Positions 1 through 64,000 of a stretch of 64,000 nucleotides of DNA are shown piece after piece. The stretch covers positions 8,127 through 72,126 of the forward strand of contig JBNJDU010000003.1 in the NCBI GenBank assembly GCA_051745165.1, given 5' to 3'. The stretch is from Patescibacteria group bacterium (lineage in GTDB: Bacteria; Patescibacteriota; Minisyncoccia; Minisyncoccales; PWPS01). The notes beneath the pieces were generated by a model. That model was not told the DNA's origin. It made no database searches and saw only the letters and a program-made list of their open reading frames with translations. The translations under genes were made by a program, and so were the position numbers. How positions within the stretch are numbered: the stretch's first letter is position 1; every line of letters begins with the position of its first letter.

Positions 1-2873
1 TCTGCAGAACTGATTACTATATCTTGATCAGAGCAATCTACAGACTCTGTTTCACCTGATGATAAATCTAAATTTGAAGAGGAACATTTTTGAAGTATTA
101 TGGCATAACTTTTAGCTCCCGGAATTTCTTTCCAGTCAATTTTAACAGGATGTTTTATCTTTTCAAAAAAGGATGGTGATATAATTTCTGTAGATTTTGG
201 GGGGCGACCAGCAGTTTTAAACTCAAAAGGAGCATCATCATAACGGTTGTCTTTAGATCTCCAATCGGAACATTGTTTGTTATTATTAATCCAAGAATCT
301 ATTTCTTCAACATACTTATCGTCATCTTTTTCAGCATCTCCATCATAATAGCTTTCATCCCAGCAAGCTTTTACGTCCCACTCGTAAGTAGTGTCAGGAG
401 TTAAGTCTCCAGTCCAGTATATATTATCATCTGAATTAGAATACAGATTATTAAAAGTCGAGTCTGGATCTATAGAATTACTTGAATTATTATTAGAATC
501 TAAATTATTTGATATATCATCATTCTCCCAATCATCCCAATCTGTTGCTTCAGTATCAAAATCATCATTATTAAATTTTCTCCATCTCCCTGTTGAATAG
601 TATATATTTCTACTATTTTTAATTTTTATATCTTCCCAGGAATCAGAACCTTTTTCTCTTATTCTATAAACATAACTTCTGGCTCCAAATCTTCCATCCC
701 AACGTACTCGGAAAGGAAAACCAACAGTAGCGTCATCTTCACTAACCCCTTCGTTTTCCATATTTGGTGGGTTTATATTTTTAGGAGGGAAGAGGCGTCT
801 AGTTTCTCTATTATCTAATTGAAATCTCCATCTTTGACTAAAGTCTGTGCAATCTGTTCCCGCTCTTTCTCTACAGCTGGCAATATTCCAAGTATATACA
901 TCTTCCTCTTCATTTTCAGGAAGAGTAAAGAAGTCCATTTCATCATCTAAATGATTTGGTTCTGGATATCTATGTTGAGTTTCATCAGGTTCAACAGGTC
1001 TTCTTCTATAGTTACATATTGGATTATCTTTTACAGTTTCTGTTAATTGATCATGACAGTCTTCTAGTACGGGTTCACCGTATTCATTAATTGTTTCGGT
1101 TAGTACTCTTATACCTTCTCCAAAGCTCATTAGATAAACTCTTGGTGGTTCAGGCCTTGCGTCAGGAGTTGGTTGGTACCACTGCTGAGCCCATTTTAAT
1201 TCCTCTCTAAAGGAAACTTGATTTTGTAAAATTAAGCTATAAGAATCTTCACTCCAAATTGAATCAGTGTCTGACAATTCATCCCTCCAGCTTTTAAGCC
1301 CTTTATTCTCTCGAGGACCATCAATAGTAGAAGCAACTGTATCATCTCCTATTGTTTGAGAAGTTTCTGCTGGATATCTATAGCCGTTTTCATAACCATA
1401 TTCTTCAGATTGAACTCTGCTTGCATCAAAATTAGGGTCGTATAATTTTGAATCATAAGGAGATACCCAGTTAGGATCTATAGGAGATATTAATTCCGGA
1501 GCGTCGCTTGTTTCAAAAGAAAATGTTGCTTCTGGACCTCTTGTACCTTCCTCCTCTTCTAAATAGTCGTGAGAAGGGCATGTGGCTTGTAAACTGTAAG
1601 TATGCTCCGTTCCTGAACGGAAAAAGGCTGGTCTTCCATAAGAGTTGTAAGTATTATTAATTATTTCTTGCAGAGCATTATCACCTTCGAATTTTTCTAA
1701 GAGATAATCTCTCATCCATTCTCTTTTTTCACGATCGTATTCATATTTTGGATCGAAGTCGAGCGGATTGAAGGTATTTGTGTCTAACCAAATTTCTTGT
1801 TCTGTGCCGCAATTATCACAACCAATAATATTATCTCTATCATATCTCATTACATCTAAAGATCTGGCATCATCGTGCTCTTCTCTGTAATCTATATATG
1901 CATTTCTGTTTTCAATTTCTAATTCTTCAAACTTATCTTGTGCTTCATTATATTCATACCCTTCTTCCCTTAATTTATTCACTACTTCGTAGCGGTGAAA
2001 TTTAGCGGGACGATCTTCTCTATTTATATTGTCAAATTTTATTATATAGGAATCAACGCAAGCTATGTTGTTAGGATCATCTTCACATTCTTTAAATTCT
2101 CCATTTTCTATCCAACCTTCATGCCAACCGGGAATGTTCCACCAGAACAATTTTACGGGTAAAGGTGTTCTTTTTAAAGGATTATCACCACCTAATAAAT
2201 TTTTATTTCTTAATTGTTCAATGTTTTGAGGTTTTTCTCCTCCAGCCATTCCTGGTAACCAAGGATTATTAAAGTAGTATGGATCTTCTTGCCCGAACTC
2301 TTCAGCTTCTCCTGGAACTCCCGGTGGTGCTTGCAAACAATCTGTTTGGCAAGTTGGGAAAGGGACGGGTTCTCCATATTCTTCTTCTAGCTCTTCTTCA
2401 GTTAACCACCTTGCACTTGCTGGCCAGGCTTTTTGCCAACTGCCCACTTCATCAAATACTTCACCATCTTGATTAGGGGTGTAGCGGTCATAGAAATAAA
2501 CAAAATCATCTGTCCACTGAGGATCTGAGCAGTCTTTATTTTCTGAAGTTCCTGGACAACGACCCATTTCTAAACCTACAACTTGCCAATTACGCATTAA
2601 AATATCACCACCACAACCAGTGTGCTCGGCTCTAAATTGTCGTTCTTCATGAACAACTTTTTCTCTATAAACAAAGCGAGGTTCTCTTTCTGGTCCAGGG
2701 CAAGGGCTTAGGGGTGGAGATGTAGGATCAGGAAGACTTTGTGTAAGTTTATCTGATCTTTCTGCACTTTCTGGTAGTTCGGTGGTTTGAGCAAAACTAA
2801 AACTAGTTGATAAGAAAAGCAAACTAATTATAATTGCCAGCAATAAGTTTATTTTTTTATTTGTTTTAGTCAT
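1..2873 (-). CDS. Large secreted Cys-containing protein, N-terminal ~957 codons (3' end lies beyond window start)
   Basis: Minus-strand frame read by eye is open from ATG at 2873-2871 to position 1. It is absent from the ORF track because no stop lies in the window. N-terminus MTKTNKKINLLLAIIISLLFLSTSFSFAQT looks like a signal peptide. Recurrent strand-like motifs (VKIDWKEIPGAKSYAIIL, VRWDGRFGARSYVYRI, VKLFWWNIPGWHEGW) suggest Fn3-like modules. Starts 1 nt after the stop of the upstream gene. Confidence 0.7.
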   Translation of the reverse strand, partial: MTKTNKKINLLLAIIISLLFLSTSFSFAQTTELPESAERSDKLTQSLPDPTSPPLSPCPGPEREPRFVYREKVVHEERQFRAEHTGCGGDILMRNWQVVGLEMGRCPGTSENKDCSDPQWTDDFVYFYDRYTPNQDGEVFDEVGSWQKAWPASARWLTEEELEEEYGEPVPFPTCQTDCLQAPPGVPGEAEEFGQEDPYYFNNPWLPGMAGGEKPQNIEQLRNKNLLGGDNPLKRTPLPVKLFWWNIPGWHEGWIENGEFKECEDDPNNIACVDSYIIKFDNINREDRPAKFHRYEVVNKLREEGYEYNEAQDKFEELEIENRNAYIDYREEHDDARSLDVMRYDRDNIIGCDNCGTEQEIWLDTNTFNPLDFDPKYEYDREKREWMRDYLLEKFEGDNALQEIINNTYNSYGRPAFFRSGTEHTYSLQATCPSHDYLEEEEGTRGPEATFSFETSDAPELISPIDPNWVSPYDSKLYDPNFDASRVQSEEYGYENGYRYPAETSQTIGDDTVASTIDGPRENKGLKSWRDELSDTDSIWSEDSYSLILQNQVSFREELKWAQQWYQPTPDARPEPPRVYLMSFGEGIRVLTETINEYGEPVLEDCHDQLTETVKDNPICNYRRRPVEPDETQHRYPEPNHLDDEMDFFTLPENEEEDVYTWNIASCRERAGTDCTDFSQRWRFQLDNRETRRLFPPKNINPPNMENEGVSEDDATVGFPFRVRWDGRFGARSYVYRIREKGSDSWEDIKIKNSRNIYYSTGRWRKFNNDDFDTEATDWDDWENDDISNNLDSNNNSSNSIDPDSTFNNLYSNSDDNIYWTGDLTPDTTYEWDVKACWDESYYDGDAEKDDDKYVEEIDSWINNNKQCSDWRSKDNRYDDAPFEFKTAGRPPKSTEIISPSFFEKIKHPVKIDWKEIPGAKSYAIILQKCSSSNLDLSSGETESVDCSDQDIVISSA

Positions 2874-2874
2874 T

Positions 2875-4623
2875 TTAATAGGTTCTATGAACTGTACTAC
2901 AAGATTTAGATATTGAATCTTCGCTGCTATATGGGCCGGTTGGTGGTGCATTATGATACTTTTCTTCTCCCTCCCATTCACACTCATAACCTCCTGTATG
3001 AGGACAACCAGAAGGACTTCCACAATCGCCAGGATCAAATTCACAAACAGGTTCACAAACATCCCCAGGCGTAGCCCACCATTCACAAGAGTCATAATAA
3101 TAGACATGTTTTAAGTTATCGGGAACTCCAATTCCTCTTTCCTTCATTTGTTCTGGTTTTGTTATAGCACTACCTCCTTCTAATCTAGCACATGTAACAT
3201 TTCCTATAGGGGGAGTATCAGTTCCTGATTGTGTTTGAGGGCCACATGTACTTGTATTAGCACAATATTCTTCCTCCTTTTCATTACCGTCTTCATCTGT
3301 AACTGTTCTTGTTTGTGTTTGACATTGTGGTGTTCCATCACAAGGAGGTGGTCCTCCAGGTCTATATTGAGACCATACATAAAATTCTTGAAGTAGGTTA
3401 ATAGAGATATAAACATCCCAACCAGCTTCTAAGGCAGCATTTACTTCTGGTTCTAAGTCAACATTTACCATTTCTCCTTCTAAATCATATGTTACTGTAC
3501 CTCCGGTGACAGAATTTCCACAAAAATCAATATAATCCCCCCCTCTATTACTTGCATCACTTAAAGTGGACATTGCACTGCTTTGATTAAAGCTAGCAGA
3601 ATTAAAATTGAACCCATTCCACTGTGAATCTTCAACTAATCCTGAAGCAGTGCTATCTATTGAAGTATTGTAAAGTCTTAACTCACTAGGTGTTAAGTCT
3701 CCAATATCTACTAATTCATAAGGAACAGTTCCATTCAAATCAGTATCATGCAACTCTAATCTTTCTACCTGACTTCCCATGTCACCAATTTCAGAAGGAA
3801 TAGAACCAGATAAATCATTATCATAACCTAAAAAGTATATTGGAGATAAATCACCAATTTCAGAAGGAATAGAACCGGATAAATTATTTTTATAAAGTCC
3901 AATATAATCCGTACTGCTTAAATCACCAATTTCGGCAGGAATACTACCGCTTAACTCGTTACCTCCTAAATTTAACTGGAGTTCAGGATTTAAATCTCCG
4001 ATTGTGTCGGGAATAGAACCGGTAAGGTCTATATAAGCGGCTTTGTAAGCTAAATCTGGGTTTGCGTTTACCCACTCATCACTTAAAGAGCCTCCTATCG
4101 GGTTATTACTAACACTAAAAAGTTGTAGAGAATTAGTTCTTGGCTCTGGGTCGCTATAATGAGCTTCTACTTTTCTTTTTTGATGATTAGTTACTGAAAC
4201 TTGACATCTATTTTCTTTTGTAGCATCACATCCGGACCAACCAATAAATTCTTCTCCAGAGGCTCTTAATATTATGTTTTCTATATCTTCATTTGATTCT
4301 ATTACGTAAGGGGGGTTTTCTTCTCTTATATTAATATCTTTAGGAGTAGTTATATCACTATTAACCTGAGATATTCTATAATTTAAATCTTCAGAAGTAC
4401 TGAATTCATATTCTTTATTTATTTGATGATCATTTAAAAAAGCATGAACTTCTAACCGATTTTGTTTATTTCCACTTATTTCATCAGTAGTGGTGGTCGG
4501 ATAATCAAGAACTCCTTTTAAGTTATTTAATTGGTTAAAACTACTAAAAGTAGTAATTAATAACAAAGCTAAGAGCACTGACAAAACTAAAAGATAATCT
4601 TTTTTTATTTTTTTTATTTTCAT
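2875..4623 (-). CDS. Secreted/anchored protein with plant-type leucine-rich repeats (L..N.LSGSIP.EIGDL) and a Cys-rich C-terminal region
   Basis: 582-aa ORF. N-terminal hydrophobic segment LLVLSVLLALLLITTF. About 5 consecutive 24-aa repeats of the form NELSGSIPAEIGDLS / NNLSGSIPSEIGDLS / NDLSGSIPSEIGDMG. The C-terminal ~170 aa contain many Cys. Confidence 0.85.
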   Translation of the reverse strand: MKIKKIKKDYLLVLSVLLALLLITTFSSFNQLNNLKGVLDYPTTTTDEISGNKQNRLEVHAFLNDHQINKEYEFSTSEDLNYRISQVNSDITTPKDINIREENPPYVIESNEDIENIILRASGEEFIGWSGCDATKENRCQVSVTNHQKRKVEAHYSDPEPRTNSLQLFSVSNNPIGGSLSDEWVNANPDLAYKAAYIDLTGSIPDTIGDLNPELQLNLGGNELSGSIPAEIGDLSSTDYIGLYKNNLSGSIPSEIGDLSPIYFLGYDNDLSGSIPSEIGDMGSQVERLELHDTDLNGTVPYELVDIGDLTPSELRLYNTSIDSTASGLVEDSQWNGFNFNSASFNQSSAMSTLSDASNRGGDYIDFCGNSVTGGTVTYDLEGEMVNVDLEPEVNAALEAGWDVYISINLLQEFYVWSQYRPGGPPPCDGTPQCQTQTRTVTDEDGNEKEEEYCANTSTCGPQTQSGTDTPPIGNVTCARLEGGSAITKPEQMKERGIGVPDNLKHVYYYDSCEWWATPGDVCEPVCEFDPGDCGSPSGCPHTGGYECEWEGEEKYHNAPPTGPYSSEDSISKSCSTVHRTY

Positions 4624-4634
4624 TTTAATTAATT

Positions 4635-7514
4635 TTAGGAATCTGGAAACTCTCCCTTAAAATCATTATTTCTTATATTAAATGAGTTCATTTTATTAAC
4701 TTCATTCAACATTTCGTCAGGTAAATCTCCTTTAAAATCATTATTGTTTAATGACAAAACATCTTCTGGCAAACCTTCCTCTACCCATTTTTCCCAATCT
4801 ACTTCTCCTTCTCCAGATTTATTTTCTCCAAGGCTGAAATATTCTAATCTTTTTAATTCTTCTGCTCCTTCAGGGAAAGGAATTTTATTATTGTCATCTG
4901 TCGTATGAAAATCAAAACGAACTAAATTGTTTAGATCTTCAATATTACTAGCAAAAGAATCTATTTGGTTTTCGAAGCCGTAAATATTTTCTAAATTAGA
5001 TAGACTGTTTAGTTCATCAGGAACTTCTTCTATCGCATTATTATTAAAGTTAAATGTTTCTAAACTTGTTAGATTTTCTATTTCACTAGGAAGTGGTCCG
5101 GAAATTCCTTCGGAGCCTCTTCCCTGGTTTAAAGCTACATCAAACCATCTTAAATTACCCATGTTTTCAATTGCTGAATCAATTTGTCCATCAAGTTCAT
5201 TTTCATACATACTAAAATATTCTACATTACTTAAGCCTTCTAAGAATTTTTGATTTAATCCTCCTCCTATTTCATTTTCGTCAGCAAAAAACCTGTTTAG
5301 AGAAGACCAATTATTACTATCTGGATTAGGTAGAGAACCATCAATTTCATTGTATTGAAAATATGCCCTTCTAAGGTTACCCGCTTCCATTATTTTTCCT
5401 GGAATAGCTTGGGAGATGTTATTATTGTTTAAGTATAGCCTTTTTAGGTTATTTAAATCTCCTAACTCAGCTGGTAAATTTTCTAGATTATTATTTTGTC
5501 CGTAAAGATAAGTTAAATTGCTCATATTTGACCAATTTTCTTCTGGAAGAGATTCTAAAGAATTATTATTGATTAATAATGTTTCTAAAGAAGATAATTC
5601 AGTAATTTCTTGAGGTATAGCTCCACTCATTTGTCCTTGAATTTCTGATCTAATTTTTTTTGCTTGTCCAGCCTGTCGGGAAAGATTTAAATACTTTAAA
5701 TTTGAAAGATTAGTTACTTCGACAGGAAATTCTTCTAATAAGTTAGTCCCAAGCTCTAAATTTATTAAGTTATTACTATTAGAGCCCATTAAAAGTTCTG
5801 TAGTTCCTCCTCCACTATCTAAATCACGAAAACTTTCTGGAAGTGACTCTAATAAATTTTTATTTAAACTTAATTCTTGTAAGTTGTTGCCAAAATTATC
5901 TCCAAATTCTTCAGGTAATTTTTCTATTTTATTTTCAGAGAAATAGGCAAATCGAACTCTTGAAAGTTTTAATTCTTCGGGGATTGATTCTATTTCGTTT
6001 CTGCTTGCAAATAACCATTGAAGATTATCAGCAGTAGCTGAAAAATCATCTTCCTCTTCTTCTCCCTCATTACCACTAGATAGTTCTAGTTCATTATTTT
6101 CAATATTTAATGTAGTTAATTTATCTAAGTCAAAAACTTCTGCCGGAATCTCTCCTTCAAGGTTGTTATTATGAAGTCGTAGAGTTTTTAAATTAGATAA
6201 TTCTCCAATTTCTGCCGGAATCTCTCCTTCAAGGTTGTTGTTGTATAAGGACAAAAGAGTAAATGGGATTTCATTATCAAACTGTGATAAATTTTTTATT
6301 GAAGGAGGAATAGCTTCTTCATATTCATCGCTATTCATGCTTGTCTTGGTAGTTTCTTCTCCTTCGGAATTTTCTTCAGTAAAGCTAAAACCTTGAATAT
6401 TATTATTATCTAAACGTAAAGAATCTATAGCAGCAAGATCACCAATTGATTCAGGAATTAGTGTTAAGCAATTATATCTAAGATCTAAGGAAAGCTTTCT
6501 TGGATGCCAAGTTTCTCTAGTGTGATGATCTTGCAAATCTTGTAAGGATGACAAATCTCCTAATTCTTGTGGTAAATTGTAATCTTCTCCGCAATTTAAA
6601 AGATTATTAGCAGCATTTAGATGCTCTAATTTGTTTAGCTTCATTTCTACCTCTTCATCTTCTTCTGTATTATTAAATTTATCAAAAAGAGAGTTTAGAG
6701 AATTAGCCCTTACATTTAAAGTGTAAAGATTTTCTAACTCAATTATTTCTTCTGGTAGGTTTTCTAATGAATTATTATTAAGCGTTAAAATCTTTAAATT
6801 ACTTAAATCTCTAACTATTTCCTCTTCACTATTTTCTTTTTCTTCTTCTGTTGGGGTAATGTTAGCAAAAGAGGTAAGGTTGTTATTATGCAGGTAGAGC
6901 TCTTGTAAGTTAGTGAGAGAGCCTATCTCTGCCGGAATCTCTCCTTCAAGGTTGTTATTATGAAGTGATAAGACTTCTACATTCTCCAACCCTTCCATTT
7001 CTGCCGGAATCTCTCCTTCAAGGTTGTTATTATCTAAAATTAACCATCTTAATTGAGTAAAATCTTGTATATATTCAGGAATCTCTCCTTCAAGGTTATT
7101 ATGACTTAAATTTAATCGGTAAAAATCTTCTAGTTTAGTTAAATTTTCTGGAATCTCTCCTGTTATTGATTGATTCGACCAGGTGATTCTATTTATTCTA
7201 TCCAAATCTGAGGGCTCCATATGAATTTCTTTCTCTCCTGCTCTTCCAAAAAAGTGATCTACACCTGTCCTATTTTTATATATTAAGTGTTCATCATCTT
7301 CATTATCTTCTTCTATCGGCTCCTCATCGACAAAATGCCAATTAGCAAAACCACCAGGTCGCCAACTGGCTGATAAGGACACCGCTTCTTCGGCTAAGGT
7401 ATTTATCTTAATGAGAAATTCTTCCTCTTCTTCAGCTTTAATTGACCCTGATATAGCAAAAACAGAAATTAATAAAATAATGAAGAAGTAGGCTTTTTTT
7501 TCGGAGAAATTCAT
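4635..7514 (-). CDS. Large secreted leucine-rich repeat protein (959 aa)
   Basis: Signal-like N-terminus FFIILLISVFAISGSIKA. Many LRR units, both plant-type (NNNLEGEIPAEIG.L.NL) and typical 22-23 aa (L.NL..L.L.NN.L..LPEE). Start ATG overlaps the rsmA stop (ATGA). Confidence 0.9.
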   Translation of the reverse strand: MNFSEKKAYFFIILLISVFAISGSIKAEEEEEFLIKINTLAEEAVSLSASWRPGGFANWHFVDEEPIEEDNEDDEHLIYKNRTGVDHFFGRAGEKEIHMEPSDLDRINRITWSNQSITGEIPENLTKLEDFYRLNLSHNNLEGEIPEYIQDFTQLRWLILDNNNLEGEIPAEMEGLENVEVLSLHNNNLEGEIPAEIGSLTNLQELYLHNNNLTSFANITPTEEEKENSEEEIVRDLSNLKILTLNNNSLENLPEEIIELENLYTLNVRANSLNSLFDKFNNTEEDEEVEMKLNKLEHLNAANNLLNCGEDYNLPQELGDLSSLQDLQDHHTRETWHPRKLSLDLRYNCLTLIPESIGDLAAIDSLRLDNNNIQGFSFTEENSEGEETTKTSMNSDEYEEAIPPSIKNLSQFDNEIPFTLLSLYNNNLEGEIPAEIGELSNLKTLRLHNNNLEGEIPAEVFDLDKLTTLNIENNELELSSGNEGEEEEDDFSATADNLQWLFASRNEIESIPEELKLSRVRFAYFSENKIEKLPEEFGDNFGNNLQELSLNKNLLESLPESFRDLDSGGGTTELLMGSNSNNLINLELGTNLLEEFPVEVTNLSNLKYLNLSRQAGQAKKIRSEIQGQMSGAIPQEITELSSLETLLINNNSLESLPEENWSNMSNLTYLYGQNNNLENLPAELGDLNNLKRLYLNNNNISQAIPGKIMEAGNLRRAYFQYNEIDGSLPNPDSNNWSSLNRFFADENEIGGGLNQKFLEGLSNVEYFSMYENELDGQIDSAIENMGNLRWFDVALNQGRGSEGISGPLPSEIENLTSLETFNFNNNAIEEVPDELNSLSNLENIYGFENQIDSFASNIEDLNNLVRFDFHTTDDNNKIPFPEGAEELKRLEYFSLGENKSGEGEVDWEKWVEEGLPEDVLSLNNNDFKGDLPDEMLNEVNKMNSFNIRNNDFKGEFPDS
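6138..7098 (-). repeat. Five near-identical ~22-31 nt DNA repeats (ctgccggaatctctccttcaaggttgtt) inside the LRR gene
   Basis: Copies read at 6138-6167, 6209-6239, 6927-6956, 6998-7028 and, shorter, 7076-7098. Each encodes NNLEGEIPAE. Confidence 0.8.
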
Positions 7515-8359
7515 GCTTGTTTAATTTTACTTTCTTTTTCGTTGAAAGTCAAATATTTTTTACTTATTTTTATCCAGTGATTTAAAGATAAATCTTCAGC
7601 TCTTTTTTTTGGATCAATATTAATACTGGTTAATATCTCTTTTACTTTTGGTTTTGAGAAATTTTCTAAATCAGCTAAGTTGTTTTTTAGTTGTTTTCTT
7701 GGGTGGCGGAAGCCTGATTCTACTACTTTGAAAAATAATTTAGAAAAATTTTCATTACGCGTGTATTTTAGATGAGGTGTTATTTTTAGAATTGCTCCAT
7801 TTACTTTAGGTGAGGGCCAAAAATAATTTTTAGAAATTTTCTTAATAAATTGTGGATCTCCTCTAAACTTAGTTATTATTGATAGAAAATTTTCTTTTTC
7901 TCCTTTGGACACTATTCTTTTTGCTACTTCCTCTTGAACTATAACTGATATTAATGTCGGGGGACTTTCTTTTAATAATTTTCTAATTATTGCTGTTGCT
8001 ATATTGAAGGGAAGATTAGCTACTACTTTATAATCTTTATTATTGTAAATTTTAGTTGGTAGTTTAAGAAAATCATCATTTATTATAGTTAGATTTTCTT
8101 TGTTTAAGGATTTAAGGTGCTTTATCATTCGAGAATCCTTTTCAACTACGGTTACCTGCTTTGCTTTTTTAGTTAACTCTTTAGTTAAAGCTCCTAATCC
8201 AGGGCCAATTTCTAATACATTGTCTGTTGATTGAATATCAACAGTTTTTATTAAGGTTGTTATTGTCTCTTTATCTATTAAAAAGTTTTGCCCTAATTTT
8301 TTTAAGGGTGCCTCCTCCTTTAATATAGATTTTATATTTTCTATTTTAGTTAAATCCAT
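7511..8359 (-). CDS. rsmA: 16S rRNA (adenine1518/1519-N6)-dimethyltransferase RsmA/KsgA
   Basis: LGQNFLIDKE, VLEIGPGLGALT and NLPFNIATAII motifs. I place the start at ATG 8359 (MDLTKIENIK). The TTG at 8428 in the ORF track would run through a strong opposite-strand promoter. Confidence 0.9.
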   Translation of the reverse strand: MDLTKIENIKSILKEEAPLKKLGQNFLIDKETITTLIKTVDIQSTDNVLEIGPGLGALTKELTKKAKQVTVVEKDSRMIKHLKSLNKENLTIINDDFLKLPTKIYNNKDYKVVANLPFNIATAIIRKLLKESPPTLISVIVQEEVAKRIVSKGEKENFLSIITKFRGDPQFIKKISKNYFWPSPKVNGAILKITPHLKYTRNENFSKLFFKVVESGFRHPRKQLKNNLADLENFSKPKVKEILTSINIDPKKRAEDLSLNHWIKISKKYLTFNEKESKIKQA

Positions 8360-8365
8360 TAGCTT

Positions 8366-8393
8366 ATTATATAAAAATAAGAAAAAATAACAA
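8366..8393 (-). promoter_or_regulatory. sigma70-like promoter for rsmA operon (TTGTTA-16-TATAAT)
   Basis: Hexamers read on the minus strand, with -10 at 8371-8366 and -35 at 8393-8388. Confidence 0.5.
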
Positions 8394-8400
8394 TCAATAT

Positions 8401-8429
8401 TTGACAAGTAAAATAGGTATTGGTACAAT
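8401..8429 (+). promoter_or_regulatory. sigma70-like promoter (TTGACA-17-TACAAT) for the M23 peptidase / ATPase unit
   Basis: TTGACA at 8401-8406, 17-nt spacer, TACAAT at 8424-8429. Confidence 0.65.
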
Positions 8430-8761
8430 AGCCCAAGAAAGTAAAATTCAATTTAGAATATATTCGTACCCAAAAGACCAGGCACTCTCAGAAGGTTGGG
8501 AGGAAAATAGTTCTTGATGGAGCTGATAGCAATGGTTTTAATATAAACTTTAAAAGTCTACTAATTGGAGTAGGTGTTCTTCTTTTATCTACTTTTGTTT
8601 TAACTGGAATTTCTGTTAGTGGAGAAGAAAAGGTTAATAAAGAATATGCTTTTTCTGATAATAATTTATTTTTAGAAGCTAAGAATGGTTTACAAAATGA
8701 ACCAGAAGGATATATTTTTACGAATAATAATACCATTTTAGCTCAATCGCTATCTTCTCCT

Positions 8762-9541
8762 ATGGTTGATACTCAAGTTTTAGGATCAGATAGTGGTAGC
8801 ACTTCCAAAAGAGATTCAATAATCTCCTATCAAGTTAAAGATAATGATAGTTTAGATTCTATTGCCGAAAAGTTTGATATTAGCAAAGACACAATTAGAT
8901 GGGCTAACAGTATAAGCGGGAACGATGTTAGTGCTGGGGATGAGCTTTTAATTCTTCCTACTACGGGAATTTTATACTATGTTGAAAGAGGAGATACTCT
9001 AAGCGACATTGCTCAGAAGCATGATGCAAATGGTGATGAAATTATAGAATTTAATGATGTTGAAAGTGAGACTGATATTAAACCTGGTGATCAGCTCATT
9101 ATTCCCGATGGGGAGAAGCCAGCCGCTCCAACTATTCAGCAAAGCGCTCCAAGCCCAGCTCGTACCAATGATAGTTTTTCTTCAGTAACCTATGGTACGG
9201 TGACTCAAGGAATGCATAGTGGACATAAAGCTATTGATGTAGCTAATAATTGTGGAACTCCGATTTATTCTGGTGGTTCCGGAACAGTTACTAAAACAGG
9301 ATTTGATCCACAGATGGCTGGTAATTATATTTGGATTGATCATGGTAGTTTTAAGGCTTTATATGCTCACTTACAAGGAATTCATGTTACAGCCGGTGAA
9401 GTTGTTAGTGGTGGTGAGCAAATAGGAACAATGGGGAATACCGGATTCACTAAAGGACCAACTGGTTGTCATATTCATTTTGAAGTTAGAGGAGGAGCAA
9501 ATCCTTTCTCTAATATGCAGCGTGGACAAACAATGCAATAA
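8762..9541 (+). CDS. LysM-LysM-M23 (LytM-type) peptidoglycan endopeptidase; true N-terminus probably upstream (see findings)
   Basis: Two LysM repeats (YQVKDNDSLDSIAEKFDIS..., YYVERGDTLSDIAQKHDAN...). M23 motifs HKAIDV, ALYAHL, GNTGFTKGPTGCHIHFEV. Confidence 0.9.
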   Translation: MVDTQVLGSDSGSTSKRDSIISYQVKDNDSLDSIAEKFDISKDTIRWANSISGNDVSAGDELLILPTTGILYYVERGDTLSDIAQKHDANGDEIIEFNDVESETDIKPGDQLIIPDGEKPAAPTIQQSAPSPARTNDSFSSVTYGTVTQGMHSGHKAIDVANNCGTPIYSGGSGTVTKTGFDPQMAGNYIWIDHGSFKALYAHLQGIHVTAGEVVSGGEQIGTMGNTGFTKGPTGCHIHFEVRGGANPFSNMQRGQTMQ

Positions 9542-9563
9542 ATTAATCTCTTTAAAGTAAATT

Positions 9564-9590
9564 AACTCCCTTATCAAGGGAGTTTTTGTT
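9564..9590 (+). terminator. Intrinsic terminator-like hairpin (AACTCCC-ttatcaa-GGGAGTT + T run)
   Basis: 7-bp stem followed by TTTTT, directly after the M23 gene. Confidence 0.6.
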
Positions 9591-9601
9591 TTTATTTTTT
9601 T

Positions 9602-9949
9602 ATGATAAAATTAAGCAATATGCCAGAAAAAGAACCAACAATTGAGCACGAACCAAATCCGGAAAAGAAAAGAGAAATTCCGGAAGCCGAACAAAATTTT
9701 TCTGAAAAACAAGAGGAAACTTTTGACATTCCAGAAGAAGGTAAGAAAGAAATTAGAAGAAAAAAAGAAGAAGAAAAAGAAAAACAAGAAGCTTATAAAG
9801 AGGAAATAGAGGAATTGGTAGCATTAGCAAAGGAAAAAGGATTTTCTAAAGCTTATAAAAAAGCTAAAAAGTTAAGTAATAAAAACAACGATTCAATAAT
9901 AATTGATCGGTTTCATGACCGTTTATCTCAAGAAGATTTAAATGACTAA
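9602..9949 (+). CDS. Small Lys/Glu-rich hypothetical protein (115 aa)
   Basis: ORF overlaps the start of the downstream ATPase gene by 8 nt. Low-complexity K/E-rich composition with no recognisable domain. Confidence 0.5.
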   Translation: MIKLSNMPEKEPTIEHEPNPEKKREIPEAEQNFSEKQEETFDIPEEGKKEIRRKKEEEKEKQEAYKEEIEELVALAKEKGFSKAYKKAKKLSNKNNDSIIIDRFHDRLSQEDLND

Positions 9950-12347
9950 TTTACCTTTTCAAATTCATATATATTTACCAATAATTCTGGTAATAATCGG
10001 GTTAGTATGGTTTTTGATATTGAGGAGAATAAGAAGAAAGGATTTAGAAAAAGGGCTTAATATGTCCTTGTTTTTAATTAGGCTTCCTAAATACGAACAA
10101 AATGAGAGAAAGTTGTCAATTGAGGAAATTAGATCTTTAATAGGTAAGATGGAGCAATTTTATTCTAATTTTTTATACTTAGAAAAGAAAAGTTTTTTTG
10201 GAACCCCGCCTGAAATAGCTTTTGAAGTTTCTTCTCAAATAGGAGGCTCTGATATATCATTTTTTGTTTCTGTTCCTGATAGATTAAAAACTTCACTGGA
10301 TAAATATGTCCAAGGTATTTTTCCTGGAGCTGTCCTGCAGGAAGTTCCTGAGGATTATACTATTTTTGAACCTGGAGGAGTTGAAAAAGCTTCTTATTTA
10401 CAGCTAAAAAAGCATTACGGATTACCAATTAAAACTTATAAAGAATTAGAAAATGATCCTCTAGAAAGTATAACTAATTCACTTACGAAAATTACTAAGG
10501 ATGAAGGTTCTTCTATTCAATTAATTTTAAAACCAACTAGCTTTAGTTTTAAGAGAAAAATAAATAAAATACAATACTTAATAAAAAAGAAAGGTTTGAG
10601 TTTTTCGCAAGCTACTAGAAAGGCGGAAAGAAGCTTTTTCTTAGATATTATAAAAGAATTTTTTGATATTCTGCTTAATTCATCAAACGATAAAGAAGTA
10701 AAAGAAGATCAAGATTTATTAGAAGCAATTAAGAAAAAAGGAAAGCACCCTGCTTTTGAAGCTAATGTAAGACTTGTGGCGGCTGCAAAACAAAAAGAAA
10801 AAGCAGAAGATGTTTTAAATAATTTAGAAAGTGGATTTTCACAATTCTTTTCTAATTTTAATGGTTTTAGATTTAAAAGAGTAAAAGGAAGACATTTTCA
10901 TAAACTTATAGATAATTATAGTTTTAGAAGATTTAATAAGAAAGAAAAGATGGTATTGAATTTAGAAGAGCTATCTAGTATTTATCACTTCCCTCTTTCT
11001 CATATGAAGACACCATATATTAACTGGGTTAAAACTAAAGAGTCTGCTCCTCCTTCTAATTTACCAGAAAATGGGCCAGTTCTTATTGGGAATGTTGTAT
11101 TTAGAGGAGAAGGTAAAGACGTTTATATTGGATCTCGAGAAGATAGAAGAAGACATGTCTATACTATAGGTCAAACTGGAGTAGGTAAAACTTCTTTAAT
11201 GCAGGAAATGATTAGACAAGATATGGAAAATGGAGAAGGTGTCGGGGTTATAGATCCTCATGGAGACTTAATTGAAGACACTTTAGCTAACGTTCCGAAA
11301 AATAGAATAGATGATGTTGTTTTGTTTGAACCGTTTGACACTAGAAGACCTTGTGGATTGAATATGCTCGAATGGGACATTCCTGAGCAAAAGGATTTTG
11401 CAGTTTCAGAAATGATCTCAATATTCACTCAACTGTTTCCACCGGAAATGATAGGTCCCATGTTTGAGCATTATATGAGAAATGCAATGCTCGCTTTAAT
11501 GGCAGACAAAGAAAATCCAGGAACTTTAGTAGAAATACCAAAAATATTTACGGATGATGACTTTATGAGAGAAAAGGTAAGCAAAGTCTCTGATCCAATG
11601 GTGAGAAACTTTTGGGAAAAAGAATGGCAACAGACTGTTGGTGAGGATAAATCAAAGATGCTTGGGTATGTAGTTTCTAAAGTGGGTCGCTTTGTAGAGA
11701 ACGAGATGATGAGAAATATTATTGGTCAGCAACATTCCAGTTTTGATTTAAGCAAAGTAATGGATGAAGGAAAAATATTTTTAGTTAATTTAACTAAAGG
11801 TCTTACTGGAGAAATGAATAGTTCTTTGTTAGGACTTATTTTAGTTTCTAAGTTGCAAATGGCGGCAATGAAAAGAGTTAATACACCTCAAGAACAAAGA
11901 AAAGATTTTTATCTTTATATTGATGAGTTTCAAAACTTTACGACTGACAGCATAGCTACGATTCTTTCTGAAGCCCGTAAATACAAGCTTAATTTGATTT
12001 TAGCAAACCAATTCATGCCACAACTCAAAGATGAGATTAGAGACGCTGTAATCGGCAATGTGGGTACTATAGCGGCTTACAGAGTAGGTGAAGACGATGC
12101 AGAATTTTTAGAAAACAAATTCTCGCCTGAATTTTCTAGCTTTGATCTTTCTAATATTAGTAATTACCATTATATTACTAAAATGATAGTAGATGGTAAT
12201 GTAACCTCTCCTTTTAAAGTAAAGGCCCCTTATCCACAAGAAGGGGATAAGGGGCAGGTAAAATCTATTAAGAAACTATCTAAACAAAAATACGGAAGAC
12301 CTAAGAAAAAGGTAGAAAATAGAATGAAAGAAAGAGGTATTGTTTAG
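9942..12347 (+). CDS. Membrane-anchored P-loop ATPase of the TraD/TrwB/VirD4 (FtsK-HerA superfamily) coupling-protein type
   Basis: N-terminal TM helix (IYLPIILVIIGLVWFLIL). Walker A GQTGVGKTS followed by VIDPHGDL. Walker B-like FYLYIDEFQNF. C-terminal arrangement typical of T4SS DNA-binding coupling proteins. Confidence 0.75.
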   Translation: MTNLPFQIHIYLPIILVIIGLVWFLILRRIRRKDLEKGLNMSLFLIRLPKYEQNERKLSIEEIRSLIGKMEQFYSNFLYLEKKSFFGTPPEIAFEVSSQIGGSDISFFVSVPDRLKTSLDKYVQGIFPGAVLQEVPEDYTIFEPGGVEKASYLQLKKHYGLPIKTYKELENDPLESITNSLTKITKDEGSSIQLILKPTSFSFKRKINKIQYLIKKKGLSFSQATRKAERSFFLDIIKEFFDILLNSSNDKEVKEDQDLLEAIKKKGKHPAFEANVRLVAAAKQKEKAEDVLNNLESGFSQFFSNFNGFRFKRVKGRHFHKLIDNYSFRRFNKKEKMVLNLEELSSIYHFPLSHMKTPYINWVKTKESAPPSNLPENGPVLIGNVVFRGEGKDVYIGSREDRRRHVYTIGQTGVGKTSLMQEMIRQDMENGEGVGVIDPHGDLIEDTLANVPKNRIDDVVLFEPFDTRRPCGLNMLEWDIPEQKDFAVSEMISIFTQLFPPEMIGPMFEHYMRNAMLALMADKENPGTLVEIPKIFTDDDFMREKVSKVSDPMVRNFWEKEWQQTVGEDKSKMLGYVVSKVGRFVENEMMRNIIGQQHSSFDLSKVMDEGKIFLVNLTKGLTGEMNSSLLGLILVSKLQMAAMKRVNTPQEQRKDFYLYIDEFQNFTTDSIATILSEARKYKLNLILANQFMPQLKDEIRDAVIGNVGTIAAYRVGEDDAEFLENKFSPEFSSFDLSNISNYHYITKMIVDGNVTSPFKVKAPYPQEGDKGQVKSIKKLSKQKYGRPKKKVENRMKERGIV

Positions 12348-12688
12348 TTACAATCCTTACATGTTTTAGTAGCAGGAACAACTTCTAATCTATCTTCACC
12401 AATATTCTTTCCACATTCTTCGCACTTTCCATAAGTGCCTTTTTTTATTTTTTCTAAAGCTTCATTAGTTCTTTTTAGCTTTAACTCTAAAGAATGCTCT
12501 ATAGATCTAAGAGAATCAAATTCTTCCACTTCATCAGCTGCTTCTTCAATGTGGCGATTGTCAAATTCAGGAAATTTAGTATCCCAATCACCCTTTGGTT
12601 TTTCATCTTCCTTTGCAAATCTTTCGAGCATTGTTCGTAATTCCTTTTTTTGCTTCTTTAATTTACTTTTAAATTTATCTGTATTCAT
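12344..12688 (-). CDS. DksA/TraR-family C4 zinc-finger protein
   Basis: C-terminal CEECGKNIGEDRLEVVPATKTCKDC preceded by a coiled-coil region. Confidence 0.8.
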   Translation of the reverse strand: MNTDKFKSKLKKQKKELRTMLERFAKEDEKPKGDWDTKFPEFDNRHIEEAADEVEEFDSLRSIEHSLELKLKRTNEALEKIKKGTYGKCEECGKNIGEDRLEVVPATKTCKDCN

Positions 12689-12700
12689 AGATAGTTTTGA

Positions 12701-15700
12701 TTAATTAGCACTTTCTTCTTCCTCTTGCTCTTCTTGAGGAGCTTCCTCTTCTGAGTTTTCAGTTGTTTCGTCTTGATTAGATTCTTCCTTTTCGTTTTGT
12801 TGATCTTCTTCTGTTTGATTATTTTCTAAGTCTTCACTAGATTCAGACTCTTCAATATTTGGTTCAGACTCTTCAATGTCAGGATTGTTGTCAATCCTGT
12901 CAATAATCTCTTCCATAGCCTCCATAGAGGCGGTTAGAGCGAAGCGGTTATCAATGATAGTGTAGTAGATACCAAAGTCTATCTCCTCGCTCATTTCTTC
13001 GTAAGTGGTGTTATCCACAGCTTCTCCTTCTTCAGGGTTAGTTTCAATCTCCTTTTCTCCTTTTTCGGAAAAATTACTTGATACCCATCCTGTAGTTTCC
13101 TCATCGATTCTAATTTCAAACCAACCATTTTCTTCATTTAAAAACTCATGTTCTGTTCCTGCATCAACAGTATCAATTTGCTCTTCATTAACTGAAGAGC
13201 CTGCTCTAACATTTAAACCTTCTTCCCCAACAGAATTGCTAATAACCACAACTTCTTCTGTTTCTGTATCTCCTTCTATGAATTTACCTTCTAGCTCATT
13301 AAACTCGTCATTAGTAATGGCTTCGGTTACTTCATTGTTTTCAGTGTCAACAGTTAAAGCTAAATTATGAGAGGTAGGTCCTTCTTCTGATTCTAAATCA
13401 CTATAACCGGAGTCTTCTGTTTCAAATTCAAAGCGCATTATTGCTCCATCTGGTTCTTCATTAGTTTCTACATGAGTTAAATTACTACCTTCTTTATTTG
13501 TGTAGGTAGGAATATTAGATTCGATCCAACTTTGAATATTTTCTTCTAAAGTTGCTTCGTTTGGATGATGGGTGAAGTGAGAAACTTCATAATCCTTATA
13601 CTCGGTAGTTTTTTGTTCAGAATCAATATCTTCTGTATTATAATTGTGTAGTTGTAGGAAATTAGAGAAGTCTTGAACCATGCTTTCTTCCCATGGAGAA
13701 ATTCCCATATCACGGAAGTCCGCTAATCCCCCTTCTTCAATTTCTCCAATAAATCCTAGAGTGTTTTGCTCTCCTGAATGAACGAAAAGAGTAAATTCAT
13801 CCTTTAGTAAATCTAAGAAATGACCAGTTGGAGGAGAAATTCTTAGGGCGTTGAAAAACTCATTAAGATGCATTACCCTCCTTGGGTTTTCTGATTGATT
13901 TAAAATAATAAGCTCATTAAATGTTGATCCTTCAGCATTTTCCAGTCTACTATTTAAGAATATAGGGACTTCGTCTAAATTAGCAGTAGAAAACTCTCTA
14001 ACTTCATCGTTTTCATTTGTAGGAAAGAGAGTTCTGACTGTTAAAACTTCTTCTATTTCGAAGGTAGTTTTACTTTCGTCTATTGTATTGCCGGCATTAT
14101 CAACTCCTTCTACTTGAGCTTCTATTTCTGAACCTGTTAATTCAGGAGGGAAGCTGTAAGAAACTGTTTCACCATTAAGATTTTCCAATTCTTCTACTTC
14201 TCCCTCTTCTATTTCTGTAGTTAATGACCAGTTAAAGTCAGAGAATTCTCCATCGAATTGAACCTCCATTTCATATTCATAACCTTCAGTTTGTTCAACT
14301 TCTACTCCAAAGATTTCTGGATCAGGTTGTGTATCTTCAGATTCTGGTCCAAAAAATGATGTAATTCCCATTACAACACCAAAAAGGAGTAAAGCAGCAA
14401 CCCCAACAACACCAATTCTAGCAATCATTTTTGATTTGTTAGTTGGTTTTTTGGGTTTATCTTCTGTGATATCAGGAGAACCTTTTTCATCTGAGTCTGA
14501 AGGTGGAGTTGGAGGAGATGATGGAGCTGCTTTTTTATTATTTCCTGGCCCTGATGAAGCACCAATAGGGCGTTCAAAAGCACTATCCTCTTCTTCCTTA
14601 GTATCTTCTTTTTGAGTATCTTGGTTTAAATCTTTATTTAATTCATTTGCTAAATTTTTAGGAGGTGTTGGCTTAGAGTCGCCTTTATCTTTATTTGGCG
14701 TGTCTTCCTTAGTTTCTAGACCTCCTAAGCTTTTAGGTTCTTTTTTTTGAGAGGCTTTGTCTTTCTGAGGTGATTCTTCTTGTGTTTTTCCTTCCACCTT
14801 TTCTTCTAGTCTTTTTAAGAACTCCTCCCTTTCCTTTTCTTCTTCCTCTTCTACTTTATTTTCTTCTCCACCAACCCCATCATTATTATTACTATCTTCT
14901 TTTGATTGTGGTTTTTCTTCTTTTTTATCACTATCTTCTTTTTTCTTCTTTTGGTCATCATCTCCCTCATTCTTATCCGTTTTATTTACACTTGACCTAT
15001 TTGATTGAGGTCCTTTTCTTCTTTGCTGCTTTTCTTTTTTTATTTTTTCTTCCCTCTCCTTTTCTTCTCTTTGAAAATCTTCTTTTGACTTTCCTTCTTC
15101 AATTGCAAAGTTTACATCCTCTAATTCTCCTTTTATTTCATCTTCTCTTCGAGCAATGAGTTGCAATTCTTCTCTTTTGTTTTTAATTTCTTCTAATTCT
15201 TTTTCAAGTTCCCATCTTTCTTTTTCTATTTTTCTCCTTTCTTCTTCAGCATCCCATCTTTTTTCTTCCACCTCCCTTTTCTTATTTGGTTCTTCAGCTA
15301 GTTTTTCTTCCCTCTCAATTTCTTTTCCTTTTTCTTCTATTTCATTTTCGCGTTTTTCTATTTCATTTAAGCGCGTATTTATTTCATCTTCTCTTTTATC
15401 TAGTTCCGATGTTTTTTCTTCAATTGTTTTTCTTAATTCCGAAAATCTACTTAGCTCTTCTTTAAGTTCTTGTTTTTCTCTTTTTGCTTCAATTTGACTT
15501 TTACTCTTATCAAGAGATTCGATTTTATCTTTGAGGTTCTTTTCTTTATTTAAAACTTGTTGATATCTAAGCTCTATTTTGCTTTCTTGCTCTTTTAATT
15601 TTTCAATTTCTTCTTCTACTTCCCATCGTTCCTCTTCAGCTTCTTTTCTTCTTTCCTCCACTCTCCATCGGCGACTTTCTATTGCTCTCTTCTCTTCGGG

Positions 15701-17545
15701 CGTTGAAGCTTCAGCTTCTTTTTCTTCAATTTCTTCTTTTTCTTCTTCTATCTCCTCTTCCCTTTTCTTTAAAAGATTTAATTTCTTATTTAAGTGGTTA
15801 ATTTTTTCTCTCTTTTCAGCTCTTTTTTCAGCTAAGCTTCTCTTTTCTTCTTTTATCGAGTTAAATTCCTTTTTAAGTGTTTCTTTTTCTTCTTCTATCT
15901 CTTCCTTTTCTTTTTCTTTCTTTAAATTATTAACTTTTTCTTTTAAATTCTCCTCCTCACTGATTATATCTTGATATTTGCTTTCAACTTTTCTTTTCCT
16001 TTGCCTTATTCGGTTTAATTTTTCTTCTACACTCCATTCTTTTTCCTCCCACTTTCTTCTCTTTTGTTCAATTTCCCATCTTTCTTTTTCTATTTGTCTT
16101 TTTTCCTCTGGATCTTCAACTAATTTTTCCTTTTCTTCCATCTCTTTCTCTTCAGTCTTTATTTCTTCTAGTGTTTTAATTACATCCTCTAAAGAGCTTT
16201 TAGCTCTTTTCTCTTTTTGCAGTAAACCTTCTTTTTCTACTTCTAGTGTTTTCTTTTCTTTAATTAACTCTTGTATATCGTCCTCTAATTTTTCAATTTC
16301 ACCTTCTGGAGCTAGTGCGTCTTCTTTATGGTCAGTTTTTCTTTCCTCTTTCTTCTTCTGAGATTTTTCTTCTTCACTTCTAAGATCATCAAGCTTAAGC
16401 TCTAATTGAGATTTAACTTCTCTTAAATGAGCTATTTCAGTATTTATTTCTTCTAAATCTTTTTCTAAATCTTTTACTTTTCTCTCTTTTTCCCACCTTC
16501 TATTTTCAACTTCCCTTCTTTCATCTTCTAGTTTCCATCTTTGTTCCTTTAATTCTCTTTGTTTTTTCGGTTCTTTTTCAACATCTTCTTCTTTCTCAAT
16601 CTCTTCTTCTCTTTCTTCAATCTCCTTTTCTTCCTTTATGATCATTTCTAACTCCTCTTCAAGCTGAGTTTTTTGTCCAGAAAGATCAGTTTTTTCTTTT
16701 TTTGTTTTTTGAAGTTTAGAATTTATTTCAGAAAGTTTTTCTTCTAATTTATCTTTATTGTTTGCTATTTTTCCTATACTTCCTGATCTTGCTCTTTTCT
16801 TTTTTAGCTCTCTTTCTTCTCTTTCTGATTTTTTATATTCTCTATCTTTTTGCCTGATTTCTCTTTTCACATCTGATATTTTTTCTTCTAAATCCCACCT
16901 CTTTTCTTCTTGCTCTTTTCTTTCGTCTTCTAAATCCCACCTTTTCTTCTGAAGTTCTCTACGCTTTGAAGAAGTGTTTGCATTTTCAAGTTCTTTTTCA
17001 AGCTCTTTCTTTTTCTTCTCTATACTTTTTTCTTTTTCGATTACTGAGTTTAAATCATTCTCCAGAGAATCTTTTTTTTCTATTAGTTCTTTTTCTTCTT
17101 TTTTTAATTTTTGTTGAAATTCTGGCTTATCAGCTAATTCTTCTTCTGCTTCCTTTCTCTCCTTTTCTTCCTTTCTCTCCTTTTCTTCCTTTATTTCTTC
17201 TCTTAAAGCTTCTTTTTCTTCTTTAAGCTCTTCTTTTTTAGCTTCTATCTTTTCTTTTTCTTTTGGTAGGTTTTTAAGTTCATCTTCCCACTCCCATAGC
17301 TCATCTTCTAGAGCGGCAATTTTATCTTCTAACTTCCACCTTTTTTTCATTATCTCTTCATCCTCTCCTTCTTCCTCCAAGCTGTTTTGTTCTTCTTCAG
17401 CTTTCTTTAGTTTATTTTTTATTTTTTCAATAGATTCTTTTAGCTGCTCTTCTTTTTTGGAGAGTTGTTTTTTTTCTACATTAAGCCCTTCAATCTTTTC
17501 TTCAATTTTCTGAGCTTTCTCTTTTAGTTGTTTAGTGTTTGACAT
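12701..17545 (-). CDS. Giant bitopic protein (1614 aa): ~800-aa repetitive coiled coil, disordered K/E/P-rich linker, one TM helix, extracellular region with SH3b-like domain, acidic tail
   Basis: Long uninterrupted ORF. TM IARIGVVGVAALLLFGVVMGITSFF at about aa 1040-1065, preceded by KPKKPTNKSK (positive-inside). SH3b-like GLNVRAGSSVNEEQIDTV...NGWFEIRIDEETTGWVSSNF at about aa 1443-1492. Confidence 0.85.
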   Translation of the reverse strand: MSNTKQLKEKAQKIEEKIEGLNVEKKQLSKKEEQLKESIEKIKNKLKKAEEEQNSLEEEGEDEEIMKKRWKLEDKIAALEDELWEWEDELKNLPKEKEKIEAKKEELKEEKEALREEIKEEKERKEEKERKEAEEELADKPEFQQKLKKEEKELIEKKDSLENDLNSVIEKEKSIEKKKKELEKELENANTSSKRRELQKKRWDLEDERKEQEEKRWDLEEKISDVKREIRQKDREYKKSEREERELKKKRARSGSIGKIANNKDKLEEKLSEINSKLQKTKKEKTDLSGQKTQLEEELEMIIKEEKEIEEREEEIEKEEDVEKEPKKQRELKEQRWKLEDERREVENRRWEKERKVKDLEKDLEEINTEIAHLREVKSQLELKLDDLRSEEEKSQKKKEERKTDHKEDALAPEGEIEKLEDDIQELIKEKKTLEVEKEGLLQKEKRAKSSLEDVIKTLEEIKTEEKEMEEKEKLVEDPEEKRQIEKERWEIEQKRRKWEEKEWSVEEKLNRIRQRKRKVESKYQDIISEEENLKEKVNNLKKEKEKEEIEEEKETLKKEFNSIKEEKRSLAEKRAEKREKINHLNKKLNLLKKREEEIEEEKEEIEEKEAEASTPEEKRAIESRRWRVEERRKEAEEERWEVEEEIEKLKEQESKIELRYQQVLNKEKNLKDKIESLDKSKSQIEAKREKQELKEELSRFSELRKTIEEKTSELDKREDEINTRLNEIEKRENEIEEKGKEIEREEKLAEEPNKKREVEEKRWDAEEERRKIEKERWELEKELEEIKNKREELQLIARREDEIKGELEDVNFAIEEGKSKEDFQREEKEREEKIKKEKQQRRKGPQSNRSSVNKTDKNEGDDDQKKKKEDSDKKEEKPQSKEDSNNNDGVGGEENKVEEEEEKEREEFLKRLEEKVEGKTQEESPQKDKASQKKEPKSLGGLETKEDTPNKDKGDSKPTPPKNLANELNKDLNQDTQKEDTKEEEDSAFERPIGASSGPGNNKKAAPSSPPTPPSDSDEKGSPDITEDKPKKPTNKSKMIARIGVVGVAALLLFGVVMGITSFFGPESEDTQPDPEIFGVEVEQTEGYEYEMEVQFDGEFSDFNWSLTTEIEEGEVEELENLNGETVSYSFPPELTGSEIEAQVEGVDNAGNTIDESKTTFEIEEVLTVRTLFPTNENDEVREFSTANLDEVPIFLNSRLENAEGSTFNELIILNQSENPRRVMHLNEFFNALRISPPTGHFLDLLKDEFTLFVHSGEQNTLGFIGEIEEGGLADFRDMGISPWEESMVQDFSNFLQLHNYNTEDIDSEQKTTEYKDYEVSHFTHHPNEATLEENIQSWIESNIPTYTNKEGSNLTHVETNEEPDGAIMRFEFETEDSGYSDLESEEGPTSHNLALTVDTENNEVTEAITNDEFNELEGKFIEGDTETEEVVVISNSVGEEGLNVRAGSSVNEEQIDTVDAGTEHEFLNEENGWFEIRIDEETTGWVSSNFSEKGEKEIETNPEEGEAVDNTTYEEMSEEIDFGIYYTIIDNRFALTASMEAMEEIIDRIDNNPDIEESEPNIEESESSEDLENNQTEEDQQNEKEESNQDETTENSEEEAPQEEQEEEESAN
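15214..17341 (-). repeat. Six protein-level modules (~133-153 aa period), each with a paired motif (K/R)RW..E..R(R/K)...E..(R/E)W..E
   Basis: First Trp of each pair at aa 70, 203, 337, 490, 627 and 764. The second Trp follows 14 aa later in five modules and 14-16 aa later in the first module. Confidence 0.8.
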
Positions 17546-17569
17546 ATTTATAATAGTTAAGAAGGAGGA

Positions 17570-18013
17570 TTATTTAATTTTATTTTCAAAATAATTTAAT
17601 TTTTCTAACTGCTCGGATACTTTTTCTAGTTTTTTGTTAGTTTTTAACTTTTTTTCTTCCCATTCTCTTCGTTTTTGTAAAATTTCTCTTTTTTTCTTTC
17701 TAAAAGCTCTATTATCTATCTCTCCCTCTTTTTTCTCATGCTGTCTTAAGTTCGCGTTTATTTCTTCTAATCTTTTGTTAATTTTTTTTAATTTCTCCTT
17801 TATATGTTCCTTATCTTTTTTAGCAGATTTTTTATATTTTTTTATTTTTTTTATATCATCACTACTAAAATCGCCGATCATATTTTTTTTCGGCTTGTTA
17901 TCTTTCTGTTCGTTACTTTCACTGGGAGATAGTTTGGATTCAGGAATTTCATCACCCTTAATGCGGGCGATATCCTTTTTCATTGTACGAACTTGACTAT
18001 TTGTTTTTTGCAT
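17570..18013 (-). CDS. Lys-rich coiled-coil hypothetical protein (147 aa)
   Basis: ORF overlaps the pnp 3' end by 17 nt. The C-terminal half resembles the modules of the downstream giant protein (REILQKRREWEEKKLK). Confidence 0.55.
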   Translation of the reverse strand: MQKTNSQVRTMKKDIARIKGDEIPESKLSPSESNEQKDNKPKKNMIGDFSSDDIKKIKKYKKSAKKDKEHIKEKLKKINKRLEEINANLRQHEKKEGEIDNRAFRKKKREILQKRREWEEKKLKTNKKLEKVSEQLEKLNYFENKIK

Positions 18014-20096
18014 CCCTCCTTTTTTTAAGTTCTTTTTTTGCTTTTATTAATGATAAATCTATTTTTCCGTCATTAGCGACTTTAAGAACCTTTACTGGAA
18101 TTACATCTCCAACACTAACAACATCTTCTACTTTATCTACATGACCGTCTGATAGCTCTGAAATGTGAACTAAACCTTCTGTTCCGGGCATTATTTCTAC
18201 GAAACAACCAAAGTTCATAATCTTTTTAACCTTACCCTTAAACATTTCTCCCTTTTCTGGTTCTCTGACGATATTTTTAATCCACTCGTATGCTTTTTCA
18301 GCTGATTGCTTATCTTCAGAAGTGATAAAGATATCACCAGAATCTTCAATATCAATTGAAACTTCTGTTTCGTCAATTATTTCATTGATAACTTTTCCGC
18401 CTGGCCCGATAACTTCTCTTATCTTATCTTTATCAATCTTCATGGTTAATATTCTTGGAGCGTAAGGGGAGAGTTCTTCTCTTGGGCCTTCAATAGCTTC
18501 TTCCATTTTGTCTAAAATAGTGTGTCTAGTTTTTTCTGCTCTTTCTAGAGCTTCTTCCATAATATCAATAGTAATTCCTAAAACTTTAACATCCATTTGA
18601 ATGGCATTAACTCCATTTCTGGTACCCGCTACTTTAAAGTCCATATCTCCAGCATGATCTTCTAAGCCTTGAATGTCTGTAAGTAGGCGGTAATCATCAT
18701 CACTAGAAACCATTCCGATTGATATTCCAGTTACAGGAGCTTTTATTGGGACTCCGGCGTCCATTAAAGCTAAAGAAGTACTAGTCATTGCTGCTTGAGA
18801 AGTTGATCCATTAGAAGACATTATTTCTGAAACGGATCTAATAGTATAAGGAAAGTCATCAATGTCAGGGAGAACAGGTCTTATAGCCTTTTCTCCAAGC
18901 ATTCCATGTCCAATCTCCCTTCTTTTTGGTCCTCGAAGAGGCCATGTTTCTCCTACTGAGTAAGGAGGAAAGTTATAGTGATGCATAAACCTCTTTTTTC
19001 CTTCCGCTTCCATATTGTCGAAAAGTTTCTTATCTCCGGGAGGACCAAGTGTAATTATTGATAACGACCTTGTTTTTCCTCTTGAAAATAGTCCAGTGCC
19101 GTGAGTTCTAGGTAGTAATTTTACTTCTGTGCTTAATTCTCTTACTTCATCTTCTTTACGGCCGTCCGGTCGCTTATTATTTTTAAGTATATTTTTACGA
19201 ACTAATTCTTTTTTAAAGTCATCTAGATAATCTATTGCTTTTTCAGCATTCTCTTCGAATTTGTCTTTAATCTCTTTTTTAATCTCGTCTAGCTTTTCTT
19301 TATCATCTGCAAAGATTACTTTTTCAATTTCCTTTTCAAATTTTTCAACAAAATCTTTAATCTGTTTTGAAACCTCTTCTTCCTCTTCTAGTTTAATTTT
19401 TTCTTCACCGTGCTCTTCTATTATTTCTTGTTGAAACTTTTCTAATTTTTTAGTTGCTTTTTTTGCTAGTTTTACAGAGTTGATAACCTCTTCGTTAGGA
19501 GCTTCTTCAAAAAAACTTTCCACCATATTTACAATATATTTTCCATCGTTGAAGAAACCACTGTAAACAGCCTCTACATCACCTTCTTCTCTTTCATCGT
19601 AAGTTGGATTAAGAATAAGTTCACCGTCTTCTCTTCCCACTCTAACCATTGAAATTGGGCCGTTCCAAGGAACATCAGAAATTGATAAAGCTATAGAAGA
19701 GGCTATTCCTCCGAGAACTGCGGGGTCATTTTCTTCATCCCAAGAAAGACAGGTTACTATAACCTCCACTTCTTTTTTAAGATTTGCAGGAAAAAGAGGT
19801 CTTATTGATCTATCTATCATTCTAGAAATTAAAGTCGCTCTATCTGACGGCTTTCCTTCTCTTCTTGTGTATCTGGATCCACCAATCTTTCCGGCAGCGT
19901 AAAACTTTTCTTCATAAAAAACCATTAGAGGAAAGTAACCTAGTTCATCTTTTTTATCTTCATCAGACATAGTAACTGTTGCGAGAACAACAGTATCTCC
20001 ATATCTAAGCATAACACTTCCGTTAGCTTGTTCGGCTAGATTTTTAAAGCTAGCAGTTAATTTTCTTCCTCCAATTTGAATTTCATGTTTTTCCAT
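17997..20096 (-). CDS. pnp: Polyribonucleotide nucleotidyltransferase (PNPase)
   Basis: Two RNase PH-like domains plus KH and S1 domains. Contains DHAGDMDFKVAGT, GPGGKVINEI, GCFVEIMPGTEGLVHISEL. Confidence 0.97.
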   Translation of the reverse strand: MEKHEIQIGGRKLTASFKNLAEQANGSVMLRYGDTVVLATVTMSDEDKKDELGYFPLMVFYEEKFYAAGKIGGSRYTRREGKPSDRATLISRMIDRSIRPLFPANLKKEVEVIVTCLSWDEENDPAVLGGIASSIALSISDVPWNGPISMVRVGREDGELILNPTYDEREEGDVEAVYSGFFNDGKYIVNMVESFFEEAPNEEVINSVKLAKKATKKLEKFQQEIIEEHGEEKIKLEEEEEVSKQIKDFVEKFEKEIEKVIFADDKEKLDEIKKEIKDKFEENAEKAIDYLDDFKKELVRKNILKNNKRPDGRKEDEVRELSTEVKLLPRTHGTGLFSRGKTRSLSIITLGPPGDKKLFDNMEAEGKKRFMHHYNFPPYSVGETWPLRGPKRREIGHGMLGEKAIRPVLPDIDDFPYTIRSVSEIMSSNGSTSQAAMTSTSLALMDAGVPIKAPVTGISIGMVSSDDDYRLLTDIQGLEDHAGDMDFKVAGTRNGVNAIQMDVKVLGITIDIMEEALERAEKTRHTILDKMEEAIEGPREELSPYAPRILTMKIDKDKIREVIGPGGKVINEIIDETEVSIDIEDSGDIFITSEDKQSAEKAYEWIKNIVREPEKGEMFKGKVKKIMNFGCFVEIMPGTEGLVHISELSDGHVDKVEDVVSVGDVIPVKVLKVANDGKIDLSLIKAKKELKKRRDAKNK

Positions 20097-20097
20097 C

Positions 20098-20601
20098 TTA
20101 TTTCTTGAGTAAATATTTTTTAGGATTGTCTTCTAAATTCATAAATTCGTCGGCAGCTTCAATTAATCTCGATGATGCTGATCGCTTAAAGGCTACTATT
20201 TCAACTCGTATCCCTTTGTTTTGTAGAAAACCTACTAATGGAACAAAGTCACCATCTCCGGTTACTAGCACTATTGAGTCAGCAGAATTAGAAAGTCTAA
20301 TAGCATCAACTACTATACCAACATCCCAGTCTCCCTTTTTAAATCCGCCTTGATATTCTTGCAGGTCTTTTATTCTGGTTTCAATTCCTAAACTTGTCAG
20401 TGCATCAAAAAAGGATTTTTCCTCTCCACCTTTTGTTCTGATTACATAGGCAAAAGAACGTATTAAAGTTCTTTTGCTTACACCAAGATTTAAAACTTGT
20501 TTAAAGTCGACTCGTGATTTATATAAGTGTTTTGCAGAATGATAAAGATTCTGCACGTCCATTAAGACGACCACTCTTTGTCCTTTATGTTTAATAGTCA
20601 T
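20098..20601 (-). CDS. NYN-domain (LabA-like, PIN-related) protein
   Basis: VVVLMDVQNLYHSAK ... VLVTGDGDFVPLV ... VEIVAF pattern typical of NYN/LabA domains. Confidence 0.8.
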   Translation of the reverse strand: MTIKHKGQRVVVLMDVQNLYHSAKHLYKSRVDFKQVLNLGVSKRTLIRSFAYVIRTKGGEEKSFFDALTSLGIETRIKDLQEYQGGFKKGDWDVGIVVDAIRLSNSADSIVLVTGDGDFVPLVGFLQNKGIRVEIVAFKRSASSRLIEAADEFMNLEDNPKKYLLKK

Positions 20602-20874
20602 TTATTTTTTAAGACCAGCCTTCTTGATAATATCTTTGTATTTTTCTTCGTCTTCTTTCTTTAGATATTTAAGAAGTTTTTTTCTTTTGTTGACCATTCC
20701 CACTAATCCTTTTCTAGAATGTTTATCTTTTGGGTGGTCTTCTAAGTGACTGAAAAGGTTATTTATCTCTTCAGTTAAGATCGCGATTTGAGCTTCGGGT
20801 GATCCGGTGTTTTCCGTATCTAATCCGTACTCTTCGAGTATTTCTGTTTTGTTCAATTCGTTTTGTTTAGACAT
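20602..20874 (-). CDS. rpsO: 30S ribosomal protein S15
   Basis: GSPEAQIAILTEEINNLFSHLEDHPKDKHSRKGL. Confidence 0.95.
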   Translation of the reverse strand: MSKQNELNKTEILEEYGLDTENTGSPEAQIAILTEEINNLFSHLEDHPKDKHSRKGLVGMVNKRKKLLKYLKKEDEEKYKDIIKKAGLKK

Positions 20875-20933
20875 TTTTTTATTACTTTACTTTAATTAAC
20901 TATACTACATGCTCTTAAATTTTTAAACCGTTG

Positions 20934-21006
20934 TGCCCTCGCTAGGGATCGAACCTAGAACCTTGTCCTTAAGAGGGACCTGCTCTCCCAGTTGAGCTAC
21001 GAGGGC
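20934..21006 (-). tRNA. tRNA-Lys (anticodon CTT), no encoded CCA
   Basis: Cloverleaf read by eye: acceptor GCCCTCG/CGAGGGC, D arm GCTC..GAGC, anticodon loop CTCTTAA, T arm CTAGG-TTCGATC-CCTAG. Confidence 0.88.
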
Positions 21007-21014
21007 GTTTTCAA

Positions 21015-21671
21015 TTAATCTTCACTAGGCAATTCCATATCTGAAGGTCTTTCTATCTCTACTTCACACATTGGTTGAGTTTTAATTCCTTCGCTTCCCC
21101 ACTCAATTTCCCAATCCATAAATCCAGAAATTATAAGTGTTATTATAGCCCAGGAAAAGTAAGCTAAAAATAATCCTAAAGCTGCATATTTTAAAGCATC
21201 TATAGCTTTATTAGTTTTCTCTGGATTTCCAGTAGAAACAATCATTGTCACTCCGGCACCTACTATTACTATAAGGGCTATAGCAGGAATTAAGCCTCCT
21301 AAAACAAAACTTATTACCCTGTCAAATATCATAAAAAGATGACAAAGACTACAAGGGACAAATGTTTCGGGAGAAGAACCACCTTTTCCAAGTGCTTCTG
21401 ATGAGCAGCGATGTATTTCATCTAACTCTTTACTAAAGAAGTTTTGAATATCTCCGCTACTTGATTCTACAGAAAGACACCTTCCGCAAGGAACCATTCC
21501 ATCATATTCTACTTCTAAAGATCCACTTATTGGATCTCCTTGTTGGTCTTCACCTATTACATTTATGTTGTAAGTTTCAGACTCTTGATATTCTTCTGCC
21601 TCGTCTGCCTCCGATATTTGCGGAACAAATATAATGAAAGCAGCTAAAATTAGGATAATAAACTTCTTCAT
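21015..21671 (-). CDS. Secreted/membrane protein resembling TrbC/VirB2-type (T4SS-pilin-like) proteins, with an extra N-terminal Cys-containing domain
   Basis: Signal peptide MKKFIILILAAFIIFVPQISEA. CxxC pairs. Two C-terminal TM helices separated by STGNPEKTNKAIDALKYA, a layout I associate with T4SS pilin-like families. Confidence 0.55.
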   Translation of the reverse strand: MKKFIILILAAFIIFVPQISEADEAEEYQESETYNINVIGEDQQGDPISGSLEVEYDGMVPCGRCLSVESSSGDIQNFFSKELDEIHRCSSEALGKGGSSPETFVPCSLCHLFMIFDRVISFVLGGLIPAIALIVIVGAGVTMIVSTGNPEKTNKAIDALKYAALGLFLAYFSWAIITLIISGFMDWEIEWGSEGIKTQPMCEVEIERPSDMELPSED

Positions 21672-21714
21672 TGAAAACTATTATAAGATAAAAATCTTTT
21701 TTAATAAAGCTTTG

Positions 21715-21788
21715 TACCTCCGGAAGGATTCGAACCCTCAACCTTCCGGTCCGAAGCCGGACGCTCTATCCAGTTGAGCTACGGAGGT
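21715..21788 (-). tRNA. tRNA-Arg (anticodon TCG), no encoded CCA
   Basis: Acceptor ACCTCCG/CGGAGGT, anticodon stem-loop TCCGG-CTTCGGA-CCGGA, T arm GAGGG-TTCGAAT-CCTTC. Confidence 0.88.
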
Positions 21789-21821
21789 TTTTGATTAGCT
21801 TATTTATTTTATCTAAAATAA

Positions 21822-21850
21822 TTGAAAAAAACAAGTTTTTAAGATAGAAT
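21822..21850 (+). promoter_or_regulatory. sigma70-like promoter for cca (TTGAAA-17-TAGAAT)
   Basis: Hexamers at 21822-21827 and 21845-21850. Confidence 0.6.
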
Positions 21851-21861
21851 GGGACAGACTT

Positions 21862-23313
21862 ATGAAAATACCACAAGAAATAAAAAAAATAACAGATAAA
21901 TTAGAAGATGCGGACTTCGAAGCCTTTGTTGTCGGAGGTTGTGTTCGAGATGGCTTATTAAATAAGAAGCCAAATGATTGGGATATAGCTACAAATGCAA
22001 CTCCAGAAGACGTAGAGTCAATTTTTAATAAAACCTATTCCAATAATAATTTTGGAACAGTTACCGTTTTGACAGAAAGTAACAAAGAAGGACTAAAAGA
22101 GGTAGAAATTACCCCTTACAGAACTGAAGAAAATTATAAGGACGGACGTCATCCAGAAAAAGTAGAGTGGGCGGAAACAATTGATGAAGATTTGTCCAGA
22201 AGAGACTTTACTATAAACGCCTTAGCTTATAGACCAGCAAAAGAAAAGCTAGTAGATCTTTTTAATGGAAAAGAAGATTTAGAAAAAGAAATTATTAGAG
22301 CAGTTGGAGATCCTTATGAGCGTTTTGATGAAGATAGTTTAAGAATGATGAGGGCAGCTAGATTTGCCACCACTTTAGAGTTTAAAATAGAAGAAGAAAC
22401 TAAAAGAGCAATAAAAGAAAAATCCTCCTTATTACAAAAAATTTCTAATGAAAGAATTAGGGAAGAATTATTAAAGATAGTAATGAGTGATAACGCAGCG
22501 ATTGGAATTGAGCTCTTGAGACGATTAGGACTTTTAAAGTATATTATTCCTGAACTAGAAGAAGGTTATCAAGTAGCACAAAATAAGCATCATATATATG
22601 ATTGTTATGAGCATTCCATTCTTTCACTGCAGTATGCTGCTGACCAGGATTATAATATGCATGTACGAATGGCAGCTTTACTTCATGACGTGGCAAAGCC
22701 AACCGTAAAAGAAGGAACAGGAGAAGAAGCTACTTTTTATAATCACGAAGTGGTAGGAGCAAAACAAGCAAAGAAAATTCTTAAGCGATTAAAATTTCCT
22801 AAAAAAGACATAAAGAAAATAGTTAAACTAGTTCGATATCATCTCTTCTATTATAATGTTGGAGAAGTTTCTGAATCTTCAGTTAGGAGATTAGTTAGAA
22901 ATGTAGGGAAAGAAAATATAGATGATCTTATTAAGGTAAGAAAAGCGGATAGAATTGGTTCTGGAGTCCCAAAAGCAGAGCCATATAAGCTAAGACATCT
23001 TCAATACGTAATAGAGAAAGTGTCTCGAGATCCAATATCTACTAAAATGTTAGAAGTTGACGGTGAGGATGTTATGGAGATTTTAGGAATATCTCCCGGT
23101 CCTAAAATTGGTGACATCTTAAACATCCTCCTCAGCAAGGTTTTATCAGATCCAAGTAAAAATAAAAAAGATGCCTTGGTTAAAGAAATCAAGAAATTGG
23201 GTGAAATGAATGACGAAGAATTAAAAAAGCTCGCCGAAGCGAGCCGAGATGATATTGATCGAATTGAAACTAAACGAGATAAAATGACTAAGAAGAAGTA
23301 TTGGTTAACTTAG
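21862..23313 (+). CDS. cca: CCA-adding tRNA nucleotidyltransferase with HD domain
   Basis: GGCVRDGLL..DWDIAT nucleotidyltransferase motif, RRDFTINA, and HD region LLHDVAKP. Confidence 0.9.
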   Translation: MKIPQEIKKITDKLEDADFEAFVVGGCVRDGLLNKKPNDWDIATNATPEDVESIFNKTYSNNNFGTVTVLTESNKEGLKEVEITPYRTEENYKDGRHPEKVEWAETIDEDLSRRDFTINALAYRPAKEKLVDLFNGKEDLEKEIIRAVGDPYERFDEDSLRMMRAARFATTLEFKIEEETKRAIKEKSSLLQKISNERIREELLKIVMSDNAAIGIELLRRLGLLKYIIPELEEGYQVAQNKHHIYDCYEHSILSLQYAADQDYNMHVRMAALLHDVAKPTVKEGTGEEATFYNHEVVGAKQAKKILKRLKFPKKDIKKIVKLVRYHLFYYNVGEVSESSVRRLVRNVGKENIDDLIKVRKADRIGSGVPKAEPYKLRHLQYVIEKVSRDPISTKMLEVDGEDVMEILGISPGPKIGDILNILLSKVLSDPSKNKKDALVKEIKKLGEMNDEELKKLAEASRDDIDRIETKRDKMTKKKYWLT

Positions 23314-23477
23314 ACTTCTGGAACATTATTATAATCCATTTGTTCTTCTTGTTGAGGTTGCTCTTCTTCAAAGTTTTGATCTTCATCTGGAGCAAAAGGC
23401 TGGAATATTATACTTAAAATCAAAATAATTATAGATATTACTAAACCGATTAATAGTTTTTTTGTTCTGGGAGGCAT
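23310..23477 (-). CDS. Possible small membrane protein (55 aa), below the ORF-track cutoff
   Basis: MPPRTKKLLIGLVISIIILILSIIFQPF... has one TM helix and an acidic tail. Preceded by TTGATA-17-TAGTAT on the minus strand. No clear SD. Confidence 0.4.
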   Translation of the reverse strand: MPPRTKKLLIGLVISIIILILSIIFQPFAPDEDQNFEEEQPQQEEQMDYNNVPEV

Positions 23478-23509
23478 TTTTATTTAAAAATTAGTGTTAA
23501 ACTAATTAA

Positions 23510-23538
23510 ATACTAAAATAAATTTTGATTTTTATCAA
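23510..23538 (-). promoter_or_regulatory. sigma70-like promoter (TTGATA-17-TAGTAT) upstream of the 55-aa ORF
   Basis: -35 at 23538-23533 and -10 at 23515-23510 on the minus strand. Confidence 0.45.
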
Positions 23539-23563
23539 ATAAAATATATAAATTTTTAATAAC

Positions 23564-23592
23564 TTGACAGGAAAAATTTATTAAGTTATCTT
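23564..23592 (+). promoter_or_regulatory. sigma70-like promoter for nusA (TTGACA-17-TATCTT)
   Basis: TTGACA at 23564-23569 and TATCTT at 23587-23592. Confidence 0.55.
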
Positions 23593-23616
23593 GAAGGTAA
23601 GACAGAGAGATTCGAA

Positions 23617-23643
23617 TGTCCGCTTTAAAGCGGGCAATTTTTT
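23617..23643 (+). promoter_or_regulatory. Terminator-like hairpin in the nusA leader (TGTCCGC-tttaaa-GCGGGCA + ATTTTTT)
   Basis: 7-bp stem (one G-U pair) followed by a T run, ending 24 nt before the nusA ATG. Confidence 0.55.
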
Positions 23644-23666
23644 AAAAATAATAAGTAAAATTAGAT

Positions 23667-24800
23667 ATGGATTTAAAATCATTTGCATCAGCGATGTCAC
23701 AAATCGCTGCAGAAAAAGAAATTCCGGAAGATAAGGTTTTAGATATTGTTGAACAAGCAATAGCTACTGCCTATAAGAAAGAATATGGAGAAAAAGGAGA
23801 TCTAATAAAAGCTGACTTTGACCCTAAAAGTGGAGAGGTTAAATTCTGGAAAGCAAAAAAAGTTGTTAGTGAAGATATGATTCTATCCGATGAAGAACTT
23901 GAGAAACTTAAAAAGGGAGAAATATCAGATGTGGGAGATAAAGTTAGATTTAATCCAAAACGACATGTCATGGCTGAAGATACAGATGAAGGTAAGCCGG
24001 GAGATGAAATAAAAGAACCTTTAGAAAGTAAAGAGCAATTCGGTAGAATTGCTGCTCAGACAGCTAAACAAGTTGTCCTCCAGAAGGTTAAAGAAACAGA
24101 AAGAGACTTAACTTATGAAGAATACAAAGAGAAAGAAGGAGAAGTTATTTCTGGTGTAGTTCAGCGGGTAGAAGGGAGAAAGATTCTGGTTGATATTGGA
24201 AAAGTATTAGGAGTTTTAAGTAAGGATGAGCAAATTCCGGGAGAGTACTATAAGTCGGGACAGAGATATAAAATGTACGTTTTGAAGGTTGAGAAAAACC
24301 CTAAAGGACCTACAGTTTATCTTTCTAGAGCCTTTCCTAGATTAGTTACACGCCTTTTTGAATTGGAGGTACCTGAAATTTCTACCGGAACTGTAGAGAT
24401 TAAAGCGATTGCCAGAGAAGCGGGATCTAGAAGTAAAGTAGCAGTTTGTTCAGAAGAAGAAGGAGTGGATCCAGTTGGAACGGCAGTAGGCCAAAGAGGA
24501 ACAAGAGTAGGAGCAATAATTTCTGAACTTGATGGAGAAAAGATTGATATAATAGAATGGTCTGATGATGAAAAAGAATTAATTTCGAATGCTCTGTCTC
24601 CTGCCAATGTTCATCAAGTAGAAATAATCGGAGAAAATAAAGCAGTAGCAACTGTTTCGGAAGATGAACTGTCTTTAGCTATCGGAAAAGAAGGACAAAA
24701 TGTTAGATTAGCAGCAAACTTAACTGGATGGAAAATTGACGTTAAATCATTAGGTGATGAATCTTCCGAAGAAGAAGATTCTGAAGAAGAAAATGAGTAA
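23667..24800 (+). CDS. nusA: Transcription termination/antitermination factor NusA
   Basis: N-terminal domain, S1 and two KH domains ([53 protein letters not shown]). Confidence 0.95.
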
Positions 24801-25413
24801 ACAACCAAAAAATATGAATTTAGTACCAACAGTAATTGAAAAAAGCCCAAGTGGAGAGAGAGCTTATGACATATATTCTCGCCTTTTAAAAGAAAGAATC
24901 ATCTTTTTAGGTGGTCAAGTAACTGATGAAGTGGCTAATTCGATAATAGCTCAACTGCTATTTTTATCTAGTCAAAACTCAAAAAAAGACATTCAATTGT
25001 ATATAAATAGTCCCGGAGGATCAGTTACGGCAGGAATGGCTATTTATGATACTATGCAATATGTTGAACCGGATGTATCAACAGTTTGTGTTGGAATTGC
25101 CGCTTCAATGGGAGCTGTACTTTTAGCTTCTGGAGAAAAGGGAAAGAGATACGCACTACCTAATTCTGAAGCAATGTTGCACCAAGTGATGGGGGGAGCA
25201 GAAGGAGAAGCAGCTAAAATTGAAATTGCCGCTAATCATATTCTTAAGATTAGAGAAAGATTAAATAAGATTCTCGCTGATCATACTGGACAATCTTTTG
25301 AAAAAATAAAGGAGGATACGGACAGAGACTTTTATATGAGTGCCGAAGAAGCTAAAGATTATGGCTTGATTGATGAAGTTATTTCTAAGGCAGAGAACAT
25401 GGGAGAAAAATAA
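24793..25413 (+). CDS. clpP: ATP-dependent Clp protease proteolytic subunit
   Basis: [51 protein letters not shown]. Start taken at ATG 24793 (alternative 24814); the ORF-track start at 24754 lies inside nusA. Confidence 0.93.
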
Positions 25414-25435
25414 TCTTTAACTTAATTTAAACTAG

Positions 25436-25462
25436 AAAAAATCCGCTGAGAAGCGGGTTTTT
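25436..25462 (+). terminator. Intrinsic terminator after clpP (CCGCT-gaga-AGCGG + T run)
   Basis: A run, hairpin, then GTTTTT. Confidence 0.55.
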
Positions 25463-25464
25463 CG

Positions 25465-25493
25465 TTGACATTAAACCCCTTGTCTGATATATT
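25465..25493 (+). promoter_or_regulatory. sigma70-like promoter for rny (TTGACA-17-TATATT)
   Basis: TTGACA at 25465-25470 and TATATT at 25488-25493. Confidence 0.6.
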
Positions 25494-25568
25494 TTTAATA
25501 CAAATTATTAAAAATTTAGCCTAGATTTGGTATTAATTTTAGCATGAAAAATAAAGTGCCAAAAATAA

Positions 25569-27104
25569 TTGAATATGGAAACTTTAATTACACTACTGGT
25601 GGGAGTGGTATCCCTGATGGCCGGTGCGGTCTTCGGGTATCACGCTCGTCAAAAAGTAGCCAAACGTGACTATGAAGCAATAGAGACGAAAGTTAAAAAT
25701 CGAATGGAAGAAGCGAGAGAAAAAAGTAGAAGAATAATCAAGCAAGCAAAAGAAAAGGCAGAAAAAGTTTTAGAAGAAGCAAGAAATGAAGCAGAAGAAA
25801 AAGAACAAAAACTAAGAAAAAAAGAACAATTCCTTCTTAAAAGGGAAAACAACATAGATGAGAAAATAGCAAATTTTGAAGAACGTGAGCAAAAGTTTGA
25901 AAAACGAGTTGAAAAATTACAGAGAGTTAAGAAAAGAGTGGAAGAACTAAGAAATGAAGCAGAGAAAGAGCTTAAAAGAGTTGCAAATATGAGCAAGGAA
26001 GAGGCAAAAGAGGAGATGTTGAGTAAAGTGGAAAAAGAAATGGAATCCGATATTTTTGAGAGAATGCAAAAATTAGAACAAGAAGGAAGGGAAAAGTATG
26101 AGAAAAGAGCGAAGGAAATTATAGCCACTGTAATTCAGAAGTATGGAGCTTCCCAGGCTCAAGATTTAACTACAACTAACGTTTCTTTGCCTGACGATGA
26201 TATAAAGGGAAGAATTATAGGGAAAGAAGGAAGAAACATTAAAACCCTGGAAAAACTTACAGGAGTAGAGGTTGTTGTTGATGACACTCCAGAGACAGTT
26301 TTAATTTCTAGCTTTGACCCTATTAGAAGGCAAGTTGCAAAAACAGCTCTCGAAAAATTAATTTTTGATGGTAGGATTCAACCGGCAAGAATTGAAGAGA
26401 TGGTTAAAAAAGCAGAGAATGAAATTTCTGAACAAATCAAAAAAGCTGGAGAACAAGCTGTTTATGATACCGGAATTGTTGAGCTTGATCCTAAGATTGT
26501 AAGACTATTAGGAAGGCTTTACTACAGATCTAGTTATGGACAAAATGTATTACTTCACTCTAGAGAAGTAAGTTACTTAGCGGAAGGATTAGCTGCAGAA
26601 ATTGGAGCAGATACTTTTGTTTGTAAAAAAGCTGGTCTGCTTCACGACATTGGTAAAGCGTTAGATCACAAAGTTGAAGGATCGCATGTTGAAATAGGAA
26701 TAAGAGTTCTCAAAAAGTTTGGTGTTTCTCAAGAAGTTATAGACGCAATGAAATCACACCATGAGGAGTATGAATTTGAAACTATAGAATCAGTAATTGT
26801 TCAAACTGCAGATGCTATTTCTGGAAGTAGACCGGGAGCTAGAAAAGATACATTAGATGATTACCTGAAAAGACTTAAAGAGTTAGAAGAGGTTGCAAGA
26901 GGATTCCCCGGAGTTAAGAAAACATATGCAGTTCAAGCAGGAAGAGAAATCAGAGTTTTTGTGAAGCCAAATGAAGTTAATGATTTAGAAGCCAAAAAAC
27001 TCTCTAAGGATATAGCAAATAAGATTGAGGAAGAACTTAACTACCCTGGAGAAATAAAAGTAAATGTAATACGAGAGAAAAGAGTTATTGAATATGCAAA
27101 ATAA
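25569..27104 (+). CDS. rny: Ribonuclease Y
   Basis: N-terminal TM helix, long coiled coil, KH (GRIIGKEGRNIKTLE) and HD (LLHDIGKA) domains. Start is either TTG 25569 or ATG 25575. Confidence 0.93.
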   Translation: MNMETLITLLVGVVSLMAGAVFGYHARQKVAKRDYEAIETKVKNRMEEAREKSRRIIKQAKEKAEKVLEEARNEAEEKEQKLRKKEQFLLKRENNIDEKIANFEEREQKFEKRVEKLQRVKKRVEELRNEAEKELKRVANMSKEEAKEEMLSKVEKEMESDIFERMQKLEQEGREKYEKRAKEIIATVIQKYGASQAQDLTTTNVSLPDDDIKGRIIGKEGRNIKTLEKLTGVEVVVDDTPETVLISSFDPIRRQVAKTALEKLIFDGRIQPARIEEMVKKAENEISEQIKKAGEQAVYDTGIVELDPKIVRLLGRLYYRSSYGQNVLLHSREVSYLAEGLAAEIGADTFVCKKAGLLHDIGKALDHKVEGSHVEIGIRVLKKFGVSQEVIDAMKSHHEEYEFETIESVIVQTADAISGSRPGARKDTLDDYLKRLKELEEVARGFPGVKKTYAVQAGREIRVFVKPNEVNDLEAKKLSKDIANKIEEELNYPGEIKVNVIREKRVIEYAK

Positions 27105-27127
27105 AGATTAAAATTAATAACCTAACT

Positions 27128-27156
27128 AAAACCCCGCTTTTTATAGTGGGGTTTTA
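27128..27156 (+). terminator. Intrinsic terminator after rny (CCCCGC-tttttata-GTGGGG + TTTT)
   Basis: Hairpin flanked by an A run and a T run. Confidence 0.6.
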
Positions 27157-27164
27157 AAATTAAT

Positions 27165-27896
27165 ATGTTTGATATGTCTAATAAATTTATGTGGATAGCT
27201 GTATTTGCAGTTTTATCAGCTCTTGTTAATGGTATAGGGATTTGGGCAATTTCTAAGAAAAAAGAGTGGGTAGAAAAAACTAAAAACTATTTTATGTGTT
27301 TTGCTGCTGGAATCTTGGTTACTACCCCATTAATACTTGCTCTACCTAATGCTTTAGAAAAGACTGAATGGGCTGGTTTTGCTGCTTTGGGAGGTTTTCT
27401 TTTTATGTTTTTCTCTAAAAAAATTATAAATTATTATGTTAAAGAGGATTCATTAGTCTTTGGAACGGTTACTGCTCAAGGGATTGGAATTCACTCTTTT
27501 GTTGATGGTGTAGTTTATGCGGTTACTTTTCAAGCATCAATTTTGGTGGGTGTTTTAGCTGCTACTGGAATGGTTATGCATGAGTTTTCAGAAGGAGTAA
27601 TTACTTATTCAGCCTTAATAAAGAGCAATGTGAAAGAAAAGAAGGCTTTCTGGTCTGCTTTTGCAATTGCCGGACTTACTACACCACTTGGAGCGTTTGT
27701 TGGGTATCCTATTATTAGCTTAGTTAATGAAACTGTTTTAGGAGGACTTTTAGGTTTTGTTGCCGGAGTATTATTATTTGTTTCTGCTTCACATTTACTA
27801 CCAGAAGCAGAGGCTGGTGAGAATGAACATTCAGTTGGTGCTTTTAGTGTAGGGGTGGCAATTGCTTTGTTTATATTTTTGAGTAAATTCCTATAA
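27165..27896 (+). CDS. ZIP-family (ZupT-like) divalent metal transporter
   Basis: Polytopic membrane protein with HSFVDGV and HEFSEGV motifs. Confidence 0.85.
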   Translation: MFDMSNKFMWIAVFAVLSALVNGIGIWAISKKKEWVEKTKNYFMCFAAGILVTTPLILALPNALEKTEWAGFAALGGFLFMFFSKKIINYYVKEDSLVFGTVTAQGIGIHSFVDGVVYAVTFQASILVGVLAATGMVMHEFSEGVITYSALIKSNVKEKKAFWSAFAIAGLTTPLGAFVGYPIISLVNETVLGGLLGFVAGVLLFVSASHLLPEAEAGENEHSVGAFSVGVAIALFIFLSKFL

Positions 27897-27898
27897 GT

Positions 27899-28154
27899 GC
27901 GCTCGATACCCTCTTTGAAGAACCACTCCTCAAGAATCGCCAGCGGCGATTCGGAAGTTGTATGCTCGCTGATTTATTTTGGCAAAGCCAAAAACCATGC
28001 TAAATCAGCTCCGCAAACTTCTTCAAAAAGAGTATCTTCGCTTCGGGTTGTGAAATTCCTCTGCGAGGGCTTCTTTGAGGAGATGTTCTCGCTTGTGGAA
28101 TAAAACTTTGCTCAATCAACTCAGCGAACTTCTTCAAAGAGGGTATCTTCGCTT
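27899..28154. repeat. Nested-hairpin element, copy A (left arm, 2 hairpins, 3 right-arm copies)
   Basis: Left arm GCGCTCGATACCCTCTTTGAAGAA at 27899-27922. Hairpin GAATCGCC-AGC-GGCGATTC at 27934-27952. Hairpin GCTGATTTA...TAAATCAGC at 27969-28009 with inner TTTTGGC-AAA-GCCAAAA. Right arms at 28019-28043, 28071-28094 and 28130-28154. Confidence 0.85.
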
Positions 28155-28203
28155 ACGATTAAAAACAAAATTTTTTGCAAAGGCTTTTTATTTAACCATA
28201 AAC

Positions 28204-28230
28204 AAAACCGCCCGATTAAGGACGGCTTTT
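28204..28230. terminator. Bidirectional terminator-like hairpin (AAAA-CCGCCC-gattaa-GGACGG-c-TTTT) just 3' of tRNA-Gly
   Basis: Hairpin flanked by an A run and a T run, located between convergent units. Confidence 0.55.
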
Positions 28231-28234
28231 AAAA

Positions 28235-28308
28235 TGGAGCGGGTGATGGGATTTGAACCCACATGACTGGCTTGGAAGGCCAGGGCTCTGCCATTGAGCT
28301 ACACCCGC
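28235..28308 (-). tRNA. tRNA-Gly (anticodon TCC) with genomically encoded CCA
   Basis: Acceptor GCGGGTG/CACCCGC, anticodon stem-loop CTGGC-CTTCCAA-GCCAG, T arm GTGGG-TTCAAAT-CCCAT, 3' TCCA. Confidence 0.9.
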
Positions 28309-28343
28309 ACTATTTAATTGTTATCTATTCAAAGCTCGTAATT

Positions 28344-28372
28344 ATAATAATTAAATTAGGTAAATATGTCAA
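28344..28372 (-). promoter_or_regulatory. sigma70-like promoter for tRNA-Gly (TTGACA-17-TATTAT)
   Basis: Read on the minus strand: -35 at 28372-28367 and -10 at 28349-28344. Confidence 0.6.
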
Positions 28373-28380
28373 TAAAAGTG

Positions 28381-28453
28381 TCGGGGCACTCGGATTCGAA
28401 CCGAGAATCGCTCGCTCCCAAAGCGAGTATGTTAGCCGTTACACCATGCCCCG
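28381..28453 (-). tRNA. tRNA-Pro (anticodon TGG), no encoded CCA
   Basis: Acceptor CGGGGCA/TGCCCCG, anticodon stem-loop CTCGC-TTTGGGA-GCGAG, T arm CTCGG-TTCGAAT-CCGAG. Confidence 0.88.
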
Positions 28454-28465
28454 TTTCGTGAATAT

Positions 28466-28494
28466 ATAATAGCACTTAATTTCAAGTTGGTCAA
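28466..28494 (-). promoter_or_regulatory. sigma70-like promoter for tRNA-Pro (TTGACC-17-TATTAT)
   Basis: -35 at 28494-28489 and -10 at 28471-28466 on the minus strand. Confidence 0.6.
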
Positions 28495-28521
28495 ACGAAT
28501 AAAATATGATATTTTAAAGTA

Positions 28522-29397
28522 ATGGAAAAGGTATTACTAATAGATAGCAACGCTTTGATGTATAGAGCTTATCACGCTCTTCCTCCTTTAAAAAATGAGG
28601 GAGAAGTTGTTAATGCTCTATATGGATTTTTTTTAATTTTCATTAAAGCTTTAGAAGATGTTGAGCCGGATTATGTAGTAGCTGCCTTTGATCGAAAAGA
28701 AAAAACTTTTCGCCACGATATGTTTGAGGATTATAAGGCTCAGAGACCTGATATGCCAGAAGATTTGGTTTCACAAATCCCATTAATTAAAGAGGGCTTA
28801 AAAAGCTTTAAGACACCCGCTCTGGACAAGAAGGGTTTTGAAGCTGATGATATAATTGCTACCTTAGCCAAAAGGTGGGAAAAAAATGCAGAAGTAGTTA
28901 TATTGACCGGAGATAGAGACTTATTACAATTAGTTAATGATAGAGTCTCTGTTCGATCACCTGGAAGAGGAATAAAAAAAATGATAAACTTTGATAAGGA
29001 AAAAGTGGTTAATAAATATGGACTACCGCCAAAGCTTTTTGTTGATTATAAAGCTTTAAGAGGCGATCCGTCAGATAATATTCCGGGAGTAGAAGGGATT
29101 GGAAAGAAAAGAGCTGCGCAATTAATCCAAAAATATGGGAGCGTAGAAGATATATATAATAATTTTGATGAATTAAAAGATACTTTTAAAAAGAGACTTA
29201 AAGGTAAAAAAGAAGAAGTCTTGAAAGGAAAAAAGCTAGTTTTACTTAGAGAAGATGTTGATTTAACAGTTACTTTAGAAGGTGCAAAGTTAAATTATAA
29301 AGACGAAGAAGTTTTAGAGTTTTTTAAAAGATTTAATTTTAAAACTTTAATTGAAAAATATAAGCCTGACGATAACCAGATGGAACTCAACTTATAA
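28522..29397 (+). CDS. 5'-3' exonuclease / flap endonuclease (Pol I N-terminal domain homologue)
   Basis: LLIDSNALMYRAYHALPPL, FEADDIIATLA, ILTGDRDLLQLV, GDPSDNIPGVEGIGKKRA. Confidence 0.9.
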   Translation: MEKVLLIDSNALMYRAYHALPPLKNEGEVVNALYGFFLIFIKALEDVEPDYVVAAFDRKEKTFRHDMFEDYKAQRPDMPEDLVSQIPLIKEGLKSFKTPALDKKGFEADDIIATLAKRWEKNAEVVILTGDRDLLQLVNDRVSVRSPGRGIKKMINFDKEKVVNKYGLPPKLFVDYKALRGDPSDNIPGVEGIGKKRAAQLIQKYGSVEDIYNNFDELKDTFKKRLKGKKEEVLKGKKLVLLREDVDLTVTLEGAKLNYKDEEVLEFFKRFNFKTLIEKYKPDDNQMELNL

Positions 29398-29418
29398 GAT
29401 AATTTTAAAAAAGTGGAA

Positions 29419-30378
29419 ATGAAAACGAGCATATTTAGTAGAATATTTGGAGCCATTGTTTTAGTATCTTTTATTGCTGTGACTTTAGTTTCTACTCTTA
29501 GCTTATTAGGGCAAGTTCAAGTTTTTGAAGATTCTGTTATTAGAGAAAAAACCACTCTTCTTAATTTCTTGCAAACAGCTGCTAGGCAAAAAGAAGAGAA
29601 TGATTTTCTTTCTAATTCAATTTTAAGAAATGTAGAAAATAGTGGTGATATTTCTTTCTTCTGGATTGTTGATGACGAAGGAAGAGTTGTTCGATCAGCT
29701 CAAAACGAGCTTAAAGGTGAGAAAATTGATGACCCTTTTGTCGGTTCAGCAGATTTTAATCAAAGAACAGTTCAATATAAAGGGCGAAGAGTTGAAGTTA
29801 TAGCGCAACCCCTAGAGGGAGTAGACGGAGAAAGATGGACTGCTATTTTAGGTGTTAATATGGCGGAAGTAACGGCTTTTTTGATCCCCGCCTTTGCTAG
29901 AGCGTCTCTGATACTTCTTTTTGCTATTTTACTCTCTATATTTTTATCACTTGCTTTAACTGAAAAGATTATTTCTCCCCTCCTTGATTTAAGGAGAGCT
30001 ATAGAGAAGATAACCAATGGAAATCTTAATCAGAATATAGAAATTAAAACTGGAGATGAAATTGAAGAAATAGGTAGAGAATTTAATGAAATGACACAAA
30101 GATTAAAAGAAAACAGACAGGAATTGGAAGAGGCTAAAAAAGTTTTAGAAATTAGAGTAAGAGCAAGAACTAAAGAGCTAGAAGAATTAATTGACACTTT
30201 AGAAGAAAAAGTAGAAGCAAGAACTCAGGAACTGCAACGAAAGGTTGAAGAACTTGAAAAATTTCATAAATTAACCGTAGGGAGAGAGAAGAAAATGATT
30301 CAATTAAAAGAAGAAAATGAAGAACTAAAAGAGAAGATAGAAAACTTAGAAGAAGAGATAAAAAAATATAAAAATTAA
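29419..30378 (+). CDS. Membrane sensor module: TM, extracytoplasmic domain, TM, HAMP, signalling coiled coil; no kinase domain
   Basis: Two TM helices. HAMP (PLLDLRRAIEKITNGNLNQNIEIKTGDEIEEIGREFNEMTQRLKE). LEIRVRARTKELEE linker motif. C-terminal KFHKLTVGREKKMIQLKEENEELK. ATG 29419 preferred over GTG 29413. Confidence 0.8.
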   Translation: MKTSIFSRIFGAIVLVSFIAVTLVSTLSLLGQVQVFEDSVIREKTTLLNFLQTAARQKEENDFLSNSILRNVENSGDISFFWIVDDEGRVVRSAQNELKGEKIDDPFVGSADFNQRTVQYKGRRVEVIAQPLEGVDGERWTAILGVNMAEVTAFLIPAFARASLILLFAILLSIFLSLALTEKIISPLLDLRRAIEKITNGNLNQNIEIKTGDEIEEIGREFNEMTQRLKENRQELEEAKKVLEIRVRARTKELEELIDTLEEKVEARTQELQRKVEELEKFHKLTVGREKKMIQLKEENEELKEKIENLEEEIKKYKN

Positions 30379-30383
30379 ATTGT

Positions 30384-30932
30384 ATGGCTGAGTGTGAAAA
30401 AATAACAAAAGAATACTTTGAAGATTTTTTAGCATTTTTGCCAGTAGCAGTTTGTTTTGTCGATTCAGAAGGTTATATTTTGAAAGTAAATAAAAAAATG
30501 GAAAAGCTCTTAGGGTATAAGAGTCATGAGCTTATAGACGACAGACTAAACAAACTTTTTGGAGACAATGCAAAAGAGATTTTAAATAAAGAATTGAAAG
30601 ATGAAGAGATTGTTGCACAAGGAAAAAATAAAGAAGTTTCAGTTAATATTTTTAGCGAAAAAAGAGTTGGCAAAGAAAAAACTTGTATTTTTATTGCTTT
30701 GTTTGATTTAAGTCGAGCCAAAGAAATAGAAAAAAAGATGGAAGAAAAAGTAAAAGAGCTAGAAAGATTTAACCGATTGGCTACTGGCAGGGAGTTAAGA
30801 ATGGTAGAGCTAAAAAGAGATAAAAAAAAGTTAAGAGAAGAAAAGCAAGAATTAAAAGAAGAAGTGGAGAAGCTGGAAGAGCAAATTCAAAAGATTAAAA
30901 CTCAGAAAAAAGAAGATGACGAAGAAAAATAA
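30384..30932 (+). CDS. Stand-alone PAS domain protein with C-terminal coiled coil
   Basis: PAS-like FLAFLPVAVCFVDSEGYILKVNKKMEKLLGYK. C-terminal RFNRLATGRELRMVELKRDKKKL, matching the tail of the upstream gene. Confidence 0.75.
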   Translation: MAECEKITKEYFEDFLAFLPVAVCFVDSEGYILKVNKKMEKLLGYKSHELIDDRLNKLFGDNAKEILNKELKDEEIVAQGKNKEVSVNIFSEKRVGKEKTCIFIALFDLSRAKEIEKKMEEKVKELERFNRLATGRELRMVELKRDKKKLREEKQELKEEVEKLEEQIQKIKTQKKEDDEEK

Positions 30933-32529
30933 AAACAACAACTGGGATTTAAAAAAGCTCAAGGCCTACACTGAAGAATTAACTAATTTTTTACCTGTTT
31001 CTTTTTGTGTAGTTAATTTAAATGATAAGATTCTGGAAAGTAATAAGTTTTTTGAAGATTTGACTGGATATTCTCAAATAGATTCAGTTGGTTTAGTTGT
31101 TAATGATTTATTTTTAGAAAAAGAGGAGATTGCTGATCTCCTTGTGGAAATAAAAAAAAGTGATGAAAGGCAAGAAAAAGAAATGACTTTAATAACGAAA
31201 AATGAAGATATTATTCCGGTAAATGTTTCAGGTGTATCAAGAAAAAACAAAAAAAATGGTTTAACTGGATACTTTTTAACTGTAGTTAATACTTCAAAAA
31301 GGAGAAGGATAAAGAAAAAATATAGAAAAAAACTAGATAAAAAAACTAAAAAATTAGAAGAAAAAGCAAAGCAGATGGAAGATTCTAGGTCTGCTCTTTT
31401 AAACATACTTGAAGACGTTGATAGATCTTATAAAGAAGCAGAAAAAGAAAGAACTAAAACGGTTGCTATAATTGAGAACTTTATTGATGGAATGTTATTT
31501 TTTGATGAGAATAATCGTTTGAGTATTATTAATCCAAAAGCAGAAGAGTTTTTTGATATTAAAGCTAGAGATGTTACAGATAGAAGCTTAACTGAATTAG
31601 CTACTTTCCCTACTCTTAAACCTCTTATTAAATTTATAAAAAAAGAAGAAACAAAAGGAGTTAAAGATTTGTTTAGGGAGGAATTACAAATTAATGAGGA
31701 TTTTTATTTAGAGGTTACAACTACAAAAATTGAAGAAGAAGAGAATTTAGGTACTTTAGTTCATATCCATGATATTACGAGAGAGAAAAGAATTGAAAGA
31801 ATAAAAAGTGAGTTTGTTTCTGTTGCTGCGCATCAACTAAGAACACCGCTTTCAGGAATAAAATGGACTTTGGAAACATTTTTAGAAGAAGCAGCGGAAG
31901 AAAAACAGAAATTAAATGAAGATGAGGAAACCTTAATTAGAAAAGCGTATAATGCTAATGAACGAATGGTTAATTTAGTTAATGATTTACTTAATGTAAG
32001 CAGGATTGAAGAAGGAAGGTATGTTTATGATCCAGAAACCACTGATATTTATAAGGTCCTTAATCCTGTAATTAATGATTATAAAGAAACTTTTAAAGAA
32101 AAGGATGGTTTAGAGTTTAAAGTTAATAAAGTTAAAAACAAACTTCCTAAAGTAAAAGTTGACCCAGAAAAAATTGGAATAGTGATTCAAAACTTTTTAG
32201 ATAATGCTATAAAATATACTGATGAAGGAGAAGTAGTGCTTTCTGTCAACATGACCAACGATGATAAAATCAGGATTTCTGTTCAAGATGATGGAATAGG
32301 AATACCAGAAGAGCAACAAGAAAGACTTTTTAATAAGTTTTTCAGAGCTGAAAATGTACAAAGAAAAGATGTAGAGGGTTCTGGATTAGGGTTATTTATA
32401 TCAAAAAATATTATTGAAGCGCATGGAGGAGATATAGGGTTTAATTCTACTGAAGGAGAGGGTAGTATATTCTATTTTACATTGCCGATTACAAAAGAGC
32501 AAAAAGAAGGTTTTTTTAGGGAATTTTAA
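30916..32529 (+). CDS. PAS-PAS sensor histidine kinase (HisKA + HATPase_c)
   Basis: H-box SEFVSVAAHQLRTPLSGI. N, G1 and G2 boxes (NFLDNAIKYT, DDGIGIP, GSGLGLFISK). Overlaps the upstream gene by 17 nt. Confidence 0.9.
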   Translation: MTKKNKNNNWDLKKLKAYTEELTNFLPVSFCVVNLNDKILESNKFFEDLTGYSQIDSVGLVVNDLFLEKEEIADLLVEIKKSDERQEKEMTLITKNEDIIPVNVSGVSRKNKKNGLTGYFLTVVNTSKRRRIKKKYRKKLDKKTKKLEEKAKQMEDSRSALLNILEDVDRSYKEAEKERTKTVAIIENFIDGMLFFDENNRLSIINPKAEEFFDIKARDVTDRSLTELATFPTLKPLIKFIKKEETKGVKDLFREELQINEDFYLEVTTTKIEEEENLGTLVHIHDITREKRIERIKSEFVSVAAHQLRTPLSGIKWTLETFLEEAAEEKQKLNEDEETLIRKAYNANERMVNLVNDLLNVSRIEEGRYVYDPETTDIYKVLNPVINDYKETFKEKDGLEFKVNKVKNKLPKVKVDPEKIGIVIQNFLDNAIKYTDEGEVVLSVNMTNDDKIRISVQDDGIGIPEEQQERLFNKFFRAENVQRKDVEGSGLGLFISKNIIEAHGGDIGFNSTEGEGSIFYFTLPITKEQKEGFFREF

Positions 32530-32541
32530 GTTGAAAAAGGT

Positions 32542-32570
32542 TTGACATTATAAATTTAACGGGTTAGAAT
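32542..32570 (+). promoter_or_regulatory. sigma70-like promoter for the response-regulator pair (TTGACA-17-TAGAAT)
   Basis: TTGACA at 32542-32547 and TAGAAT at 32565-32570. Confidence 0.65.
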
Positions 32571-32599
32571 TAAGTTAGTAAAGATTTAAAAAAACAAAC

Positions 32600-32983
32600 A
32601 TGAAAAAAGTATTGATAATTGAAGATGAGGAAGTGCTTCGCAGTTTGGTTAAAAAGAAGCTTACTAAAAAAGGATACGATGTTGAAGAGGCTGAAGATGG
32701 AGAGGTAGGGATGAGTAAAATGAAAGAATTTAATCCTGATCTTATTTTGTTAGATATTATTATGCCTAATATGGGTGGATTTGAAGTTTTAGAAGAAATG
32801 AATGAAGAGGAAAACCTTTCTAAAATTCCTGTAGTTATTGTTTCTAATTCTGGTCAACCTGTGGAAATAAACAAAGCAAAGGAACTGGGTGTTGAAGACT
32901 GGATTGTTAAAACTGAATTCGACCCAAAGGAGGTTTTAGAAAAAGTCGTTGATCAAATTGGTGAACCTGAAAATAAAAAATAA
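32600..32983 (+). CDS. Single-domain (CheY-like) response regulator
   Basis: VLIIEDEE ... LILLDIIMPNMGGFEVL ... PVVIVSN ... K. Receiver domain only. Confidence 0.9.
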   Translation: MKKVLIIEDEEVLRSLVKKKLTKKGYDVEEAEDGEVGMSKMKEFNPDLILLDIIMPNMGGFEVLEEMNEEENLSKIPVVIVSNSGQPVEINKAKELGVEDWIVKTEFDPKEVLEKVVDQIGEPENKK

Positions 32984-33002
32984 AAAAATAAAACTTAATC
33001 AT

Positions 33003-33368
33003 ATGTCTAAAATATTAGTAGTGGAGGACGATAAATTTTTAAGAGAGATGATTACTAGAAAGCTAGACAAGGAAGGGTATGATGTTTCTCAAGCAGTAGA
33101 TGGCGAAGAAGGATTGGAAAAGATTAGAGAAATTAAACCGGACTTGATCCTTTTAGACCTTATAATGCCTGGTGTGGGTGGATTTGAAGTTTTAGAAGAG
33201 GCAAAAGATGATACAGAAATTCAAGATATCCCTATTGTTATTCTTTCTAATTTAGGTCAAAAATCAGAGGTAGAAAGAGGATTAGATTTAGGTGCAGAAG
33301 ACTTTCTAATTAAAGCTCACTTTACTCCAAAAGAAATTATAAAGAAAGTTAAAGAAGTTATTGAATAA
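33003..33368 (+). CDS. Single-domain (CheY-like) response regulator
   Basis: ILVVEDDKFL ... LILLDLIMPGVGGFEVL ... PIVILSN. Start taken at ATG 33003. Confidence 0.9.
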   Translation: MSKILVVEDDKFLREMITRKLDKEGYDVSQAVDGEEGLEKIREIKPDLILLDLIMPGVGGFEVLEEAKDDTEIQDIPIVILSNLGQKSEVERGLDLGAEDFLIKAHFTPKEIIKKVKEVIE

Positions 33369-34249
33369 TGCCTGAACTTCCTGAAGTTCAGTCCAGTGTT
33401 GAATATTTAAAAGGAAAGGTCCTGGGAAGGACCTTTCTTAAAGTTTGGACTGACACACCTAAAATGGGCGTGACTAAAAAATCTTTAAACGGAAGATTTG
33501 AAGATTTGATTATTGATAAGAAAATAAAAAACGTTAAGAGAAGAGCTAAAAATATTGTATTCCATTTGGAAAAAGATTTAAGTCTGTTAATTCATTATAA
33601 AATGACTGGGCATCTTTTACTTGGAAAATGGAAGAAAAAGAACGGAAGGTGGATTTCAGAAAAGCCGGGACCTCTCAGAGATGACAAAATGAATCAATAC
33701 ATTCGTTTTATATTCTTTTTAGATAATGACAAACAGCTCGCTTTCTCTGATTTGAGAAAGTTTGGCAAAATTGAACTTTGGAAAAATAAAGATTTAGAAG
33801 AAAAACTATCTAAGCTTGGACCAGAACCTTTTAGCGATGACTTCACTCTGAATAAATTTAAAGAAATGATAAAAGGAAGAAGAAAAATGATTAAACCTCT
33901 TATAATGGATCAGAAGTTTTTGGCTGGTGTGGGAAATATTTACGCCTCTGACGCTTTGTGGCTTTCTGAGATACATCCAGAGACAAAAGCTAACCAACTG
34001 ACCGATAAAGAGATAGAAGAGCTCTATCAGTCTATTAAGGAGGTCCTAAAAGAAGGTATTAAAAATAGCGGAGATAGCATGGTTGACTTTAGATTGCCGG
34101 ATGGGACTCGAGGCAATTATCAAAACAAGCAAAAAGTATATAATAAGCACGGAGAAGTATGTAAGAGATGCAAGTCAGAGAAAATAAAAAAAATAAAAGT
34201 AGGTGGACGAGGAACCTATCTTTGCCCTAATTGTCAAGTAAAAAAATAA
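33368..34249 (+). CDS. mutM: Formamidopyrimidine-DNA glycosylase (Fpg/MutM family)
   Basis: N-terminal MPELPEV, H2TH region, and C-terminal zinc finger CKRC...CPNC. Confidence 0.88.
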   Translation: MPELPEVQSSVEYLKGKVLGRTFLKVWTDTPKMGVTKKSLNGRFEDLIIDKKIKNVKRRAKNIVFHLEKDLSLLIHYKMTGHLLLGKWKKKNGRWISEKPGPLRDDKMNQYIRFIFFLDNDKQLAFSDLRKFGKIELWKNKDLEEKLSKLGPEPFSDDFTLNKFKEMIKGRRKMIKPLIMDQKFLAGVGNIYASDALWLSEIHPETKANQLTDKEIEELYQSIKEVLKEGIKNSGDSMVDFRLPDGTRGNYQNKQKVYNKHGEVCKRCKSEKIKKIKVGGRGTYLCPNCQVKK

Positions 34250-34250
34250 T

Positions 34251-35189
34251 ATGATTATAGTCTTACACGGAAAAGACAATTTCAGAACTGATCAGAAGCT
34301 GAAAAGTATAATTTCTGGATACAAAAAGAAAAATAAATCAGGTATAAATATTACTTATTTACCTGACTCCCCTTCTTTTAATGATTTAAAGGACGAGAGT
34401 AGACAATTAGGGATGTTTGAAGAAAAAAGGTTGCTTATAGGAAGGAATGTTTTACAAGATAAAAATCTTAAGAAGAAAATTGAAAAAAACTTAGAAGAGT
34501 TAGTTAAAGGTGATAATATCTTAATTCTCAAGGAGAATAATAAAATAAAAGGTAAATTTGGGAAGAAGATAGAAAGTCTTGATAAATCAAAAGGAATGAT
34601 TCAGGAATTTGAAGAGTTAAAAGGAAGAAAATTAAAATCTTGGTATAAAAAAGAATTTTCTAAGTATAATACTAAATTGGAAAGAGGGGTTGTATCTAAA
34701 CTTATTAATTATGTTGGAAATGACTTATGGCGGGCAAGTAATGAGATTTCTAAATTGGCTAATATGAAATTAAATGAAGAGGTAAGCGTGAATGATGTTT
34801 CTAAGCATGTCCGACCAGATTTCAACACAGATATATTTGAAACAATTGATTCACTTGGTAAAGGTAACAAAGGTAAAGCGATTGAGCTTGTTCAAGAACA
34901 TATTAGAAAAGGAGACTCTCCTTTCTATATTCTTTCAATGATAAATTATCAGGTTAGAAATTTACTAACTGTAAAAGAGTTGGAGGAAGATGGTTTATCT
35001 TATAAAAAAGCAAAAAAAGAAAGTAAAATGAGCCCTTTTGTTTTTAAAAAAACAAAAGCTCAAGCAAAAAACTTTACTTTTGATCAAACTAAAAAAATCC
35101 ACCGTGAATTATTCAGGGTGGATTTAGATTCTAAACTAGGAAAAATAACTCCGCAAATCGGATTAATGTTAATTATTTCTCGTTTTTAG
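34251..35189 (+). CDS. holA: DNA polymerase III delta subunit
   Basis: Size and pattern (IIVLHGKDNFRTDQKL ..., LWRASNEISKL, ...FVFKK...) are typical of HolA. Assigned from family recognition only. Confidence 0.7.
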   Translation: MIIVLHGKDNFRTDQKLKSIISGYKKKNKSGINITYLPDSPSFNDLKDESRQLGMFEEKRLLIGRNVLQDKNLKKKIEKNLEELVKGDNILILKENNKIKGKFGKKIESLDKSKGMIQEFEELKGRKLKSWYKKEFSKYNTKLERGVVSKLINYVGNDLWRASNEISKLANMKLNEEVSVNDVSKHVRPDFNTDIFETIDSLGKGNKGKAIELVQEHIRKGDSPFYILSMINYQVRNLLTVKELEEDGLSYKKAKKESKMSPFVFKKTKAQAKNFTFDQTKKIHRELFRVDLDSKLGKITPQIGLMLIISRF

Positions 35190-35445
35190 CCTTATTGATT
35201 AACTTTGTGAGGCGAGATTTTTTTCGGCTTGCATTCTTCTTCTTAATAACTCCCTTTTTAGCTGCTTTGTCTATAGCTTTGTACGTATCAGAAAGCTTTT
35301 CTTTTGCATCTTTAACTTCCCCCTCATCAACCAAGGTTCTAATTTCTTTAATTGCCTCTTTCATTTTGGTTTTAAAAACCTTGTTTTCTTTCTTTCTTTT
35401 TTTATTTTGTCTTAATCTTTTTTTTGCTGATTCAGATAACGGCAT
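35173..35445 (-). CDS. rpsT: 30S ribosomal protein S20
   Basis: SAKKRLRQNKKRKKENK...KAIDKAAKKGVIKKKNASRKKSRL. Confidence 0.93.
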   Translation of the reverse strand: MPLSESAKKRLRQNKKRKKENKVFKTKMKEAIKEIRTLVDEGEVKDAKEKLSDTYKAIDKAAKKGVIKKKNASRKKSRLTKLINKAKNEK

Positions 35446-35489
35446 ATTTGATTATTAGTTTAAATTTAAATTTCAGTTGTTCGTAACTT

Positions 35490-35517
35490 ATTATACTTGA
35501 AAGTGACCATTAGTCAA
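35490..35517 (-). promoter_or_regulatory. sigma70-like promoter for rpsT (TTGACT-16-TATAAT)
   Basis: -35 at 35517-35512 and -10 at 35495-35490 on the minus strand. The -35 lies 2 nt from the left arm of repeat copy B. Confidence 0.65.
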
Positions 35518-35519
35518 AT

Positions 35520-35665
35520 GCGCTCGATACCTCTTTCATAAGAACCAGAACTCAAATCTTCCAGCGAAGATTTGGTTCTTGCGCTCTCGGTAGCTCATTT
35601 TCAGCAAGCTAAAAAACCTTGCTGAGCTACCTCCGAGAGCTTCTTTGAAAGGGGTATCTTCGCTT
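35520..35665. repeat. Nested-hairpin element, copy B
   Basis: Left arm GCGCTCGATACCTCTTTCATAAGAA at 35520-35544. Hairpin AAATCTTC-CAGC-GAAGATTT at 35554-35573 inside AAGAACC/GGTTCTT. Hairpin GCTCTCGGTAGCTCA...TGAGCTACCTCCGAGAGC at 35583-35640 with inner AGCAAG/CTTGCT. Right arm TTCTTTGAAAGGGGTATCTTCGCTT at 35641-35665. Confidence 0.85.
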
Positions 35666-35676
35666 CAACCTCACTA

Positions 35677-35714
35677 GTCATTCTGAGGCCGGAGCCCGAA
35701 GAATCTCTTCGTAA
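35677..35714. repeat. Short repeat family 2 (GTCATTCTGAG..N..GAAGAATCTCTTCGTAA), copy 1
   Basis: Matches 49994-50029 and partially 50051-50071. Confidence 0.75.
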
Positions 35715-35786
35715 ATAGTAAAACTTAACAGCAGTTTTAACTACTCCCCTTTTTTTATTAATTTTATTTACTATAATTAATTCACT

Positions 35787-36335
35787 ATGATTTATTATTT
35801 AGACGGAAAAATAGCAATAAAAAAAGACGATTTTGTAGTAATAGATACTAATGGAGTGGGACGTAAAGCTTATATGTCTCCTGACGCAGTTAAAAACTTG
35901 CCACCAGTAGGAGAAAACTTTAAATTATTCTGCTACTTGAATATTGGTAGAAATTCAGAAAGACTTTATGGATTTCCGACCAAGGAAAACTTAGAATTCT
36001 TTGAAAGCCTTATTAATTTATCTGGAATCGGGCCAAAGACAGCAGTTCAAGTTGCCTCTATAGCTCCTATGGAAGAGATGAAAAAGGCAATTAAAAATGA
36101 CAATCAAGAAGTTTTGGATAAGATTTTTGATATTGGTAAGAAAAGAGGTCAACGGGTTATTTTTGAACTTTCTAGAAGAATTAAAGAAGCTCCTGAAGAA
36201 GATGGTGTTGTTCAAACTTTGGTTTCTCTAGGGTTTTCAAAAAAGGACGCTAGTGCAGCACTCAAAGGAGTGTCAAAAGATAAATCTGTTGATGAAAGAG
36301 TAAAAGAAGCCTTAAAACTTTTAGACAATGGTTAA
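35787..36335 (+). CDS. ruvA: Holliday junction DNA helicase subunit RuvA
   Basis: MIYYLDGKI..., LYGFPTKENLEFFESLINLSGIGPKTA (HhH). Confidence 0.88.
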   Translation: MIYYLDGKIAIKKDDFVVIDTNGVGRKAYMSPDAVKNLPPVGENFKLFCYLNIGRNSERLYGFPTKENLEFFESLINLSGIGPKTAVQVASIAPMEEMKKAIKNDNQEVLDKIFDIGKKRGQRVIFELSRRIKEAPEEDGVVQTLVSLGFSKKDASAALKGVSKDKSVDERVKEALKLLDNG

Positions 36336-37590
36336 AAATAAAATAAGAAAAATAACACCTAAGTTTGTAATCAAATTTTATCATTGGTTATGGTCTTTAT
36401 TAAGTGGAGTGGCTTATGGATTCCCTAGTAAAGAACTCACTGTTGTTGGTGTAACAGGAACTAATGGAAAATCAACTACCGTAAAGCTAATAACAGAGAT
36501 TTTAAAGGAGGCAGATAAAAAAGTAGCCGTAATATCATCTATTAATTTTGAAGTTAATGGAGAGAGAAGGAAGAACTTAATGAAGATGACTATGCCCGGG
36601 AGAGGTTTTATTCATAAGTTTATGAGGGAGGCAGTAGAGAAGGATTGTGATTATTTTGTATTAGAAGTGACTTCAGAAGGAATTGAACAATATAGGCATA
36701 AATTTATTGAATTTGATATTGCCGTGATAACAAATTTATCTCCTGAGCATATAGAATCACATGGTAGCTTTAAAAAATATAGAAAAGCAAAGGGTAAATT
36801 TTTTAAAGCAACTAATAAAACTCATATTTTAAATTCTGACGATGAGCACATGGAATATTTTAAAGGATTTAAAGCTCAGAAAAAATATGGGTATGGATTT
36901 AAAGAAATAGTTGATTTTGACAAGCAGGTTCAGGGTAGTAATTTTATTTCTAAGGAGGTTGGGATTGAATTTCAAGTCGCTGGTGAAAAGTTTGAATTAT
37001 CGTTATTTGGGAAATTTAATGCTTATAATGGATTGGCAGCTATAGCTGTAGGGCAAGAACTAGAAATAGATAGTAAAAATATAAAGAAAGCGTTAAGAAG
37101 AGTAACTGGCATTCCTGGAAGAATGGAAAAGGTAATAGATCAAGAATTTACAGTTTTTGTTGATTATGCTTTTACACCTAATGCTTTAGAAAAAGTTTAT
37201 GATTCTATTATTAAAAAGCTGAATCCAAATAATTTAATTGTAGTGCTTGGTTCTTGTGGGGGTGGTAGAGATAAGTGGAAACGGCCTGTTTTAGGAGAAA
37301 TAGCTGCTAAATTTGCTGATGAAATAATTGTTACTAACGAAGATCCTTATGATGAGGACCCTAAAGAAATAATTAATCAAGTAGCTGAAGGCACTAAAGG
37401 AAAAGCTCTGAAAATAATTGATAGAAGAAAAGCTATAAATAAAGCTCTTGATCTAGCTAATAATGGAGATGTGGTAGTGATTACAGGAAAGGGGTCGGAG
37501 TCATGGATCCAAGTTAAAAATGGTAAAAAAATACCGTGGGATGATCGAGAAGTAGTGAAAGAAGAGTATGAAAAAATATCCGAAAACTAA
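36328..37590 (+). CDS. murE: Mur ligase, MurE-like (UDP-MurNAc-L-Ala-D-Glu:diamino acid ligase), short form
   Basis: GVTGTNGKSTT, VLEVTSEG, NLSPEHIESHG, VDYAFTPNALEKV, GCGGGRDKWKRPVLGEIA, VTNEDPYDEDP. Confidence 0.82.
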   Translation: MVKNKIRKITPKFVIKFYHWLWSLLSGVAYGFPSKELTVVGVTGTNGKSTTVKLITEILKEADKKVAVISSINFEVNGERRKNLMKMTMPGRGFIHKFMREAVEKDCDYFVLEVTSEGIEQYRHKFIEFDIAVITNLSPEHIESHGSFKKYRKAKGKFFKATNKTHILNSDDEHMEYFKGFKAQKKYGYGFKEIVDFDKQVQGSNFISKEVGIEFQVAGEKFELSLFGKFNAYNGLAAIAVGQELEIDSKNIKKALRRVTGIPGRMEKVIDQEFTVFVDYAFTPNALEKVYDSIIKKLNPNNLIVVLGSCGGGRDKWKRPVLGEIAAKFADEIIVTNEDPYDEDPKEIINQVAEGTKGKALKIIDRRKAINKALDLANNGDVVVITGKGSESWIQVKNGKKIPWDDREVVKEEYEKISEN

Positions 37591-37602
37591 ATTTATAATC
37601 AA

Positions 37603-38544
37603 ATGAATATAAAAGATATATACGAATTAGCGATAAAAGAAGGTAAAAAAGCTGATTTTAGAGGAGAAAAGGGAATAAATTGGAAACTTTCTCGAACTAA
37701 AAAGGAGTATGAAAATCTATCTGAAGAAAAGAAAGAGTTTTTTGATGAAGAAAGGCTAAATAATCCTTACAGTGATACTAGAATTTTACACGGAGATCCA
37801 GAAACAGAAGTAAAAAAGATTTTAGTGGGTATTGATATTGATGGAGAAGAACTTTTACTTGCAAAAGAAATGGAAGATATAGATTTAGTTATTTCTCACC
37901 ATCCTCGCGGGCAAGCATTAGCTGGATTGGATGATGTTATGGACTTGCAAATTGATATGCTCAATCATTACGGAGTGCCAATAAATATAGCTGAAAAATT
38001 ACTTAAAAAGAGAATCAAAGAAGTTTCTAGGGGTCTTTCTCCTGGAAATCATCAACGAGCAGTAGATATGGCTCGGCTTTTAGACATTCCTCTAATGTCA
38101 ATTCACACTCCGTGTGATAATTTGGTGGCTAAATTTGTAGAAGAAAAATTAGAAAAAGATAACCCTCGATTATTAAAAGACGTATTAGAATCTTTGTTAG
38201 AAATACCGGAATATCGAGAAGCGGAGAAATTGGGAGTAGGACCTAAATTGTTTGTTGGTAGTAAAAAAAATAGATCTGGAAAGATAGTATTAACTGAAAT
38301 TACTGGAGGAACAGAAGGATCTCCTGAAATTTATGAAAAATTAGCGGATGCGGGAGCAGGAACTATTATTGGAATGCATATATCAGAAAAACATCGTAAA
38401 GAGGCGCAAAAAGCGCATATTAACGTTGTTATTGCTGGTCATATGTCTTCTGATTCAATTGGAGTGAATTTGTTTTTAGATAAACTTGAAGATGTTGAAA
38501 TAATTCCTTGTTCTGGATTTATTAGAAATAAAAGAAATAAATGA
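37603..38544 (+). CDS. NIF3-family (DUF34) dinuclear metal centre protein
   Basis: DLVISHHP and C-terminal GHMSSD motifs, with an insertion domain between them. Confidence 0.75.
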   Translation: MNIKDIYELAIKEGKKADFRGEKGINWKLSRTKKEYENLSEEKKEFFDEERLNNPYSDTRILHGDPETEVKKILVGIDIDGEELLLAKEMEDIDLVISHHPRGQALAGLDDVMDLQIDMLNHYGVPINIAEKLLKKRIKEVSRGLSPGNHQRAVDMARLLDIPLMSIHTPCDNLVAKFVEEKLEKDNPRLLKDVLESLLEIPEYREAEKLGVGPKLFVGSKKNRSGKIVLTEITGGTEGSPEIYEKLADAGAGTIIGMHISEKHRKEAQKAHINVVIAGHMSSDSIGVNLFLDKLEDVEIIPCSGFIRNKRNK

Positions 38545-39386
38545 AAAAACTTGTAAAAGTCTTTTTAATTGAATTTATCTTCTTTTTAGCTACTTTGCTT
38601 TTAGGAATTTTAGTAACGATTAAATTGGAAGATATTTTTCAGATTACAGAAGCAGCAACTAAATCTTCCGGTGATCTTATCACCCCTCTTGGCTTTATTG
38701 TTTATTTTGTAATTGCGACTTTGGTAGTTTATTTAATTTCAAAGAGTAAACGGCTTGAAAAAGGAAGACTTTTACTATTTAAAATAACATTTCTGTTTTC
38801 CGTTTTTTTAGGAGGGCTCGTTACTCTTTCAACGATTACCTTTGAACTTTTTTCTTTAGTTTTAATTATTAGTTTACTTATTTTATGGAGTAAAAAACCT
38901 ATTATTTTACTTCATAATCTATTAGTTGTAATTTCAATAGCTGGTATAGGGGCAATAATAGGAAGAGAATTTGAACCATTAGTAATTGCTGTATTTCTGG
39001 CTTTATTTTCTATTTACGATTTTGTTGCAGTTTACAAAACAAAGCATATGGTTAAAATGGCAACTGAAATGATTAAAACGAAAGCTATTATGGGACTTAT
39101 TATCCCTTTTTCTTTTTCTGGACTTTTGGATAATTTAGAGGATAAAAATAAAAAAGAATTTATGGTTTTAGGTGGAGGTGATTTGGCTTTCCCTCTCTTT
39201 TTAGTTTCATCCATAACTTTAACTTACGGAGTAAAGGAAGCGTTATTTTTGGTTTTCTTTTCTTCTTTAGGGCTTTTTATTTCTTTTTACTTATTTTTAA
39301 GTCAAAAAAAGCAAAAACCAATCCCGGCCCTTCCGCCGATTGCTTTATCTTCTTTAATTGGATATTTACTCTTAACTTTAATCTAG
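38541..39386 (+). CDS. Presenilin / signal-peptide-peptidase family (GxGD, peptidase A22-like) intramembrane aspartyl protease homologue
   Basis: Polytopic membrane protein with SIYDFVAVYKTKHM (YD), VLGGGDLAFP (GxGD) and IPALPP (PAL) motifs in the canonical order. Confidence 0.75.
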   Translation: MKKLVKVFLIEFIFFLATLLLGILVTIKLEDIFQITEAATKSSGDLITPLGFIVYFVIATLVVYLISKSKRLEKGRLLLFKITFLFSVFLGGLVTLSTITFELFSLVLIISLLILWSKKPIILLHNLLVVISIAGIGAIIGREFEPLVIAVFLALFSIYDFVAVYKTKHMVKMATEMIKTKAIMGLIIPFSFSGLLDNLEDKNKKEFMVLGGGDLAFPLFLVSSITLTYGVKEALFLVFFSSLGLFISFYLFLSQKKQKPIPALPPIALSSLIGYLLLTLI

Positions 39387-39407
39387 AATTTTAAAATAAA
39401 TTATTTT

Positions 39408-39459
39408 GAGAGAGGTCGAACCTCTCCCAACCTAAAGAGAGGCTAAGCCTCTCTTTTTT
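39408..39459. terminator. Two adjacent hairpins between convergent genes (GAGAGGT-cga-ACCTCTC; AGAGAGGC-taa-GCCTCTCT + T run)
   Basis: The second hairpin followed by TTTTT fits a plus-strand terminator. The first may serve the minus-strand gene. Confidence 0.55.
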
Positions 39460-39460
39460 A

Positions 39461-41008
39461 TTAATTATTGAGTGATTTAATCATGTAAGTGTCTTTTAGT
39501 TTGTAGCCGTTTTTCCTCCAATAGCCTCTGGCTCCGACTCCAGAAATAACACTTATTTTATTTGTGGGTGCTAATTTTTCGGCCTCTTTCACTAATTTTT
39601 TTCCTAAACCTTTATGTTGAGGAGATGTTGCTAGTATTTCTCCGTTTTTGATCATTGTTTGCTGTCCATAAGTATGAATTTCACGAATAATCGTGCTATT
39701 TTCCAGTACTTCGGGATAAGGATCTTTAGGGATTCTCATTCTTAACAGGCTGAACAATTTAGTTCTTTCTTTATTTTCAAAAGTTAAAACAATCTCTTTT
39801 CCTTCAGAGGCTTTATATTCTTTTTTAAAGAGGCGCAAATCTTCGTTTGGATCGTAATTGTCTTTTACTTCTCTACATCTAATACAATTACACCTCCACC
39901 CTTCTCGTTTAGCTTTTTTTGATAGTTTTTCTCTTAAATTTGAAGATCCTCCCCCAGCAACAACACTTTGGGCTGGTATATCTCTAATTACCCTTTGAAT
40001 CCTAACCCAGTAAGGAATAATTTCTTTTTTAATTTTACTTAAAAGCTTAATTAGCTCTTCCTCATTGTAAGGAGCGTAATCTCCACTTTTATAAAGATCA
40101 TAAAGAGGAGCTTCTTTTAAGACCATGCAGGGATATACTTTTAAAAAGTCAGGTTTGAATCTTTGATCTTGAAAAAGAATTTTGAACATTTCAAGATCCC
40201 TTTCAAAAGTTGACCCGGGAAGATCCGGCATTACTTGATAGCAAACCTTAAAGCCGGCGTCTTTTAATTTCTTAGTCGCCTCTACGGTTTCTTTTACGCC
40301 GTGTCCTCTTTTGTTTTTCTTTAAAACATCTTCATACACACTTTGAACTCCAATTTCAACCATGGTAATTCCTAATTTACGGAGATGTTTTATTTCTTCC
40401 TTATCGATGTAGTCTGGCCTGGTTTCAATTGATAAGGTGACCATTTTGTGATCCGCAGTTTCATTTTCCTTTTGAGCTTGTTTTAGAGTATCTGCTTCTT
40501 TTTCATTTAAAGCTTCGAAGCATGGTTTAACAAACTCTTCTCTGTATTCTTTACTATAATAAGACCAAGTTTCTCCAACTATTCTAACTTCAACCTTATC
40601 AGTTGGATGACCGGTTTTAGTCAAAGATGTTATTCTATTTTGAACTTGTTTTTTAGGATCAAAGTGATTTAGTTTTGCTCGCATTACAGCTGGTTCATTA
40701 TCTAAGTAACTCTTTGGAGCACCTTCTTGAGCTGGGCAATAGATGCATTCCCCCGGGCAAGCGTGAGATTTAGTTAGTACAGAAACGTTCACCACGCCGG
40801 ATAAAGAGCGAACCGGCCTAAGTCTTAAAGCGGCTTCCAGCCTTTTATCTTTAACATTCATATTTCGGTAAACCTCAATTAAATCCACATTTGGTGGACA
40901 ATTTGTTTTATATTTTTTACAAACATCCCGCTTAGTTTGATCAACTATTTCTCGAGATATTTTATCTTTTTTTAGTAGTTCTTCTACTATTTCTTTTTCT
41001 AAAGACAT
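39461..41008 (-). CDS. elp3: Elp3-type radical SAM + GNAT enzyme (tRNA U34 cm5 modification family)
   Basis: Radical SAM cluster motif CPGECIYCP, the central Elp3-like TIM region, and a C-terminal GNAT (HKGLGKKLVKEAEKLA). 515 aa. Confidence 0.88.
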   Translation of the reverse strand: MSLEKEIVEELLKKDKISREIVDQTKRDVCKKYKTNCPPNVDLIEVYRNMNVKDKRLEAALRLRPVRSLSGVVNVSVLTKSHACPGECIYCPAQEGAPKSYLDNEPAVMRAKLNHFDPKKQVQNRITSLTKTGHPTDKVEVRIVGETWSYYSKEYREEFVKPCFEALNEKEADTLKQAQKENETADHKMVTLSIETRPDYIDKEEIKHLRKLGITMVEIGVQSVYEDVLKKNKRGHGVKETVEATKKLKDAGFKVCYQVMPDLPGSTFERDLEMFKILFQDQRFKPDFLKVYPCMVLKEAPLYDLYKSGDYAPYNEEELIKLLSKIKKEIIPYWVRIQRVIRDIPAQSVVAGGGSSNLREKLSKKAKREGWRCNCIRCREVKDNYDPNEDLRLFKKEYKASEGKEIVLTFENKERTKLFSLLRMRIPKDPYPEVLENSTIIREIHTYGQQTMIKNGEILATSPQHKGLGKKLVKEAEKLAPTNKISVISGVGARGYWRKNGYKLKDTYMIKSLNN

Positions 41009-41028
41009 ATATGTTAATTAGGTGGTTA

Positions 41029-41056
41029 ATTATAGCTGTACTCAGTCATAATTCAA
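41029..41056 (-). promoter_or_regulatory. sigma70-like promoter for elp3 (TTGAAT-16-TATAAT)
   Basis: -35 at 41056-41051 and -10 at 41034-41029 on the minus strand. Confidence 0.5.
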
Positions 41057-41061
41057 ATTAT

Positions 41062-41091
41062 TTGATTTTTAATCCGCTAGCGGGTTATACT
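41062..41091 (+). promoter_or_regulatory. sigma70-like promoter for the methyltransferase gene (TTGATT-18-TATACT) with palindrome CCGCTAGCGG in the spacer
   Basis: TTGATT at 41062-41067, TATACT at 41086-41091, palindrome at 41074-41083. Confidence 0.5.
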
Positions 41092-41100
41092 ACTAGTGAT

Positions 41101-41790
41101 ATGAATTTTGATAAATACATACTAGATAAAACAAGAGAAGATTACAATTTAATAGGTGATAAATTTTCCAATACTAGGCATAAACCTTGGCAAGAGTTTG
41201 AGTTTTTATTTGAAGACATTCCTCAAAAAGCTAAAGTTTTAGACCTTGGCTGCGGGAATGGGAGATTTTTTGACGCTTTAAAAGAGAAGCAAGTTGACTA
41301 TATTGGATTAGATAAATCAGAAAAATTAATTTTAAAAGCTAAGGATAAATTTCCCGAAGCTAATTTTGAAATTGGAGACGGGTTGAATATGCCCTTTGCC
41401 GACGATTATTTTGATTACGTTTTTTCTATAGCAGTTCTTCATCATATGCCCTCAGAGGAGACCAGGGTGCAATTTTTAAAAGAAGTTAAGCGAGTGTTAA
41501 AAAAGAATGGTGAAGTCAGGTTGTCAGTTTGGAATTTAATTAATGCTAAAAAAAGCATTTATTTTAAAAACTTTAAAGAAAAAGCAGAAGGCAAAATTGG
41601 TTTTAGAGATGCTTTTATACCTTGGAAAAATAATAAAGGAAAGGTTGTTACAGAAAGATACTACCACTTTTTTAAGGAAAATGAACTTAAAAAAATAGCT
41701 AAAAAAGCTGGACTCAAAGTAGAGAAAGTTTTTACTAAAGGAGAAGGTGTAAAATCAAATATATTTCTTTTCGCAACTAATGAGAGTTAA
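41101..41790 (+). CDS. Class I SAM-dependent methyltransferase resembling Trm9/ALKBH8-type tRNA (mcm5U34) methyltransferases
   Basis: FSNTRHKPW, VLDLGCGNGRF, FSIAVLHHMPSEETRVQFLKEVKRVLKKNGEVRLSVWN parallel the Trm9/ALKBH8 MTase motifs as I recall them. Start placed at ATG 41101, downstream of the promoter. Confidence 0.7.
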   Translation: MNFDKYILDKTREDYNLIGDKFSNTRHKPWQEFEFLFEDIPQKAKVLDLGCGNGRFFDALKEKQVDYIGLDKSEKLILKAKDKFPEANFEIGDGLNMPFADDYFDYVFSIAVLHHMPSEETRVQFLKEVKRVLKKNGEVRLSVWNLINAKKSIYFKNFKEKAEGKIGFRDAFIPWKNNKGKVVTERYYHFFKENELKKIAKKAGLKVEKVFTKGEGVKSNIFLFATNES

Positions 41791-42112
41791 GTATATTAGT
41801 CCAACAAAAATTGAAATTGCTGATCAGGAGTACAAAGAAACAATTTTAGTTTCTTCAGAAGGTGTTATCTTTTCTTGGCAAGAAAAAAAGATGATAGAAA
41901 AAGAAGATTTGATTAGATTCATAAAAGAAGCACCGGATTTACTTGTTATTGGGACTAATAAAAATGTTAAAAGTGTCTCTGTAGATGGGCAAAAATTTTT
42001 AAAAGAAAAAGGAATTATTTTAGTAGTTGATAAACTCTTCGAAGCAGTTAACGTTTTTAACAAAGCTACAAAAAGCGACAAAAAAATATTAGCCCTCTTT
42101 CCTCTTGGTTAG
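41780..42112 (+). CDS. Mth938-domain (DUF498-like) protein, 110 aa
   Basis: LLVIGTNKNVK...FLKEKGIILVV...EAVNVFN...KKILALFPL pattern. Overlaps the methyltransferase gene by 11 nt. Confidence 0.6.
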   Translation: MRVKYISPTKIEIADQEYKETILVSSEGVIFSWQEKKMIEKEDLIRFIKEAPDLLVIGTNKNVKSVSVDGQKFLKEKGIILVVDKLFEAVNVFNKATKSDKKILALFPLG

Positions 42113-42121
42113 TTAAAAGAC

Positions 42122-42152
42122 TTGACAAATTTTAAGAAAAGGTTAGTATTAT
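42122..42152 (+). promoter_or_regulatory. sigma70-like promoter of the greA leader (TTGACA-16-TAGTAT, or 19-nt spacer to TATTAT)
   Basis: TTGACA at 42122-42127 and TAGTAT/TATTAT at 42144-42152, about 185 nt upstream of the greA ATG. Confidence 0.6.
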
Positions 42153-42194
42153 AGCACCGATGGATAATTGGCTCACCCGGTAAAAAAGAATCTC

Positions 42195-42225
42195 ATTTCT
42201 TGTTTTGAAGAAATAGTTTCTTTTT
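42195..42225 (+). promoter_or_regulatory. Terminator-like hairpin in the greA leader (ATTTCTT-gttttg-AAGAAAT + TTTCTTTTT)
   Basis: 7-bp A/T-rich stem followed by a T-rich run. Confidence 0.4.
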
Positions 42226-42283
42226 AACCTTTTAAATAATATATAAGCAATATACTTTTCCGGGGTTATCAAGATATAAGCCA

Positions 42284-42340
42284 ATGAAAAAAGAAATTTA
42301 TCGACCTCCCTGGATACAAGGGAGGTTTAATCTTATATGA
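42284..42340 (+). promoter_or_regulatory. 18-codon uORF (MKKEIYRPPWIQGRFNLI) overlapping the greA start in ATGA; contains hairpin CCTCCC-N9-GGGAGG (42305-42325) that pairs the greA SD
   Basis: Read directly. The uORF stop TGA at 42338-42340 overlaps the greA ATG at 42337-42339. Confidence 0.35.
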
Positions 42341-42792
42341 CTAAAACTTACCATCTAACCGAAGAAGGATTAGAAAAAATTGAAAAGGAACTAGAAGAAT
42401 TACGTCAAAAGAGAAAAAATAAGACTAAAAATGACGTTCCTAATGTTTTGGAATCGGAAGACTTAAATCCAGAGTATTTGGATTTTAGAGAAGAAATAGA
42501 ATTTCTTGAAAAAAGAATTGCAAAACTTGAAACGGTAGTAAAAAACACAAAAATAATTGAACCCCCTGAAGATCAAAGCATTGTTCAATTGGGGGCGAAG
42601 GTTATTATTGAAGCAGACAACCAAGAAGATGAGTTTAAATTGGTTGGTTCTTTAGAAGCTGATCCGGCAAAAGGAAAGATTTCTGGCGAATCTTTAGTTG
42701 GTAAGAAGTTATTAGGCAAAAAAGAAGGAGATAAGGTAAAGGTCTCTTCAAAGGTTGAAACTATATATAAAATAAAGAAAATTGAATACTAA
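42337..42792 (+). CDS. greA: Transcription elongation factor GreA
   Basis: N-terminal coiled coil (LTEEGLEKIEKELEELRQ) and a C-terminal FKBP-like domain (GAKVIIEADNQEDEFKLVGSLEADPAKGKISGESLVGKKLLGKKEGDKV). Confidence 0.92.
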   Translation: MTKTYHLTEEGLEKIEKELEELRQKRKNKTKNDVPNVLESEDLNPEYLDFREEIEFLEKRIAKLETVVKNTKIIEPPEDQSIVQLGAKVIIEADNQEDEFKLVGSLEADPAKGKISGESLVGKKLLGKKEGDKVKVSSKVETIYKIKKIEY

Positions 42793-42793
42793 A

Positions 42794-43426
42794 ATGAAAG
42801 AAATATTTAAATTTATTTCTAAAATAGGCAAATTAAAAGCTGCTGGTAGAAGAGGGTGGGAAATACATGGTGTAGAGAACCCAGAAACTACTGCTGCTCA
42901 TAGTTTTCAGTTAGCGATGCTTGTTTGGTCTATCGGGAGAGAAAAAAAAGATTTTGATTTGAATAGAGCTATTAAAATGGCTTTAATCCATGATATTTGT
43001 GAAGTTTATTCTCCAGATTTAACTTCTTATGATGCGGTTGCAATTGATGAAGATGAAGAATTTACCAAAGAAGATGTTAAGGATCTAGAACCAATTAAAG
43101 GAAGACCAACTCACAAGCAGAGAGAAAAGATGGAAAAAGTTAAAGAGGAGTTAGAGCATGAAGCTATTGAAAAATTACTTAAAGATCTTCCTGAAGACAT
43201 GAAAGAAGAAATAGCTGGTTTATGGAAGGAGTACGAAAAAAGAGTTACTGATGAAAGTAGGTTTGTTAAGCAAGCTGATAAAATAACTAACCTACTGCAA
43301 GGAATAGAGTATTGGAAGCAAGGAATTGATGATATTGAGTATAAATTATGGGTAAGAAGGGCAAAAGAAACTATCGATGATCCTTATTTAACAGAGCTTT
43401 TAATTGAAATTGAAGAATCTCTTTAA
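42794..43426 (+). CDS. HD-domain phosphohydrolase (YfbR-like 5'-nucleotidase family)
   Basis: ENPETTAAHSFQLAML and LIHDICEVYSPD motifs. ATG 42794 preferred over TTG 42782, which lies inside greA. Confidence 0.78.
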   Translation: MKEIFKFISKIGKLKAAGRRGWEIHGVENPETTAAHSFQLAMLVWSIGREKKDFDLNRAIKMALIHDICEVYSPDLTSYDAVAIDEDEEFTKEDVKDLEPIKGRPTHKQREKMEKVKEELEHEAIEKLLKDLPEDMKEEIAGLWKEYEKRVTDESRFVKQADKITNLLQGIEYWKQGIDDIEYKLWVRRAKETIDDPYLTELLIEIEESL

Positions 43427-43453
43427 AACTGGAATAAAAACTCATAGCTGTTT

Positions 43454-43473
43454 AAGCCCCTTATCAGGGGTTT
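43454..43473 (+). terminator. Intrinsic terminator-like hairpin (AAGCCCC-ttatca-GGGGTTT)
   Basis: Stem-loop followed by a T-rich sequence after the HD gene. Confidence 0.5.
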
Positions 43474-43521
43474 ATTTATTTATTACTTTGCTTATAATTT
43501 AGGTGAAAAACATATAATGAT

Positions 43522-45249
43522 ATGAAAAATAAAAAATTAGCTGACATTTTAAATAGGATTGCTGATTATTTAGAAATGGATGATGTGGATTATAAACCGT
43601 TTGCCTATCAAAGGGCGGCAAACTCTATCTTAGAATTGGAAAAGCCAATTAATGAAATTTATGAAGAAGAAGGACGCGAAGGAATTGAACAAATTTCTGG
43701 GATTGGAGAGGCGATTGCTGATAAAGTAGAAGAATATCTGCTTACAGGCGAAGTTGAACACCTAGAAAGATTAAAAGAAAAGTTTCCTATAGACATGGAT
43801 AATTTATTACGGGTTGAAGGTTTAGGGCCTAAAAGCATTAAAAAATTATATGAAGAATTGGACATTAAAAATTTGAAGGAGTTAAAAGAAAAGGCTGAAA
43901 ATAATGAAATTGCCAACTTAAAAGGGTTTGGTGATAAAACAGAAAAAAATATACTGGAAGCAATTGATTTTTTGGAAAAGGATGAAGGAAAGTGGTCTCT
44001 TGGAGAGGTTTTACCGGTGGCAAATGAAATTTTTGAGGAATTAAAAAATTTAAAAGAAGTGAAAAAGATAAGTTTTGCTGGGTCGTTGAGAAGAAAAAAA
44101 GAGCTGGTCGGGGATGTAGATATTTTAGTATCTGCTTCTAGAACTAAACAAATAATGAATAAATTTACTTCTTTTAGCAGGGTAGAAAAGGTTTTGGGTC
44201 AAGGTGATACAAAATCTTCAATTAAATTACAAGAAGGGTTTGATGTTGATATTCGAGTTGTAGAAAAAGCTAGTTTTGGATCAGCTTTACAATACTTTAC
44301 TGGGTCTAAAAGCCACAATATTCGAGTTAGAAAAATTGCTATAGCAAAAGGCTTTAAGTTAAATGAGTACGGTCTTTTCAAAGACGGGAAGAAAGTTGCT
44401 GGAAAAACAGAGGAAGGAATTTATAAAAAACTAGGAATGACTTACATACCTCCGGAGATTAGGGAGGATAGAGGTGAAGTTGAAGAGGCTCAGAAAGGAA
44501 ATAAATTTAGTTTGTGTGAGCTTTCTGATATTAAGGGGGATTTACATACTCATACTACTTGGACAGGTGGGAAACAATCTGTAGAGGAAATGGCGCGAGC
44601 TGCTAATGAGTTAGGGTATGATTATATTGGAATTGCAGACCACACTAAATATTTACAAGTTGAAAATGGGTTAGACGAAGAAGAACTAGAAAAGCAACGG
44701 AAAGAAATAAATAAAGTAAATAACAAGCTTAAAAAAGAAGGATTAGACTTTAAAATTCTTCAAGGGTGTGAAGCAAATATTTTAAAAGATGGATCTTTAG
44801 ATATATCTGACGAGAGTTTAAAAAAAATAGATTATGTAATTGCCGGAATTCATTCTCATTTTAAATTAGAGAAAAAAGAGATGACTAAGAGGTTGATAAA
44901 GGCTATAAAACACCCTCAAGTTAATATTATCTCCCATCCTACAGGAAGATTGATTAAAAAAAGAGAATCACTTAATTTAGACATCAATAAAATATTAAAA
45001 ATTGCTAAAGAAGAAGCAGTTATTCTAGAAATAAATTCTTCACCTCATCGACTTGATTTATCTGATAAATATATAAAGCAGTGCATTGAAAACAATCAAT
45101 ATTTGGTAATAAATAGTGATGCTCACCATAAAGATCAACTAAAGAATATGAAGTATGGAATTAATCAAGCTCGCAGAGGTTGGGCAGAAAGTAAAGATAT
45201 TGTTAACACTAAGAAGATAACTAAATTACTAGAAATACTTAATAAATGA
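43522..45249 (+). CDS. polX: Family X DNA polymerase with C-terminal PHP domain (PolX)
   Basis: HhH motifs (GIGEAIADK, GLGPKSIKK), the GSLRRKKELVGDVDIL catalytic region, and PHP (GDLHTHTTWTGG...DHT...SDAHH). Confidence 0.9.
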   Translation: MKNKKLADILNRIADYLEMDDVDYKPFAYQRAANSILELEKPINEIYEEEGREGIEQISGIGEAIADKVEEYLLTGEVEHLERLKEKFPIDMDNLLRVEGLGPKSIKKLYEELDIKNLKELKEKAENNEIANLKGFGDKTEKNILEAIDFLEKDEGKWSLGEVLPVANEIFEELKNLKEVKKISFAGSLRRKKELVGDVDILVSASRTKQIMNKFTSFSRVEKVLGQGDTKSSIKLQEGFDVDIRVVEKASFGSALQYFTGSKSHNIRVRKIAIAKGFKLNEYGLFKDGKKVAGKTEEGIYKKLGMTYIPPEIREDRGEVEEAQKGNKFSLCELSDIKGDLHTHTTWTGGKQSVEEMARAANELGYDYIGIADHTKYLQVENGLDEEELEKQRKEINKVNNKLKKEGLDFKILQGCEANILKDGSLDISDESLKKIDYVIAGIHSHFKLEKKEMTKRLIKAIKHPQVNIISHPTGRLIKKRESLNLDINKILKIAKEEAVILEINSSPHRLDLSDKYIKQCIENNQYLVINSDAHHKDQLKNMKYGINQARRGWAESKDIVNTKKITKLLEILNK

Positions 45250-47120
45250 AAAAAATAATTAAAATTTTAGGAGCTGCAACATTTTTGATTCTACTTGTCA
45301 CAGCTAGTTATTTTTATATTAATGAAAATACAAAAGATAAAAAGGAGCTGCCTTTCGGAGTAGAAAAAGTAAAAAATTCTAAATTAGACATATATTGTTC
45401 ACTTCAATTTGAGGATGGGGTTTTTGAAACGGAAAATTTAAATGATTATTGTGAAAAAAGTACTCCCAAGAGTTTTTTCAGAGCAGAATTATTAGAGTTA
45501 AAAGCAATTGATGATAAAATTATTGGGATTTTAGAAACTAATTTAGGGGATCATAAAAGTCATGAATTAATTGGCATTAGTGAAGAAGACGGTATTTTTA
45601 CCAGCTTAAGACTTCCCGACAAACCAGAACAATTAATTATCGAAGAAGAATCTTTTTTAGTTAAACCGCAAAATAATCACTACAAACTTGTAGATGATAA
45701 GTTTATTCAAACAGTTGATGAGTTTGTTAAATTGAGAAGCCCTAAAGGAGGGTTTAAAGTAGAAATTCCGGTCAATTGGAATTATGAAAAAGTTGAGGAT
45801 GGCTATAAAATATTTCACCCTAAAACACCAAATTATTTTGCGGAAATTAAATTTTCTTCTCGAGGATCAAAAATAGAAATACCGTCCAAAAGCCCTTATG
45901 ATTATGAATTCCAGCAAATAAAAGATTCTTTTATTAAAAATACCATTTATTCTTTACCTGATTATCATTTTTTTGAAAGTGATTTAGATGATTATTTAGA
46001 AGTTAATACTGCTACAGGTAATGTTATTTATTATCAAGATGATGAAAAGCATCAATTCAACGTTTTAGCTTCTGGAGATCCAAATGGATGGAATGGAACT
46101 CCTGGTGGTTTATATAAATTACTTTCAAAAGAAGGTCTTAGATTTTCAACTGAATCTGAAGTTTATATGCCTTTTTCTATGCGTCTTTATGGTAAATATT
46201 TAATTCATGGGGAAGCTTATTATCCCTCCGGTGTGCCTTATACTTCTGCAGTTTCCGGTGGATGTGTCCGAGTTAGAAATAGGGAAATGCAAAATCTTTA
46301 TGATTTGGTGGAAACTGGTTTGCCTGTTTTATCAATCACTCATGAAACAAACTCCTTTAAACCAACTGAAACTAATTTAAGGGATGATTTTGAATTAAAG
46401 GTAGAAAATGTATTAATTGCAGATATAGATTCGGGGAGGGTGTTTTTAGATAAAAAAGCAGAAGAAGAAGTGGATATATTCTCCCTAACAAAATTAATGA
46501 CAGCAATAGTTACTTCTGAACAGATGGGCATAACCGATTCCTTAACAGCTAGAGATTATATGTTAGGAGAAGATGACTCTAATGCAGAGATAACTTCTGG
46601 TGATAAGTTTCGTTTAGTTGATCTATTAGCTCCCCTTTTAGTTGAGTCTTCTGACAATGCAGCTAGAGTTCTTAGTCATTATCTAGGAAGGGATAATACG
46701 TTGCAATATGTCAGAGAAAAGGCAGATTCAGTTGGTATGAAAGACACTAATTTTAATGACTCTATAGGAGTTGAAGCTAGCCAAACTACTGCTAGAGATT
46801 TGTACTATTTAGTCTATTATTTAATTAATACGAGAAAACCTTTGCTTGATATTTCTAGAGGAGTTTGGGCTCCAGAGATTAATTATCAAGCTTTTGCAGA
46901 GATTAAAAATCAAAATGTCTTTTTTAAAAACAAAGATTTTTTAGGTGGTCAGTTTGAAGTTAATGACGAAGGTTTACACAATGGAGTCTTTTTATTCAAT
47001 CAAAGGCTAGGTGGTGAAGAAAGAAAAGTAGCTTTTATCATGTTGGGAGCTCCCACTGAAAAGGATTTAGTAAGTGATATTAATAAAATTCAAGAATGGT
47101 TAAATAAATCATTTAACTAA
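45246..47120 (+). CDS. Fusion protein: N-terminal unknown domain + L,D-transpeptidase (YkuD) + serine DD-peptidase (S11-like) domain
   Basis: TM/signal at the N-terminus. YkuD motif YLIHGEAYYPSGVPYTSAVSGGCVRV. S11-like SLTKLMTA (SxxK) and ESSDNAA (SxN). I could not find a KTG motif. Confidence 0.78.
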   Translation: MKKIIKILGAATFLILLVTASYFYINENTKDKKELPFGVEKVKNSKLDIYCSLQFEDGVFETENLNDYCEKSTPKSFFRAELLELKAIDDKIIGILETNLGDHKSHELIGISEEDGIFTSLRLPDKPEQLIIEEESFLVKPQNNHYKLVDDKFIQTVDEFVKLRSPKGGFKVEIPVNWNYEKVEDGYKIFHPKTPNYFAEIKFSSRGSKIEIPSKSPYDYEFQQIKDSFIKNTIYSLPDYHFFESDLDDYLEVNTATGNVIYYQDDEKHQFNVLASGDPNGWNGTPGGLYKLLSKEGLRFSTESEVYMPFSMRLYGKYLIHGEAYYPSGVPYTSAVSGGCVRVRNREMQNLYDLVETGLPVLSITHETNSFKPTETNLRDDFELKVENVLIADIDSGRVFLDKKAEEEVDIFSLTKLMTAIVTSEQMGITDSLTARDYMLGEDDSNAEITSGDKFRLVDLLAPLLVESSDNAARVLSHYLGRDNTLQYVREKADSVGMKDTNFNDSIGVEASQTTARDLYYLVYYLINTRKPLLDISRGVWAPEINYQAFAEIKNQNVFFKNKDFLGGQFEVNDEGLHNGVFLFNQRLGGEERKVAFIMLGAPTEKDLVSDINKIQEWLNKSFN

Positions 47121-47127
47121 CTAATTT

Positions 47128-47556
47128 ATGAAAATGGAAAAATCAGCAGGTTTTGTAATATATAGAAAAGAAAAGGGAGAGATCAAATTTCTTCTCCTTA
47201 AATACCCTTCAGATGGCCGTGAGGTAGATTATTGGGGTCTACCCAAGGGTCACATCGAAAACAAAGAGTCTGTAGAGGAAGCAGCTCTCAGGGAGCTTTT
47301 TGAGGAAACGGGGATCAAAGAAAAAGAAATTGACGTCAAGGAGGGTTTTAGAGAGGTTAATAAATATTATTTTAAGCATGAAGGAGATAGTATTTTTAAA
47401 ATTGTTGTCTACTTTTTAGCTCAAACAAAAAAAGAGACCATAACGGTCTCTCATGAGCATAGTGATTTTAAATGGGCTAATTTTGATCAAGCTATGAAAC
47501 TAATTCCATTTAAAAATACTAAAAAAATAGTAAAGAAAGCAAAAGAGTTTATTTAA
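47128..47556 (+). CDS. NUDIX hydrolase
   Basis: Nudix box GLPKGHIENKESVEEAALRELFEETGI. Confidence 0.9.
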   Translation: MKMEKSAGFVIYRKEKGEIKFLLLKYPSDGREVDYWGLPKGHIENKESVEEAALRELFEETGIKEKEIDVKEGFREVNKYYFKHEGDSIFKIVVYFLAQTKKETITVSHEHSDFKWANFDQAMKLIPFKNTKKIVKKAKEFI

Positions 47557-47893
47557 CCTCTTCTACTATTTTACTGAAAGTTTCAGGATTGTTTCTAGCT
47601 AGGTTAGCTAGAATTTTTCTGTCTAGTTCAATATTGTTCTCTTTAAGGTTGTGAATAAACTTACTATAACTAGTTCCGTTTTGTCTGCAAGCAGCGTTAA
47701 TTTGAGTTTGCCATTTTTTTCTAAATTCTCTCTTTTTTGTTTTTCTGTCTCTATACTTGTAAGTCCAAGCTTTAAGTAAAGCTTCTTTTGCAGCTTTATA
47801 CTTATTTTTTCTTCCCCAGTTAAATCCTTTAGCTTGCTTTTTAATCTTCTTCTTTCTTTTTCGCTTTGTTTTTCCTCTTTTTACTCTAGGCAT
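47549..47893 (-). CDS. rplT: 50S ribosomal protein L20
   Basis: MPRVKRGKTKRKRKKKI...AWTYKYRDRKTKKREFRKKWQTQINAA. Confidence 0.95.
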   Translation of the reverse strand: MPRVKRGKTKRKRKKKIKKQAKGFNWGRKNKYKAAKEALLKAWTYKYRDRKTKKREFRKKWQTQINAACRQNGTSYSKFIHNLKENNIELDRKILANLARNNPETFSKIVEEVK

Positions 47894-47931
47894 AATTTTC
47901 TAATTTTGAATTTCTAATTTCGAGCGCTCAA

Positions 47932-48123
47932 TTAATACTTGAGTGCTTTTTTTATTTTTTTAGCTTCAGCACCCTTTACTTCTACCCATTGTCTGGCTTT
48001 TCTTTTTTCTTCTCCAGATTTCTTAGATCTGTAATGGGTTTGTCCAGGTTTTCTTCTTAAAACCTTTCCATTTTTTGTAATTTTAAATCTTTTCTTTAGT
48101 GATTTTCTTGTTTTTGGTTTCAT
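47932..48123 (-). CDS. rpmI: 50S ribosomal protein L35
   Basis: MKPKTRKSLKKRFKITKNGKVLRRKPGQTHY. Confidence 0.92.
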   Translation of the reverse strand: MKPKTRKSLKKRFKITKNGKVLRRKPGQTHYRSKKSGEEKRKARQWVEVKGAEAKKIKKALKY

Positions 48124-48125
48124 AA

Positions 48126-48641
48126 TTAATTTTTGGTTAAAGTCATAGTTAATCCACGGGGTTCTTTTTTGATGTCCTTTTCTACGTTTACATCAACGTT
48201 TTGATCTTTAACTATTTCAACAAAGTCTCTCATCTTTTCTTTTGCTTTTCCTTTTAAGGCATTTTCTCTACCACGCAAAGGAAGAACAACTCTTACTCGA
48301 TCACCTCGTTCTAAAAACTTTTTAGCATTTTTAGCTCTTATTTCCATGTCGTGCTCTGAAATAGAGAAACTAAGTTTTAAAGTTTTTAGTTCTGGTTGGT
48401 GTGATTTTTTACTTTTTTTCTGTTCTTTCTTTTGCTGTCTATATTTATATTTTCCGTGGTCAATTATTTTACATACTGGTGGATTTGCATTTGGTGATAT
48501 TTCAACTAAATCTAAGTCTCTTTTTTCAGCCTCTTCTAAGGCCTGCTTTTTATTTAAAACACCAATATACTCTCCATCAGCAGTAACCACCCTCATCTTC
48601 TTTGCTCTTATTTGTTTGTTTACTCTTGTTTTGTTAGAAAT
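48126..48641 (-). CDS. infC: Translation initiation factor IF-3, probably initiating at ATT (AUU)
   Basis: The ORF-track ATG (48596) lacks the conserved N-terminus. The in-frame upstream codons encode (I)SNKTRVNKQIRAKKMRVVTADGEYIGV, which matches the usual IF-3 start. The only start-like codon after the in-frame TAA (48650-48648) is ATT at 48641-48639. Confidence 0.85.
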   Translation of the reverse strand: MSNKTRVNKQIRAKKMRVVTADGEYIGVLNKKQALEEAEKRDLDLVEISPNANPPVCKIIDHGKYKYRQQKKEQKKSKKSHQPELKTLKLSFSISEHDMEIRAKNAKKFLERGDRVRVVLPLRGRENALKGKAKEKMRDFVEIVKDQNVDVNVEKDIKKEPRGLTMTLTKN

Positions 48642-48692
48642 ATACTTTTAATCGAAAGGTTTGCTTTCGAATTTACTTAAACTTTTAAAGTG

Positions 48693-49046
48693 TGGAGATG
48701 GGGAGGTGTGACCCCCCGTCCGAAAATCCCTCCAAAATGAATCTACAAGCTTAGCCCGGTTTTTTCTCGACCGAAGCCTTGTACCGGACGAAGCTACTCC
48801 GGTCAAAGGTCTTTTAGCGTTCGCAAGGTCTGAGACCAACAAACCTTGTATAACCCGAATTTATGGTACTTTTACCACCCATCGGGTGTCAGTGGTAAAA
48901 GCAAGCTGTTACGCTACTGCTGGTGCAGGAGCGAAAGCTAAACTATCTTGTAAGTTGGCACTTACTAGATTTGGCAAGATTTACGAGATTTGCCAACTCG
49001 GCTTGCTACATTTTGAAGGTGATTCTCGTCTAGTCAACTCACCCCC
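48693..49046 (-). ncRNA. ssrA: tmRNA (SsrA)
   Basis: 5' GGGGGTGAGTTGACTAGACGAG pairs with 3' ...CCCCATCTCCA to give a tRNA-like acceptor with a G3-U pair. T-arm-like GGACGGGGGGTCACACCTCCCC. Internal tag frame GCC AAC TTA CAA GAT AGT TTA GCT TTC GCT CCT GCA CCA GCA GTA GCG TAA. Lies next to smpB. Confidence 0.85.
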
Positions 49047-49064
49047 GTTTGTTTATGTGCTAAT

Positions 49065-49514
49065 TTATCTGTTTCGTTTCATTCGTCTTCTTAGATTTCT
49101 ATCAACTTCTCTATCTTTAATCTTTTTGCGTTTGTCGTATTTCTTTTTACCGCGACAAACACCAAACTTGAGCTTAATCAAGCCTTTTTTAGTATACACT
49201 TTCAGAGGCACTAAAGTCAAGCCCCTTTCATTAGACTTTCCCATCAAGTATTTTATCTGTTTTTTAGTTAAAAGAAGCTTTCTTGATCTTTTTGGATCAT
49301 AATCGTCCGGAGCGTTTTTTGGTTGATACGGAGGAATATTTACTCCAATTAAAAATGCTTCTTCTTCTCGTATTACTATATAAGCCCCTTTTAGGGATAT
49401 TTTCCCCTTTTTAATAGCTTTCACTTCTTGCCCATTTAAAACCATGCCTGCCTCGAACTCTTCGAGGATTTCATAATCATGATAAGCTTTTCTATTTTTT
49501 GATAAAGTCGACAT
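49065..49514 (-). CDS. smpB: SsrA-binding protein SmpB
   Basis: NRKAYHDYEILEEFEAGMVLNGQEVKAIK...LLLTKKQI...GLTLVPLKVY. Confidence 0.95.
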   Translation of the reverse strand: MSTLSKNRKAYHDYEILEEFEAGMVLNGQEVKAIKKGKISLKGAYIVIREEEAFLIGVNIPPYQPKNAPDDYDPKRSRKLLLTKKQIKYLMGKSNERGLTLVPLKVYTKKGLIKLKFGVCRGKKKYDKRKKIKDREVDRNLRRRMKRNR

Positions 49515-49550
49515 ATCTTTATATTAACAGAAAATATCTTAACAATAAAT

Positions 49551-49758
49551 ACGCTCGATACCCTCTTTTGAAGAATCAGACCTCAAAAGTCACCAGCGTG
49601 ACTTGGGTCTTCTTCGCTCACCGATTCATTTCAGCAAAGCTGAAAACCGGCTGAATCGGTTCCGCGGAGTTCTTCAAAGAGGGTATCTTCGCTTTGGGTT
49701 ACGAAAAGACCATGCAAAATCCTCTCCGAGAACTTTTTCAAAGAGGGTATCTTCGCTT
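49551..49758. repeat. Nested-hairpin element, copy C (left arm, 2 hairpins, 2 right arms)
   Basis: Left arm ACGCTCGATACCCTCTTTTGAAGAA at 49551-49575. Hairpin AGTCAC-CAGC-GTGACT at 49588-49603 inside AGACC/GGTCT. Hairpin ACCGATTCA...TGAATCGGT at 49620-49660 with inner TTCAGC-AAA-GCTGAA. Right arms at 49670-49694 and 49734-49758. Confidence 0.85.
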
Positions 49759-49800
49759 CTAATTTTGACTATTAACTATATACTTTTGACTGTTAACCAA

Positions 49801-49822
49801 CCCGCTCAGAAGGCGGATTTTT
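49801..49822 (+). terminator. Orphan plus-strand terminator-like hairpin (CCGCT-cagaa-GGCGG + ATTTTT)
   Basis: Short GC stem followed by a T run. No plus-strand protein gene lies upstream of it. Confidence 0.4.
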
Positions 49823-49993
49823 ATTAAATAAGGTAATTTGTCAAAATATTTTATAAATTGGGATTTGGTAATTTTTTAGAGTAATTAGGTCAATTAGAGC
49901 AATTAGAGTAATTTAGTCATTGTTATCGTTATAGTCATAGTGATTGTCATAGTCATCATCATTGTTGCAAACAAAGCGAGCGGTGGTCCTCCC

Positions 49994-50071
49994 GTCATTC
50001 TGAGCCGTAGGCGAAGAATCTCTTTGTAATAATGCTCAATTTTCAACTACAGCCGAAGAATCTCTTCGTAA
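49994..50071. repeat. Short repeat family 2, copies 2 and 3 (GTCATTCTGAGCCGTAGGCGAAGAATCTCTTTGTAA; AGCCGAAGAATCTCTTCGTAA)
   Basis: 49994-50029 and 50051-50071 match 35677-35714. Confidence 0.75.
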
Positions 50072-50174
50072 GTTAAGCAGTATAGATAGTAAGTAGTTTT
50101 TGTTGATAATTGTTTAATTTTTGAATATACTTTTTTAAAAGGTCGGAGGGTTATTTATTTAAATATATATTATT

Positions 50175-50993
50175 ATGAAAAAAATTATTTCTTTAGGTTT
50201 AATTTTTGTTTTTGCTTTTGGGTTGATTGGTTTTACTGCAGCAAATACACCGGAAGTAGGAAATGAAGATTTAGAAGATTCTGTGAAAACTACTGGTTTG
50301 GAAAATGCGGAAAGTAGAATAAATAGAGTTATGGAAAAAATTGAGGCAATGAATATTGAAGGAGTTAACCTTAAAGGGTTAGAAAATGCTTTAAGAAATA
50401 TTATTAAAAATCAAGGAGAAGATAAAGAGTGTTTAGAAGTTGTAAGTGGGTTAGAATTTGAAGACGAAGGAGAAGATGTTGAAGTTTTAAGAGAAGTTTT
50501 AGAAGAATTGGATTATTATGATGATGATTTTGAAGATGAAGGAAGTGATGAGTACGGATGGGGAATTGCTAAAGCTGTATATGATTATCAACAAGATAAT
50601 GATATAGAAACTGATAGTGATATGGAGAGGTTAGGTTTTAAGTTGAGTGAAGAGACAAGAGAAGGTTTGAATGAGGATTACGAATGTGAAGATGAGGAAG
50701 ACGAAGAAGAGGAAGAAGAAGATGAGGAAGACGAAGATGATGAGGATTTGAATGAAAAATGTGAGGTTGACGATCAATGTGAGTGGGTTTCTACAAATTG
50801 TTGCCCAGAAAATGCAGGTGCTAACTGGGAATGCCTTAACTCAGAAGAGGTAGATTTAGAATGTGAAGGAGACGAAATGTGTCCTCAAGTGATAAGTCCA
50901 AAACCATCTACTCCTTGTGAATGTGAAGATGAAGAGTGTGAAGCAGAAGAGGAAGAAGACGAAGATAATGAGGAAGAAGAAGAGGAAGAGTAA
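50175..50993 (+). CDS. Secreted, extremely acidic protein with a putative peptidoglycan-binding-like segment and a Cys-rich C-terminal module
   Basis: Signal peptide MKKIISLGLIFVFAFGLIGFTAA. Poly-D/E runs. GWGIAKAVYDYQQDNDIETD resembles the PG_binding_1 core. 12 Cys in the last ~90 aa. Confidence 0.7.
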   Translation: MKKIISLGLIFVFAFGLIGFTAANTPEVGNEDLEDSVKTTGLENAESRINRVMEKIEAMNIEGVNLKGLENALRNIIKNQGEDKECLEVVSGLEFEDEGEDVEVLREVLEELDYYDDDFEDEGSDEYGWGIAKAVYDYQQDNDIETDSDMERLGFKLSEETREGLNEDYECEDEEDEEEEEEDEEDEDDEDLNEKCEVDDQCEWVSTNCCPENAGANWECLNSEEVDLECEGDEMCPQVISPKPSTPCECEDEECEAEEEEDEDNEEEEEEE

Positions 50994-51016
50994 TAACTAT
51001 TTAAGAAAAGTAAGTT

Positions 51017-51044
51017 AAAAGCACCAGTTTCCTGGTGCTTTTTT
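51017..51044 (+). terminator. Intrinsic terminator (GCACCAG-tttc-CTGGTGC + TTTTTT)
   Basis: Perfect 7-bp stem followed by a T run. Confidence 0.7.
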
Positions 51045-51084
51045 AATGGTTCAAATTTTGATTGGTTTATGTTATTATAAATAC

Positions 51085-52755
51085 ATGTTTACGAAAAAAA
51101 TAAAAGAAGAAATACAGCAAGAAATAGATCAACTGTTTGATTTTTCAGTTGATTTAGAAGAAATAGAATTAGAAAGACCCACTGATGAGAATCATGGAGA
51201 TTTAAGTACTAATATTGCTTTTAAATTAGCAGGAAGAGTTGGTAAAAATCCAGAAGAAATAGCTAAAGATATAGCTAGCAATTTATCAAGAGAAGAATTC
51301 AACTCCAAAAATAAAAAAGGTTTTATTAATTTTTATTTTACTGACAGCGCTTTAGTAAAGACTGTAAAAGAAAACCTTAAATTTAAAGAGAAAGAGGTAC
51401 CTAAAACGATGGTTTTAGATTATTCAGCTCCTAATATTGCTAAACCATTTGGAATTGGCCATTTAAGATCAACTATTGTGGGGCAAGCAATTTATAATAT
51501 ATATGATTTTTCTGGCTGGGAGGCTGTAGGAGTAAATCATTTAGGTGATTGGGGTACTCAGTATGGTAAACTTTTATATCAAATAATTGAAAAAGATTTA
51601 GATCCAGAAGAACTTTCAGTTAAAGATTTAGAAAAGCTTTATGTTGAATTTCACAAAGAAGCAGAAGAGAACTCAGAAATGGAGGATGAGGCAAGAAAGT
51701 GGTTTAAAAAGCTAGAGGATGGAGATAAAAGGGCAAGAAAAATTTGGGAAAAATGTGTTGAGATTAGCACGGAAGAGTTTGATAAGACATATGATCTTTT
51801 AGAGGTAGATATTGATCATTGTATTGGAGAAAGTTTTTATGAAGATAAAATGGAGGCAGTTATCGAAGAAGCTAAAGATAAAGGAATTGCAAAAGAATCA
51901 GAAGGGGCATTAATTATTGATTTTGATGAAAAAATGCCACCAGCTATGTTATTAAAATCTGATGGTGGTACAAATTATTTTACTAGAGATTTAGCTACAG
52001 TTAAGTATAGAATTGAGCGTTGGGATCCAGATTTATTTATTTATGAAATTGGAGCTGATCAAAAACTGCACATGAAACAATTATTTGAGACTGTAGAAAT
52101 GTTGGGTTGGAGAAAAAAAGAAGATTTTATGCATGTTGCTCATGGAATGTATAGGTTAAAAAGCGGAGCAATGTCGACCAGAAAAGGAAAGACTATTCAC
52201 CTTGAAGATGTACTTAAGGAAGCAATTGAGCGAGCAGAAAATATAATAGAAGAATCAGAAACAACAGGAGAAATGACCGACGAGGAAAAGAGAAAAGCAG
52301 CGGAAAAAATAGGAGTAGGAGCAGTGAAATACGCTGATCTTAAAAAGCATTATAAAAAAGATATAGTTTTTGACTGGGATAAAGTACTTAATTTGAAAGG
52401 TAATTCTGGGCCTTATTTGCAATATACGACACTTAGAGCAAAAAGCGTTTTAGAAAAACATGAAGGAAAAATAAGTTTTGAAATTAAAGATTTGTCTGAG
52501 GAAGAAAGAACCATACTTAAAAAAGTTAGTGAATTTAGAAATGCTGTTGATATTGCTAAAAGAAACTTTACTCCTTCAACAATTGCTAATTATTCTTATG
52601 AATTAGCTAAAAAATTTAATGCTTTTTATGGAAATTATCCTATCTTAGATGCTAAGGAAAATAAAATGCAAAGATTAGCAATAACAAAAGCTAGCTATAA
52701 AACACTTAAAAAATCTCTTTCTCTATTAGGAATATCTTTACCTGAAAGAATGTAA
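51085..52755 (+). CDS. argS: Arginyl-tRNA synthetase
   Basis: SAPNIAKPFGIGHLRS (HIGH-like), GADQKLHMKQ, MSTRKGK, and a C-terminal DALR anticodon-binding domain. Start at ATG 51085, because the longer ORF-track start overlaps the upstream terminator. Confidence 0.93.
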   Translation: MFTKKIKEEIQQEIDQLFDFSVDLEEIELERPTDENHGDLSTNIAFKLAGRVGKNPEEIAKDIASNLSREEFNSKNKKGFINFYFTDSALVKTVKENLKFKEKEVPKTMVLDYSAPNIAKPFGIGHLRSTIVGQAIYNIYDFSGWEAVGVNHLGDWGTQYGKLLYQIIEKDLDPEELSVKDLEKLYVEFHKEAEENSEMEDEARKWFKKLEDGDKRARKIWEKCVEISTEEFDKTYDLLEVDIDHCIGESFYEDKMEAVIEEAKDKGIAKESEGALIIDFDEKMPPAMLLKSDGGTNYFTRDLATVKYRIERWDPDLFIYEIGADQKLHMKQLFETVEMLGWRKKEDFMHVAHGMYRLKSGAMSTRKGKTIHLEDVLKEAIERAENIIEESETTGEMTDEEKRKAAEKIGVGAVKYADLKKHYKKDIVFDWDKVLNLKGNSGPYLQYTTLRAKSVLEKHEGKISFEIKDLSEEERTILKKVSEFRNAVDIAKRNFTPSTIANYSYELAKKFNAFYGNYPILDAKENKMQRLAITKASYKTLKKSLSLLGISLPERM

Positions 52756-52757
52756 TT

Positions 52758-53342
52758 ATGAATTTAAAAAATAACTATTACATATTAAGACACGGAAAGA
52801 CTGAGTATCAAAAAGAAAAAGCAGGGTTTACTTACCCTAGAAAGCCACTTAATTCAGTCCCTTTAGCTAAGGAGGGGGCTAAACAAGTTAAAGAAAGAGC
52901 AAAGGAAATTAAAGAGTTAGATATTAATAAGATTTATTCTTCGGATTTTTTAAGAACAAAGCAGACGGCAAAGATTGTGAAAGAGGGAATAAATTTTGAT
53001 AAGGATATAATTTTTGATAAAAGGTTTAGAGATTTGGATTTAGGTGTCTGGCATGACAAAAAGAAGGAAGAATTTTATAATAAGTTTCCGATAAATAAAG
53101 AGTTTTTTAATAATAGTCCAGAACAAGGGGAAAGTTGGAATGAAGTCGAAAAGCGAATGATTGACGCCATAAAAGAAATTGATAAAAATAATAAAAACGC
53201 AAACATTTTGATTATTAGCCATGGGGATCCCCTATGGCTACTTGAAGGAAAAATAAAAAATAAGAGTAAAGAAGAGTTAATAAAAGCAAAGAAAACTAAA
53301 ATAGGATTTATAAAACCCGCAGAACTTATAAAGTTAAACTAA
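52758..53342 (+). CDS. Histidine phosphatase (phosphoglycerate mutase-like) family protein
   Basis: YILRHGKTE (RHG motif) and ILIISHGDPL. Confidence 0.82.
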   Translation: MNLKNNYYILRHGKTEYQKEKAGFTYPRKPLNSVPLAKEGAKQVKERAKEIKELDINKIYSSDFLRTKQTAKIVKEGINFDKDIIFDKRFRDLDLGVWHDKKKEEFYNKFPINKEFFNNSPEQGESWNEVEKRMIDAIKEIDKNNKNANILIISHGDPLWLLEGKIKNKSKEELIKAKKTKIGFIKPAELIKLN

Positions 53343-53352
53343 TTAAAAGCAT

Positions 53353-56181
53353 ATGAATTTTTCAAAGATAGAAGAAGAAATATTGGACTTTTGGAAAAAA
53401 GAAGATATTTTTGAAAAAACACTAGAAAACAGAAAAGATGCTGATCTTTTCAGTTTTTATGATGGACCGCCATTTGCAACTGGAAAGCCACACTACGGTC
53501 ATGTATTAGCCAGTAGCATTAAAGATAGTGTTCTTAGATATAAAACGATGAGAGGGTACAGAGTTCCTAGACGAGTTGGATGGGATTGTCATGGACTTCC
53601 GGTAGAAAACTTAATTGAAAAAGAGATTGATGTGAATAGTAAAAGAGAGATTGAAGAAGAAGTTGGAATAGAAGAGTTTAATCATAAATGTGAAGACTCT
53701 GTATTTAGATGTGTAGATGACTGGAAAGAAACACTTGCTAGGATCGGAAGATGGGCGGATTATGAAAACGATTACTCTACTATGGATAAAGATTATACGG
53801 AAACTGTATGGTGGGTCTTTAAACAGCTCTGGGATCAAGATTTAGTTTACAGAGATTATAGAATTTCTCCTTATTGTCCTAGATGCGGAACACCGATTTC
53901 AAACTTTGAAGTAAATCAAGGTTATGAGATGACGACTGATCCATCTGTATTCATGAAGATGAAGGTAACAAAAGGAGATTATAAAGGAGCGAGTTTGCTA
54001 GCTTGGACAACAACTCCTTGGACCTTACCTGGAAACGTAGCCTTAGTTGTAGATAAAGACTTTGATTATGTGCTAGTTAAACATAAGGAAGAAAAATTAA
54101 TATTAGCTAAAGAAAGATTAGAAGTTTTAGATGGAGATTATGAAGTGGAAGAAGAGATGAAGGGTAAAGATTTAGAAGGAGTAGAATACGAGCCTCTTTA
54201 TCCTTACATGAGTGAAGCTGAGCCGGAAGGAATTGAAAATTGTTTCCAGGTTTACTTAGCTGATTTTGTTACCTTAGAAGAAGGAACTGGAATAGTTCAT
54301 ACGGCTGTTATGTATGGTGAGGATGACTTTGAACTAGGAAAGGAAAAAGACTTACCTTTCTTCCACTTAGTTGATGAAGAGGGTAAATTCAATAAACACG
54401 CCGGAGAGTGGGAAGGAATGTTTGTTAAAAAGGCTGATGAAAAAGTACTAGAAGATTTAGAAGAAAGAGATCTTCTTTATAAAAGACAAGATTACGAACA
54501 CTCGTATCCATTTTGCTGGCGTTGTGATACTCCACTTTTGTATTATGCATTCAATAGTTGGTATATAGAGGTTACTGCCTTTAAGGATCAACTTTTAGAA
54601 AATAACGAGCAAGTTCATTGGGTTCCGGAACACGTAAAAGAAGGACGATTCGGAAACTGGCTTGAAGGAGCTAGAGATTGGTCCGTTTCTAGAAATAGAT
54701 TTTGGGGAGCTCCAATTCCTGTTTGGGAGTGTAAGAACTGTGATCACCAAAAAGCAATAGGTTCAATAGATGAATTAGGTGAAGACCCTGATGATTTGCA
54801 CAGACCTTATATTGATGAGGTTACTGTGGATTGTCCGGAATGTGGTGGAGAAATGCACCGAGTAGAAGAAGTTTTTGATTGTTGGTTTGAATCTGGATCT
54901 ATGCCCTATGCTCAGTTCCACTATCCTTTTGAAGATAAAAAAGAAGCAGAAGAAGCTTTTCCTGCTGATTTTATTGCCGAAGGAATGGATCAGACCAGAG
55001 GATGGTTTTACACTTTACACGTACTAGCAACTGCTTTAACGCTTGAAGATCGAGGTTTAGGAAAAGGAAAACCAGCTTACAAAAACGTTGTAGCTAACGG
55101 ACTACTTTTGGATGAAACTGGTAAAAAGCTATCTAAAAGACTTAGAAATTATCCAGAAATGGATCATGTTTTTGACACTTATGGTGCGGACTCACTTAGA
55201 TTTTTCCTTCTTTCCTCCACTAAAATTGGAGAGGACTACAGATTTTCTGAAGATAGAGTGAAAGAAACAAATCGAAAAGTTATTTCTACGTTATGGCACA
55301 GTCACTCCTTTTTTGACACCTATTTGGAAGAAGGAGATTTAGAAGGTGATATTGAGCCAAATCACGTTCTAAATAGATGGATTCTTTCAAAAGTAAATGG
55401 CGCAAACAAGAGATTAATTAAGCACATGGATGATTATAAATTAACCGAAGCTTCAAGAGAAGTTGAGGAGCTTATTGATGATTTATCCAATTGGTACATT
55501 CGAAGATCAAGGAGAAAACTACAAAAACCAGAAAGTGAAGAAGAAAAGAAGGAATTTGCTCAAACTTTTTATAGAGTATTAGTCAAGATAGTTAAAATGC
55601 TTGCTCCTTATGCTCCATTTGTTTCCGATTATCTCTATAAAGAATTAACCAGCGAAAAATCGGTTCATCTAGCTGACTTTCCTGAAGTTGATGAAGAGTT
55701 GATTGATAAAGATTTGGAAGCAGAAATGAAATTAGCTAGAAAATTAGCTCAGAAAGGTCTCGCAGAGAGATCTAATGAAGCATTAAAGGTAAGACAGCCT
55801 CTGTCTGAAATGAAAGTAACTAAAGAGCTCAGTGAGGGTGTTAAGGAAGTTTTGAAGGGAGAAGTTAACGTTAAAAAAATTACTGTAGCTGACGAGTTTG
55901 ATCTTGTTACTGAAATTACACCTGAGCTAAAAGAAGAAGGAATGGCTAGAGAAATTGTTAGAAGAACTCAACATTTACGAAAAAAAGCGGATTTAACTCC
56001 TGACGAAAAGATTGAGCTTTTCTATAAAGGTGATTTTGAAGATCTTTTTGAAAAGAAAGCAGACTACTTTAAAAAAGAGACTCTTGCTAAAGAAATTTCT
56101 AAACTTGAAGATGATTTGGAATGGACTAAAACAGTAGAAGTTGACGGAAAAGAGCTTATTCTGGGTTTGAAAAAAGCGTAA
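53353..56181 (+). CDS. ileS: Isoleucyl-tRNA synthetase
   Basis: PFATGKPHYGH (HIGH), WTTTPWTLPGN, KLSKR (KMSKS), and Zn-binding CPRCGT / CPECGG. Confidence 0.97.
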   Translation: MNFSKIEEEILDFWKKEDIFEKTLENRKDADLFSFYDGPPFATGKPHYGHVLASSIKDSVLRYKTMRGYRVPRRVGWDCHGLPVENLIEKEIDVNSKREIEEEVGIEEFNHKCEDSVFRCVDDWKETLARIGRWADYENDYSTMDKDYTETVWWVFKQLWDQDLVYRDYRISPYCPRCGTPISNFEVNQGYEMTTDPSVFMKMKVTKGDYKGASLLAWTTTPWTLPGNVALVVDKDFDYVLVKHKEEKLILAKERLEVLDGDYEVEEEMKGKDLEGVEYEPLYPYMSEAEPEGIENCFQVYLADFVTLEEGTGIVHTAVMYGEDDFELGKEKDLPFFHLVDEEGKFNKHAGEWEGMFVKKADEKVLEDLEERDLLYKRQDYEHSYPFCWRCDTPLLYYAFNSWYIEVTAFKDQLLENNEQVHWVPEHVKEGRFGNWLEGARDWSVSRNRFWGAPIPVWECKNCDHQKAIGSIDELGEDPDDLHRPYIDEVTVDCPECGGEMHRVEEVFDCWFESGSMPYAQFHYPFEDKKEAEEAFPADFIAEGMDQTRGWFYTLHVLATALTLEDRGLGKGKPAYKNVVANGLLLDETGKKLSKRLRNYPEMDHVFDTYGADSLRFFLLSSTKIGEDYRFSEDRVKETNRKVISTLWHSHSFFDTYLEEGDLEGDIEPNHVLNRWILSKVNGANKRLIKHMDDYKLTEASREVEELIDDLSNWYIRRSRRKLQKPESEEEKKEFAQTFYRVLVKIVKMLAPYAPFVSDYLYKELTSEKSVHLADFPEVDEELIDKDLEAEMKLARKLAQKGLAERSNEALKVRQPLSEMKVTKELSEGVKEVLKGEVNVKKITVADEFDLVTEITPELKEEGMAREIVRRTQHLRKKADLTPDEKIELFYKGDFEDLFEKKADYFKKETLAKEISKLEDDLEWTKTVEVDGKELILGLKKA

Positions 56182-56194
56182 ACTGATAAATTAA

Positions 56195-56923
56195 ATGTTC
56201 ATTCGTTATAGAACCGAGGCTATTTTTCTAAAAAAATTAAAGCGGTTTGAAGCGGATGAGCATTTAATAGTTTATACTAAAGATTTTGGGAAAATTGGAG
56301 TAACTGGAAAATCAATTAGAAAAATAAAGTCCAAGCTTAGATCCAGTTCTGAATTATTCTGTCATAGTAGTATAGAATTTGTTCGTGGACGCTATTACAA
56401 TATTCTAACTGACTCTGAATTAATAAGCAGTTTTTCTGAGACCAAAAAAGATTTGGGGAAGATGTCAGTAGCTTTTAAAGCAGCTCATTTATTAGATTCT
56501 TTTTTAGCAGAAGAAGAAAAAGATGAGCATTTATGGTTCTTCATTAAAAAAACTTTTTATCTTTTAGATGAGCTTTCTTTTAAAGATAATAAAAAGAAAA
56601 AATTACAATCTTTTTATTATTATTTTGCTTTTAAGTTGTTAGAGTTGTTGGGCTATAAACCAGAAATTGGTAGTTGTACTGTTGATGAACAGGAAGATGC
56701 TAGTATTTTTAGTCCTCGAGAGGGAGGTTTTATTTGTGAAGTTTGTTCTCGAAACATAAAAGATCCTTTGAAAATAAAATTAACTAAAGAAGATAAGACT
56801 TTTTTGCTTGAAATTAGTAAAAATAGTTTTGAAGATTTTATAGAAGAAGAAATTGATTTTTCTGACAATATTAGTGAGATGCTAGCCAACTACATTGCGA
56901 TACTACCTTCTAAAATTTCTTGA
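56195..56923 (+). CDS. recO: DNA repair protein RecO
   Basis: OB-fold N-terminus (TEAIFLKKLKRFEADEHLIVYTKDFGKIGVTGKSIRK) and a Cys-containing C-terminal domain (C..C.....CEVC). Family recognition only. Confidence 0.72.
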   Translation: MFIRYRTEAIFLKKLKRFEADEHLIVYTKDFGKIGVTGKSIRKIKSKLRSSSELFCHSSIEFVRGRYYNILTDSELISSFSETKKDLGKMSVAFKAAHLLDSFLAEEEKDEHLWFFIKKTFYLLDELSFKDNKKKKLQSFYYYFAFKLLELLGYKPEIGSCTVDEQEDASIFSPREGGFICEVCSRNIKDPLKIKLTKEDKTFLLEISKNSFEDFIEEEIDFSDNISEMLANYIAILPSKIS

Positions 56924-56980
56924 ACAGCCTACTTTAGTTTGATAGAATAAATACAATATTTACCGTTTATAAATAAATTT

Positions 56981-58690
56981 ATGAAAAATATATTAAAAAA
57001 AGTAGCTTTCATTAGTTTTCTTCTTGCTTTAGTGGCAGGAACAATTGCTTTTGTTTATTTTGAAAGAGGAGATTTTTCGGAAGCTGATTTAAGAGTGGAA
57101 ATTATTGGCCCAGAAGAAGTAGAAGTGGGTGAAGAGGTTGAATATTCAATAAGATATAGAAACAATAGCGATATTCGCCTAGAAGATGTTTCTGTTACTT
57201 TTGAATACCCAGAAGCTTCAGTACCAGTAAAAGAAGATGAAGATGAGGTGGTTGAAGAAAAGGAAACATTTAGAAGAGTTAGAGATTTAGAAAATATTGA
57301 CCCGGGAGAAGAAGAAGTAATTAACTTTAAAGCTAAAATATTTGGAGAAAAATCGGATAAAGTTGAAGCTAAAGCTTGGTTTGATTACACCCCTCAAAAC
57401 TTATCTGCTGAATATGAAGTAGAGAGAACACATACTGGAGTGATAACAGATGTTCCAATAAACTTTGAATTTGACCTTCCTGGGCAAGTAGAGGGTGGGG
57501 AAGAGTTTGCGTTTAGAGCGCGGTATTTTTCTCAGTTAGATAGTGATTTAGAAAATATTGGGGTTAAAATGAAATATCCTTCAGATTTTGAATTTTTAAG
57601 AAGCACTCCAAGCGGACTTGAAGACAATGAATGGGAAAGAGATCTTTTAGAGTCTAATGAAGGAGCCTTAATAGAGGTGTTTGGAAAACTTGATGGAGAC
57701 CCTGGAGATATAAAAGGATTTAAAGCTGAACTTGGCGTGTGGAAGTTTGATAGATTTATTCCTCTTAAAAAAATTGAGCAAGAAGTATCAATACCGCAAC
57801 CTAATCTTTTTGTTGATATTGTTGTTAATGATTCTTCTGAATACATAGCCGACCCGGGAGAAGATTTACTTTATGATGTATATCTTAAAAATATAGGAGA
57901 TGAAACCTTAGAAGATCTGTTTTTAACTGCTGATTTAGACCAAGAAGTTTTGGATATGAGTAAAACTGAACCAATGGGAGCTAGATTTCAAAGAGAGGCT
58001 GGATCGATTATTTGGAGTCATTCTTCTTTTTCTGAATTAAGAAGCCTTAGACCGGAAGATGAAGAGAAAATATCTTTTTGGACAAGTGTAAAAGAAGAAG
58101 ATTTACCATATAATCCGGAAGCAGTTGTTTCTATGGATCTGGGCCAAATGGAGGAAGAGTCAAGAGTAAAAATTAATACAGAACTTGATTTAAAACAAGA
58201 CTTTTTAATAGAAGAAAAGGATGATTTCGAGTCGGAAGGCCCTTTGCCTTTACGCTCAAACAGACCAAGCACATACACAGTTAGCTGGGAAGCTAGAACT
58301 AGATATAATAATCTTGAAGATGTAGAGATTACTAGCAAATTACCAGAAGGAGCAGGAATAGTTGAAGAAGAATATGAAGATGGAACTGAGTTTGAGTTTG
58401 ATTCACAAACAAGAGAGATTACTTGGAGCTTGGAAGAGGTAGAAGAAGGGGCGGGCTTCTCCCGTAATACCCCTAAAGCTACTTTTCAAGTAGAAAATAT
58501 ACCAATGTCCTCAGTAGAGGAAGATACCACTCTTGTTGGAGAAACAAAAATGGTTGCTACTGATAGTTGGACGGAAGAGACTCTTGAAAAAAAGGTTGAT
58601 GCTTTAGTCCATAAAGATCTTTTGGATAAACATGGACTTGATGCTGAGGATAGCGTAAGAGACTTAGAGTTTGAAGAAGATGAAGAATAA
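56981..58690 (+). CDS. Membrane-anchored surface protein with DUF11/CARDB-like beta-sandwich repeats
   Basis: N-terminal TM helix. Repeated signatures EVGEEVEYSIRYRNNSDIRLEDVSVTFEYP and PGEDLLYDVYLKNIGDETLEDLFLTADL. Confidence 0.65.
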   Translation: MKNILKKVAFISFLLALVAGTIAFVYFERGDFSEADLRVEIIGPEEVEVGEEVEYSIRYRNNSDIRLEDVSVTFEYPEASVPVKEDEDEVVEEKETFRRVRDLENIDPGEEEVINFKAKIFGEKSDKVEAKAWFDYTPQNLSAEYEVERTHTGVITDVPINFEFDLPGQVEGGEEFAFRARYFSQLDSDLENIGVKMKYPSDFEFLRSTPSGLEDNEWERDLLESNEGALIEVFGKLDGDPGDIKGFKAELGVWKFDRFIPLKKIEQEVSIPQPNLFVDIVVNDSSEYIADPGEDLLYDVYLKNIGDETLEDLFLTADLDQEVLDMSKTEPMGARFQREAGSIIWSHSSFSELRSLRPEDEEKISFWTSVKEEDLPYNPEAVVSMDLGQMEEESRVKINTELDLKQDFLIEEKDDFESEGPLPLRSNRPSTYTVSWEARTRYNNLEDVEITSKLPEGAGIVEEEYEDGTEFEFDSQTREITWSLEEVEEGAGFSRNTPKATFQVENIPMSSVEEDTTLVGETKMVATDSWTEETLEKKVDALVHKDLLDKHGLDAEDSVRDLEFEEDEE

Positions 58691-58704
58691 ATTCAATAAA
58701 AATT

Positions 58705-60045
58705 ATGCAAGATTTAACTAAAAAGATAACTTCACTAACGAAAAGAAAAGGTTTTGTTTTTCCATCCTCAATTATTTATGGTGGATTTAGTTCAACATAT
58801 GATTTTGGACCGCGAGGAGTTGCTTTAAAGAAAAATTTAAAAGATCAATGGTGGAAAGAAATGACTAGAAGTCAAAAGGATGTAGTTGGGTTAGACTCTT
58901 CGATTATTATGAACCCAAAGGTCTGGCAAGCCTCAGGTCACCTTTCAAAGGGATTTGCAGACAAGCTAAGTGAATGTAAAGAGTGCCATCAGAGGTTTAA
59001 AGACTTAGAAGAAGATGGCAAAGATATTAACACGTGTCCTGAGTGTGGTGGTGAACTAATGGAGCCTAGAGATTTTAATTTAATGATGAAGACTTTTGTG
59101 GGGCCAGTTGAAGAAAAAGCTACAACTGCATATCTTAGAGCTGAGACCTGTCAAGGAATCTTTGTAAATTTTAAAAATGTGATGGATTCGATGAGAGTCG
59201 ACCTTCCTTTTGGTATTGCTCAAATTGGTAAGTCGTTTAGAAATGAAATTACACCGGGAAACTTTATTTTTAGAATGAGAGAATTTGAGCAAATGGAAAT
59301 GCAATGGTTTTGCAAGGAGGAAAACGCCGATGAATTCTTTGAGTTTTGGTTAGAGCAGAGATTAAAATGGTATGAAAAAATGGGAATGGATATGGATAAA
59401 ATTAGAAAGAATGAAATTGGAGAAGAAGAAAGAGCTCATTATGCTCAAAGACAAGTTGATATTGAGTACAAATTTCCTTTTGGTTGGGGTGAAATTGAAG
59501 GAGTTCACAACAGAGGAAATTGGGATCTCTCAAATCATTCCAAAAATAGTGAAGAAGATTTTGCAATAGATGGAGAATATCCCTGGGTTATTGAAACTTC
59601 AGTTGGTGTAGAAAGGGCCTTCTTAGCCTTTTTAACTGACGCTTATGATGAACTGGAAGATGGTAGAGATAAGAACTCTGGAAAAACTGAAAAAGTGTTA
59701 AGATTGGATAGAAAATTATCACCAACTAAGGTTGCTGTTTTTCCTTTACTTAAAAATAAAGAAGATTTAGTGGAAAAAGCAGAAGAAGTGTTTGATGAAA
59801 TAAGAGATGAATTTGATTGCGTCTATGATGAAACTGGTTCAATAGGTAAAAGATATAGAAGACAAGATGAGGTTGGAACTCCTTTATGTGTGACTGTTGA
59901 CTTTGATAGTTTGGAAGATAATACAGTTACTATAAGAGAAAGAGACACTATGAAGCAAATTAGAGTTAATATTAAAGATTTGCAAAACGTGATTAATAAG
60001 TTTTTACGCGGAGAGGAATTTACTTCTCTAGGTGAAGAAGTTTAA
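58705..60045 (+). CDS. glyQS: Glycyl-tRNA synthetase (alpha2 type, GlyQS)
   Basis: Class II motifs (YLRAETCQGIF, FRNEITPGNFIFRMREFEQMEMQWF, GVERAFLA) and an anticodon-binding domain. Confidence 0.95.
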   Translation: MQDLTKKITSLTKRKGFVFPSSIIYGGFSSTYDFGPRGVALKKNLKDQWWKEMTRSQKDVVGLDSSIIMNPKVWQASGHLSKGFADKLSECKECHQRFKDLEEDGKDINTCPECGGELMEPRDFNLMMKTFVGPVEEKATTAYLRAETCQGIFVNFKNVMDSMRVDLPFGIAQIGKSFRNEITPGNFIFRMREFEQMEMQWFCKEENADEFFEFWLEQRLKWYEKMGMDMDKIRKNEIGEEERAHYAQRQVDIEYKFPFGWGEIEGVHNRGNWDLSNHSKNSEEDFAIDGEYPWVIETSVGVERAFLAFLTDAYDELEDGRDKNSGKTEKVLRLDRKLSPTKVAVFPLLKNKEDLVEKAEEVFDEIRDEFDCVYDETGSIGKRYRRQDEVGTPLCVTVDFDSLEDNTVTIRERDTMKQIRVNIKDLQNVINKFLRGEEFTSLGEEV

Positions 60046-60049
60046 GAAT

Positions 60050-61327
60050 ATGCAAGATTACAAAAAACACAACTTATCTAGTGGGATGGATTTAATTACA
60101 GTACCTCAAAAAGGTACTAAAGCAGCTGTTGTTTTAGTGTTAGTTAAAACAGGTTCAAAGTATGAAGAGAAGGAAATAATGGGAATTTCTCACTTTTTAG
60201 AGCACATGCTATTTAAAAAGACAGAAAAAAGACCGAGCCCTTTAGACATAGCTGAAACTCTTGATAAAGTTGGAGGTTCTTACAACGCCTTTACTTCTGA
60301 GGATTTTACTGGTTACTATGCAAAAGTTAATTCTGAAAAATTAGATTTGGCTTTAGATTGGGTTTCCGACATTTATCTAAACTCTTTACTTCCAGCTCAG
60401 GAAGTTGAAAAAGAAAAAGGAGTAATTGCAGAAGAAATTAATATGCGTTACGACAACCCAATGACTTATAGTCAGGTACTATGGCAAAGACTTTTATATG
60501 GTGATCAACCTGCTGGGTGGGATGTTTCCGGATCGAAAGAATCAGTTGCAGGGATTACTAGAGAAGATTTATTGGACTATATGAACACTCAATATACTGC
60601 TAAAAACACTTTAGTTGTTCTTGCTGGAAATATTAATCATAAGGAAGGAAAGAAAAAAATAGAGGATTATTTTTCTGAAATAAGAGATGAAAAGCCGAAA
60701 AGGAAACAAGAAGTTTTTGAAAATCAAAAAGAACCGGAGGTAAAAATATTAAAAAGAGAAACTGATCAGACTCATATGTGTCTGGGAGTACGTGGGTTTA
60801 GAGATGCGCGACCAGAAAGATATACGCAAGAGATTATAGCTACTATTTTAGGAGGAATGATGAGTTCAAGGCTTTTTAGTAAAGTTAGAGAGGAGTTGGG
60901 TCTAGCTTATTACATACAAGCCGCCTCTTCTAGTAATCCGGATACCGGATATTTAGTGACAAGAGCTGGGCTTGATAATTCAAATGCAGAAATTGGAATA
61001 AAAGCGATTTTAAAAGAGTTTAAAAGACTAAAAGAGGAAAAGGTTTCTGACGAAGAATTAAAAAAAGCAAAAGATTATATTAAAGGAAAAACTTCTTTAA
61101 AACTGGAATCTTCTGACTCACTTGCCTTCTATTATGGAAGACAAGCCCTTTTAGAAAGAAACATCTTAACTCCAATGGAGCTTTTTAAGAGAATTGACTC
61201 TGTTGATGCTGATGATATTTTACGTGTAAGCAAAAAAATATTTGTCCCAGAGCGACTTAACTTATCTTTGATTGGTCCTTTCGAAGATAAGGAGGATTTT
61301 AGGGAGATCTTGAAGAAAAATTTTTAA
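60050..61327 (+). CDS. M16-family (pitrilysin-like) zinc peptidase
   Basis: HFLEHMLF (HxxEH) motif with two M16 halves. ATG 60050 preferred over GTG 60032, which lies inside glyQS. Confidence 0.85.
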   Translation: MQDYKKHNLSSGMDLITVPQKGTKAAVVLVLVKTGSKYEEKEIMGISHFLEHMLFKKTEKRPSPLDIAETLDKVGGSYNAFTSEDFTGYYAKVNSEKLDLALDWVSDIYLNSLLPAQEVEKEKGVIAEEINMRYDNPMTYSQVLWQRLLYGDQPAGWDVSGSKESVAGITREDLLDYMNTQYTAKNTLVVLAGNINHKEGKKKIEDYFSEIRDEKPKRKQEVFENQKEPEVKILKRETDQTHMCLGVRGFRDARPERYTQEIIATILGGMMSSRLFSKVREELGLAYYIQAASSSNPDTGYLVTRAGLDNSNAEIGIKAILKEFKRLKEEKVSDEELKKAKDYIKGKTSLKLESSDSLAFYYGRQALLERNILTPMELFKRIDSVDADDILRVSKKIFVPERLNLSLIGPFEDKEDFREILKKNF

Positions 61328-61339
61328 ATCACAAACAAT

Positions 61340-62362
61340 ATGGCAAATAAAGAAACATTAGATATTTCATGGGGAACAATTTTAAAAATCTCCTTAACGG
61401 TGATTGGTTTCTTTTTGCTCTATCAAATTGCTGATATTGCTGTTTTGTTTGTTTTTGCCTTAATAATTTCTATTTTAGCCTCTCCTAGCATTGATTTTTT
61501 GAAAAAAGCAGGTGTGCCAAAATCAATTGCGGTAGTGAGTGTATATATGGTATTTTTTGGAATTATTAGTTTATTCTTATATCTCGCAATACCTGTTTTT
61601 TCTGAAGAAGTCAGAGCATTTTCAAGATTAATGCCTGAATATTTTGAACAAGTATCTCCGGTGTTGGAGGGTATAGGAGTGCAGGCCTTTGAAAGTGTAG
61701 AAGGTTTTCTAGAAACAGTTGATCAATCAAGCGAAATGATAGCCACTAATATTTTTAACGCATTAGCAGTTATTTTTGGTGGTATGTCTACCACTTTGTT
61801 TGTGATTACAATGGCTATATTTTTATCACTTGAAGATGGTGCCGTAGAAAAGGCAATAAGATTGATTTTTACAGAGAAAGATAAAAATCAAGCCTTGGTT
61901 GTTTGGAGAAAGGCAAAGCGACAAGTAACCAACTGGTTTTTTGTGAGAATATTAGCTTGTATATTCGTAGGTATAGCTTCTTACATTGCTTTTTATCTAT
62001 TTAATGTAGAATATGCTTTCCTTTTCGCTCTGATGGCTGGTTTGTTTAATTTTATTCCTTATGTTGGGCCAGTAGTTGCAGGAGGCGTATTTTTCGTTGT
62101 AATACTTCTTGACAGTGCTTGGAAAGCCTTTTTTGCTCTACTAGCATATGGAATAATTCAAACTATAGAAGGAAGTGTAGTTTCACCGCTTCTTTCAAAA
62201 AAATATATGGGACTTTCTCCAGTTTTAGTTCTTATTGCTTTAGTTATTGGTGGAACTCTTTGGGGATTCTTAGGGGCGTTATTAGCGATTCCTCTTTTGG
62301 GAATTTTATTTGAATTCTTTAAAGAGTTTATTGAAAGGAGAAAAAAGAGATTAACTGCTTAA
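61340..62362 (+). CDS. AI-2E family (PerM/UPF0118) transporter
   Basis: About 8 TM helices and the FNFIPYVGPVVAG motif typical of the family. Confidence 0.82.
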   Translation: MANKETLDISWGTILKISLTVIGFFLLYQIADIAVLFVFALIISILASPSIDFLKKAGVPKSIAVVSVYMVFFGIISLFLYLAIPVFSEEVRAFSRLMPEYFEQVSPVLEGIGVQAFESVEGFLETVDQSSEMIATNIFNALAVIFGGMSTTLFVITMAIFLSLEDGAVEKAIRLIFTEKDKNQALVVWRKAKRQVTNWFFVRILACIFVGIASYIAFYLFNVEYAFLFALMAGLFNFIPYVGPVVAGGVFFVVILLDSAWKAFFALLAYGIIQTIEGSVVSPLLSKKYMGLSPVLVLIALVIGGTLWGFLGALLAIPLLGILFEFFKEFIERRKKRLTA

Positions 62363-62366
62363 ACTC

Positions 62367-63032
62367 ATGCTTTATATTGTTGCTACCCCCATCGGTAATT
62401 TGTCTGATAGTTCGGATAGGATGATTGAAACTTTAAAAAAAGTTGATACAGTTTTGTGCGAAGATACAAGAGTAACTCGAAATCTTTGCAACAAATTCGG
62501 AATAGAAACCCCCTTGATTAGCTATCATCATCACAGCAATGATGCAAAAAAGGCAAAAATACTTAAAAAATTACAAGATGGTGAAGACTTAGCTTTAGTT
62601 ACTGATGCTGGAACTCCAGGAGTAGCCGATCCAGCAGGTAAACTTATAAATATGATAGTAGAAGGGGGAATGGATGTTGAAATAACTCCAATTCCAGGGC
62701 CGTCTGCAGTAGCTGCTGCAGCTAGTGTCTCCGGATTTTATATGAATAAGTTTACTTTTTTAGGCTTTCCACCTAAAAAGAAAAAAAGGACTCAGTTTTT
62801 TAAAGATATCTTCTCTTATGAACATCCGGTTATATTTTATGAATCCCCACACAGAATTTTAAAAACATTAAGTGCAATAAATAATATAGATGGTGAGAAA
62901 GAAGCGGTTGTTTGCAGAGAGTTAACTAAAAAATATGAAAGAATTTATAGAGGGAAAATTAAAGATGTTTTTAACAAATTAAACGAAGAACCACACACAA
63001 AGGGAGAATTTACAGTAATAATCAAAAATTAA
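62367..63032 (+). CDS. rsmI: 16S rRNA (cytidine1402-2'-O)-methyltransferase RsmI
   Basis: LYIVATPIGNLSD, CEDTRVT, TDAGTPGVADPG, GPSAV. Confidence 0.92.
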   Translation: MLYIVATPIGNLSDSSDRMIETLKKVDTVLCEDTRVTRNLCNKFGIETPLISYHHHSNDAKKAKILKKLQDGEDLALVTDAGTPGVADPAGKLINMIVEGGMDVEITPIPGPSAVAAAASVSGFYMNKFTFLGFPPKKKKRTQFFKDIFSYEHPVIFYESPHRILKTLSAINNIDGEKEAVVCRELTKKYERIYRGKIKDVFNKLNEEPHTKGEFTVIIKN

Positions 63033-63036
63033 TTTT

Positions 63037-64000
63037 ATGGATAAGTTTTACGTAACTACTAGTATAGCCTACACTAATGCCTCTCCGCATATTGGATTTG
63101 CTTTAGAGCTTATCCAGGCAGATGTGTTAGCAAGGCATAACAGAAAAAAAGGAAAAGACACCTTCTTTTTAACTGGAACTGATGAACATGGCCAAAAGAT
63201 TGCTCGAAAGGCGAAAGAAGAAGGGAAAGATCCTCAACAATTTGTTGATGATATTGTTCAAAGTTTTGATCAATTGATTAAAGATTTAAACATCTCCAAT
63301 GATGACTTTATTAGAACTACTGACAAGGAAAGGCACTGGCCTACAGCGCAAGCTTTGTGGAAGGAAATAGAAGAGCAAGGTGACTTATATAAGAAAAAAT
63401 ATACAGGAAGATACTGCGTTGGATGTGAAGCCTTTCTTACAGAAAAAGATTTAGTGGATGGGAAGTGTCCTAATCACGATACAGAGCCGGAAAAAGTAGA
63501 AGAAGAAAATTATTTCTTTAAGTTGTCTGAATATGAAGAAGAGATTAAAGATTTAATTGAAAGTGATGAATTAAACATTATCCCGGAGAGTAAAAAAAAT
63601 GAAATGCTTTCTTTTATTGATGATGGACTTGAAGATGTAAGCGTCTCTAGGTCTGAAGATAAATTAAAATGGGGAGTTCCTGTTCCTGATGATGAAAATC
63701 AAAGAATGTATGTTTGGGTTGATGCATTAAGCAACTATATTTCAGCTTTAGGATACGCAGAAAACAAAGAAGAGTTTGAAAAGTTTTGGCCGGCTGATGT
63801 TCATTGTATTGGTAAGGATATATTAAGATTCCACTCAATTATTTGGATTGGACTTCTTTTATCCGCTGGTTTGGAAATTCCTAAAAATATATTTGTTCAC
63901 GGATTTATAACTTCAAAAGGAAAGAAGATGTCTAAATCTCTCGGAAATGTTGTCGATCCTTTTGAACTACTTAAGGAGTATGGAACTGATCCGGTTAGAT
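63037..64000 (+). CDS. metG: Methionyl-tRNA synthetase, N-terminal 321 codons (continues beyond window end)
   Basis: Not in the ORF track because there is no stop in the window. YVTTSIAYTNASPHIGF (HIGH-like), Zn knuckle CVGCEAF...CPNH, and KMSKSLGN near the window end. Confidence 0.93.
   Translation, partial: MDKFYVTTSIAYTNASPHIGFALELIQADVLARHNRKKGKDTFFLTGTDEHGQKIARKAKEEGKDPQQFVDDIVQSFDQLIKDLNISNDDFIRTTDKERHWPTAQALWKEIEEQGDLYKKKYTGRYCVGCEAFLTEKDLVDGKCPNHDTEPEKVEEENYFFKLSEYEEEIKDLIESDELNIIPESKKNEMLSFIDDGLEDVSVSRSEDKLKWGVPVPDDENQRMYVWVDALSNYISALGYAENKEEFEKFWPADVHCIGKDILRFHSIIWIGLLLSAGLEIPKNIFVHGFITSKGKKMSKSLGNVVDPFELLKEYGTDPVR

Follow-up and report, generated by a model that had tools for sequence, protein, structure and literature searches.

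The window, that is, the whole stretch of 64,000 nt that we analyzed, contains a co-directional block of minus-strand genes in the order rsmA, P1, P2, and P3. The first gene of the block, rsmA/ksgA (7511..8359), encodes a 16S rRNA dimethyladenosine transferase of 282 aa, with matches to Pfam RrnaAD (1e-54) and to TIGR00755 ksgA (232 bits against a cutoff of 171). It is followed by the genes for the acidic, putatively exported LRR protein P1 (4635..7514, 959 aa; identified from its ORF, Pfam matches, and a census of its units), the LRR and Cys-rich protein P2 (2875..4623, 582 aa; ORF, PDB matches, and ortholog conservation), and P3 (1..2873), of which the window holds the first 957 residues, with a predicted signal peptide, a head, and Fn3-like modules. 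The preliminary description had rsmA coupled to three genes for large secreted proteins, and inspection of the junctions bears out the coupling: the ATG of P1 overlaps the TGA of rsmA as ATGA (-4 nt), P1 and P2 are separated by 11 nt, and P2 and P3 by 1 nt. It was also correct that the third protein runs off the window at 957 aa and is therefore absent from the ORF list; the full protein was recovered from the database as P0001, which comprises 1292 aa and is 100% identical over the 957 aa.

A scan of the region found no terminator-like sites between rsmA, P1, P2, and P3, and the gene spacing suggests that the block is co-transcribed. A promoter-like site, TTGTTA-16-TATAAT (8366..8393, minus strand; 10/12 matches in a consensus scan), ends 7 nt before the rsmA ATG; as such sites do not exceed the shuffled expectation in this region, we regard it as a candidate promoter only.

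P1 has a pI of 4.2 and matches Pfam LRR_14 (4e-44) and LRR_8 (7e-41), and its LRRs are far beyond chance. The census gave about 29 units: nine clean 24-residue LxxLxLxxNxLxGxIP units of the plant-specific (PS) type plus two or three PS-like ones, nine 'typical' xxLP units of 22-25 residues, and about nine irregular units with acidic inserts. The PS-type blocks lie at residues 107-202, 418-465, 714-787, and 917-959, with 'typical' xxLP units between them. At the DNA level the repeats have a period of 72 nt, with up to 83% identity between blocks. P1 is a mixed-class LRR protein in which about one third of the units are of the PS type.

In P2, an N-terminal signal or anchor is followed by a small beta domain with a WSGCDA...C motif, the LRRs, a conserved post-LRR domain, and a C-terminal tail with about 10 invariant Cys residues. 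Its LRRs, about six units at residues ~165-340, are all of the PS type. The 24-residue pattern originally assigned to both proteins thus describes every unit of P2 and about a third of those in P1, and not the remainder of P1. The AF2 model of P2 has pLDDT values mostly above 90 over residues ~200-410, which span the LRRs, their cap, and the first strands after them.

The best PDB sequence matches for both P1 and P2 were ectodomains of plant LRR receptor-like kinases, with GSO1 first (1e-95 and 3e-82 in the P1 and P2 searches, respectively), followed by FLS2 and MIK2. Foldseek with the P2 model returned MIK2, RGFR1, and ERL ectodomains at the top, in a ranking like that of the PDB sequence search. 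The PS-class ectodomains (FLS2, GSO1, MIK2, BRI1, PGIP), which are the best sequence and structure matches for the P1 and P2 LRRs, share the 24-residue LxxLxLxxNxL(s/t/e)GxIPxxIGxL unit with them. Repeats of this class also occur widely among bacterial metagenome proteins. In contrast to the plant ectodomain proteins, P1 and P2 have no LRRNT_2 cap, island domain, transmembrane segment, or kinase (LRRNT_2 and kinase domains were absent in the Pfam search), and in P1, PS units stand alongside 'typical' units and acidic inserts.

These matches, together with the plant and streptophyte-alga proteins among the LRR-only matches of P2, would be expected if the LRRs had come from a plant or alga, or were aimed at a eukaryotic host. 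We consider this very improbable. Among the 5582 LRR matches of the P2 search, plant kinases are intermingled with bacterial metagenome proteins that score equally or higher and are far more numerous, the similarity is limited to the repeat consensus, and the missing LRRNT_2 cap and kinase domain also argue against such a transfer. The G+C content (0.30-0.38) falls inside the range across the window (0.28-0.38). The top solved structures are from plants; the full-length orthologs all come from Patescibacteria of soda-lake sediments, with only 18 full-length orthologs found for P2. The claim that PS-type LRRs are uncommon in bacteria does not survive the P2 search; they are abundant in environmental bacteria and do not point to a plant ancestry, and therefore the subtype carries no special evolutionary message.

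In P1, P2, and P3 alike, one hydrophobic segment follows a basic N-terminus, and AxA-like sites are present in P1 (IKA/EE) and P3 (SFA/QT). All three are thus predicted to carry Sec-type export signals. The analysis of hydrophobic segments detected no membrane anchor in P1, which may for this reason be released and not displayed.

The full-length P3 consists of a head of about 520 aa with conserved Cys residues (mean pLDDT of the head model 42), three to four Fn3-like modules, and, beyond the window start, two C-terminal hydrophobic helices (1202-1236 and 1256-1282). The window has its own stand-alone T4SS_pilin, a VirB2-like protein of 218 aa (21015..21671, minus strand; PF18895, 35.8 bits with a cutoff of 26.6). 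In an hhalign comparison, the C-terminal domain of P3 matched this pilin with a probability of 95.5% (E 1.5e-8). P3 itself scores 17.8 bits against PF18895, below the Pfam gathering score of 26.6; nine of the 14 members of the P3 family do match PF18895. The P3 C-terminus therefore appears to be a VirB2-like pilin membrane hairpin, homologous to the PF18895 pilins of the VirB2/TrbC type. While a canonical VirB2 has about 100-120 aa and is the hairpin only, the hairpin of P3 closes a 1200-aa extracellular protein. The third protein had been described as secreted, with Cys and Fn3-like motifs. Its signal and modules were recovered, but it is probably not simply secreted, being anchored by the pilin hairpin.

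A domain search found no recognizable enzymatic domain in the window's P3. The head of P3 carries an M15 peptidoglycan peptidase in sister lineages (six of the 14 P3 orthologs); distant relatives carry a C39-like peptidase (Peptidase_C39_2) or a pectate-lyase-like (Pel9A-like) beta-helix instead. A profile of the stalk-plus-pilin half matched 167 clusters at E<=1e-30 and 2576 at E<=1e-3, and among the matches listed, the match ends at or near the protein C-terminus with few exceptions. In two distant loci, L015 and L016, a P3-type gene with a different head follows the LysM-M23 and rsmA genes and precedes the pilin...PrgI-TraC-like-VirB4 genes; no LRR genes accompany it. P3 can be regarded as a member of a large head-stalk-pilin family, which occupies the same operon position and has interchangeable heads. 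P3 homologs and the neighboring gene contain M15, M23, and C39-like peptidase domains, which recall VirB1-type wall hydrolases (PrgK, TraG); unlike these multi-domain VirB1 analogs of monoderms, the window's P3 has no hydrolase domain.

In four related loci (L001, L008, L009, and L012), rsmA, P1, P2, and P3 are followed directly by genes for a PsbP-like protein, two pilins, a polytopic protein of 626-663 aa, and, further along, PrgI, a TraC/TrsD-like protein, and VirB4. The gene order is identical in L003-L007, L011, L013, and L014 as far as the contigs reach. Synteny of the four genes with the T4SS cluster was found in at least seven related genomes of soda-lake Patescibacteria, and in at least seven related genomes, as well as in the more distant L015, rsmA adjoins surface-protein genes in the same direction. 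The pilin ortholog P0140 is encoded on a 73,820-bp contig, and P0001 (P3) and P0015 (P2) are likewise encoded on a 73,820-bp contig.

The other side of rsmA holds VirD4, DksA/TraR, and LysM-M23 genes in the relatives as in the window. Divergent from the block is a gene for a LysM-LysM-M23 peptidoglycan peptidase (8762..9541, plus strand; Pfam Peptidase_M23 2e-23, LysM 2e-20), a candidate VirB1-type wall-opening enzyme whose position is kept in all relatives. It is followed on the same strand by a conserved 115-aa protein (9602..9949; by tblastn, a 107-aa gene has the same position in L001) and by a VirD4/TrwB-like T4SS coupling ATPase of 801 aa (9942..12347; TrwB_AAD_bind 6e-10, DUF87, TraG-D_C). 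On the minus strand follow a conserved member of the locus, a DksA/TraR-type zinc-finger protein of 114 aa (12344..12688; zf-dskA_traR 2.6e-10, synteny), and an extremely acidic 1614-aa protein with 29.9% D+E and a C-terminal SH3_3 domain in Pfam, which keeps its position in the relatives (12701..17545). In L016, a pilin gene lies in a position comparable to that of the window's pilin, upstream of S15-NYN-PNPase genes.

The conserved T4SS locus comprises about 20 genes and extends past the window start; the block forms its proximal end. Of the proposed rsmA-led operon, the tight coupling stands and the free-standing unit does not. The system is best explained as a chromosomal, monoderm T4SS of MPF-FATA-like (Gram-positive) type; the nearest relatives are labelled Candidatus Nealsonbacteria. 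With L001 as reference, identities are 78-82% for VirB4 and 33-44% for the pilins. Identity to the relatives declines from VirD4 (77-80%) to P3 (51-73%), P1 (39-54% in the syntenic loci), and P2 (36-52%), a gradient that would be typical of exposed proteins. As judged from gene order, the LRR genes P1 and P2 are probably a clade-specific insertion between rsmA and the P3-type gene. They are dispensable for the core T4SS machine, because L015 and L016 have T4SS loci without LRR genes.

We favor, though with some reserve, the reading of this block as a T4SS-associated host-contact module, a Sec-exported accessory layer at the surface. P1-P3 could instead be general envelope or surface proteins, such as a surface-layer component, proteins that bind nutrients or particles, or a coat adapted to salt, and the T4SS genes merely neighbors in a stretch near the origin that is conserved, highly expressed, and led by the housekeeping genes rsmA, PNPase, and S15, with no functional tie to secretion. 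This is unlikely, yet several observations agree with it: the conserved locus is interspersed with rsmA, PNPase, NYN, and tRNA genes, P1 and P2 are missing from the distant loci L015 and L016, and LRR surface proteins abound in environmental bacteria. In a survey of the whole phylum, ksgA was enriched near virB4, and this neighborhood was attributed to the origin-proximal location (PMC12102498). The adjacency of rsmA to the Patescibacteria T4SS is thus already known (PMC12102498), and, rsmA being a housekeeping gene whose neighborhood the literature explains by proximity to the replication origin, this adjacency alone could be positional and not functional. Against this reading are the VirB2-like domain that P3 appears to share with the pilins of the cluster and the slot of the P3-type gene, which directly precedes the PsbP-like and pilin genes and is kept across distant lineages. 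P1 and P2 are wedged into the operon with gaps of 11 nt and 1 nt, and the gene order is kept in at least seven genomes despite identities of 36-54%.

Another possibility is that P1, P2, or both are not adhesins and act as secreted effectors on or inside the host cell, after release or after Sec export and hand-over to the T4SS, as in the transfer of pertussis toxin to Ptl. The parallel would be the LRR effectors of Xanthomonas (XopL, XopAE, XopAC) or Legionella. The best NCBIfam matches of P1 are indeed the LRR regions of XopAE, XopAC, and XopL, P1 is without a membrane anchor, and the genes for both proteins lie within a secretion-system locus. For the LRR regions, these Xop effectors and Leptospira LIC LRR proteins together make up the best NCBIfam and bacterial PDB matches. 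Nevertheless, the Xop scores are far below the cutoffs (132/600, 109/450, and 105/500 bits), the matches extend over the LRR region alone, and the Pfam and NCBIfam searches revealed no catalytic domain of an effector (E3 ligase, Fic) in P1 or P2. Classical T4SS substrates are cytoplasmic and without Sec signals, whereas P1 and P2 have predicted Sec signals, which also set them apart from the Xop effectors with their T3SS signals. Known cultivated Patescibacteria have bacterial hosts, and we know of no precedent for a target of LRR effectors there. Taken together, we think an effector role improbable.

The partner-cell attachment proposed in the preliminary description remains the most plausible function of the block, and it is better grounded now because the block is physically part of the T4SS cluster. 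Southlakia requires its Patescibacteria T4SS for epibiotic growth and also needs multiple adhesins (PMC10633639). The loci available for comparison, SEML1_0006-0019 of Southlakia epibionticum (Wang et al. 2023, PMC10633639) and those in the survey by Quinonero-Coronel et al. 2025 (PMC12102498), share with the present locus the core of VirB4, TrsD/TraC-like, PrgI (VirB3-like), PF18895 pilins, VirD4, and a LysM/M23 hydrolase, as well as the chromosomal location with ksgA nearby. They are described as having small pilin arrays and no detected adhesins; PrgB homologs or PrgB-like adhesins were not detected in Patescibacteria (PMC12102498), and LRR proteins have no occurrence in the text of either paper. 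The locus studied here differs in having two LRR proteins and a 1292-aa pilin-domain fusion at the operon head. Large Sec-exported surface proteins are encoded in the T4SS operons of Gram-positive bacteria, as with PrgA/PrgB/PrgC of pCF10 and the Bacillus thioester adhesin (PMC8092201), where they establish contact between cells for a monoderm T4SS poor in pili. The analogy is one of function and position only: P1-P3 have no sequence relationship to the Prg or thioester adhesins, consist of LRR solenoids and Fn3-like modules as opposed to polymer-adhesin or thioester domains, and have no LPXTG sorting signal, the anchor of P3 being the putative pilin hairpin.

If the block is a host-contact module, P1 and P2 would lie at the surface and bind a ligand on the host or partner cell through their LRRs. 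P3 would present its lineage-specific head at the contact site on Fn3-like modules, held in the membrane, or possibly in the pilus, by the pilin hairpin. The LysM-M23 peptidase, along with the M15 head where present, would open the peptidoglycan and let the VirB4/VirD4-driven channel and the pilins engage the partner, and the T4SS may depend on P1-P3 in doing so. Gene structure, domain content, and the conserved linkage to T4SS genes, combined with the fast divergence of P1 and P2, are consistent with such a role. P1-P3 are thus candidate host-contact proteins for the T4SS of this ultra-small bacterium.

The preliminary description interpreted the genes behind rsmA as an rsmA-led operon for three secreted proteins forming a plausible attachment module. 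That interpretation is partly supported, but the block does not stand as an isolated rsmA operon: it makes up the head, coding for surface proteins, of a type IV secretion system (T4SS) locus of Patescibacteria. The gene rsmA (8359 to 7511, minus strand) encodes 282 aa. Its product is a full-length match to the equivalog model TIGR00755 (232.4 bits against a curated cutoff of 171), and residues 20-268 match Pfam RrnaAD (1.1e-54); by these profiles it is an RsmA/KsgA 16S rRNA dimethyltransferase. The three large predicted secreted proteins, here called P1, P2, and P3, follow on the same strand. The ATG of P1 (7514 to 4635, 959 aa) overlaps the rsmA TGA as ATGA, P2 (4623 to 2875, 582 aa) begins 11 nt after P1, and P3 begins at 2873, 1 nt after P2, and leaves the window at 957 aa. 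All of these coordinates and junctions had been read correctly before.

A database search recovered the third gene in full. The complete protein, P0001, has 1292 aa and is 100% identical to P3; its source is an NCBI MAG under the name 'Patescibacteria group bacterium', where it is locus ACQEP3_01020 and its contig measures 73,820 bp. The database entry for P2 is ACQEP3_01025, likewise on a 73,820-bp contig. P0140, which carries the annotation 'pilin' and is this genome's ortholog of the first pilin encoded downstream of P3, is on a contig of that length as well. Because P0140 and the P3 copy are both found on 73,820-bp contigs, the T4SS cluster very probably continues past window coordinate 1. 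The genes downstream of P3 in the window's own genome were deduced from relatives and from this pilin ortholog.

In a promoter and terminator scan, no terminator-like site was found between rsmA, P1, P2, and P3. Only 7 nt separate the end of the best promoter-like site (8366-8393, minus strand) from the rsmA ATG, and the mRNA might therefore be leaderless or have a very short leader; another such site (7524-7552, minus strand) lies within the 3' end of rsmA, just upstream of P1. The numbers of such sites were not above expectation from shuffled AT-rich DNA, so the scan neither supports nor refutes an operon. P1, P2, and P3 are all acidic (pI 4.2-4.4). As judged from hydropathy and charge only, all three are predicted to be exported: in each, a single hydrophobic segment (residues 7-28, 8-32, and 6-30, respectively) comes after a basic N-terminus. 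P1 and P3 have AxA-like cleavage sites; P2 may be signal-anchored instead of cleaved.

The C-terminus of P3 is likely homologous to the VirB2-like pilins of PF18895 (T4SS_pilin). The last ~80 residues of the P3 family profile align to the pilin encoded in the window at 21015-21671 (probability 95.5%, E 1.5e-8), and P3 has two C-terminal hydrophobic helices (1202-1236 and 1256-1282). P3 alone scores 17.8 bits against PF18895, below the cutoff of 26.6; nine of 14 members of the P3 family match the model at E<=0.01 (best 6.7e-5), all of them below the gathering score. Upstream of the hairpin are three to four Fn3-like modules with W..(V/I).GA..Y ... Y.W.V.(A/S)C signatures and conserved Cys, and upstream of these a head of ~520 aa, also with conserved Cys. 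No family was detectable for the head, and a PDB sequence search with P0001 found nothing. An AF2 model of P3 from a 14-sequence alignment was unusable (mean pLDDT 42, pTM 0.27). Six of the 14 P3 orthologs carry a peptidoglycan-peptidase domain, Peptidase_M15_3 (best 7.9e-14), with a candidate VirB1-like role in wall hydrolysis, as an insertion of ~150-200 aa after the head; this M15 catalytic domain is absent from the window's own P3.

The two halves of P3 have very different distributions. When 1.84 billion representatives were searched by profile, the head was confined to the small P3 family, and the stalk-plus-pilin half matched 167 clusters at E<=1e-30 and 2576 at E<=1e-3. Among the stalk-pilin matches listed, the aligned region reaches the C-terminus or stops a few residues short of it, and the proteins are mostly 350-1350 aa long; there are a few exceptions (e.g., P0281, a protein of 5597 aa). 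Sampled members carry other heads, namely a Peptidase_C39_2 domain and a Pel9A-like beta-helix.

We found 14 full-length orthologs of P3 and 18 of P2. In a scan of GTDB genomes, the orthologs were located in soda-lake sediment MAGs labelled Candidatus Nealsonbacteria, and a few were in MAGs that bear 'Saccharibacteria' as a placeholder name. Gene tables and tblastn for 14 loci show that the order rsmA>P1>P2>P3 is kept in at least seven independent genomes. We took as a monoderm (MPF-FATA-like) T4SS a single neighbourhood with VirB4 and PrgI/VirB3, a TrsD/TraC-like protein, and VirB2-like pilins, with VirD4 and a wall hydrolase as optional parts. A complete cluster of this kind is contiguous with the P3 ortholog in four relatives (loci L001, L008, L009, and L012). 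There, P3 is followed by a PsbP-like protein, two PF18895 pilins, a polytopic membrane protein of 626-663 aa, a 128-aa protein, a reversed Band_7-like gene, PrgI (VirB3-like, above the Pfam cutoff), a TraC/TrsD-like protein, and VirB4 (P-loop_TraG, AAA_10, and CagE_TrbE_VirB matches). From its hydropathy, we guess that the polytopic protein may be VirB6-like.

On the other side of rsmA, the window and its relatives share a LysM-M23 peptidase gene divergent from rsmA (8762-9541), a gene for a small conserved protein, a VirD4/TrwB-like coupling ATPase gene (9942-12347), and a gene for a DksA/TraR zinc-finger protein (12344-12688). Next to the latter, at 12701-17545 on the minus strand, the window encodes a very large acidic protein (1614 aa, 29.9% Asp+Glu, pI 4.6) whose C-terminus carries a bacterial SH3_3 domain; every related locus, the distant L015 and L016 among them, has a large protein (979-1592 aa) next to DksA/TraR at the equivalent position. 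Of the cluster, the window itself contains VirD4, LysM-M23, DksA/TraR, and one pilin, and the part with VirB4 is past coordinate 1, outside the window. This kind of T4SS is already known: Patescibacteria T4SSs are MPF-FATA-like and mostly lack relaxases, and ksgA is enriched near virB4 (PMC12102498).

Two distant Paceibacteria-type genomes (loci L015 and L016) place the P3-type gene in the same slot of this same wider locus. The order in L015 is PNPase, big protein, DksA/TraR, and reversed LysM-M23, then rsmA, the P3-type gene, a gene for ~250 aa, a pilin gene, and a gene for 924 aa; this continues with a reversed Band_7 gene and, further on, PrgI, TraC-like, and VirB4. L016 has the same gene order without rsmA. 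On the strength of this shared slot, the pilin-anchored head-stalk protein is, as judged from gene order and domain content, the conserved first gene of the T4SS operon. There are no LRR genes at the L015 and L016 loci, and P1 and P2 are therefore a clade-specific insertion between rsmA and the P3-type gene. The adjacency of P1-P3 to the T4SS might instead be coincidental, both lying in a stretch of housekeeping genes close to the origin. Such an explanation is possible for rsmA, but it is difficult to reconcile with the shared pilin domain of P3, with its fixed slot, and with the coupling of P1 and P2 to P3 by gaps of 11 nt and 1 nt.

The number and size of pilin-domain proteins differ between loci. 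Downstream of P3, locus L003 (15467-21021) encodes two more large proteins (820 and 1023 aa) with weak T4SS_pilin matches, one of them with Flg_new. The MAG T1Sed10_186 (PWGJ01, 'Candidatus Nealsonbacteria') has four P3-type loci (L009, L011, L013, and L014) on four contigs; their P3-type proteins are 40-69% identical to that of the window, and each is followed by PsbP-like and pilin genes. This points either to multiple T4SS loci in one genome or to a bin that combines related populations.

The larger ORFs in the rest of the window were housekeeping genes only, with no further T4SS genes among them. They include PNPase, NusA, ClpP, RNase Y, ArgRS, IleRS, a ProRS-like protein, a Mur ligase, Fpg, PolX, and an ELP3-like radical SAM protein; these housekeeping genes favour a chromosomal location over a plasmid or a phage. 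A tmRNA gene (48690-49046) and four tRNA genes (20934-21006, 21715-21788, 28238-28308, and 28381-28453) are on the minus strand. At ~21.7-21.9 kb, between the pilin gene plus a tRNA and the gene for the CCA-adding enzyme, a minimum of the cumulative GC skew coincides with a switch in gene orientation; the GC skew largely tracks the coding strand. A replication origin near this switch, at 21.8 kb, was considered and is not demonstrated; the genes located there encode the CCA-adding enzyme and NusA, and neither dnaA nor dnaN is present within the window. At 56981-58690 (plus strand) lies a gene for a 569-aa protein with a DUF11 repeat of the surface-protein type, possibly an envelope protein and unrelated to P1-P3.

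The LRRs of P1 match LRR_14 (4e-44) and LRR_8 (7e-41) in Pfam. We counted as plant-specific (PS) those 24-residue units that follow LxxLxLxxNxL(s/t)GxIPxxLGxLxx. Of ~29 units in P1, nine are clean 24-residue LxxLxLxxNxLxGxIP units and two to three are degenerate PS-like units, arranged in four blocks; nine are 'typical' xxLP units of 22-25 residues, and ~9 are irregular with acidic insertions. In P2, ~6/6 units are of PS type. By this census, the PS class is assigned to P2 and to only part of P1. The PS blocks of P1 are visible in the DNA as repeats with a 72-nt period (6067-6248 and 6856-7109), with up to 83% identity between two blocks ~0.7 kb apart. This identity suggests recent intragenic duplication or gene conversion.

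The best PDB matches of P1 and P2 are plant receptor-kinase ectodomains (GSO1 at 1e-95 and 3e-82, then FLS2 and MIK2). The AF2 model of P2, with pLDDT mostly >90 over the LRR, superposes best on the ectodomains of MIK2, RGFR1, and ERL. Together with the unit census, these matches bear out the plant-type subtype proposed from the sequence. The accompanying view that such repeats are uncommon in bacteria has to be given up: in a search of 5.8 billion proteins, P2 had 5582 LRR-only matches, in which bacterial metagenome proteins were interleaved with plant kinases at equal scores, so PS-type LRRs are not unusual in bacteria. Several of the bacterial matches have T9SS tails or are labelled Chloroflexi, Holophagales, Gemmatimonadetes, or Balneolaceae. 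Reportedly, Matsushima, Miyashita and colleagues have also described PS-type LRRs as common in bacteria. The plant-type label is correct but unremarkable, and the plant-type LRRs alone are an ordinary feature.

A plant origin or a plant target of these LRRs is rejected, on account of the interleaving of bacterial proteins with plant kinases in the P2 search and the lack of plant caps. Plant LRR-RLK/RLP ectodomains have a PF08263 Cys-pair cap and a TM segment with a kinase or a short tail. P1 and P2 fall outside this family: neither has the LRRNT_2 (PF08263) N-cap or a kinase, their only Pfam matches are LRR_1, LRR_4, LRR_8, and LRR_14, and P1 has two Cys in total. P1 and P2 could also be LRR effectors; the Xanthomonas equivalogs XopAE, XopAC, and XopL match P1 in the LRR region only, at 132, 109, and 105 bits against cutoffs of 600, 450, and 500. 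These sub-cutoff matches, the predicted Sec signals, and the absence of catalytic domains argue against effectors. No Pfam or NCBIfam matches other than LRR were found in P1 and P2.

Residues ~105-158 of P2 (window ~4150-4310) form a small beta-rich domain with an invariant WSGCDA...CQ(V/I)S(V/I)...Q.(R/K)K(V/I)E.H signature, which we take to resemble the InlB B-repeat ('Listeria-Bacteroides repeat'). No Pfam model matched this domain, and AF2 confidence there is 53-62. A relation between the Cys-rich tail of P2 and the Cys-rich parts of the downstream pilins was rejected, as zero similarity was found.

The T4SS locus shows a gradient of divergence from the motor to the exposed parts. Identity to the window is 77-80% for VirD4, 51-73% for P3, 46-62% for rsmA, 39-54% for P1, and 36-52% for P2; identity to L001 is 78-82% for VirB4 and 33-44% for the pilins.

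From sequence and genomic context, we infer how P1-P3 and the T4SS might work together. P1-P3 would be co-expressed with the T4SS and form an exposed accessory layer. P1 and P2 would bind a surface ligand of the partner cell, and P3 would be a membrane- or pilus-anchored stalk that presents its head at the contact site. LysM-M23, plus M15 where present, would open the wall. In Gram-positive conjugative T4SSs, an adhesin-plus-hydrolase set (pCF10 PrgA/B/C and PrgK) works alike, without homology to P1-P3 or LysM-M23. Unlike the PrgB-type LPXTG-anchored adhesins, P1 and P2 have neither PrgB domains nor an LPXTG motif; their C-termini (...FKGEFPDS and ...STVHRTY) also lack a hydrophobic tail. A phylum-wide survey reported no PrgB homologs in Patescibacteria ('No adhesins, such as PrgB, were detected'; PMC12102498). 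Epibiotic growth of Southlakia, the one tractable species, requires the T4SS with its pilin array and, in addition, multiple adhesins (PMC10633639; PMC12857230). LRR proteins are unmentioned in the text of PMC12102498 and PMC10633639. Neither the LRR insertion nor a pilin-fused family of head-stalk proteins with a fixed place in the operon seems to have been described in the literature searched.

We put forward a broader proposal tentatively, and consider it rather doubtful. The P3-type proteins may be an undescribed class of VirB2-pilin-fused head-stalk proteins, encoded in the first slot of the T4SS operon and situated at the base or tip of the pilus or channel, whose swappable heads (M15, C39-like, pectate-lyase-like, or Cys-containing) face the host envelope. 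The soda-lake clade would have recruited two fast-evolving LRR proteins as host-recognition adaptors, and all of these together would be the adhesins and host-range determinants that the epibiont T4SS has so far lacked.

The locus offers concrete adhesin candidates: a widespread pilin-anchored head-stalk family with a fixed operon slot and interchangeable heads, some of them envelope-degrading. Further candidates, in one clade, are two rapidly diverging predicted LRR binders added to the T4SS operon. If P1-P3 mediate host contact, they would give a means of predicting, or of engineering, host range in uncultured ultra-small bacteria, and would shed light on the repurposing of a Gram-positive-type conjugation machine for a parasitic way of life.

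Follow-up and report, generated by a model that had tools for sequence, protein, structure and literature searches.

A low-copy family of structured palindromic repeats in Patescibacteria, probably akin to REPINs and commonly adjoining stop codons

The 64-kb window (the whole stretch of 64,000 nucleotides that was analyzed) contains three copies of an intergenic element, denoted A, B and C, all on the + strand. Copy A (27899..28043; 138.5 bits with the covariance model R1 and 95.1 bits with the core model R2) is located behind the gene for a ZIP transporter, whose stop codon occupies positions 27894-27896, and consists of a left arm (27899-27922), a hairpin P2 (27925-27958, with the tip CCAGCG), a second hairpin P3 (27960-28018) and a right arm (28019-28043) that has 2 mismatches to the consensus. 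Copy B (35520..35665; 158.5 bits) is a single full unit with the left arm at 35520-35544, P2 at 35547-35579, P3 at 35583-35640 and the right arm at 35641-35665; a gap of 2 nt separates it from the -35 hexamer of the divergent promoter of rpsT (TTGACT-16-TATAAT, 35517..35490, minus strand), and ruvA starts 121 nt downstream. Copy C (49551..49694; 138.4 bits) is found in the divergent intergenic region between smpB and a gene for a PG-binding protein, with the left arm at 49551-49575, P2 at approximately 49578-49610, P3 at approximately 49612-49669 and the right arm at 49670-49694. The mutual identity of the three copies is 71-77%. A previous sequence-only reading of this DNA had recognized an architecture shared by these loci and placed the beginning of copy A 2 nt after the ZIP stop codon; all three loci are present as described, and the distance is indeed 2 nt (ORF end at 27896, start of the copy at 27899).

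Copies A and C are followed by additional, 5'-truncated modules, also on the + strand. Behind copy A, a degenerate module 2 (28044..28094), which was read directly from the sequence and is overlapped by a weak covariance model match (28063-28154), retains part of the P3 3' strand and a decayed right arm (28071-28094), and module 3 (28095..28162) comprises AAAACTTTGC, the P3 3' strand, a perfect right arm (28130-28154) and the tail ACGATTAA. Module 2 of copy C (49695..49758) comprises GAAAAGACCATGC, an orphan P3 3' strand and a right arm (49734-49758). When up to 3 mismatches are allowed, the 25-nt right arm occurs four times in the window, compared to 0 occurrences expected from shuffled sequences, namely at 28019 (2 mismatches), 28130 (0), 49670 (0) and 49734 (1); more degenerate right arms, that of copy B and the one at 28071-28094, were seen by eye only. 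Independently, a repeat finder grouped five 64-nt units that contain the right arm (27990, 28101, 35612, 49641 and 49705) into one direct repeat family, D12, and two of these five are the extra modules, namely module 3 of copy A and module 2 of copy C. The three right arms that had been noticed in copy A are all present, and the one at 28130 is perfect, positions 27905-27922 of the left arm being complementary to 28130-28147 at 18 of 18 positions, but they are not bare arms: the extra ones sit in modules of about 50-64 nt made up of the P3 3' strand and the right arm, and it is the tandem arrangement of such modules that accounts for them. In the minimum free energy fold of the whole copy A array, P1, the helix formed by the arms, is closed by the right arm of module 3 (28130-28154). 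The suggestion that the extra arms provide alternative closing helices fails for other arrays, which carry extra right arms of a second type that have no complementary left arm.

A GC-rich hairpin set between A and T runs (28204..28229) separates the copy A array from a convergent tRNA-Gly gene. The terminator scan calls this hairpin on the - strand only; the + strand reads AAAACCGCCCGATTAAGGACGGCTTTTAAAA and, judged by eye, the hairpin probably also ends the ZIP transcript, which would place the copy A array in the ZIP 3' UTR. A terminator-like hairpin with a T-run (49802..49826, + strand) is located 44 nt past the copy C array, and a promoter-like site (49508-49535, + strand) precedes the copy; taken with these two consensus matches, copy C would form a stand-alone transcription unit of about 280 nt. 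The window also encodes PNPase and RNase Y.

The unit of about 145 nt is predicted to fold into a three-way junction of P1, P2 and P3 in all three window copies. P1 is a helix of about 20 bp in which both inverted arms pair. P2, the first hairpin of the sequence-only reading, ends in the CCAGCG tip; a conserved UCAA internal loop splits its inner stem from a further, outer stem, for which covariation is likewise seen (ACUCC/GGAAGU, AGAAC/GUUCU and AGACC/GGUCU). P3, described previously as a nested second hairpin, has an additional basal stem of 5-6 bp and a conserved 3' bulge, AAAACC(A/U/G)UGC. Each of the three units folds, with z-scores from -5.8 to -10.2 per unit on the + strand and similar values (-5.8 to -8.0) on the - strand. 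A k-turn was considered for the conserved CUC/UU internal loop of P1 and rejected because the required G-A is missing from the non-bulged strand. The unit ends read GCGCTCG...TCGCTT, and every full copy has terminal inverted repeats in the form of imperfect arms of 18-25 nt, the sequence of which is not universal (two types and others). The CCAGCG tip had been described as invariant, which is correct for the window copies but not beyond them, where CCGGCG, CCCGCG and CCAACG are found; similarly, the arms are conserved among the full copies of the window but can be exchanged elsewhere for other complementary sequences, so that the perceived conservation of the arms is in part specific to this genome and in part a product of the search pattern. 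The unpaired motifs, that is UCAA, the tip (C-NGC-G when generalized over the family) and the bulge (AAAACC-NUG-C), are kept across the subfamilies.

When 185,579 species genomes were scanned with a two-arm pattern, from whose information content about 8 chance matches were expected, 16 loci were retrieved. Upon inspection, 12 of these were recognized as chance matches in unrelated phyla and 4 as real, all in CPR genomes (Nealsonbacteria, Saccharibacteria, Sungiibacteriota and Uhrbacteria). The scan of metagenomes added 5 real loci, with soda-lake contigs among the sources, the scan of viral contigs returned 0 loci, and a BLAST search against phages and plasmids yielded zero matches. Among the genomes and contigs searched, real copies are confined to CPR, and the one from Uhrbacteria (L004) is an arms-only relative which was rejected as a family member: its interior is unrelated and has no significant fold (z = -0.4). 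The histidine kinase of the window is 100% identical to a protein recorded for a Patescibacteria group bacterium on a contig of 73.8 kb; look-ups of its exact SmpB and ZIP proteins returned no record. Six syntenic contigs from relatives were obtained via homologs of this kinase (60-73% identity) and one more via a spurious ORF that overlies an array; a translated search with such pseudo-ORFs for more copies found only 3 database ORFs. Covariance model searches, which had been proposed as a check, do find further copies, 14 distinct full copies being present in 231 kb, and the core-only model R2 added none over the same 231 kb. The density seen is roughly one unit per 20 kb.

For the covariation test, ten copies were aligned with MAFFT and the structure was derived with RNAalifold. 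Both sides are changed in 32 of the 53 pairs, compared to 16.1±2.5 in shuffles, not one of which reaches 32 (0 of 500), and to 4-10 in slid registers; paired cells make up 93.7% versus 81.6% in shuffles. The fold is kept by compensatory change, and the compensated replacement of stems that had been noticed in the three window copies is thereby confirmed far above both kinds of control. The same pattern is apparent in comparisons at single sites: between copy B and its counterpart in L027, 8 pairs are changed on both sides and 7 of these are still paired, and the copies behind leuS in L009 and L020 differ at 8 of 147 positions, four of which, by direct reading, make up two compensated P2 pairs. 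Compensated differences are found also between paralogs that are 95-97% identical. P1 covaries wholesale: in L026, the arms are GGGTTGGGG.../...CCCCAACCC, and L028b has a third arm pair, combined with a P2 that equals the P2 of copy B but for one compensated pair. Over 615 cells, there are 570 Watson-Crick pairs, 11 G-U, 18 A-C and 16 other combinations; given that G-U is no more common than A-C, no transcribed strand is singled out. The proposal of selection on a folded RNA or single-stranded DNA stands with respect to the fold, but no strand asymmetry that would mark RNA is seen. GC skew was examined with regard to the directions of replication and transcription; it only tracks the coding strand, so the two directions are not separable.

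Comparison of orthologous sites shows gain, loss or replacement of the element. At site A, L024 lacks the element, and a tRNA terminator directly follows the ZIP stop codon there. Site B is occupied in the window, L024, L026 (with different arms) and L027/L018 and is empty in L022, L023 and L025; in the L024 copy at this site, the P2 3' half and P3 are replaced by a hairpin of CTGCC repeats. At the site of the L023 copy, neither the window nor L027 has an element. The members of one subfamily, which occupy five unrelated sites on five contigs from one or more genomes (L010, L019, L021, L027 and L028a), are 91-97% identical: they lie behind mreB, behind a gene with a Fib_succ domain, behind an HTH-PRTase gene, in the rpsT/ruvA spacer and behind an unnamed gene. 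Full copies are regularly trailed by one to four 5'-truncated modules with a right arm of either type 1 (TTCTTCAAAGAGGGTATCTTCGCTT) or type 2 (TTCTTTCAACCCCAAYCCCTCGCTT), and type-2 modules are often found after a type-1 left arm, with which they are unable to pair. Arms and core are exchangeable modules: there are arms without the core (L004) and cores without the arms (L026, L028b and L023). Orthologous copies are more conserved than the neighboring coding DNA, and the flanking intergenic DNA is unalignable. In L009 and L020, the element is 95% identical versus about 75% for the leuS coding sequence, with unalignable DNA downstream, and between copy B and L027 the element is 82% identical versus 65-74% in holA, rpsT and ruvA. 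Such conservation is not expected of a merely selfish, decaying repeat and suggests host-level function or selection, concerted evolution or recent recombination.

At 9 of the 12 independent sites, the unit is in the sense orientation and begins 0-3 nt past the stop codon of a co-oriented gene; the sense orientation at all 9 stop-codon sites corresponds to a two-sided p of about 0.004. The distance is exactly 2 nt for window copy A, leuS (L009/L017/L020), mreB and gatC (L010), L019, L021 and L028a, where the start context is TAA-GT/TT-GCGCTCG, 3 nt in L007 and 0 nt in L028b. No common theme connects the host genes (ZIP, leuS, mreB, gatC, cobA, glutaredoxin and others), and every copy points in the direction of the locally dominant gene strand. 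An intrinsic terminator follows six arrays (window A, window C, L019, L020, L026 and L028a), and the four of these that come after the stop codon of a co-oriented gene probably lie in 3' UTRs, the other two (window C and L026) being located in divergent spacers. Given that no co-oriented gene precedes site B, the most widely shared one, or site C, a role in the 3' UTR is not the whole story.

The 5' flank (T/C)AA-N-T is conserved in 12 of the 14 copies, including those at sites without a stop codon, and its presence at sites B and C makes it a part either of the element or of the target. A target-site duplication is suggested by TAA...TAA at site A alone, with no consistency elsewhere. TAA follows many units at +5 from the right arm (ACGGG-TAA) and may be internal to the unit; the offset varies (-1, 0, 1 or 5 nt), and DNA with 33% GC is rich in TAA. 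The TAA of site A is followed by AAACAAAAT, which resembles AAATAAAAT after the stop codon at the empty L024 site. The sequence-only reading had set the family apart from MITE-like mobile repeats; this distinction is contradicted by the filled and empty sites, the subfamily with a shared interior, the remnants and mosaic arrays, and the REPIN precedent. As for the signature of a plain MITE, copies that are 91-97% identical at five unrelated sites do exist, but a consistent target-site duplication is not discernible.

No known RNA family had been recognized in these copies, and none emerged from the database comparison: at the gathering threshold, Rfam 15 detects only tmRNA (48690-49046, - strand) and four tRNAs in the whole window, and at E<=10 copies A and C produce only chance-level matches, such as U4 (15 bits vs a threshold of 46) and SL2 (25 bits vs 41). 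The reported lack of adjacent transposase, RT and Cas genes extends to the entire 64-kb window, which lacks an integrase as well; neither near the window copies nor among the called genes of L022-L028 is there a transposase, RAYT (REP-associated tyrosine transposase), integrase or RT. An autonomous IS with the same ends was found neither in the window nor in the L022-L028 gene calls nor in phage, plasmid or viral collections, a Y1_Tnp-type gene is present neither in the 64-kb window nor at the annotated loci, and the unit ends carry no GTAG/CGTC tag. With respect to architecture, the family resembles REPINs in having inverted conserved ends that form a hairpin around a compensated spacer, and MITEs in having terminal inverted repeats, insertion polymorphism and near-identical copies at unrelated sites. 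The AA-N-T 5' flank and the lack of a clear duplication fit elements of the IS200/IS605 type, but the long inverted arms do not. In REPINs, the inverted ends are invariant, and what is critical in the spacer is its length and its ability to form a hairpin (PMC3116915). REPINs are mobile DNA; compensatory changes in their spacer are frequent, singlets represent remnants, and clusters in tandem are found (PMC3116915).

Several other classes of elements were considered and rejected. An integron attC site is incompatible with the ends, which are unlike the R''/R' core sites (RYYYAAC...GTTRRRY), with the three-way junction, and with the housekeeping neighbors and the lack of an integrase in the window. 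The units are not intrinsic terminators, given that there is no T-run after the right arm and that separate canonical terminators are located downstream of the arrays, and they are not riboswitches or 5' leaders, with 9 of the 12 sites directly behind the stop codons of unrelated genes. Neither a retron msr/msd nor a CRISPR array is compatible with the lack of RT and Cas genes in the window and with 145-nt units and irregular half-modules that show no repeat-spacer regularity; TIGR-Tas arrays, in which guide RNAs are arranged in tandem beside a tas gene, differ from the single 145-nt units and irregular half-modules seen here, and no tas gene is present in the window.

The interpretation we favor, with a probability of about 0.55, is that the units belong to a REPIN/BIME/MITE-like mosaic repeat family of Patescibacteria which is transcribed as a 3'-UTR structure and spread by an enzyme acting in trans. 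Under this scenario, a unit would insert next to a (T)AA-N-T motif, usually one that overlaps a TAA stop codon, and its spread or replacement would be catalyzed by a trans-supplied enzyme that reads the folded ends and was not seen in the DNA examined. The array would be transcribed together with the upstream gene, as its 3' UTR, and the long P1 helix would form immediately ahead of the terminating ribosome. By analogy with REP, ERIC and Correia elements, P1 is proposed to be a determinant of stability or processing, that is, an obstacle to 3'-exonucleases (PNPase, for example, which the window encodes) and/or a target of a double-strand RNase. Transcripts of MITEs form stable stem-loops, the terminal inverted repeats of Correia elements are sites of RNase III cleavage, and transcript levels are altered by ERIC elements located at gene 3' ends (PMC10969869). 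A more far-reaching version, which we consider improbable, is that the units are a CPR-peculiar 3'-UTR device coupling translation termination to mRNA processing or decay via a protein, or else a mobile element that targets stop codons. In such a device, the three-way junction, with its invariant C-NGC-G tip and AAAACC-NUG-C bulge, would be placed so that the closing helix starts at the leading edge of the ribosome at the stop codon. Were either of these correct, the mechanism would be one that is undescribed for bacterial repeats.

The units could alternatively be a dedicated structured RNA family, acting as a 3'-UTR device in cis or as a released small RNA, whose conserved unpaired motifs would be recognized by a CPR protein or a partner RNA, such that the copies are paralogous functional loci and their mobility is incidental or ancient. 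This possibility, which we regard as doubtful, draws on the covariation of every helix, including P1 where it is fully replaced (L026 and L028b), on the conservation of the unpaired motifs across subfamilies and of orthologous copies relative to the adjacent coding sequences and the unalignable intergenic flanks, on the sense orientation at 9 of 9 stop-codon sites (p of about 0.004), and on the copy C and L026 arrays, which have terminators and no upstream co-oriented gene, copy C having a promoter-like site as well. It is, however, at odds with the presence or absence of the element at orthologous sites, with the L024 ortholog that lacks half of P2 and all of P3, with the abundance of orphan half-modules and with the lack of a theme among the host genes; furthermore, the stems are nearly pure Watson-Crick, with A-C at least as common as G-U, which is atypical of selection on RNA of one strand, and the reverse strand folds equally well. 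The same pairing statistics, with no G-U excess on either strand, would be accommodated by an element that acts at the DNA level as folded single-stranded DNA, either as a non-autonomous partner of an HUH/Y1 enzyme (of the IS200/IS605 or RAYT type) or as a recombinase site. Such an element would insert strand-specifically 3' of AA-N-T in the lagging-strand template, and the sense bias would be a by-product of the co-orientation of genes with replication. The (T/C)AA-N-T 5' flank in 12 of 14 copies with no demonstrable duplication at the other end, the co-orientation of all copies with the locally dominant gene strand and the REPIN/RAYT precedent are all consistent with this, and the compensated changes between paralogs that are 95-97% identical would fit selection at a copying step or hairpin-templated correction. 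Nevertheless, a DNA-level element of this kind appears unlikely: none of the loci with gene calls has a Y1/HUH transposase gene, IS200/IS605 elements do not end in long terminal inverted repeats, and AA-N-T is frequent in intergenic DNA with 33% GC and by itself fails to explain the use of a motif that overlaps the stop codon at 9 of 9 gene-adjacent sites, while the tracking of the coding strand by the GC skew leaves replication inseparable from transcription.

The third alternative, a small peptide encoded by each unit or module, is highly implausible. The ATG, TTG or GTG at AACC-NTG-C opens a frame that reads M/L/V-L-N/K-x-L-R-E-L-L-Q-R-G-Y-L-R-L; translation of this frame would account for the position at which the truncated modules begin, just before the start codon, and the nucleotide before TG is A, T or G, never C, in about 20 of 21 units, both differences between L009 and L020 within the frame are synonymous, and GGG followed by an A-rich spacer is found upstream of the modules. 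Against this, the peptides would differ in their C-terminus and in length, from 9 to more than 40 residues (in copy B the frame ends after 9 codons, and C1 of copy C has no start), the two arm types yield unrelated residues (QRGYL vs STPIP) yet are complementary to their left arms, non-synonymous changes (P/L and C/Y) are compensated on the opposite P3 strand, 1-nt indels separate the copies, and the translated search returned only the 3 database ORFs mentioned above. The coding interpretation was therefore rejected on the grounds of the indels, the variable stops and the strand-compensated non-synonymous changes.

The favored interpretation, that of a REPIN-like repeat transcribed in 3' UTRs, bears on a group of bacteria with tiny, gene-dense genomes, in which a structured repeat that survives is either very well tolerated or useful. 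In the literature searched, we found no description of a small repeat family in CPR/Patescibacteria. The family offers a tractable case for the study of the domestication of a REPIN-like resident repeat and of the interplay of a 3'-UTR structure with translation termination and mRNA decay under minimal RNA-processing machinery. In practical terms, covariance models could be used to mask the units in the annotation of CPR genomes, where spurious ORFs arise from them, and the units could possibly serve as strain markers.

The family is best read as low-copy, structured palindromic repeats of about 145 nt analogous to REPIN/BIME, ERIC, Correia and BOX elements. With the REPINs and REP-BIMEs of Pseudomonas and Enterobacteria, which are mobilized by RAYTs, it shares inverted ends that close a long hairpin around a less conserved, compensated interior, solo remnants, tandem clusters and mosaic arrays, the extragenic location and the persistence at orthologous sites (PMC3116915). 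The differences are that there is no sequence similarity, that neither a GTAG/CGTC-tagged REP unit nor a RAYT is seen, that the simple spacer of REPINs is replaced by a two-hairpin three-way junction with loop motifs, and that the units are found in a CPR phylum, at a low copy number and at a fixed distance of 2 nt from the stop codon. REP elements are positioned behind genes, between the stop codon and the terminator, and have an mRNA-stabilizing role; Liang, Rudd and Deutscher reportedly observed in 2015 that a REP within about 15 nt of the stop codon can lower the expression of the upstream gene. The Correia elements of Neisseria (CREE/NEMIS) and the ERIC/IRU elements of Enterobacteria are similar in size (100-170 nt), in their terminal inverted repeats of about 25 nt and in the insertion polymorphism between relatives. 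They are co-transcribed with neighboring genes and form long RNA hairpins, as is predicted for the present units. Families of the Correia/ERIC type have near-identical interiors and a clear TA duplication, whereas the family described here has no demonstrable duplication, highly diverged subfamilies with covarying stems, and swappable arms. The BOX elements of Streptococcus pneumoniae, which are transcribed, are likewise intergenic and modular, A-B(n)-C, with end modules that pair and an internal or terminal module in variable copy number; in the present family, it is the 3' half with the right arm that is repeated, and the repeats follow the closing helix rather than being inside it, and there is no sequence relationship. 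The palindromic elements of Rickettsia, about 100-150 nt long, are old, diverged, structure-preserving repeats found in or next to housekeeping genes of a host with a reduced genome, and the present units are comparable in being palindromic, diverged and structure-preserving repeats of a reduced genome; unlike the Rickettsia elements, which lie in frame inside coding sequences, they abut the coding sequence just past its stop. The family is thus a previously undescribed, CPR-specific form of a known type of element, and its unusual property is the abutment of the stop codon.

The arrays of copies A and C of the element (the ~145-nt structured palindromic repeat) contain a short open frame that begins at the conserved bulge AACC-NTG-C (window positions 27997-28053 and 49718-49768, with a corresponding site in each of the units). 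The NTG triplet is ATG, TTG or GTG in ~20 of the 21 units, the frame reads M/L/V-L-N/K-x-L-R-E-L-L-Q-R-G-Y-L-R-L, and the 5'-truncated modules, which consist of the 3' strand of the nested hairpin P3 and the right arm, start just upstream of this potential initiation codon. The frame is short and highly variable in length, and we consider it probably a by-product of nucleotide constraints.

Two of the copies lie next to predicted transcription signals. On the minus strand, rpsT has a near-consensus promoter (TTGACT-16-TATAAT, 11 of 12 matches; 35490-35517), and every syntenic relative has kept it in the form TAGTCAAAT...TTATTATACTTGAAA; copy B starts 2 nt from the -35 hexamer and thus lies where an UP element would be. 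Copy C is preceded at a distance of 15 nt by a promoter-like site (49508-49535, plus strand), and a terminator-like hairpin (49802-49826, plus strand) follows 44 nt downstream of its array; judged from these two sequence signals, copy C would be a stand-alone transcription unit of ~280 nt, antisense to the smpB upstream region. The tmRNA gene (121 bits) lies directly downstream of smpB (together 48690-49514, minus strand); its tRNA-like 3' end is ...CUCCACAC, not CCA-terminated, and ARAGORN made no call for this window tmRNA.

L009 and L020, contigs from two genomes that carry the element, share 100% identity over the final ~24 nt of leuS ahead of its stop codon (tract of the last ~25 nt, L009 3236-3285), compared with ~75% identity over the rest of the gene. 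Either the conserved tract continues into the 3' end of leuS, or recent recombination has left a tract spanning both this end and the element. The interval that separates the array of copy A from the tRNA terminator (28155-28216) includes a ~48-nt stretch that is missing in the L024 ortholog and is bounded on both sides by near-identical direct repeats, TAAAAACAAAAT and TAAACAAAAC; this stretch may have arisen by slippage or as a small insertion of its own.

In an Uhrbacteria contig (L004, 57% GC), two tandem units of ~142 nt (941-1220) have only the terminal arms in common with the element; the right arm of one adjoins the left arm of the next (GTATCTTCGCTT|CGCTCGATACC), and the neighbors are the end of a tyrosine-recombinase-like gene on one side and tRNA-Arg on the other. 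Within the window, most of the repeat-finder output comes from a 1614-aa ORF (12701-17545, minus strand) with Glu/Lys-rich, extremely low-complexity, 21-nt-periodic repeats, upstream of which are encoded two leucine-rich-repeat proteins with 72-nt periodic repeats (2875-7514) and a VirD4/TrwB-like coupling ATPase (9942-12347).

Two other small elements were observed. A CTGCC-repeat hairpin (CCTGCCTGCCGGCAGGCAGG; L019 6971-6990, L024 14640-14659, L026 7258-7276, L009 3454-3472) sits as an insertion within type-2 right arms, with TTC on one side and TTTCAACCCC on the other; in the L024 copy and the second L010 copy, it replaces all sequence from the loop of hairpin P2 onward. Palindromes of the form GTCATTC..(N)..GAATC (35677-35705 and 49994-50020, with further members in L009, L010, L021, L023 and L026) cluster in the intergenic regions of the element, downstream of copies B and C. 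One variant reads ...GATCCTTCGCTTCGCTCAGGATGAC, and its core CTTCGCTTCGCTC is similar to the right-arm/left-arm junction of the element. This family looks similar to the widespread repeat that gives rise to spurious ORFs of the 'LRFAQDD/VILSEAKNL' type in metagenomes.

Follow-up and report, generated by a model that had tools for sequence, protein, structure and literature searches.

Patescibacteria have tiny, gene-dense genomes that are usually thought to be poor in repetitive or selfish DNA. Classical MITEs, such as Correia, ERIC, RUP and bcr1, have conserved terminal inverted repeats that match an IS transposase, and they are accompanied by target-site duplications. In the IS200/IS605 group, each end has its own subterminal hairpin, and the two ends do not pair together. 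REP sequences are single hairpins of 20–40 nt with a conserved GTAG head, two inverted REPs make up a REPIN, and both are mobilised by RAYT HUH transposases. REP sequences sit near stop codons and affect mRNA stability or translation. The BOX elements of pneumococcus are modular: their terminal modules pair, the number of modules is variable, and they are co-transcribed with neighbouring genes (PMC3049150). BOX supplies the stop codon of 36 CDSs in strain ATCC 700669, and several BOX subfamilies occur per genome (PMC3049150).

We analyzed a 64-kb stretch of DNA from a Patescibacteria group bacterium (hereafter, the window), which contains three co-oriented copies (A, B, and C) of a nested-hairpin element, or about one copy per 20 kb. 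Copy B, which lies between rpsT and ruvA, is in our judgment probably a non-autonomous, structure-dependent interspersed repeat of a clade of soda-lake Patescibacteria, and is most like pneumococcal BOX.

Results

Copy B and its surroundings

The features of copy B and its flanks are given below in window coordinates.

35173-35445, minus strand: rpsT, encoding ribosomal protein S20 (Pfam PF01649, E = 1e-24); transcription points away from copy B
35517-35490, minus strand: rpsT promoter, TTGACT-16-TATAAT, 11/12 consensus positions, outside the element
35520-35665, plus strand: copy B, whole element, 146 bases of nested hairpins
35520-35544, plus strand: left arm, GCGCTCGATACCTCTTTCATAAGAA, the 5' strand of the closing helix P1
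35547-35579, plus strand: hairpin 1 (P2), 14 pairs, loop CCAGCG
35583-35640, plus strand: hairpin 2 (P3), a 15-pair outer stem with an inner 5-pair hairpin
35641-35663, plus strand: right arm, the 3' strand of P1; CTT comes next, to 35666
35677-35705, plus strand: second small hairpin repeat, GTCATTCTGAGGCCGGAGCCCGAAGAATC (GTCATTCTGAGG...CGAAGAATC), not part of the element
35772-35777, plus strand: ruvA -10, TATAAT; the ATG follows after 9 nt, and copy B lies about 105 nt upstream
35787-36335, plus strand: ruvA, encoding RuvA (Pfam)

Copy B was predicted to fold into a three-way junction in which the two arms enclose two hairpins. In P1, the GCG of the left arm pairs with the CGC of the right arm across a CTC/TT internal loop, and an 18-bp helix follows. 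The 3' side of hairpin 2 carries a conserved unpaired stretch (AAAACCTTGC; AAAACCNTGC), and the right arm terminates in the family-conserved GGTATCTTCGCTT. The minimum free energy of the RNA was -66.6 kcal/mol, compared with -33.4 ± 4.1 kcal/mol in 200 shuffled sequences (z = -8.0), none of which folded as well. The reverse strand folded about equally well (z = -7.1), and folding as single-stranded DNA gave z = -8.4. There is no open reading frame inside the element. A scan for intrinsic terminators found none on the plus strand at copy B, where the right arm is followed by CGCTTCAACC without a T-run.

The -35 hexamer of rpsT ends at 35517 and the left arm starts at 35520, so that 2 nt separate them. 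In this AT-rich stretch, promoter-like sites were not enriched overall (2 found, 1.5 expected). The rpsT promoter site is conserved in six related loci (L046/L055, L050, L052, L053, L056, and L057; related loci and contigs are referred to by L numbers). The second small repeat has another copy at 49994-50020, and L046 lacks it at the corresponding position. The spacers that hold the element family also contain several other small hairpin repeats.

These data agree with most of the anatomy given in an initial annotation of the locus. It had described copy B as one left arm, two hairpins, and one right arm, which sequence and fold bear out, and had placed the left arm 2 nt from the TTGACT hexamer of a near-consensus, minus-strand rpsT promoter; the coordinates confirm this placement, and also that copy B lies upstream of the core promoter and outside the rpsT 5' UTR. 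The divergent rpsT and ruvA flanks match the Pfam identities, the unrelated short repeat reported 12 nt downstream is real, and both of the further copies mentioned, A and C, were located in the window. The annotation was mistaken in calling hairpin 2 longest in copy B: it measures 58 nt with 20 pairs there, compared with 59 nt and 21 pairs in copy A and 58 nt and 22 pairs in copy C.

The other two copies carry additional fragments.

27899-28155, plus strand: copy A, a full element (27899-28044) and two 5'-truncated 3' fragments, whose right arms end at about 28095 and 28155
49552-49759, plus strand: copy C, a full element (49552-49695) and one 5'-truncated 3' fragment (about 49700-49759)

Three right arms are present in copy A and two in copy C, each with a single left arm. 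A ZIP transporter gene ends in TAA 2 nt ahead of copy A. Copy C is located upstream of smpB (minus strand), adjoining the tmRNA, and appears to abut a weaker smpB promoter candidate that was read by hand (TTGTTA-16-TATAAA).

A family of elements with a conserved fold

A pattern scan of one genome per species gave 44 matches, with about 34 expected by chance; those in L007, L029, L028, and L021 were real. A scan of metagenomes yielded five more soda-lake contigs, and the arm pattern had no match in the viral contigs scanned. We built a covariance model from 11 copies (alignment A2) and fetched syntenic loci via RuvA homologues, which together with the pattern scans brought the collection to 16 full-length copies. 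The homologue search also returned an NCBI protein, from a Patescibacteria group bacterium, that is identical to the RuvA of the window, although an exact-protein look-up had given no record. Beyond the window, 13 full copies came from related contigs of Patescibacteria; a further copy, in the Sungiibacteriota MAG L021, retains the architecture (74 bits, z = -3.8). Three subtypes coexist in a single MAG, GCA_964399315.1. Two candidates were dropped: the tandem units beside a tyrosine recombinase and a tRNA in L012 (Uhrbacteria) scored 12.6 bits, with z = -0.03 against shuffled sequences, and L041 was a chance match.

In the 16-copy alignment, which was fitted to the model and therefore somewhat favors the structure, 93.3% of the pair cells were standard, and double (compensatory) changes were present in 44 of the 53 pairs. 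None of 500 shuffles reached the observed pairing or covariation, and slid partners gave only 38–51% pairing. Copy B keeps 52 of the 53 family pairs. Within P1 (helices 1–3), the core (helix 2) showed double changes in 10 of its 12 pairs across the 16 copies. Arm sequence is swapped wholesale between subtypes (GATACCCTCTTTGAAGAA versus GGGTTGGGGTTTGAAAGAA); subtype 3 has entirely different P1 arms (GGGTTGGGGTTTGAAAGAA / TTCTTTCAACCCCAATCCC) and retains the pairing. The fixed motifs, by comparison, are mostly unpaired: GCGCTCG at the 5' end, the hairpin-1 loop CNGCG, the hairpin-2 bulge AAACCNTGC, and the 3' end YTCGCTTAYGGNTAAAA. All 11 sequences of alignment A2 share the GCG of the hairpin-1 loop and its closing C.

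At gathering thresholds, Rfam 15 detected only the tmRNA and four tRNAs in the window. Searches of the copy B region with E up to 10 returned noise only (≤18.6 bits), and no hit with E up to 0.5 overlapped the element copies in L047, L049, L021, and L050. In the full-text literature on Patescibacteria/CPR repeats and on the arm sequences, we found no description of the element. With no Rfam match and no literature description, the element forms a previously undescribed family within a known type of genomic repeats.

By Pfam, no transposase, integrase, or reverse transcriptase was found in the 50 window ORFs scanned, a set that omits 3 short ORFs and the ORF at 39461-41008, which is syntenic with a radical-SAM/ELP3 gene. 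Likewise, no mobilizing gene (transposase, RAYT, or TnpA) appeared in those 50 ORFs or in the Pfam tables of the 2–20-kb loci.

Positions of the copies

The copies occupied the following positions.

GCGCTCG 2 nt past a co-oriented stop codon: ZIP transporter gene (copy A), mreB, gatC, leuS, and two other genes
After a TGA, with a slightly longer gap: L021
Immediately following an intrinsic terminator's T-run: after rpsI in L007, and after an HD-domain gene in L050, L051, and L053
Between divergent genes: copy B, and copy C upstream of smpB

Every copy points the same way as most of the genes around it. The 5-nt left flank reads TAA[G/A/T]T or AAAT at 10 of 12 independent loci. Stop-codon adjacency is in strong excess, because only 5.9% of the non-disruptive [TC]AANT sites in the window are stop codons (a crude baseline that uses our own ORF calls in one genome), whereas copies lie at the stop codon of a co-oriented gene at 7 of 11 independent loci (binomial P about 7e-7). 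This excess may stem from selection, as 150 nt inserted at such a position in a dense genome would not part a gene from its signals, or it could instead reflect a real mechanistic or functional link. The element is unlikely to have created the stop codons by truncating genes: the LeuRS C-termini of the L028 and L048 orthologues (…KLVNFVT) are nearly identical and, to judge by typical LeuRS ends, appear complete.

A canonical terminator lies past the repeat array in both L047 and L048, so the copies at stop codons are probably co-transcribed with the upstream gene. Full copies are often trailed by 5'-truncated fragments that retain the 3' end (L047 and L049 have three apiece, copy A has two, and copy C has one). 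Between 1 and 4 right-arm (3') modules are present in different copies, and the extra modules are downstream of the full copy, not internal. Copies that are 3'-truncated or chimeric are rarer (L029, L052, and the second copy in L050). Contig L007 ends within an element copy.

Turnover of the copies

Among 807 pair cells, we counted 23 G-U pairs and 26 A-C mismatches. G-U was no commoner than A-C; thus, wobble pairs indicate neither strand as RNA. Copies occupying the same site in relatives differed as follows.

L028 and L048, leuS site: 4 broken pairs, 1 compensated
HD-gene site, first pair of copies: 6 broken, 2 compensated
HD-gene site, second pair of copies: 11 broken, 5 compensated

Pairing was reduced to 36–38 of 53 in the HD-gene-site copies of L053 and L050. 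Copy B and its positional counterpart in L046, on the other hand, differed by 7 compensated pairs and 0 broken ones. Cross-locus similarity and a subtype swap make different source copies a more economical explanation of this contrast than compensation in place. The L050 copy at the rpsT–ruvA site is just 58% identical to copy B, despite the closest RuvA (91%), and is about 91–94% identical to a copy that L051, from a different genome, carries at a different locus. Identity among the subtype-1 copies of four non-orthologous loci is 90–97%. Judged from these comparisons, the pattern appears to be that of a birth-and-death repeat, in which structure would be selected at propagation and resident copies would then decay, recombine, or be replaced.

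These results bear on the view that the element is a host-functional, cis-acting RNA, which we consider doubtful. It would open the 3' UTR 2 nt past the stop codon, upstream of an intrinsic terminator, where the junction would keep exonucleases away from the end of the mRNA, steer its processing, or affect ribosomes during termination, as is reported for REP sequences near stop codons; copy B would then be misplaced or secondary. The stop-codon excess fits this view, as do the terminators past the L047 and L048 arrays, with the co-transcription they imply, the invariant unpaired nucleotides, the strong covariation, and the conservation of the fold in the distant L021. Genes for PNPase and RNase Y in the window show that the machinery for 3'-end decay exists. 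However, G-U pairs do not exceed A-C mismatches, close copies at the same site gather uncompensated mismatches, and the element has neither a U-tract nor a match to a known RNA family. Moreover, some copies lie past terminators (the HD-gene site and the second L007 copy) or between divergent promoters (copies B and C), where there is no 3' UTR, and the same 3' ends or sites have no copy in close relatives.

The rpsT–ruvA site in related genomes

We compared the spacer between rpsT and ruvA in the window with the corresponding region in relatives; percentages give RuvA identity to the window.

Window: subtype-1 element after AGTCAAAT
L046 (= L055), 81%: element of the same subtype after AGTCAAAT
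L050, 91%: subtype-3 element after AGTCAAAT
L052, 85%: chimeric copy after AGTCAAAT; the interior is a CCTGCC...GGCAGG palindrome and the arms are unmatched
L053, 81%: without element
L056, 77%: without element
L057, 53%: without element; spacer of 77 nt
L051 and L054, 90% and 81%: region rearranged

With filters off, the covariance model scored at best ≤7 bits in L053 and L056, compared with 46–184 bits for detected copies elsewhere. The rpsT -35 TTGACT stands 16 nt from the -10 in all seven rpsT–ruvA loci, the -10 being TATAAT in six and ATATAT in L057. The ruvA -10 TATAAT is kept 8–9 nt before the ATG in 7/7 loci as well. The element-free (ancestral) spacer measures 77–143 nt. Both promoters are complete with or without the element; therefore, each is self-sufficient, and the element is an insertion in a spacer that was originally short.

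The last bases of AGTCAAAT, at the edge of the rpsT promoter, are the insertion-site motif. The 2-nt distance from the -35 is explained by this motif, because AAAT overlaps the hexamer by two bases, and the insertion point of copy B is the first position that spares the -35. Filled sites (window, L046, L050, and L052) and empty sites (L053, L056, and L057) all share AGTCAAAT, and their comparison revealed no target-site duplication. A TAA was considered as a possible duplication and rejected; the right-hand TAA(AA) is assigned to the element because it is present regardless of the left flank. The initial annotation had proposed a synteny comparison and envisaged an insertion with target-site duplication: an insertion relative to an empty ancestral site was indeed found, without the duplication. 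The shared insertion point in four genomes could represent a single old insertion followed by conversion rather than repeated insertion.

The same comparison addresses the two functions that the initial annotation had suggested for copy B. The first was a DNA-level element that insulates or modulates the rpsT and ruvA promoters; we add that protein binding or a cruciform near the -35 could be the means. Its description as a repeated element, probably acting at the DNA level, stands; a special link to the promoters is not supported, as they are intact without the element. We regard promoter modulation as improbable. The left arm does lie 2 nt from the -35, copy C seems to abut a weak smpB promoter candidate, the predicted fold is strong as DNA, and BOX, Correia, and BIME repeats can alter the expression of neighbors (PMC3049150). 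Nevertheless, both promoters are complete where the element is missing (L053, L056, and L057), of another subtype (L050), or chimeric (L052), the ancestral spacer is merely 77–143 nt, the AAAT motif at the promoter edge accounts for the adjacency, and most family members are not near promoters. A modest effect of copy B on neighboring expression is possible.

The second suggestion, an independently transcribed small RNA gene belonging to a multi-copy paralogous family, is unsupported and more improbable still: it would suit the stable conserved fold, the conserved loops, the GC-rich composition of the element in an AT-rich genome, and the terminator-like hairpins 45–55 nt downstream of copies A and C, but most copies begin 2 nt past a stop codon, where a promoter would not fit, the best candidate for a plus-strand promoter at copy B matches 9/12 consensus positions and is not conserved, copy B has no terminator, G-U bias is absent, and truncated or chimeric copies and arrays of 3' fragments are atypical of such genes.

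Discussion

As described above, we favor the explanation that copy B belongs to a propagating, structure-dependent repeat. The element would move or be replaced in a structure-dependent and orientation-specific manner. It would land directly 3' of a short (T/C)AANT motif, most often where a co-oriented gene ends in TAA. The element has no terminal inverted-repeat sequence, and its insertion would make no target-site duplication. The intact fold would be under selection while copies propagate; residents would afterwards decay, recombine, or be replaced. Copy B would have landed after AGTCAAAT, a sequence that overlaps the rpsT -35, and would be a passenger between two self-sufficient divergent promoters. 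Propagation would probably occur in trans, by an enzyme that recognizes the fold instead of terminal inverted repeats. An HUH-type mechanism acting on single-stranded DNA, as in REP/RAYT and IS200/IS605, would explain why the 5' flank is fixed, why duplications are lacking, why empty sites are seamless, and why there is a single orientation, and gene conversion among copies could produce the subtype swaps.

Some observations count against a propagating repeat. The unpaired motifs are conserved out to Sungiibacteriota L021, which is unusual for species-level selfish repeats. Stop-codon adjacency is far above what the motif predicts and could reflect a 3'-UTR RNA function. The comparison of copy B with L046 (7 compensated, 0 broken), taken alone, resembles selection in place. 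In addition, no mobilizing gene was found in the window ORFs scanned or in related loci.

We also considered, as an unlikely but more specific proposal, that the junction with its invariant unpaired nucleotides is the substrate of a novel structure-guided, orientation-specific insertion machinery, which would place the element, devoid of inverted-repeat ends and target duplications, 2 nt past TAA stop codons. It would then represent a new class of non-autonomous element, HUH-type or even retroposon/SINE-like. Such machinery would leave arrays of 5'-truncated copies with an A-rich 3' end, and the stop-codon position could additionally be co-opted to act on terminating ribosomes or mRNA 3' ends.

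If copy B is a propagating repeat, its position by the rpsT -35 follows from a harmless landing and is not evidence of promoter control. The family would make recent genome dynamics traceable in lineages that are uncultured; it is also a likely cause of assembly breaks, as in contig L007, and a source of spurious calls of small RNAs or regulatory elements. The aspects most worth attention are the stop-codon rule at the family level and the conserved unpaired motifs. If the stop-codon rule is mechanistic, it would represent a new targeting mode.

Comparison with known systems

Several identities were rejected on specific grounds. A group II intron 5' end was dismissed because not all copies have GUGCG and an element of 150 nt is much too short. 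Hammerhead and other small ribozymes were rejected for want of core motifs and of an Rfam match, and integron attC sites on account of the housekeeping neighbors and the lack of an R/L box pattern. TIGR arrays would be regular and accompanied by a Tas gene, neither of which was seen, and CRISPR was rejected on anatomy.

In its length (about 100–160 nt), multi-copy and intergenic distribution, strong folding, and occasional position beside promoters, the element resembles MITEs. It is nevertheless not a classical MITE, because it has neither sequence-conserved terminal inverted repeats nor a target-site duplication. Elements derived from IS200/IS605 offer a parallel in their insertion 3' of a short motif, fixed orientation, lack of terminal inverted repeats and target-site duplications, and seamless empty sites, and in their dependence on DNA hairpins, which would be shared here. 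The difference is that the ends of the present element pair with each other, although P2 and P3 could serve as end hairpins.

Like REP, BIME, and REPIN sequences, the copies are GC-rich extragenic palindromes located after genes, and their structure is kept while the sequence drifts. Terminal inverted repeats and duplications are lacking in both, and recognition of single-stranded DNA hairpins is a plausible route of mobilization. The element is not a REP, however, because of its size (146–150 nt), its three-way junction, and the missing GTAG head; its conserved motifs are also different.

BOX elements of S. pneumoniae and S. suis (boxA-boxB(n)-boxC) are likewise small, non-coding, multi-copy, and intergenic. 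In both families, conserved 5' and 3' modules pair around internal stem-loops, as P1 does around P2 and P3 in all full copies. Both also show overlap with the 3' ends of CDSs or abutment to stop codons, and several subfamilies in one genome. BOX is co-transcribed with neighboring genes, which is probable here for the copies at stop codons. Module number varies in BOX, and so does the count of 3' modules here, but the variable part differs, consisting of downstream 5'-truncated 3' fragments in the present family and of boxB repeats inside the BOX element. The ends of BOX are similar to ISSpn2 inverted repeats, whereas the GCGCTCG and YTCGCTTAYGG ends found here are not inverted repeats of each other, and the arms covary. 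The hosts belong to different phyla, and a sequence relationship is not expected, the likeness being architectural and positional. On these shared features of architecture and position, the pneumococcal BOX element appears to be the best analogue and the closest to the element described here.

Short hairpin repeats accompanying the main element

A second family of hairpins, of ~30-50 nt and of the form GTCATTC(T/C)GAGG...(C)GAAGAATC with the variant forms GTCATTCCCG...CGGGAATC, was found in the window and in loci of related Patescibacteria (L numbers, each with its own coordinates). The stem of this hairpin would be expected to contain tandem G.A/A.G mismatches. In the spacer between the divergent rpsT and ruvA genes, where the window carries copy B of the main element, the second hairpin repeat was present in the window and in L052 and absent from L046. 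Spacers with the main element are also those in which copies of the second hairpin repeat accumulate.

A perfect GC palindrome, CCTGCCTGCCGGCAGGCAGG, recurs both as a standalone sequence and within main-element copies; chimeric copies result from its position inside the interior or in place of the interior. Possibly the palindrome represents a third small repeat, one invading the main element or recombining with it. A further small hairpin repeat reads CCCC(C)ATTTACACC...GGTGTAAATGGGG, and its variants include TTACACCTCGGGGGTGTAAA; it occupies the rpsT/ruvA spacer of L053, from which the main element is absent.

Positions of the short repeats
Window 35677-35705 and 49994-50020: second hairpin repeat
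L029 ~6800-7560; L050 3090-3400; L052 9590-9760; L053 14420-14700: second hairpin repeat, many copies
L052 9540-9565; L029 ~6975-7000; L050 9270-9300; downstream arrays of L047, L048 and L028: GC palindrome
L053 9870-9915; L054 9700-9740 and 9905-9945; L052 9850-9900; L028 3530-3620: CCCC(C)ATTTACACC hairpin repeat

At L007, ~100 nt of the mreB 3' end is duplicated between two main-element copies downstream of rpsI (L007 160-245, minus strand, versus L029 7766-7870). The L007 and L029 contigs belong to the same MAG, and the L007 contig ends within a main-element copy. Either the element mediated a rearrangement here, or the repeat gave rise to a chimeric assembly.

Gene orientation and coding repeats in the window

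Gene orientation and GC skew switch sign together at ~20000-22000 of the window, the cumulative GC skew reaching its minimum near 20 kb. To the left of the switch, genes lie mostly on the minus strand and the skew is negative; to the right, they lie mostly on the plus strand and the skew is positive. Either a replication origin or a mere gene-strand effect might account for the switch; dnaA was not seen. Copies A, B and C of the main element all have plus orientation and fall within the region of positive skew.

The first three coding regions listed below are unusual, and most direct repeats reported for the window come from them. The type IV coupling protein and T4SS-pilin-like genes are surrounded by housekeeping genes.

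Other coding regions of the window
12701-17545, minus: 1614-aa protein with a C-terminal SH3 domain, composed largely of E/K-rich repeats of 21-nt periodicity
2875-7514, minus: two large leucine-rich-repeat proteins
50650-51000, plus: acidic D/E-rich tail of a peptidoglycan-binding-domain protein
9942-12347, plus: TrwB/VirD4-like type IV coupling protein
21015-21671, minus: T4SS-pilin-like protein

Genes beside copies B and C

The holA gene (DNA polymerase III delta, plus strand) and rpsT (minus strand) are convergent, and their 3' ends overlap by 17 nt (window 35173-35189), as they also do in L050, L052, L053, L055 and L056. The smpB gene has copy C just upstream of it and the tmRNA gene (48690-49046, minus strand) directly downstream; Rfam reported the tmRNA with 121 bits, and ARAGORN did not report it.

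Hexamers resembling -10 elements precede the start codons of ruvA (window 35772-35786) and smpB (window 49515-49550). For ruvA, TATAAT stands 8-9 nt ahead of the ATG and is kept in eight relatives; for smpB, TATAAA stands 3 nt ahead of the ATG. Because these hexamers are only 3-9 nt from the start codons, the sequence suggests that the ruvA and smpB mRNAs are leaderless or near-leaderless.
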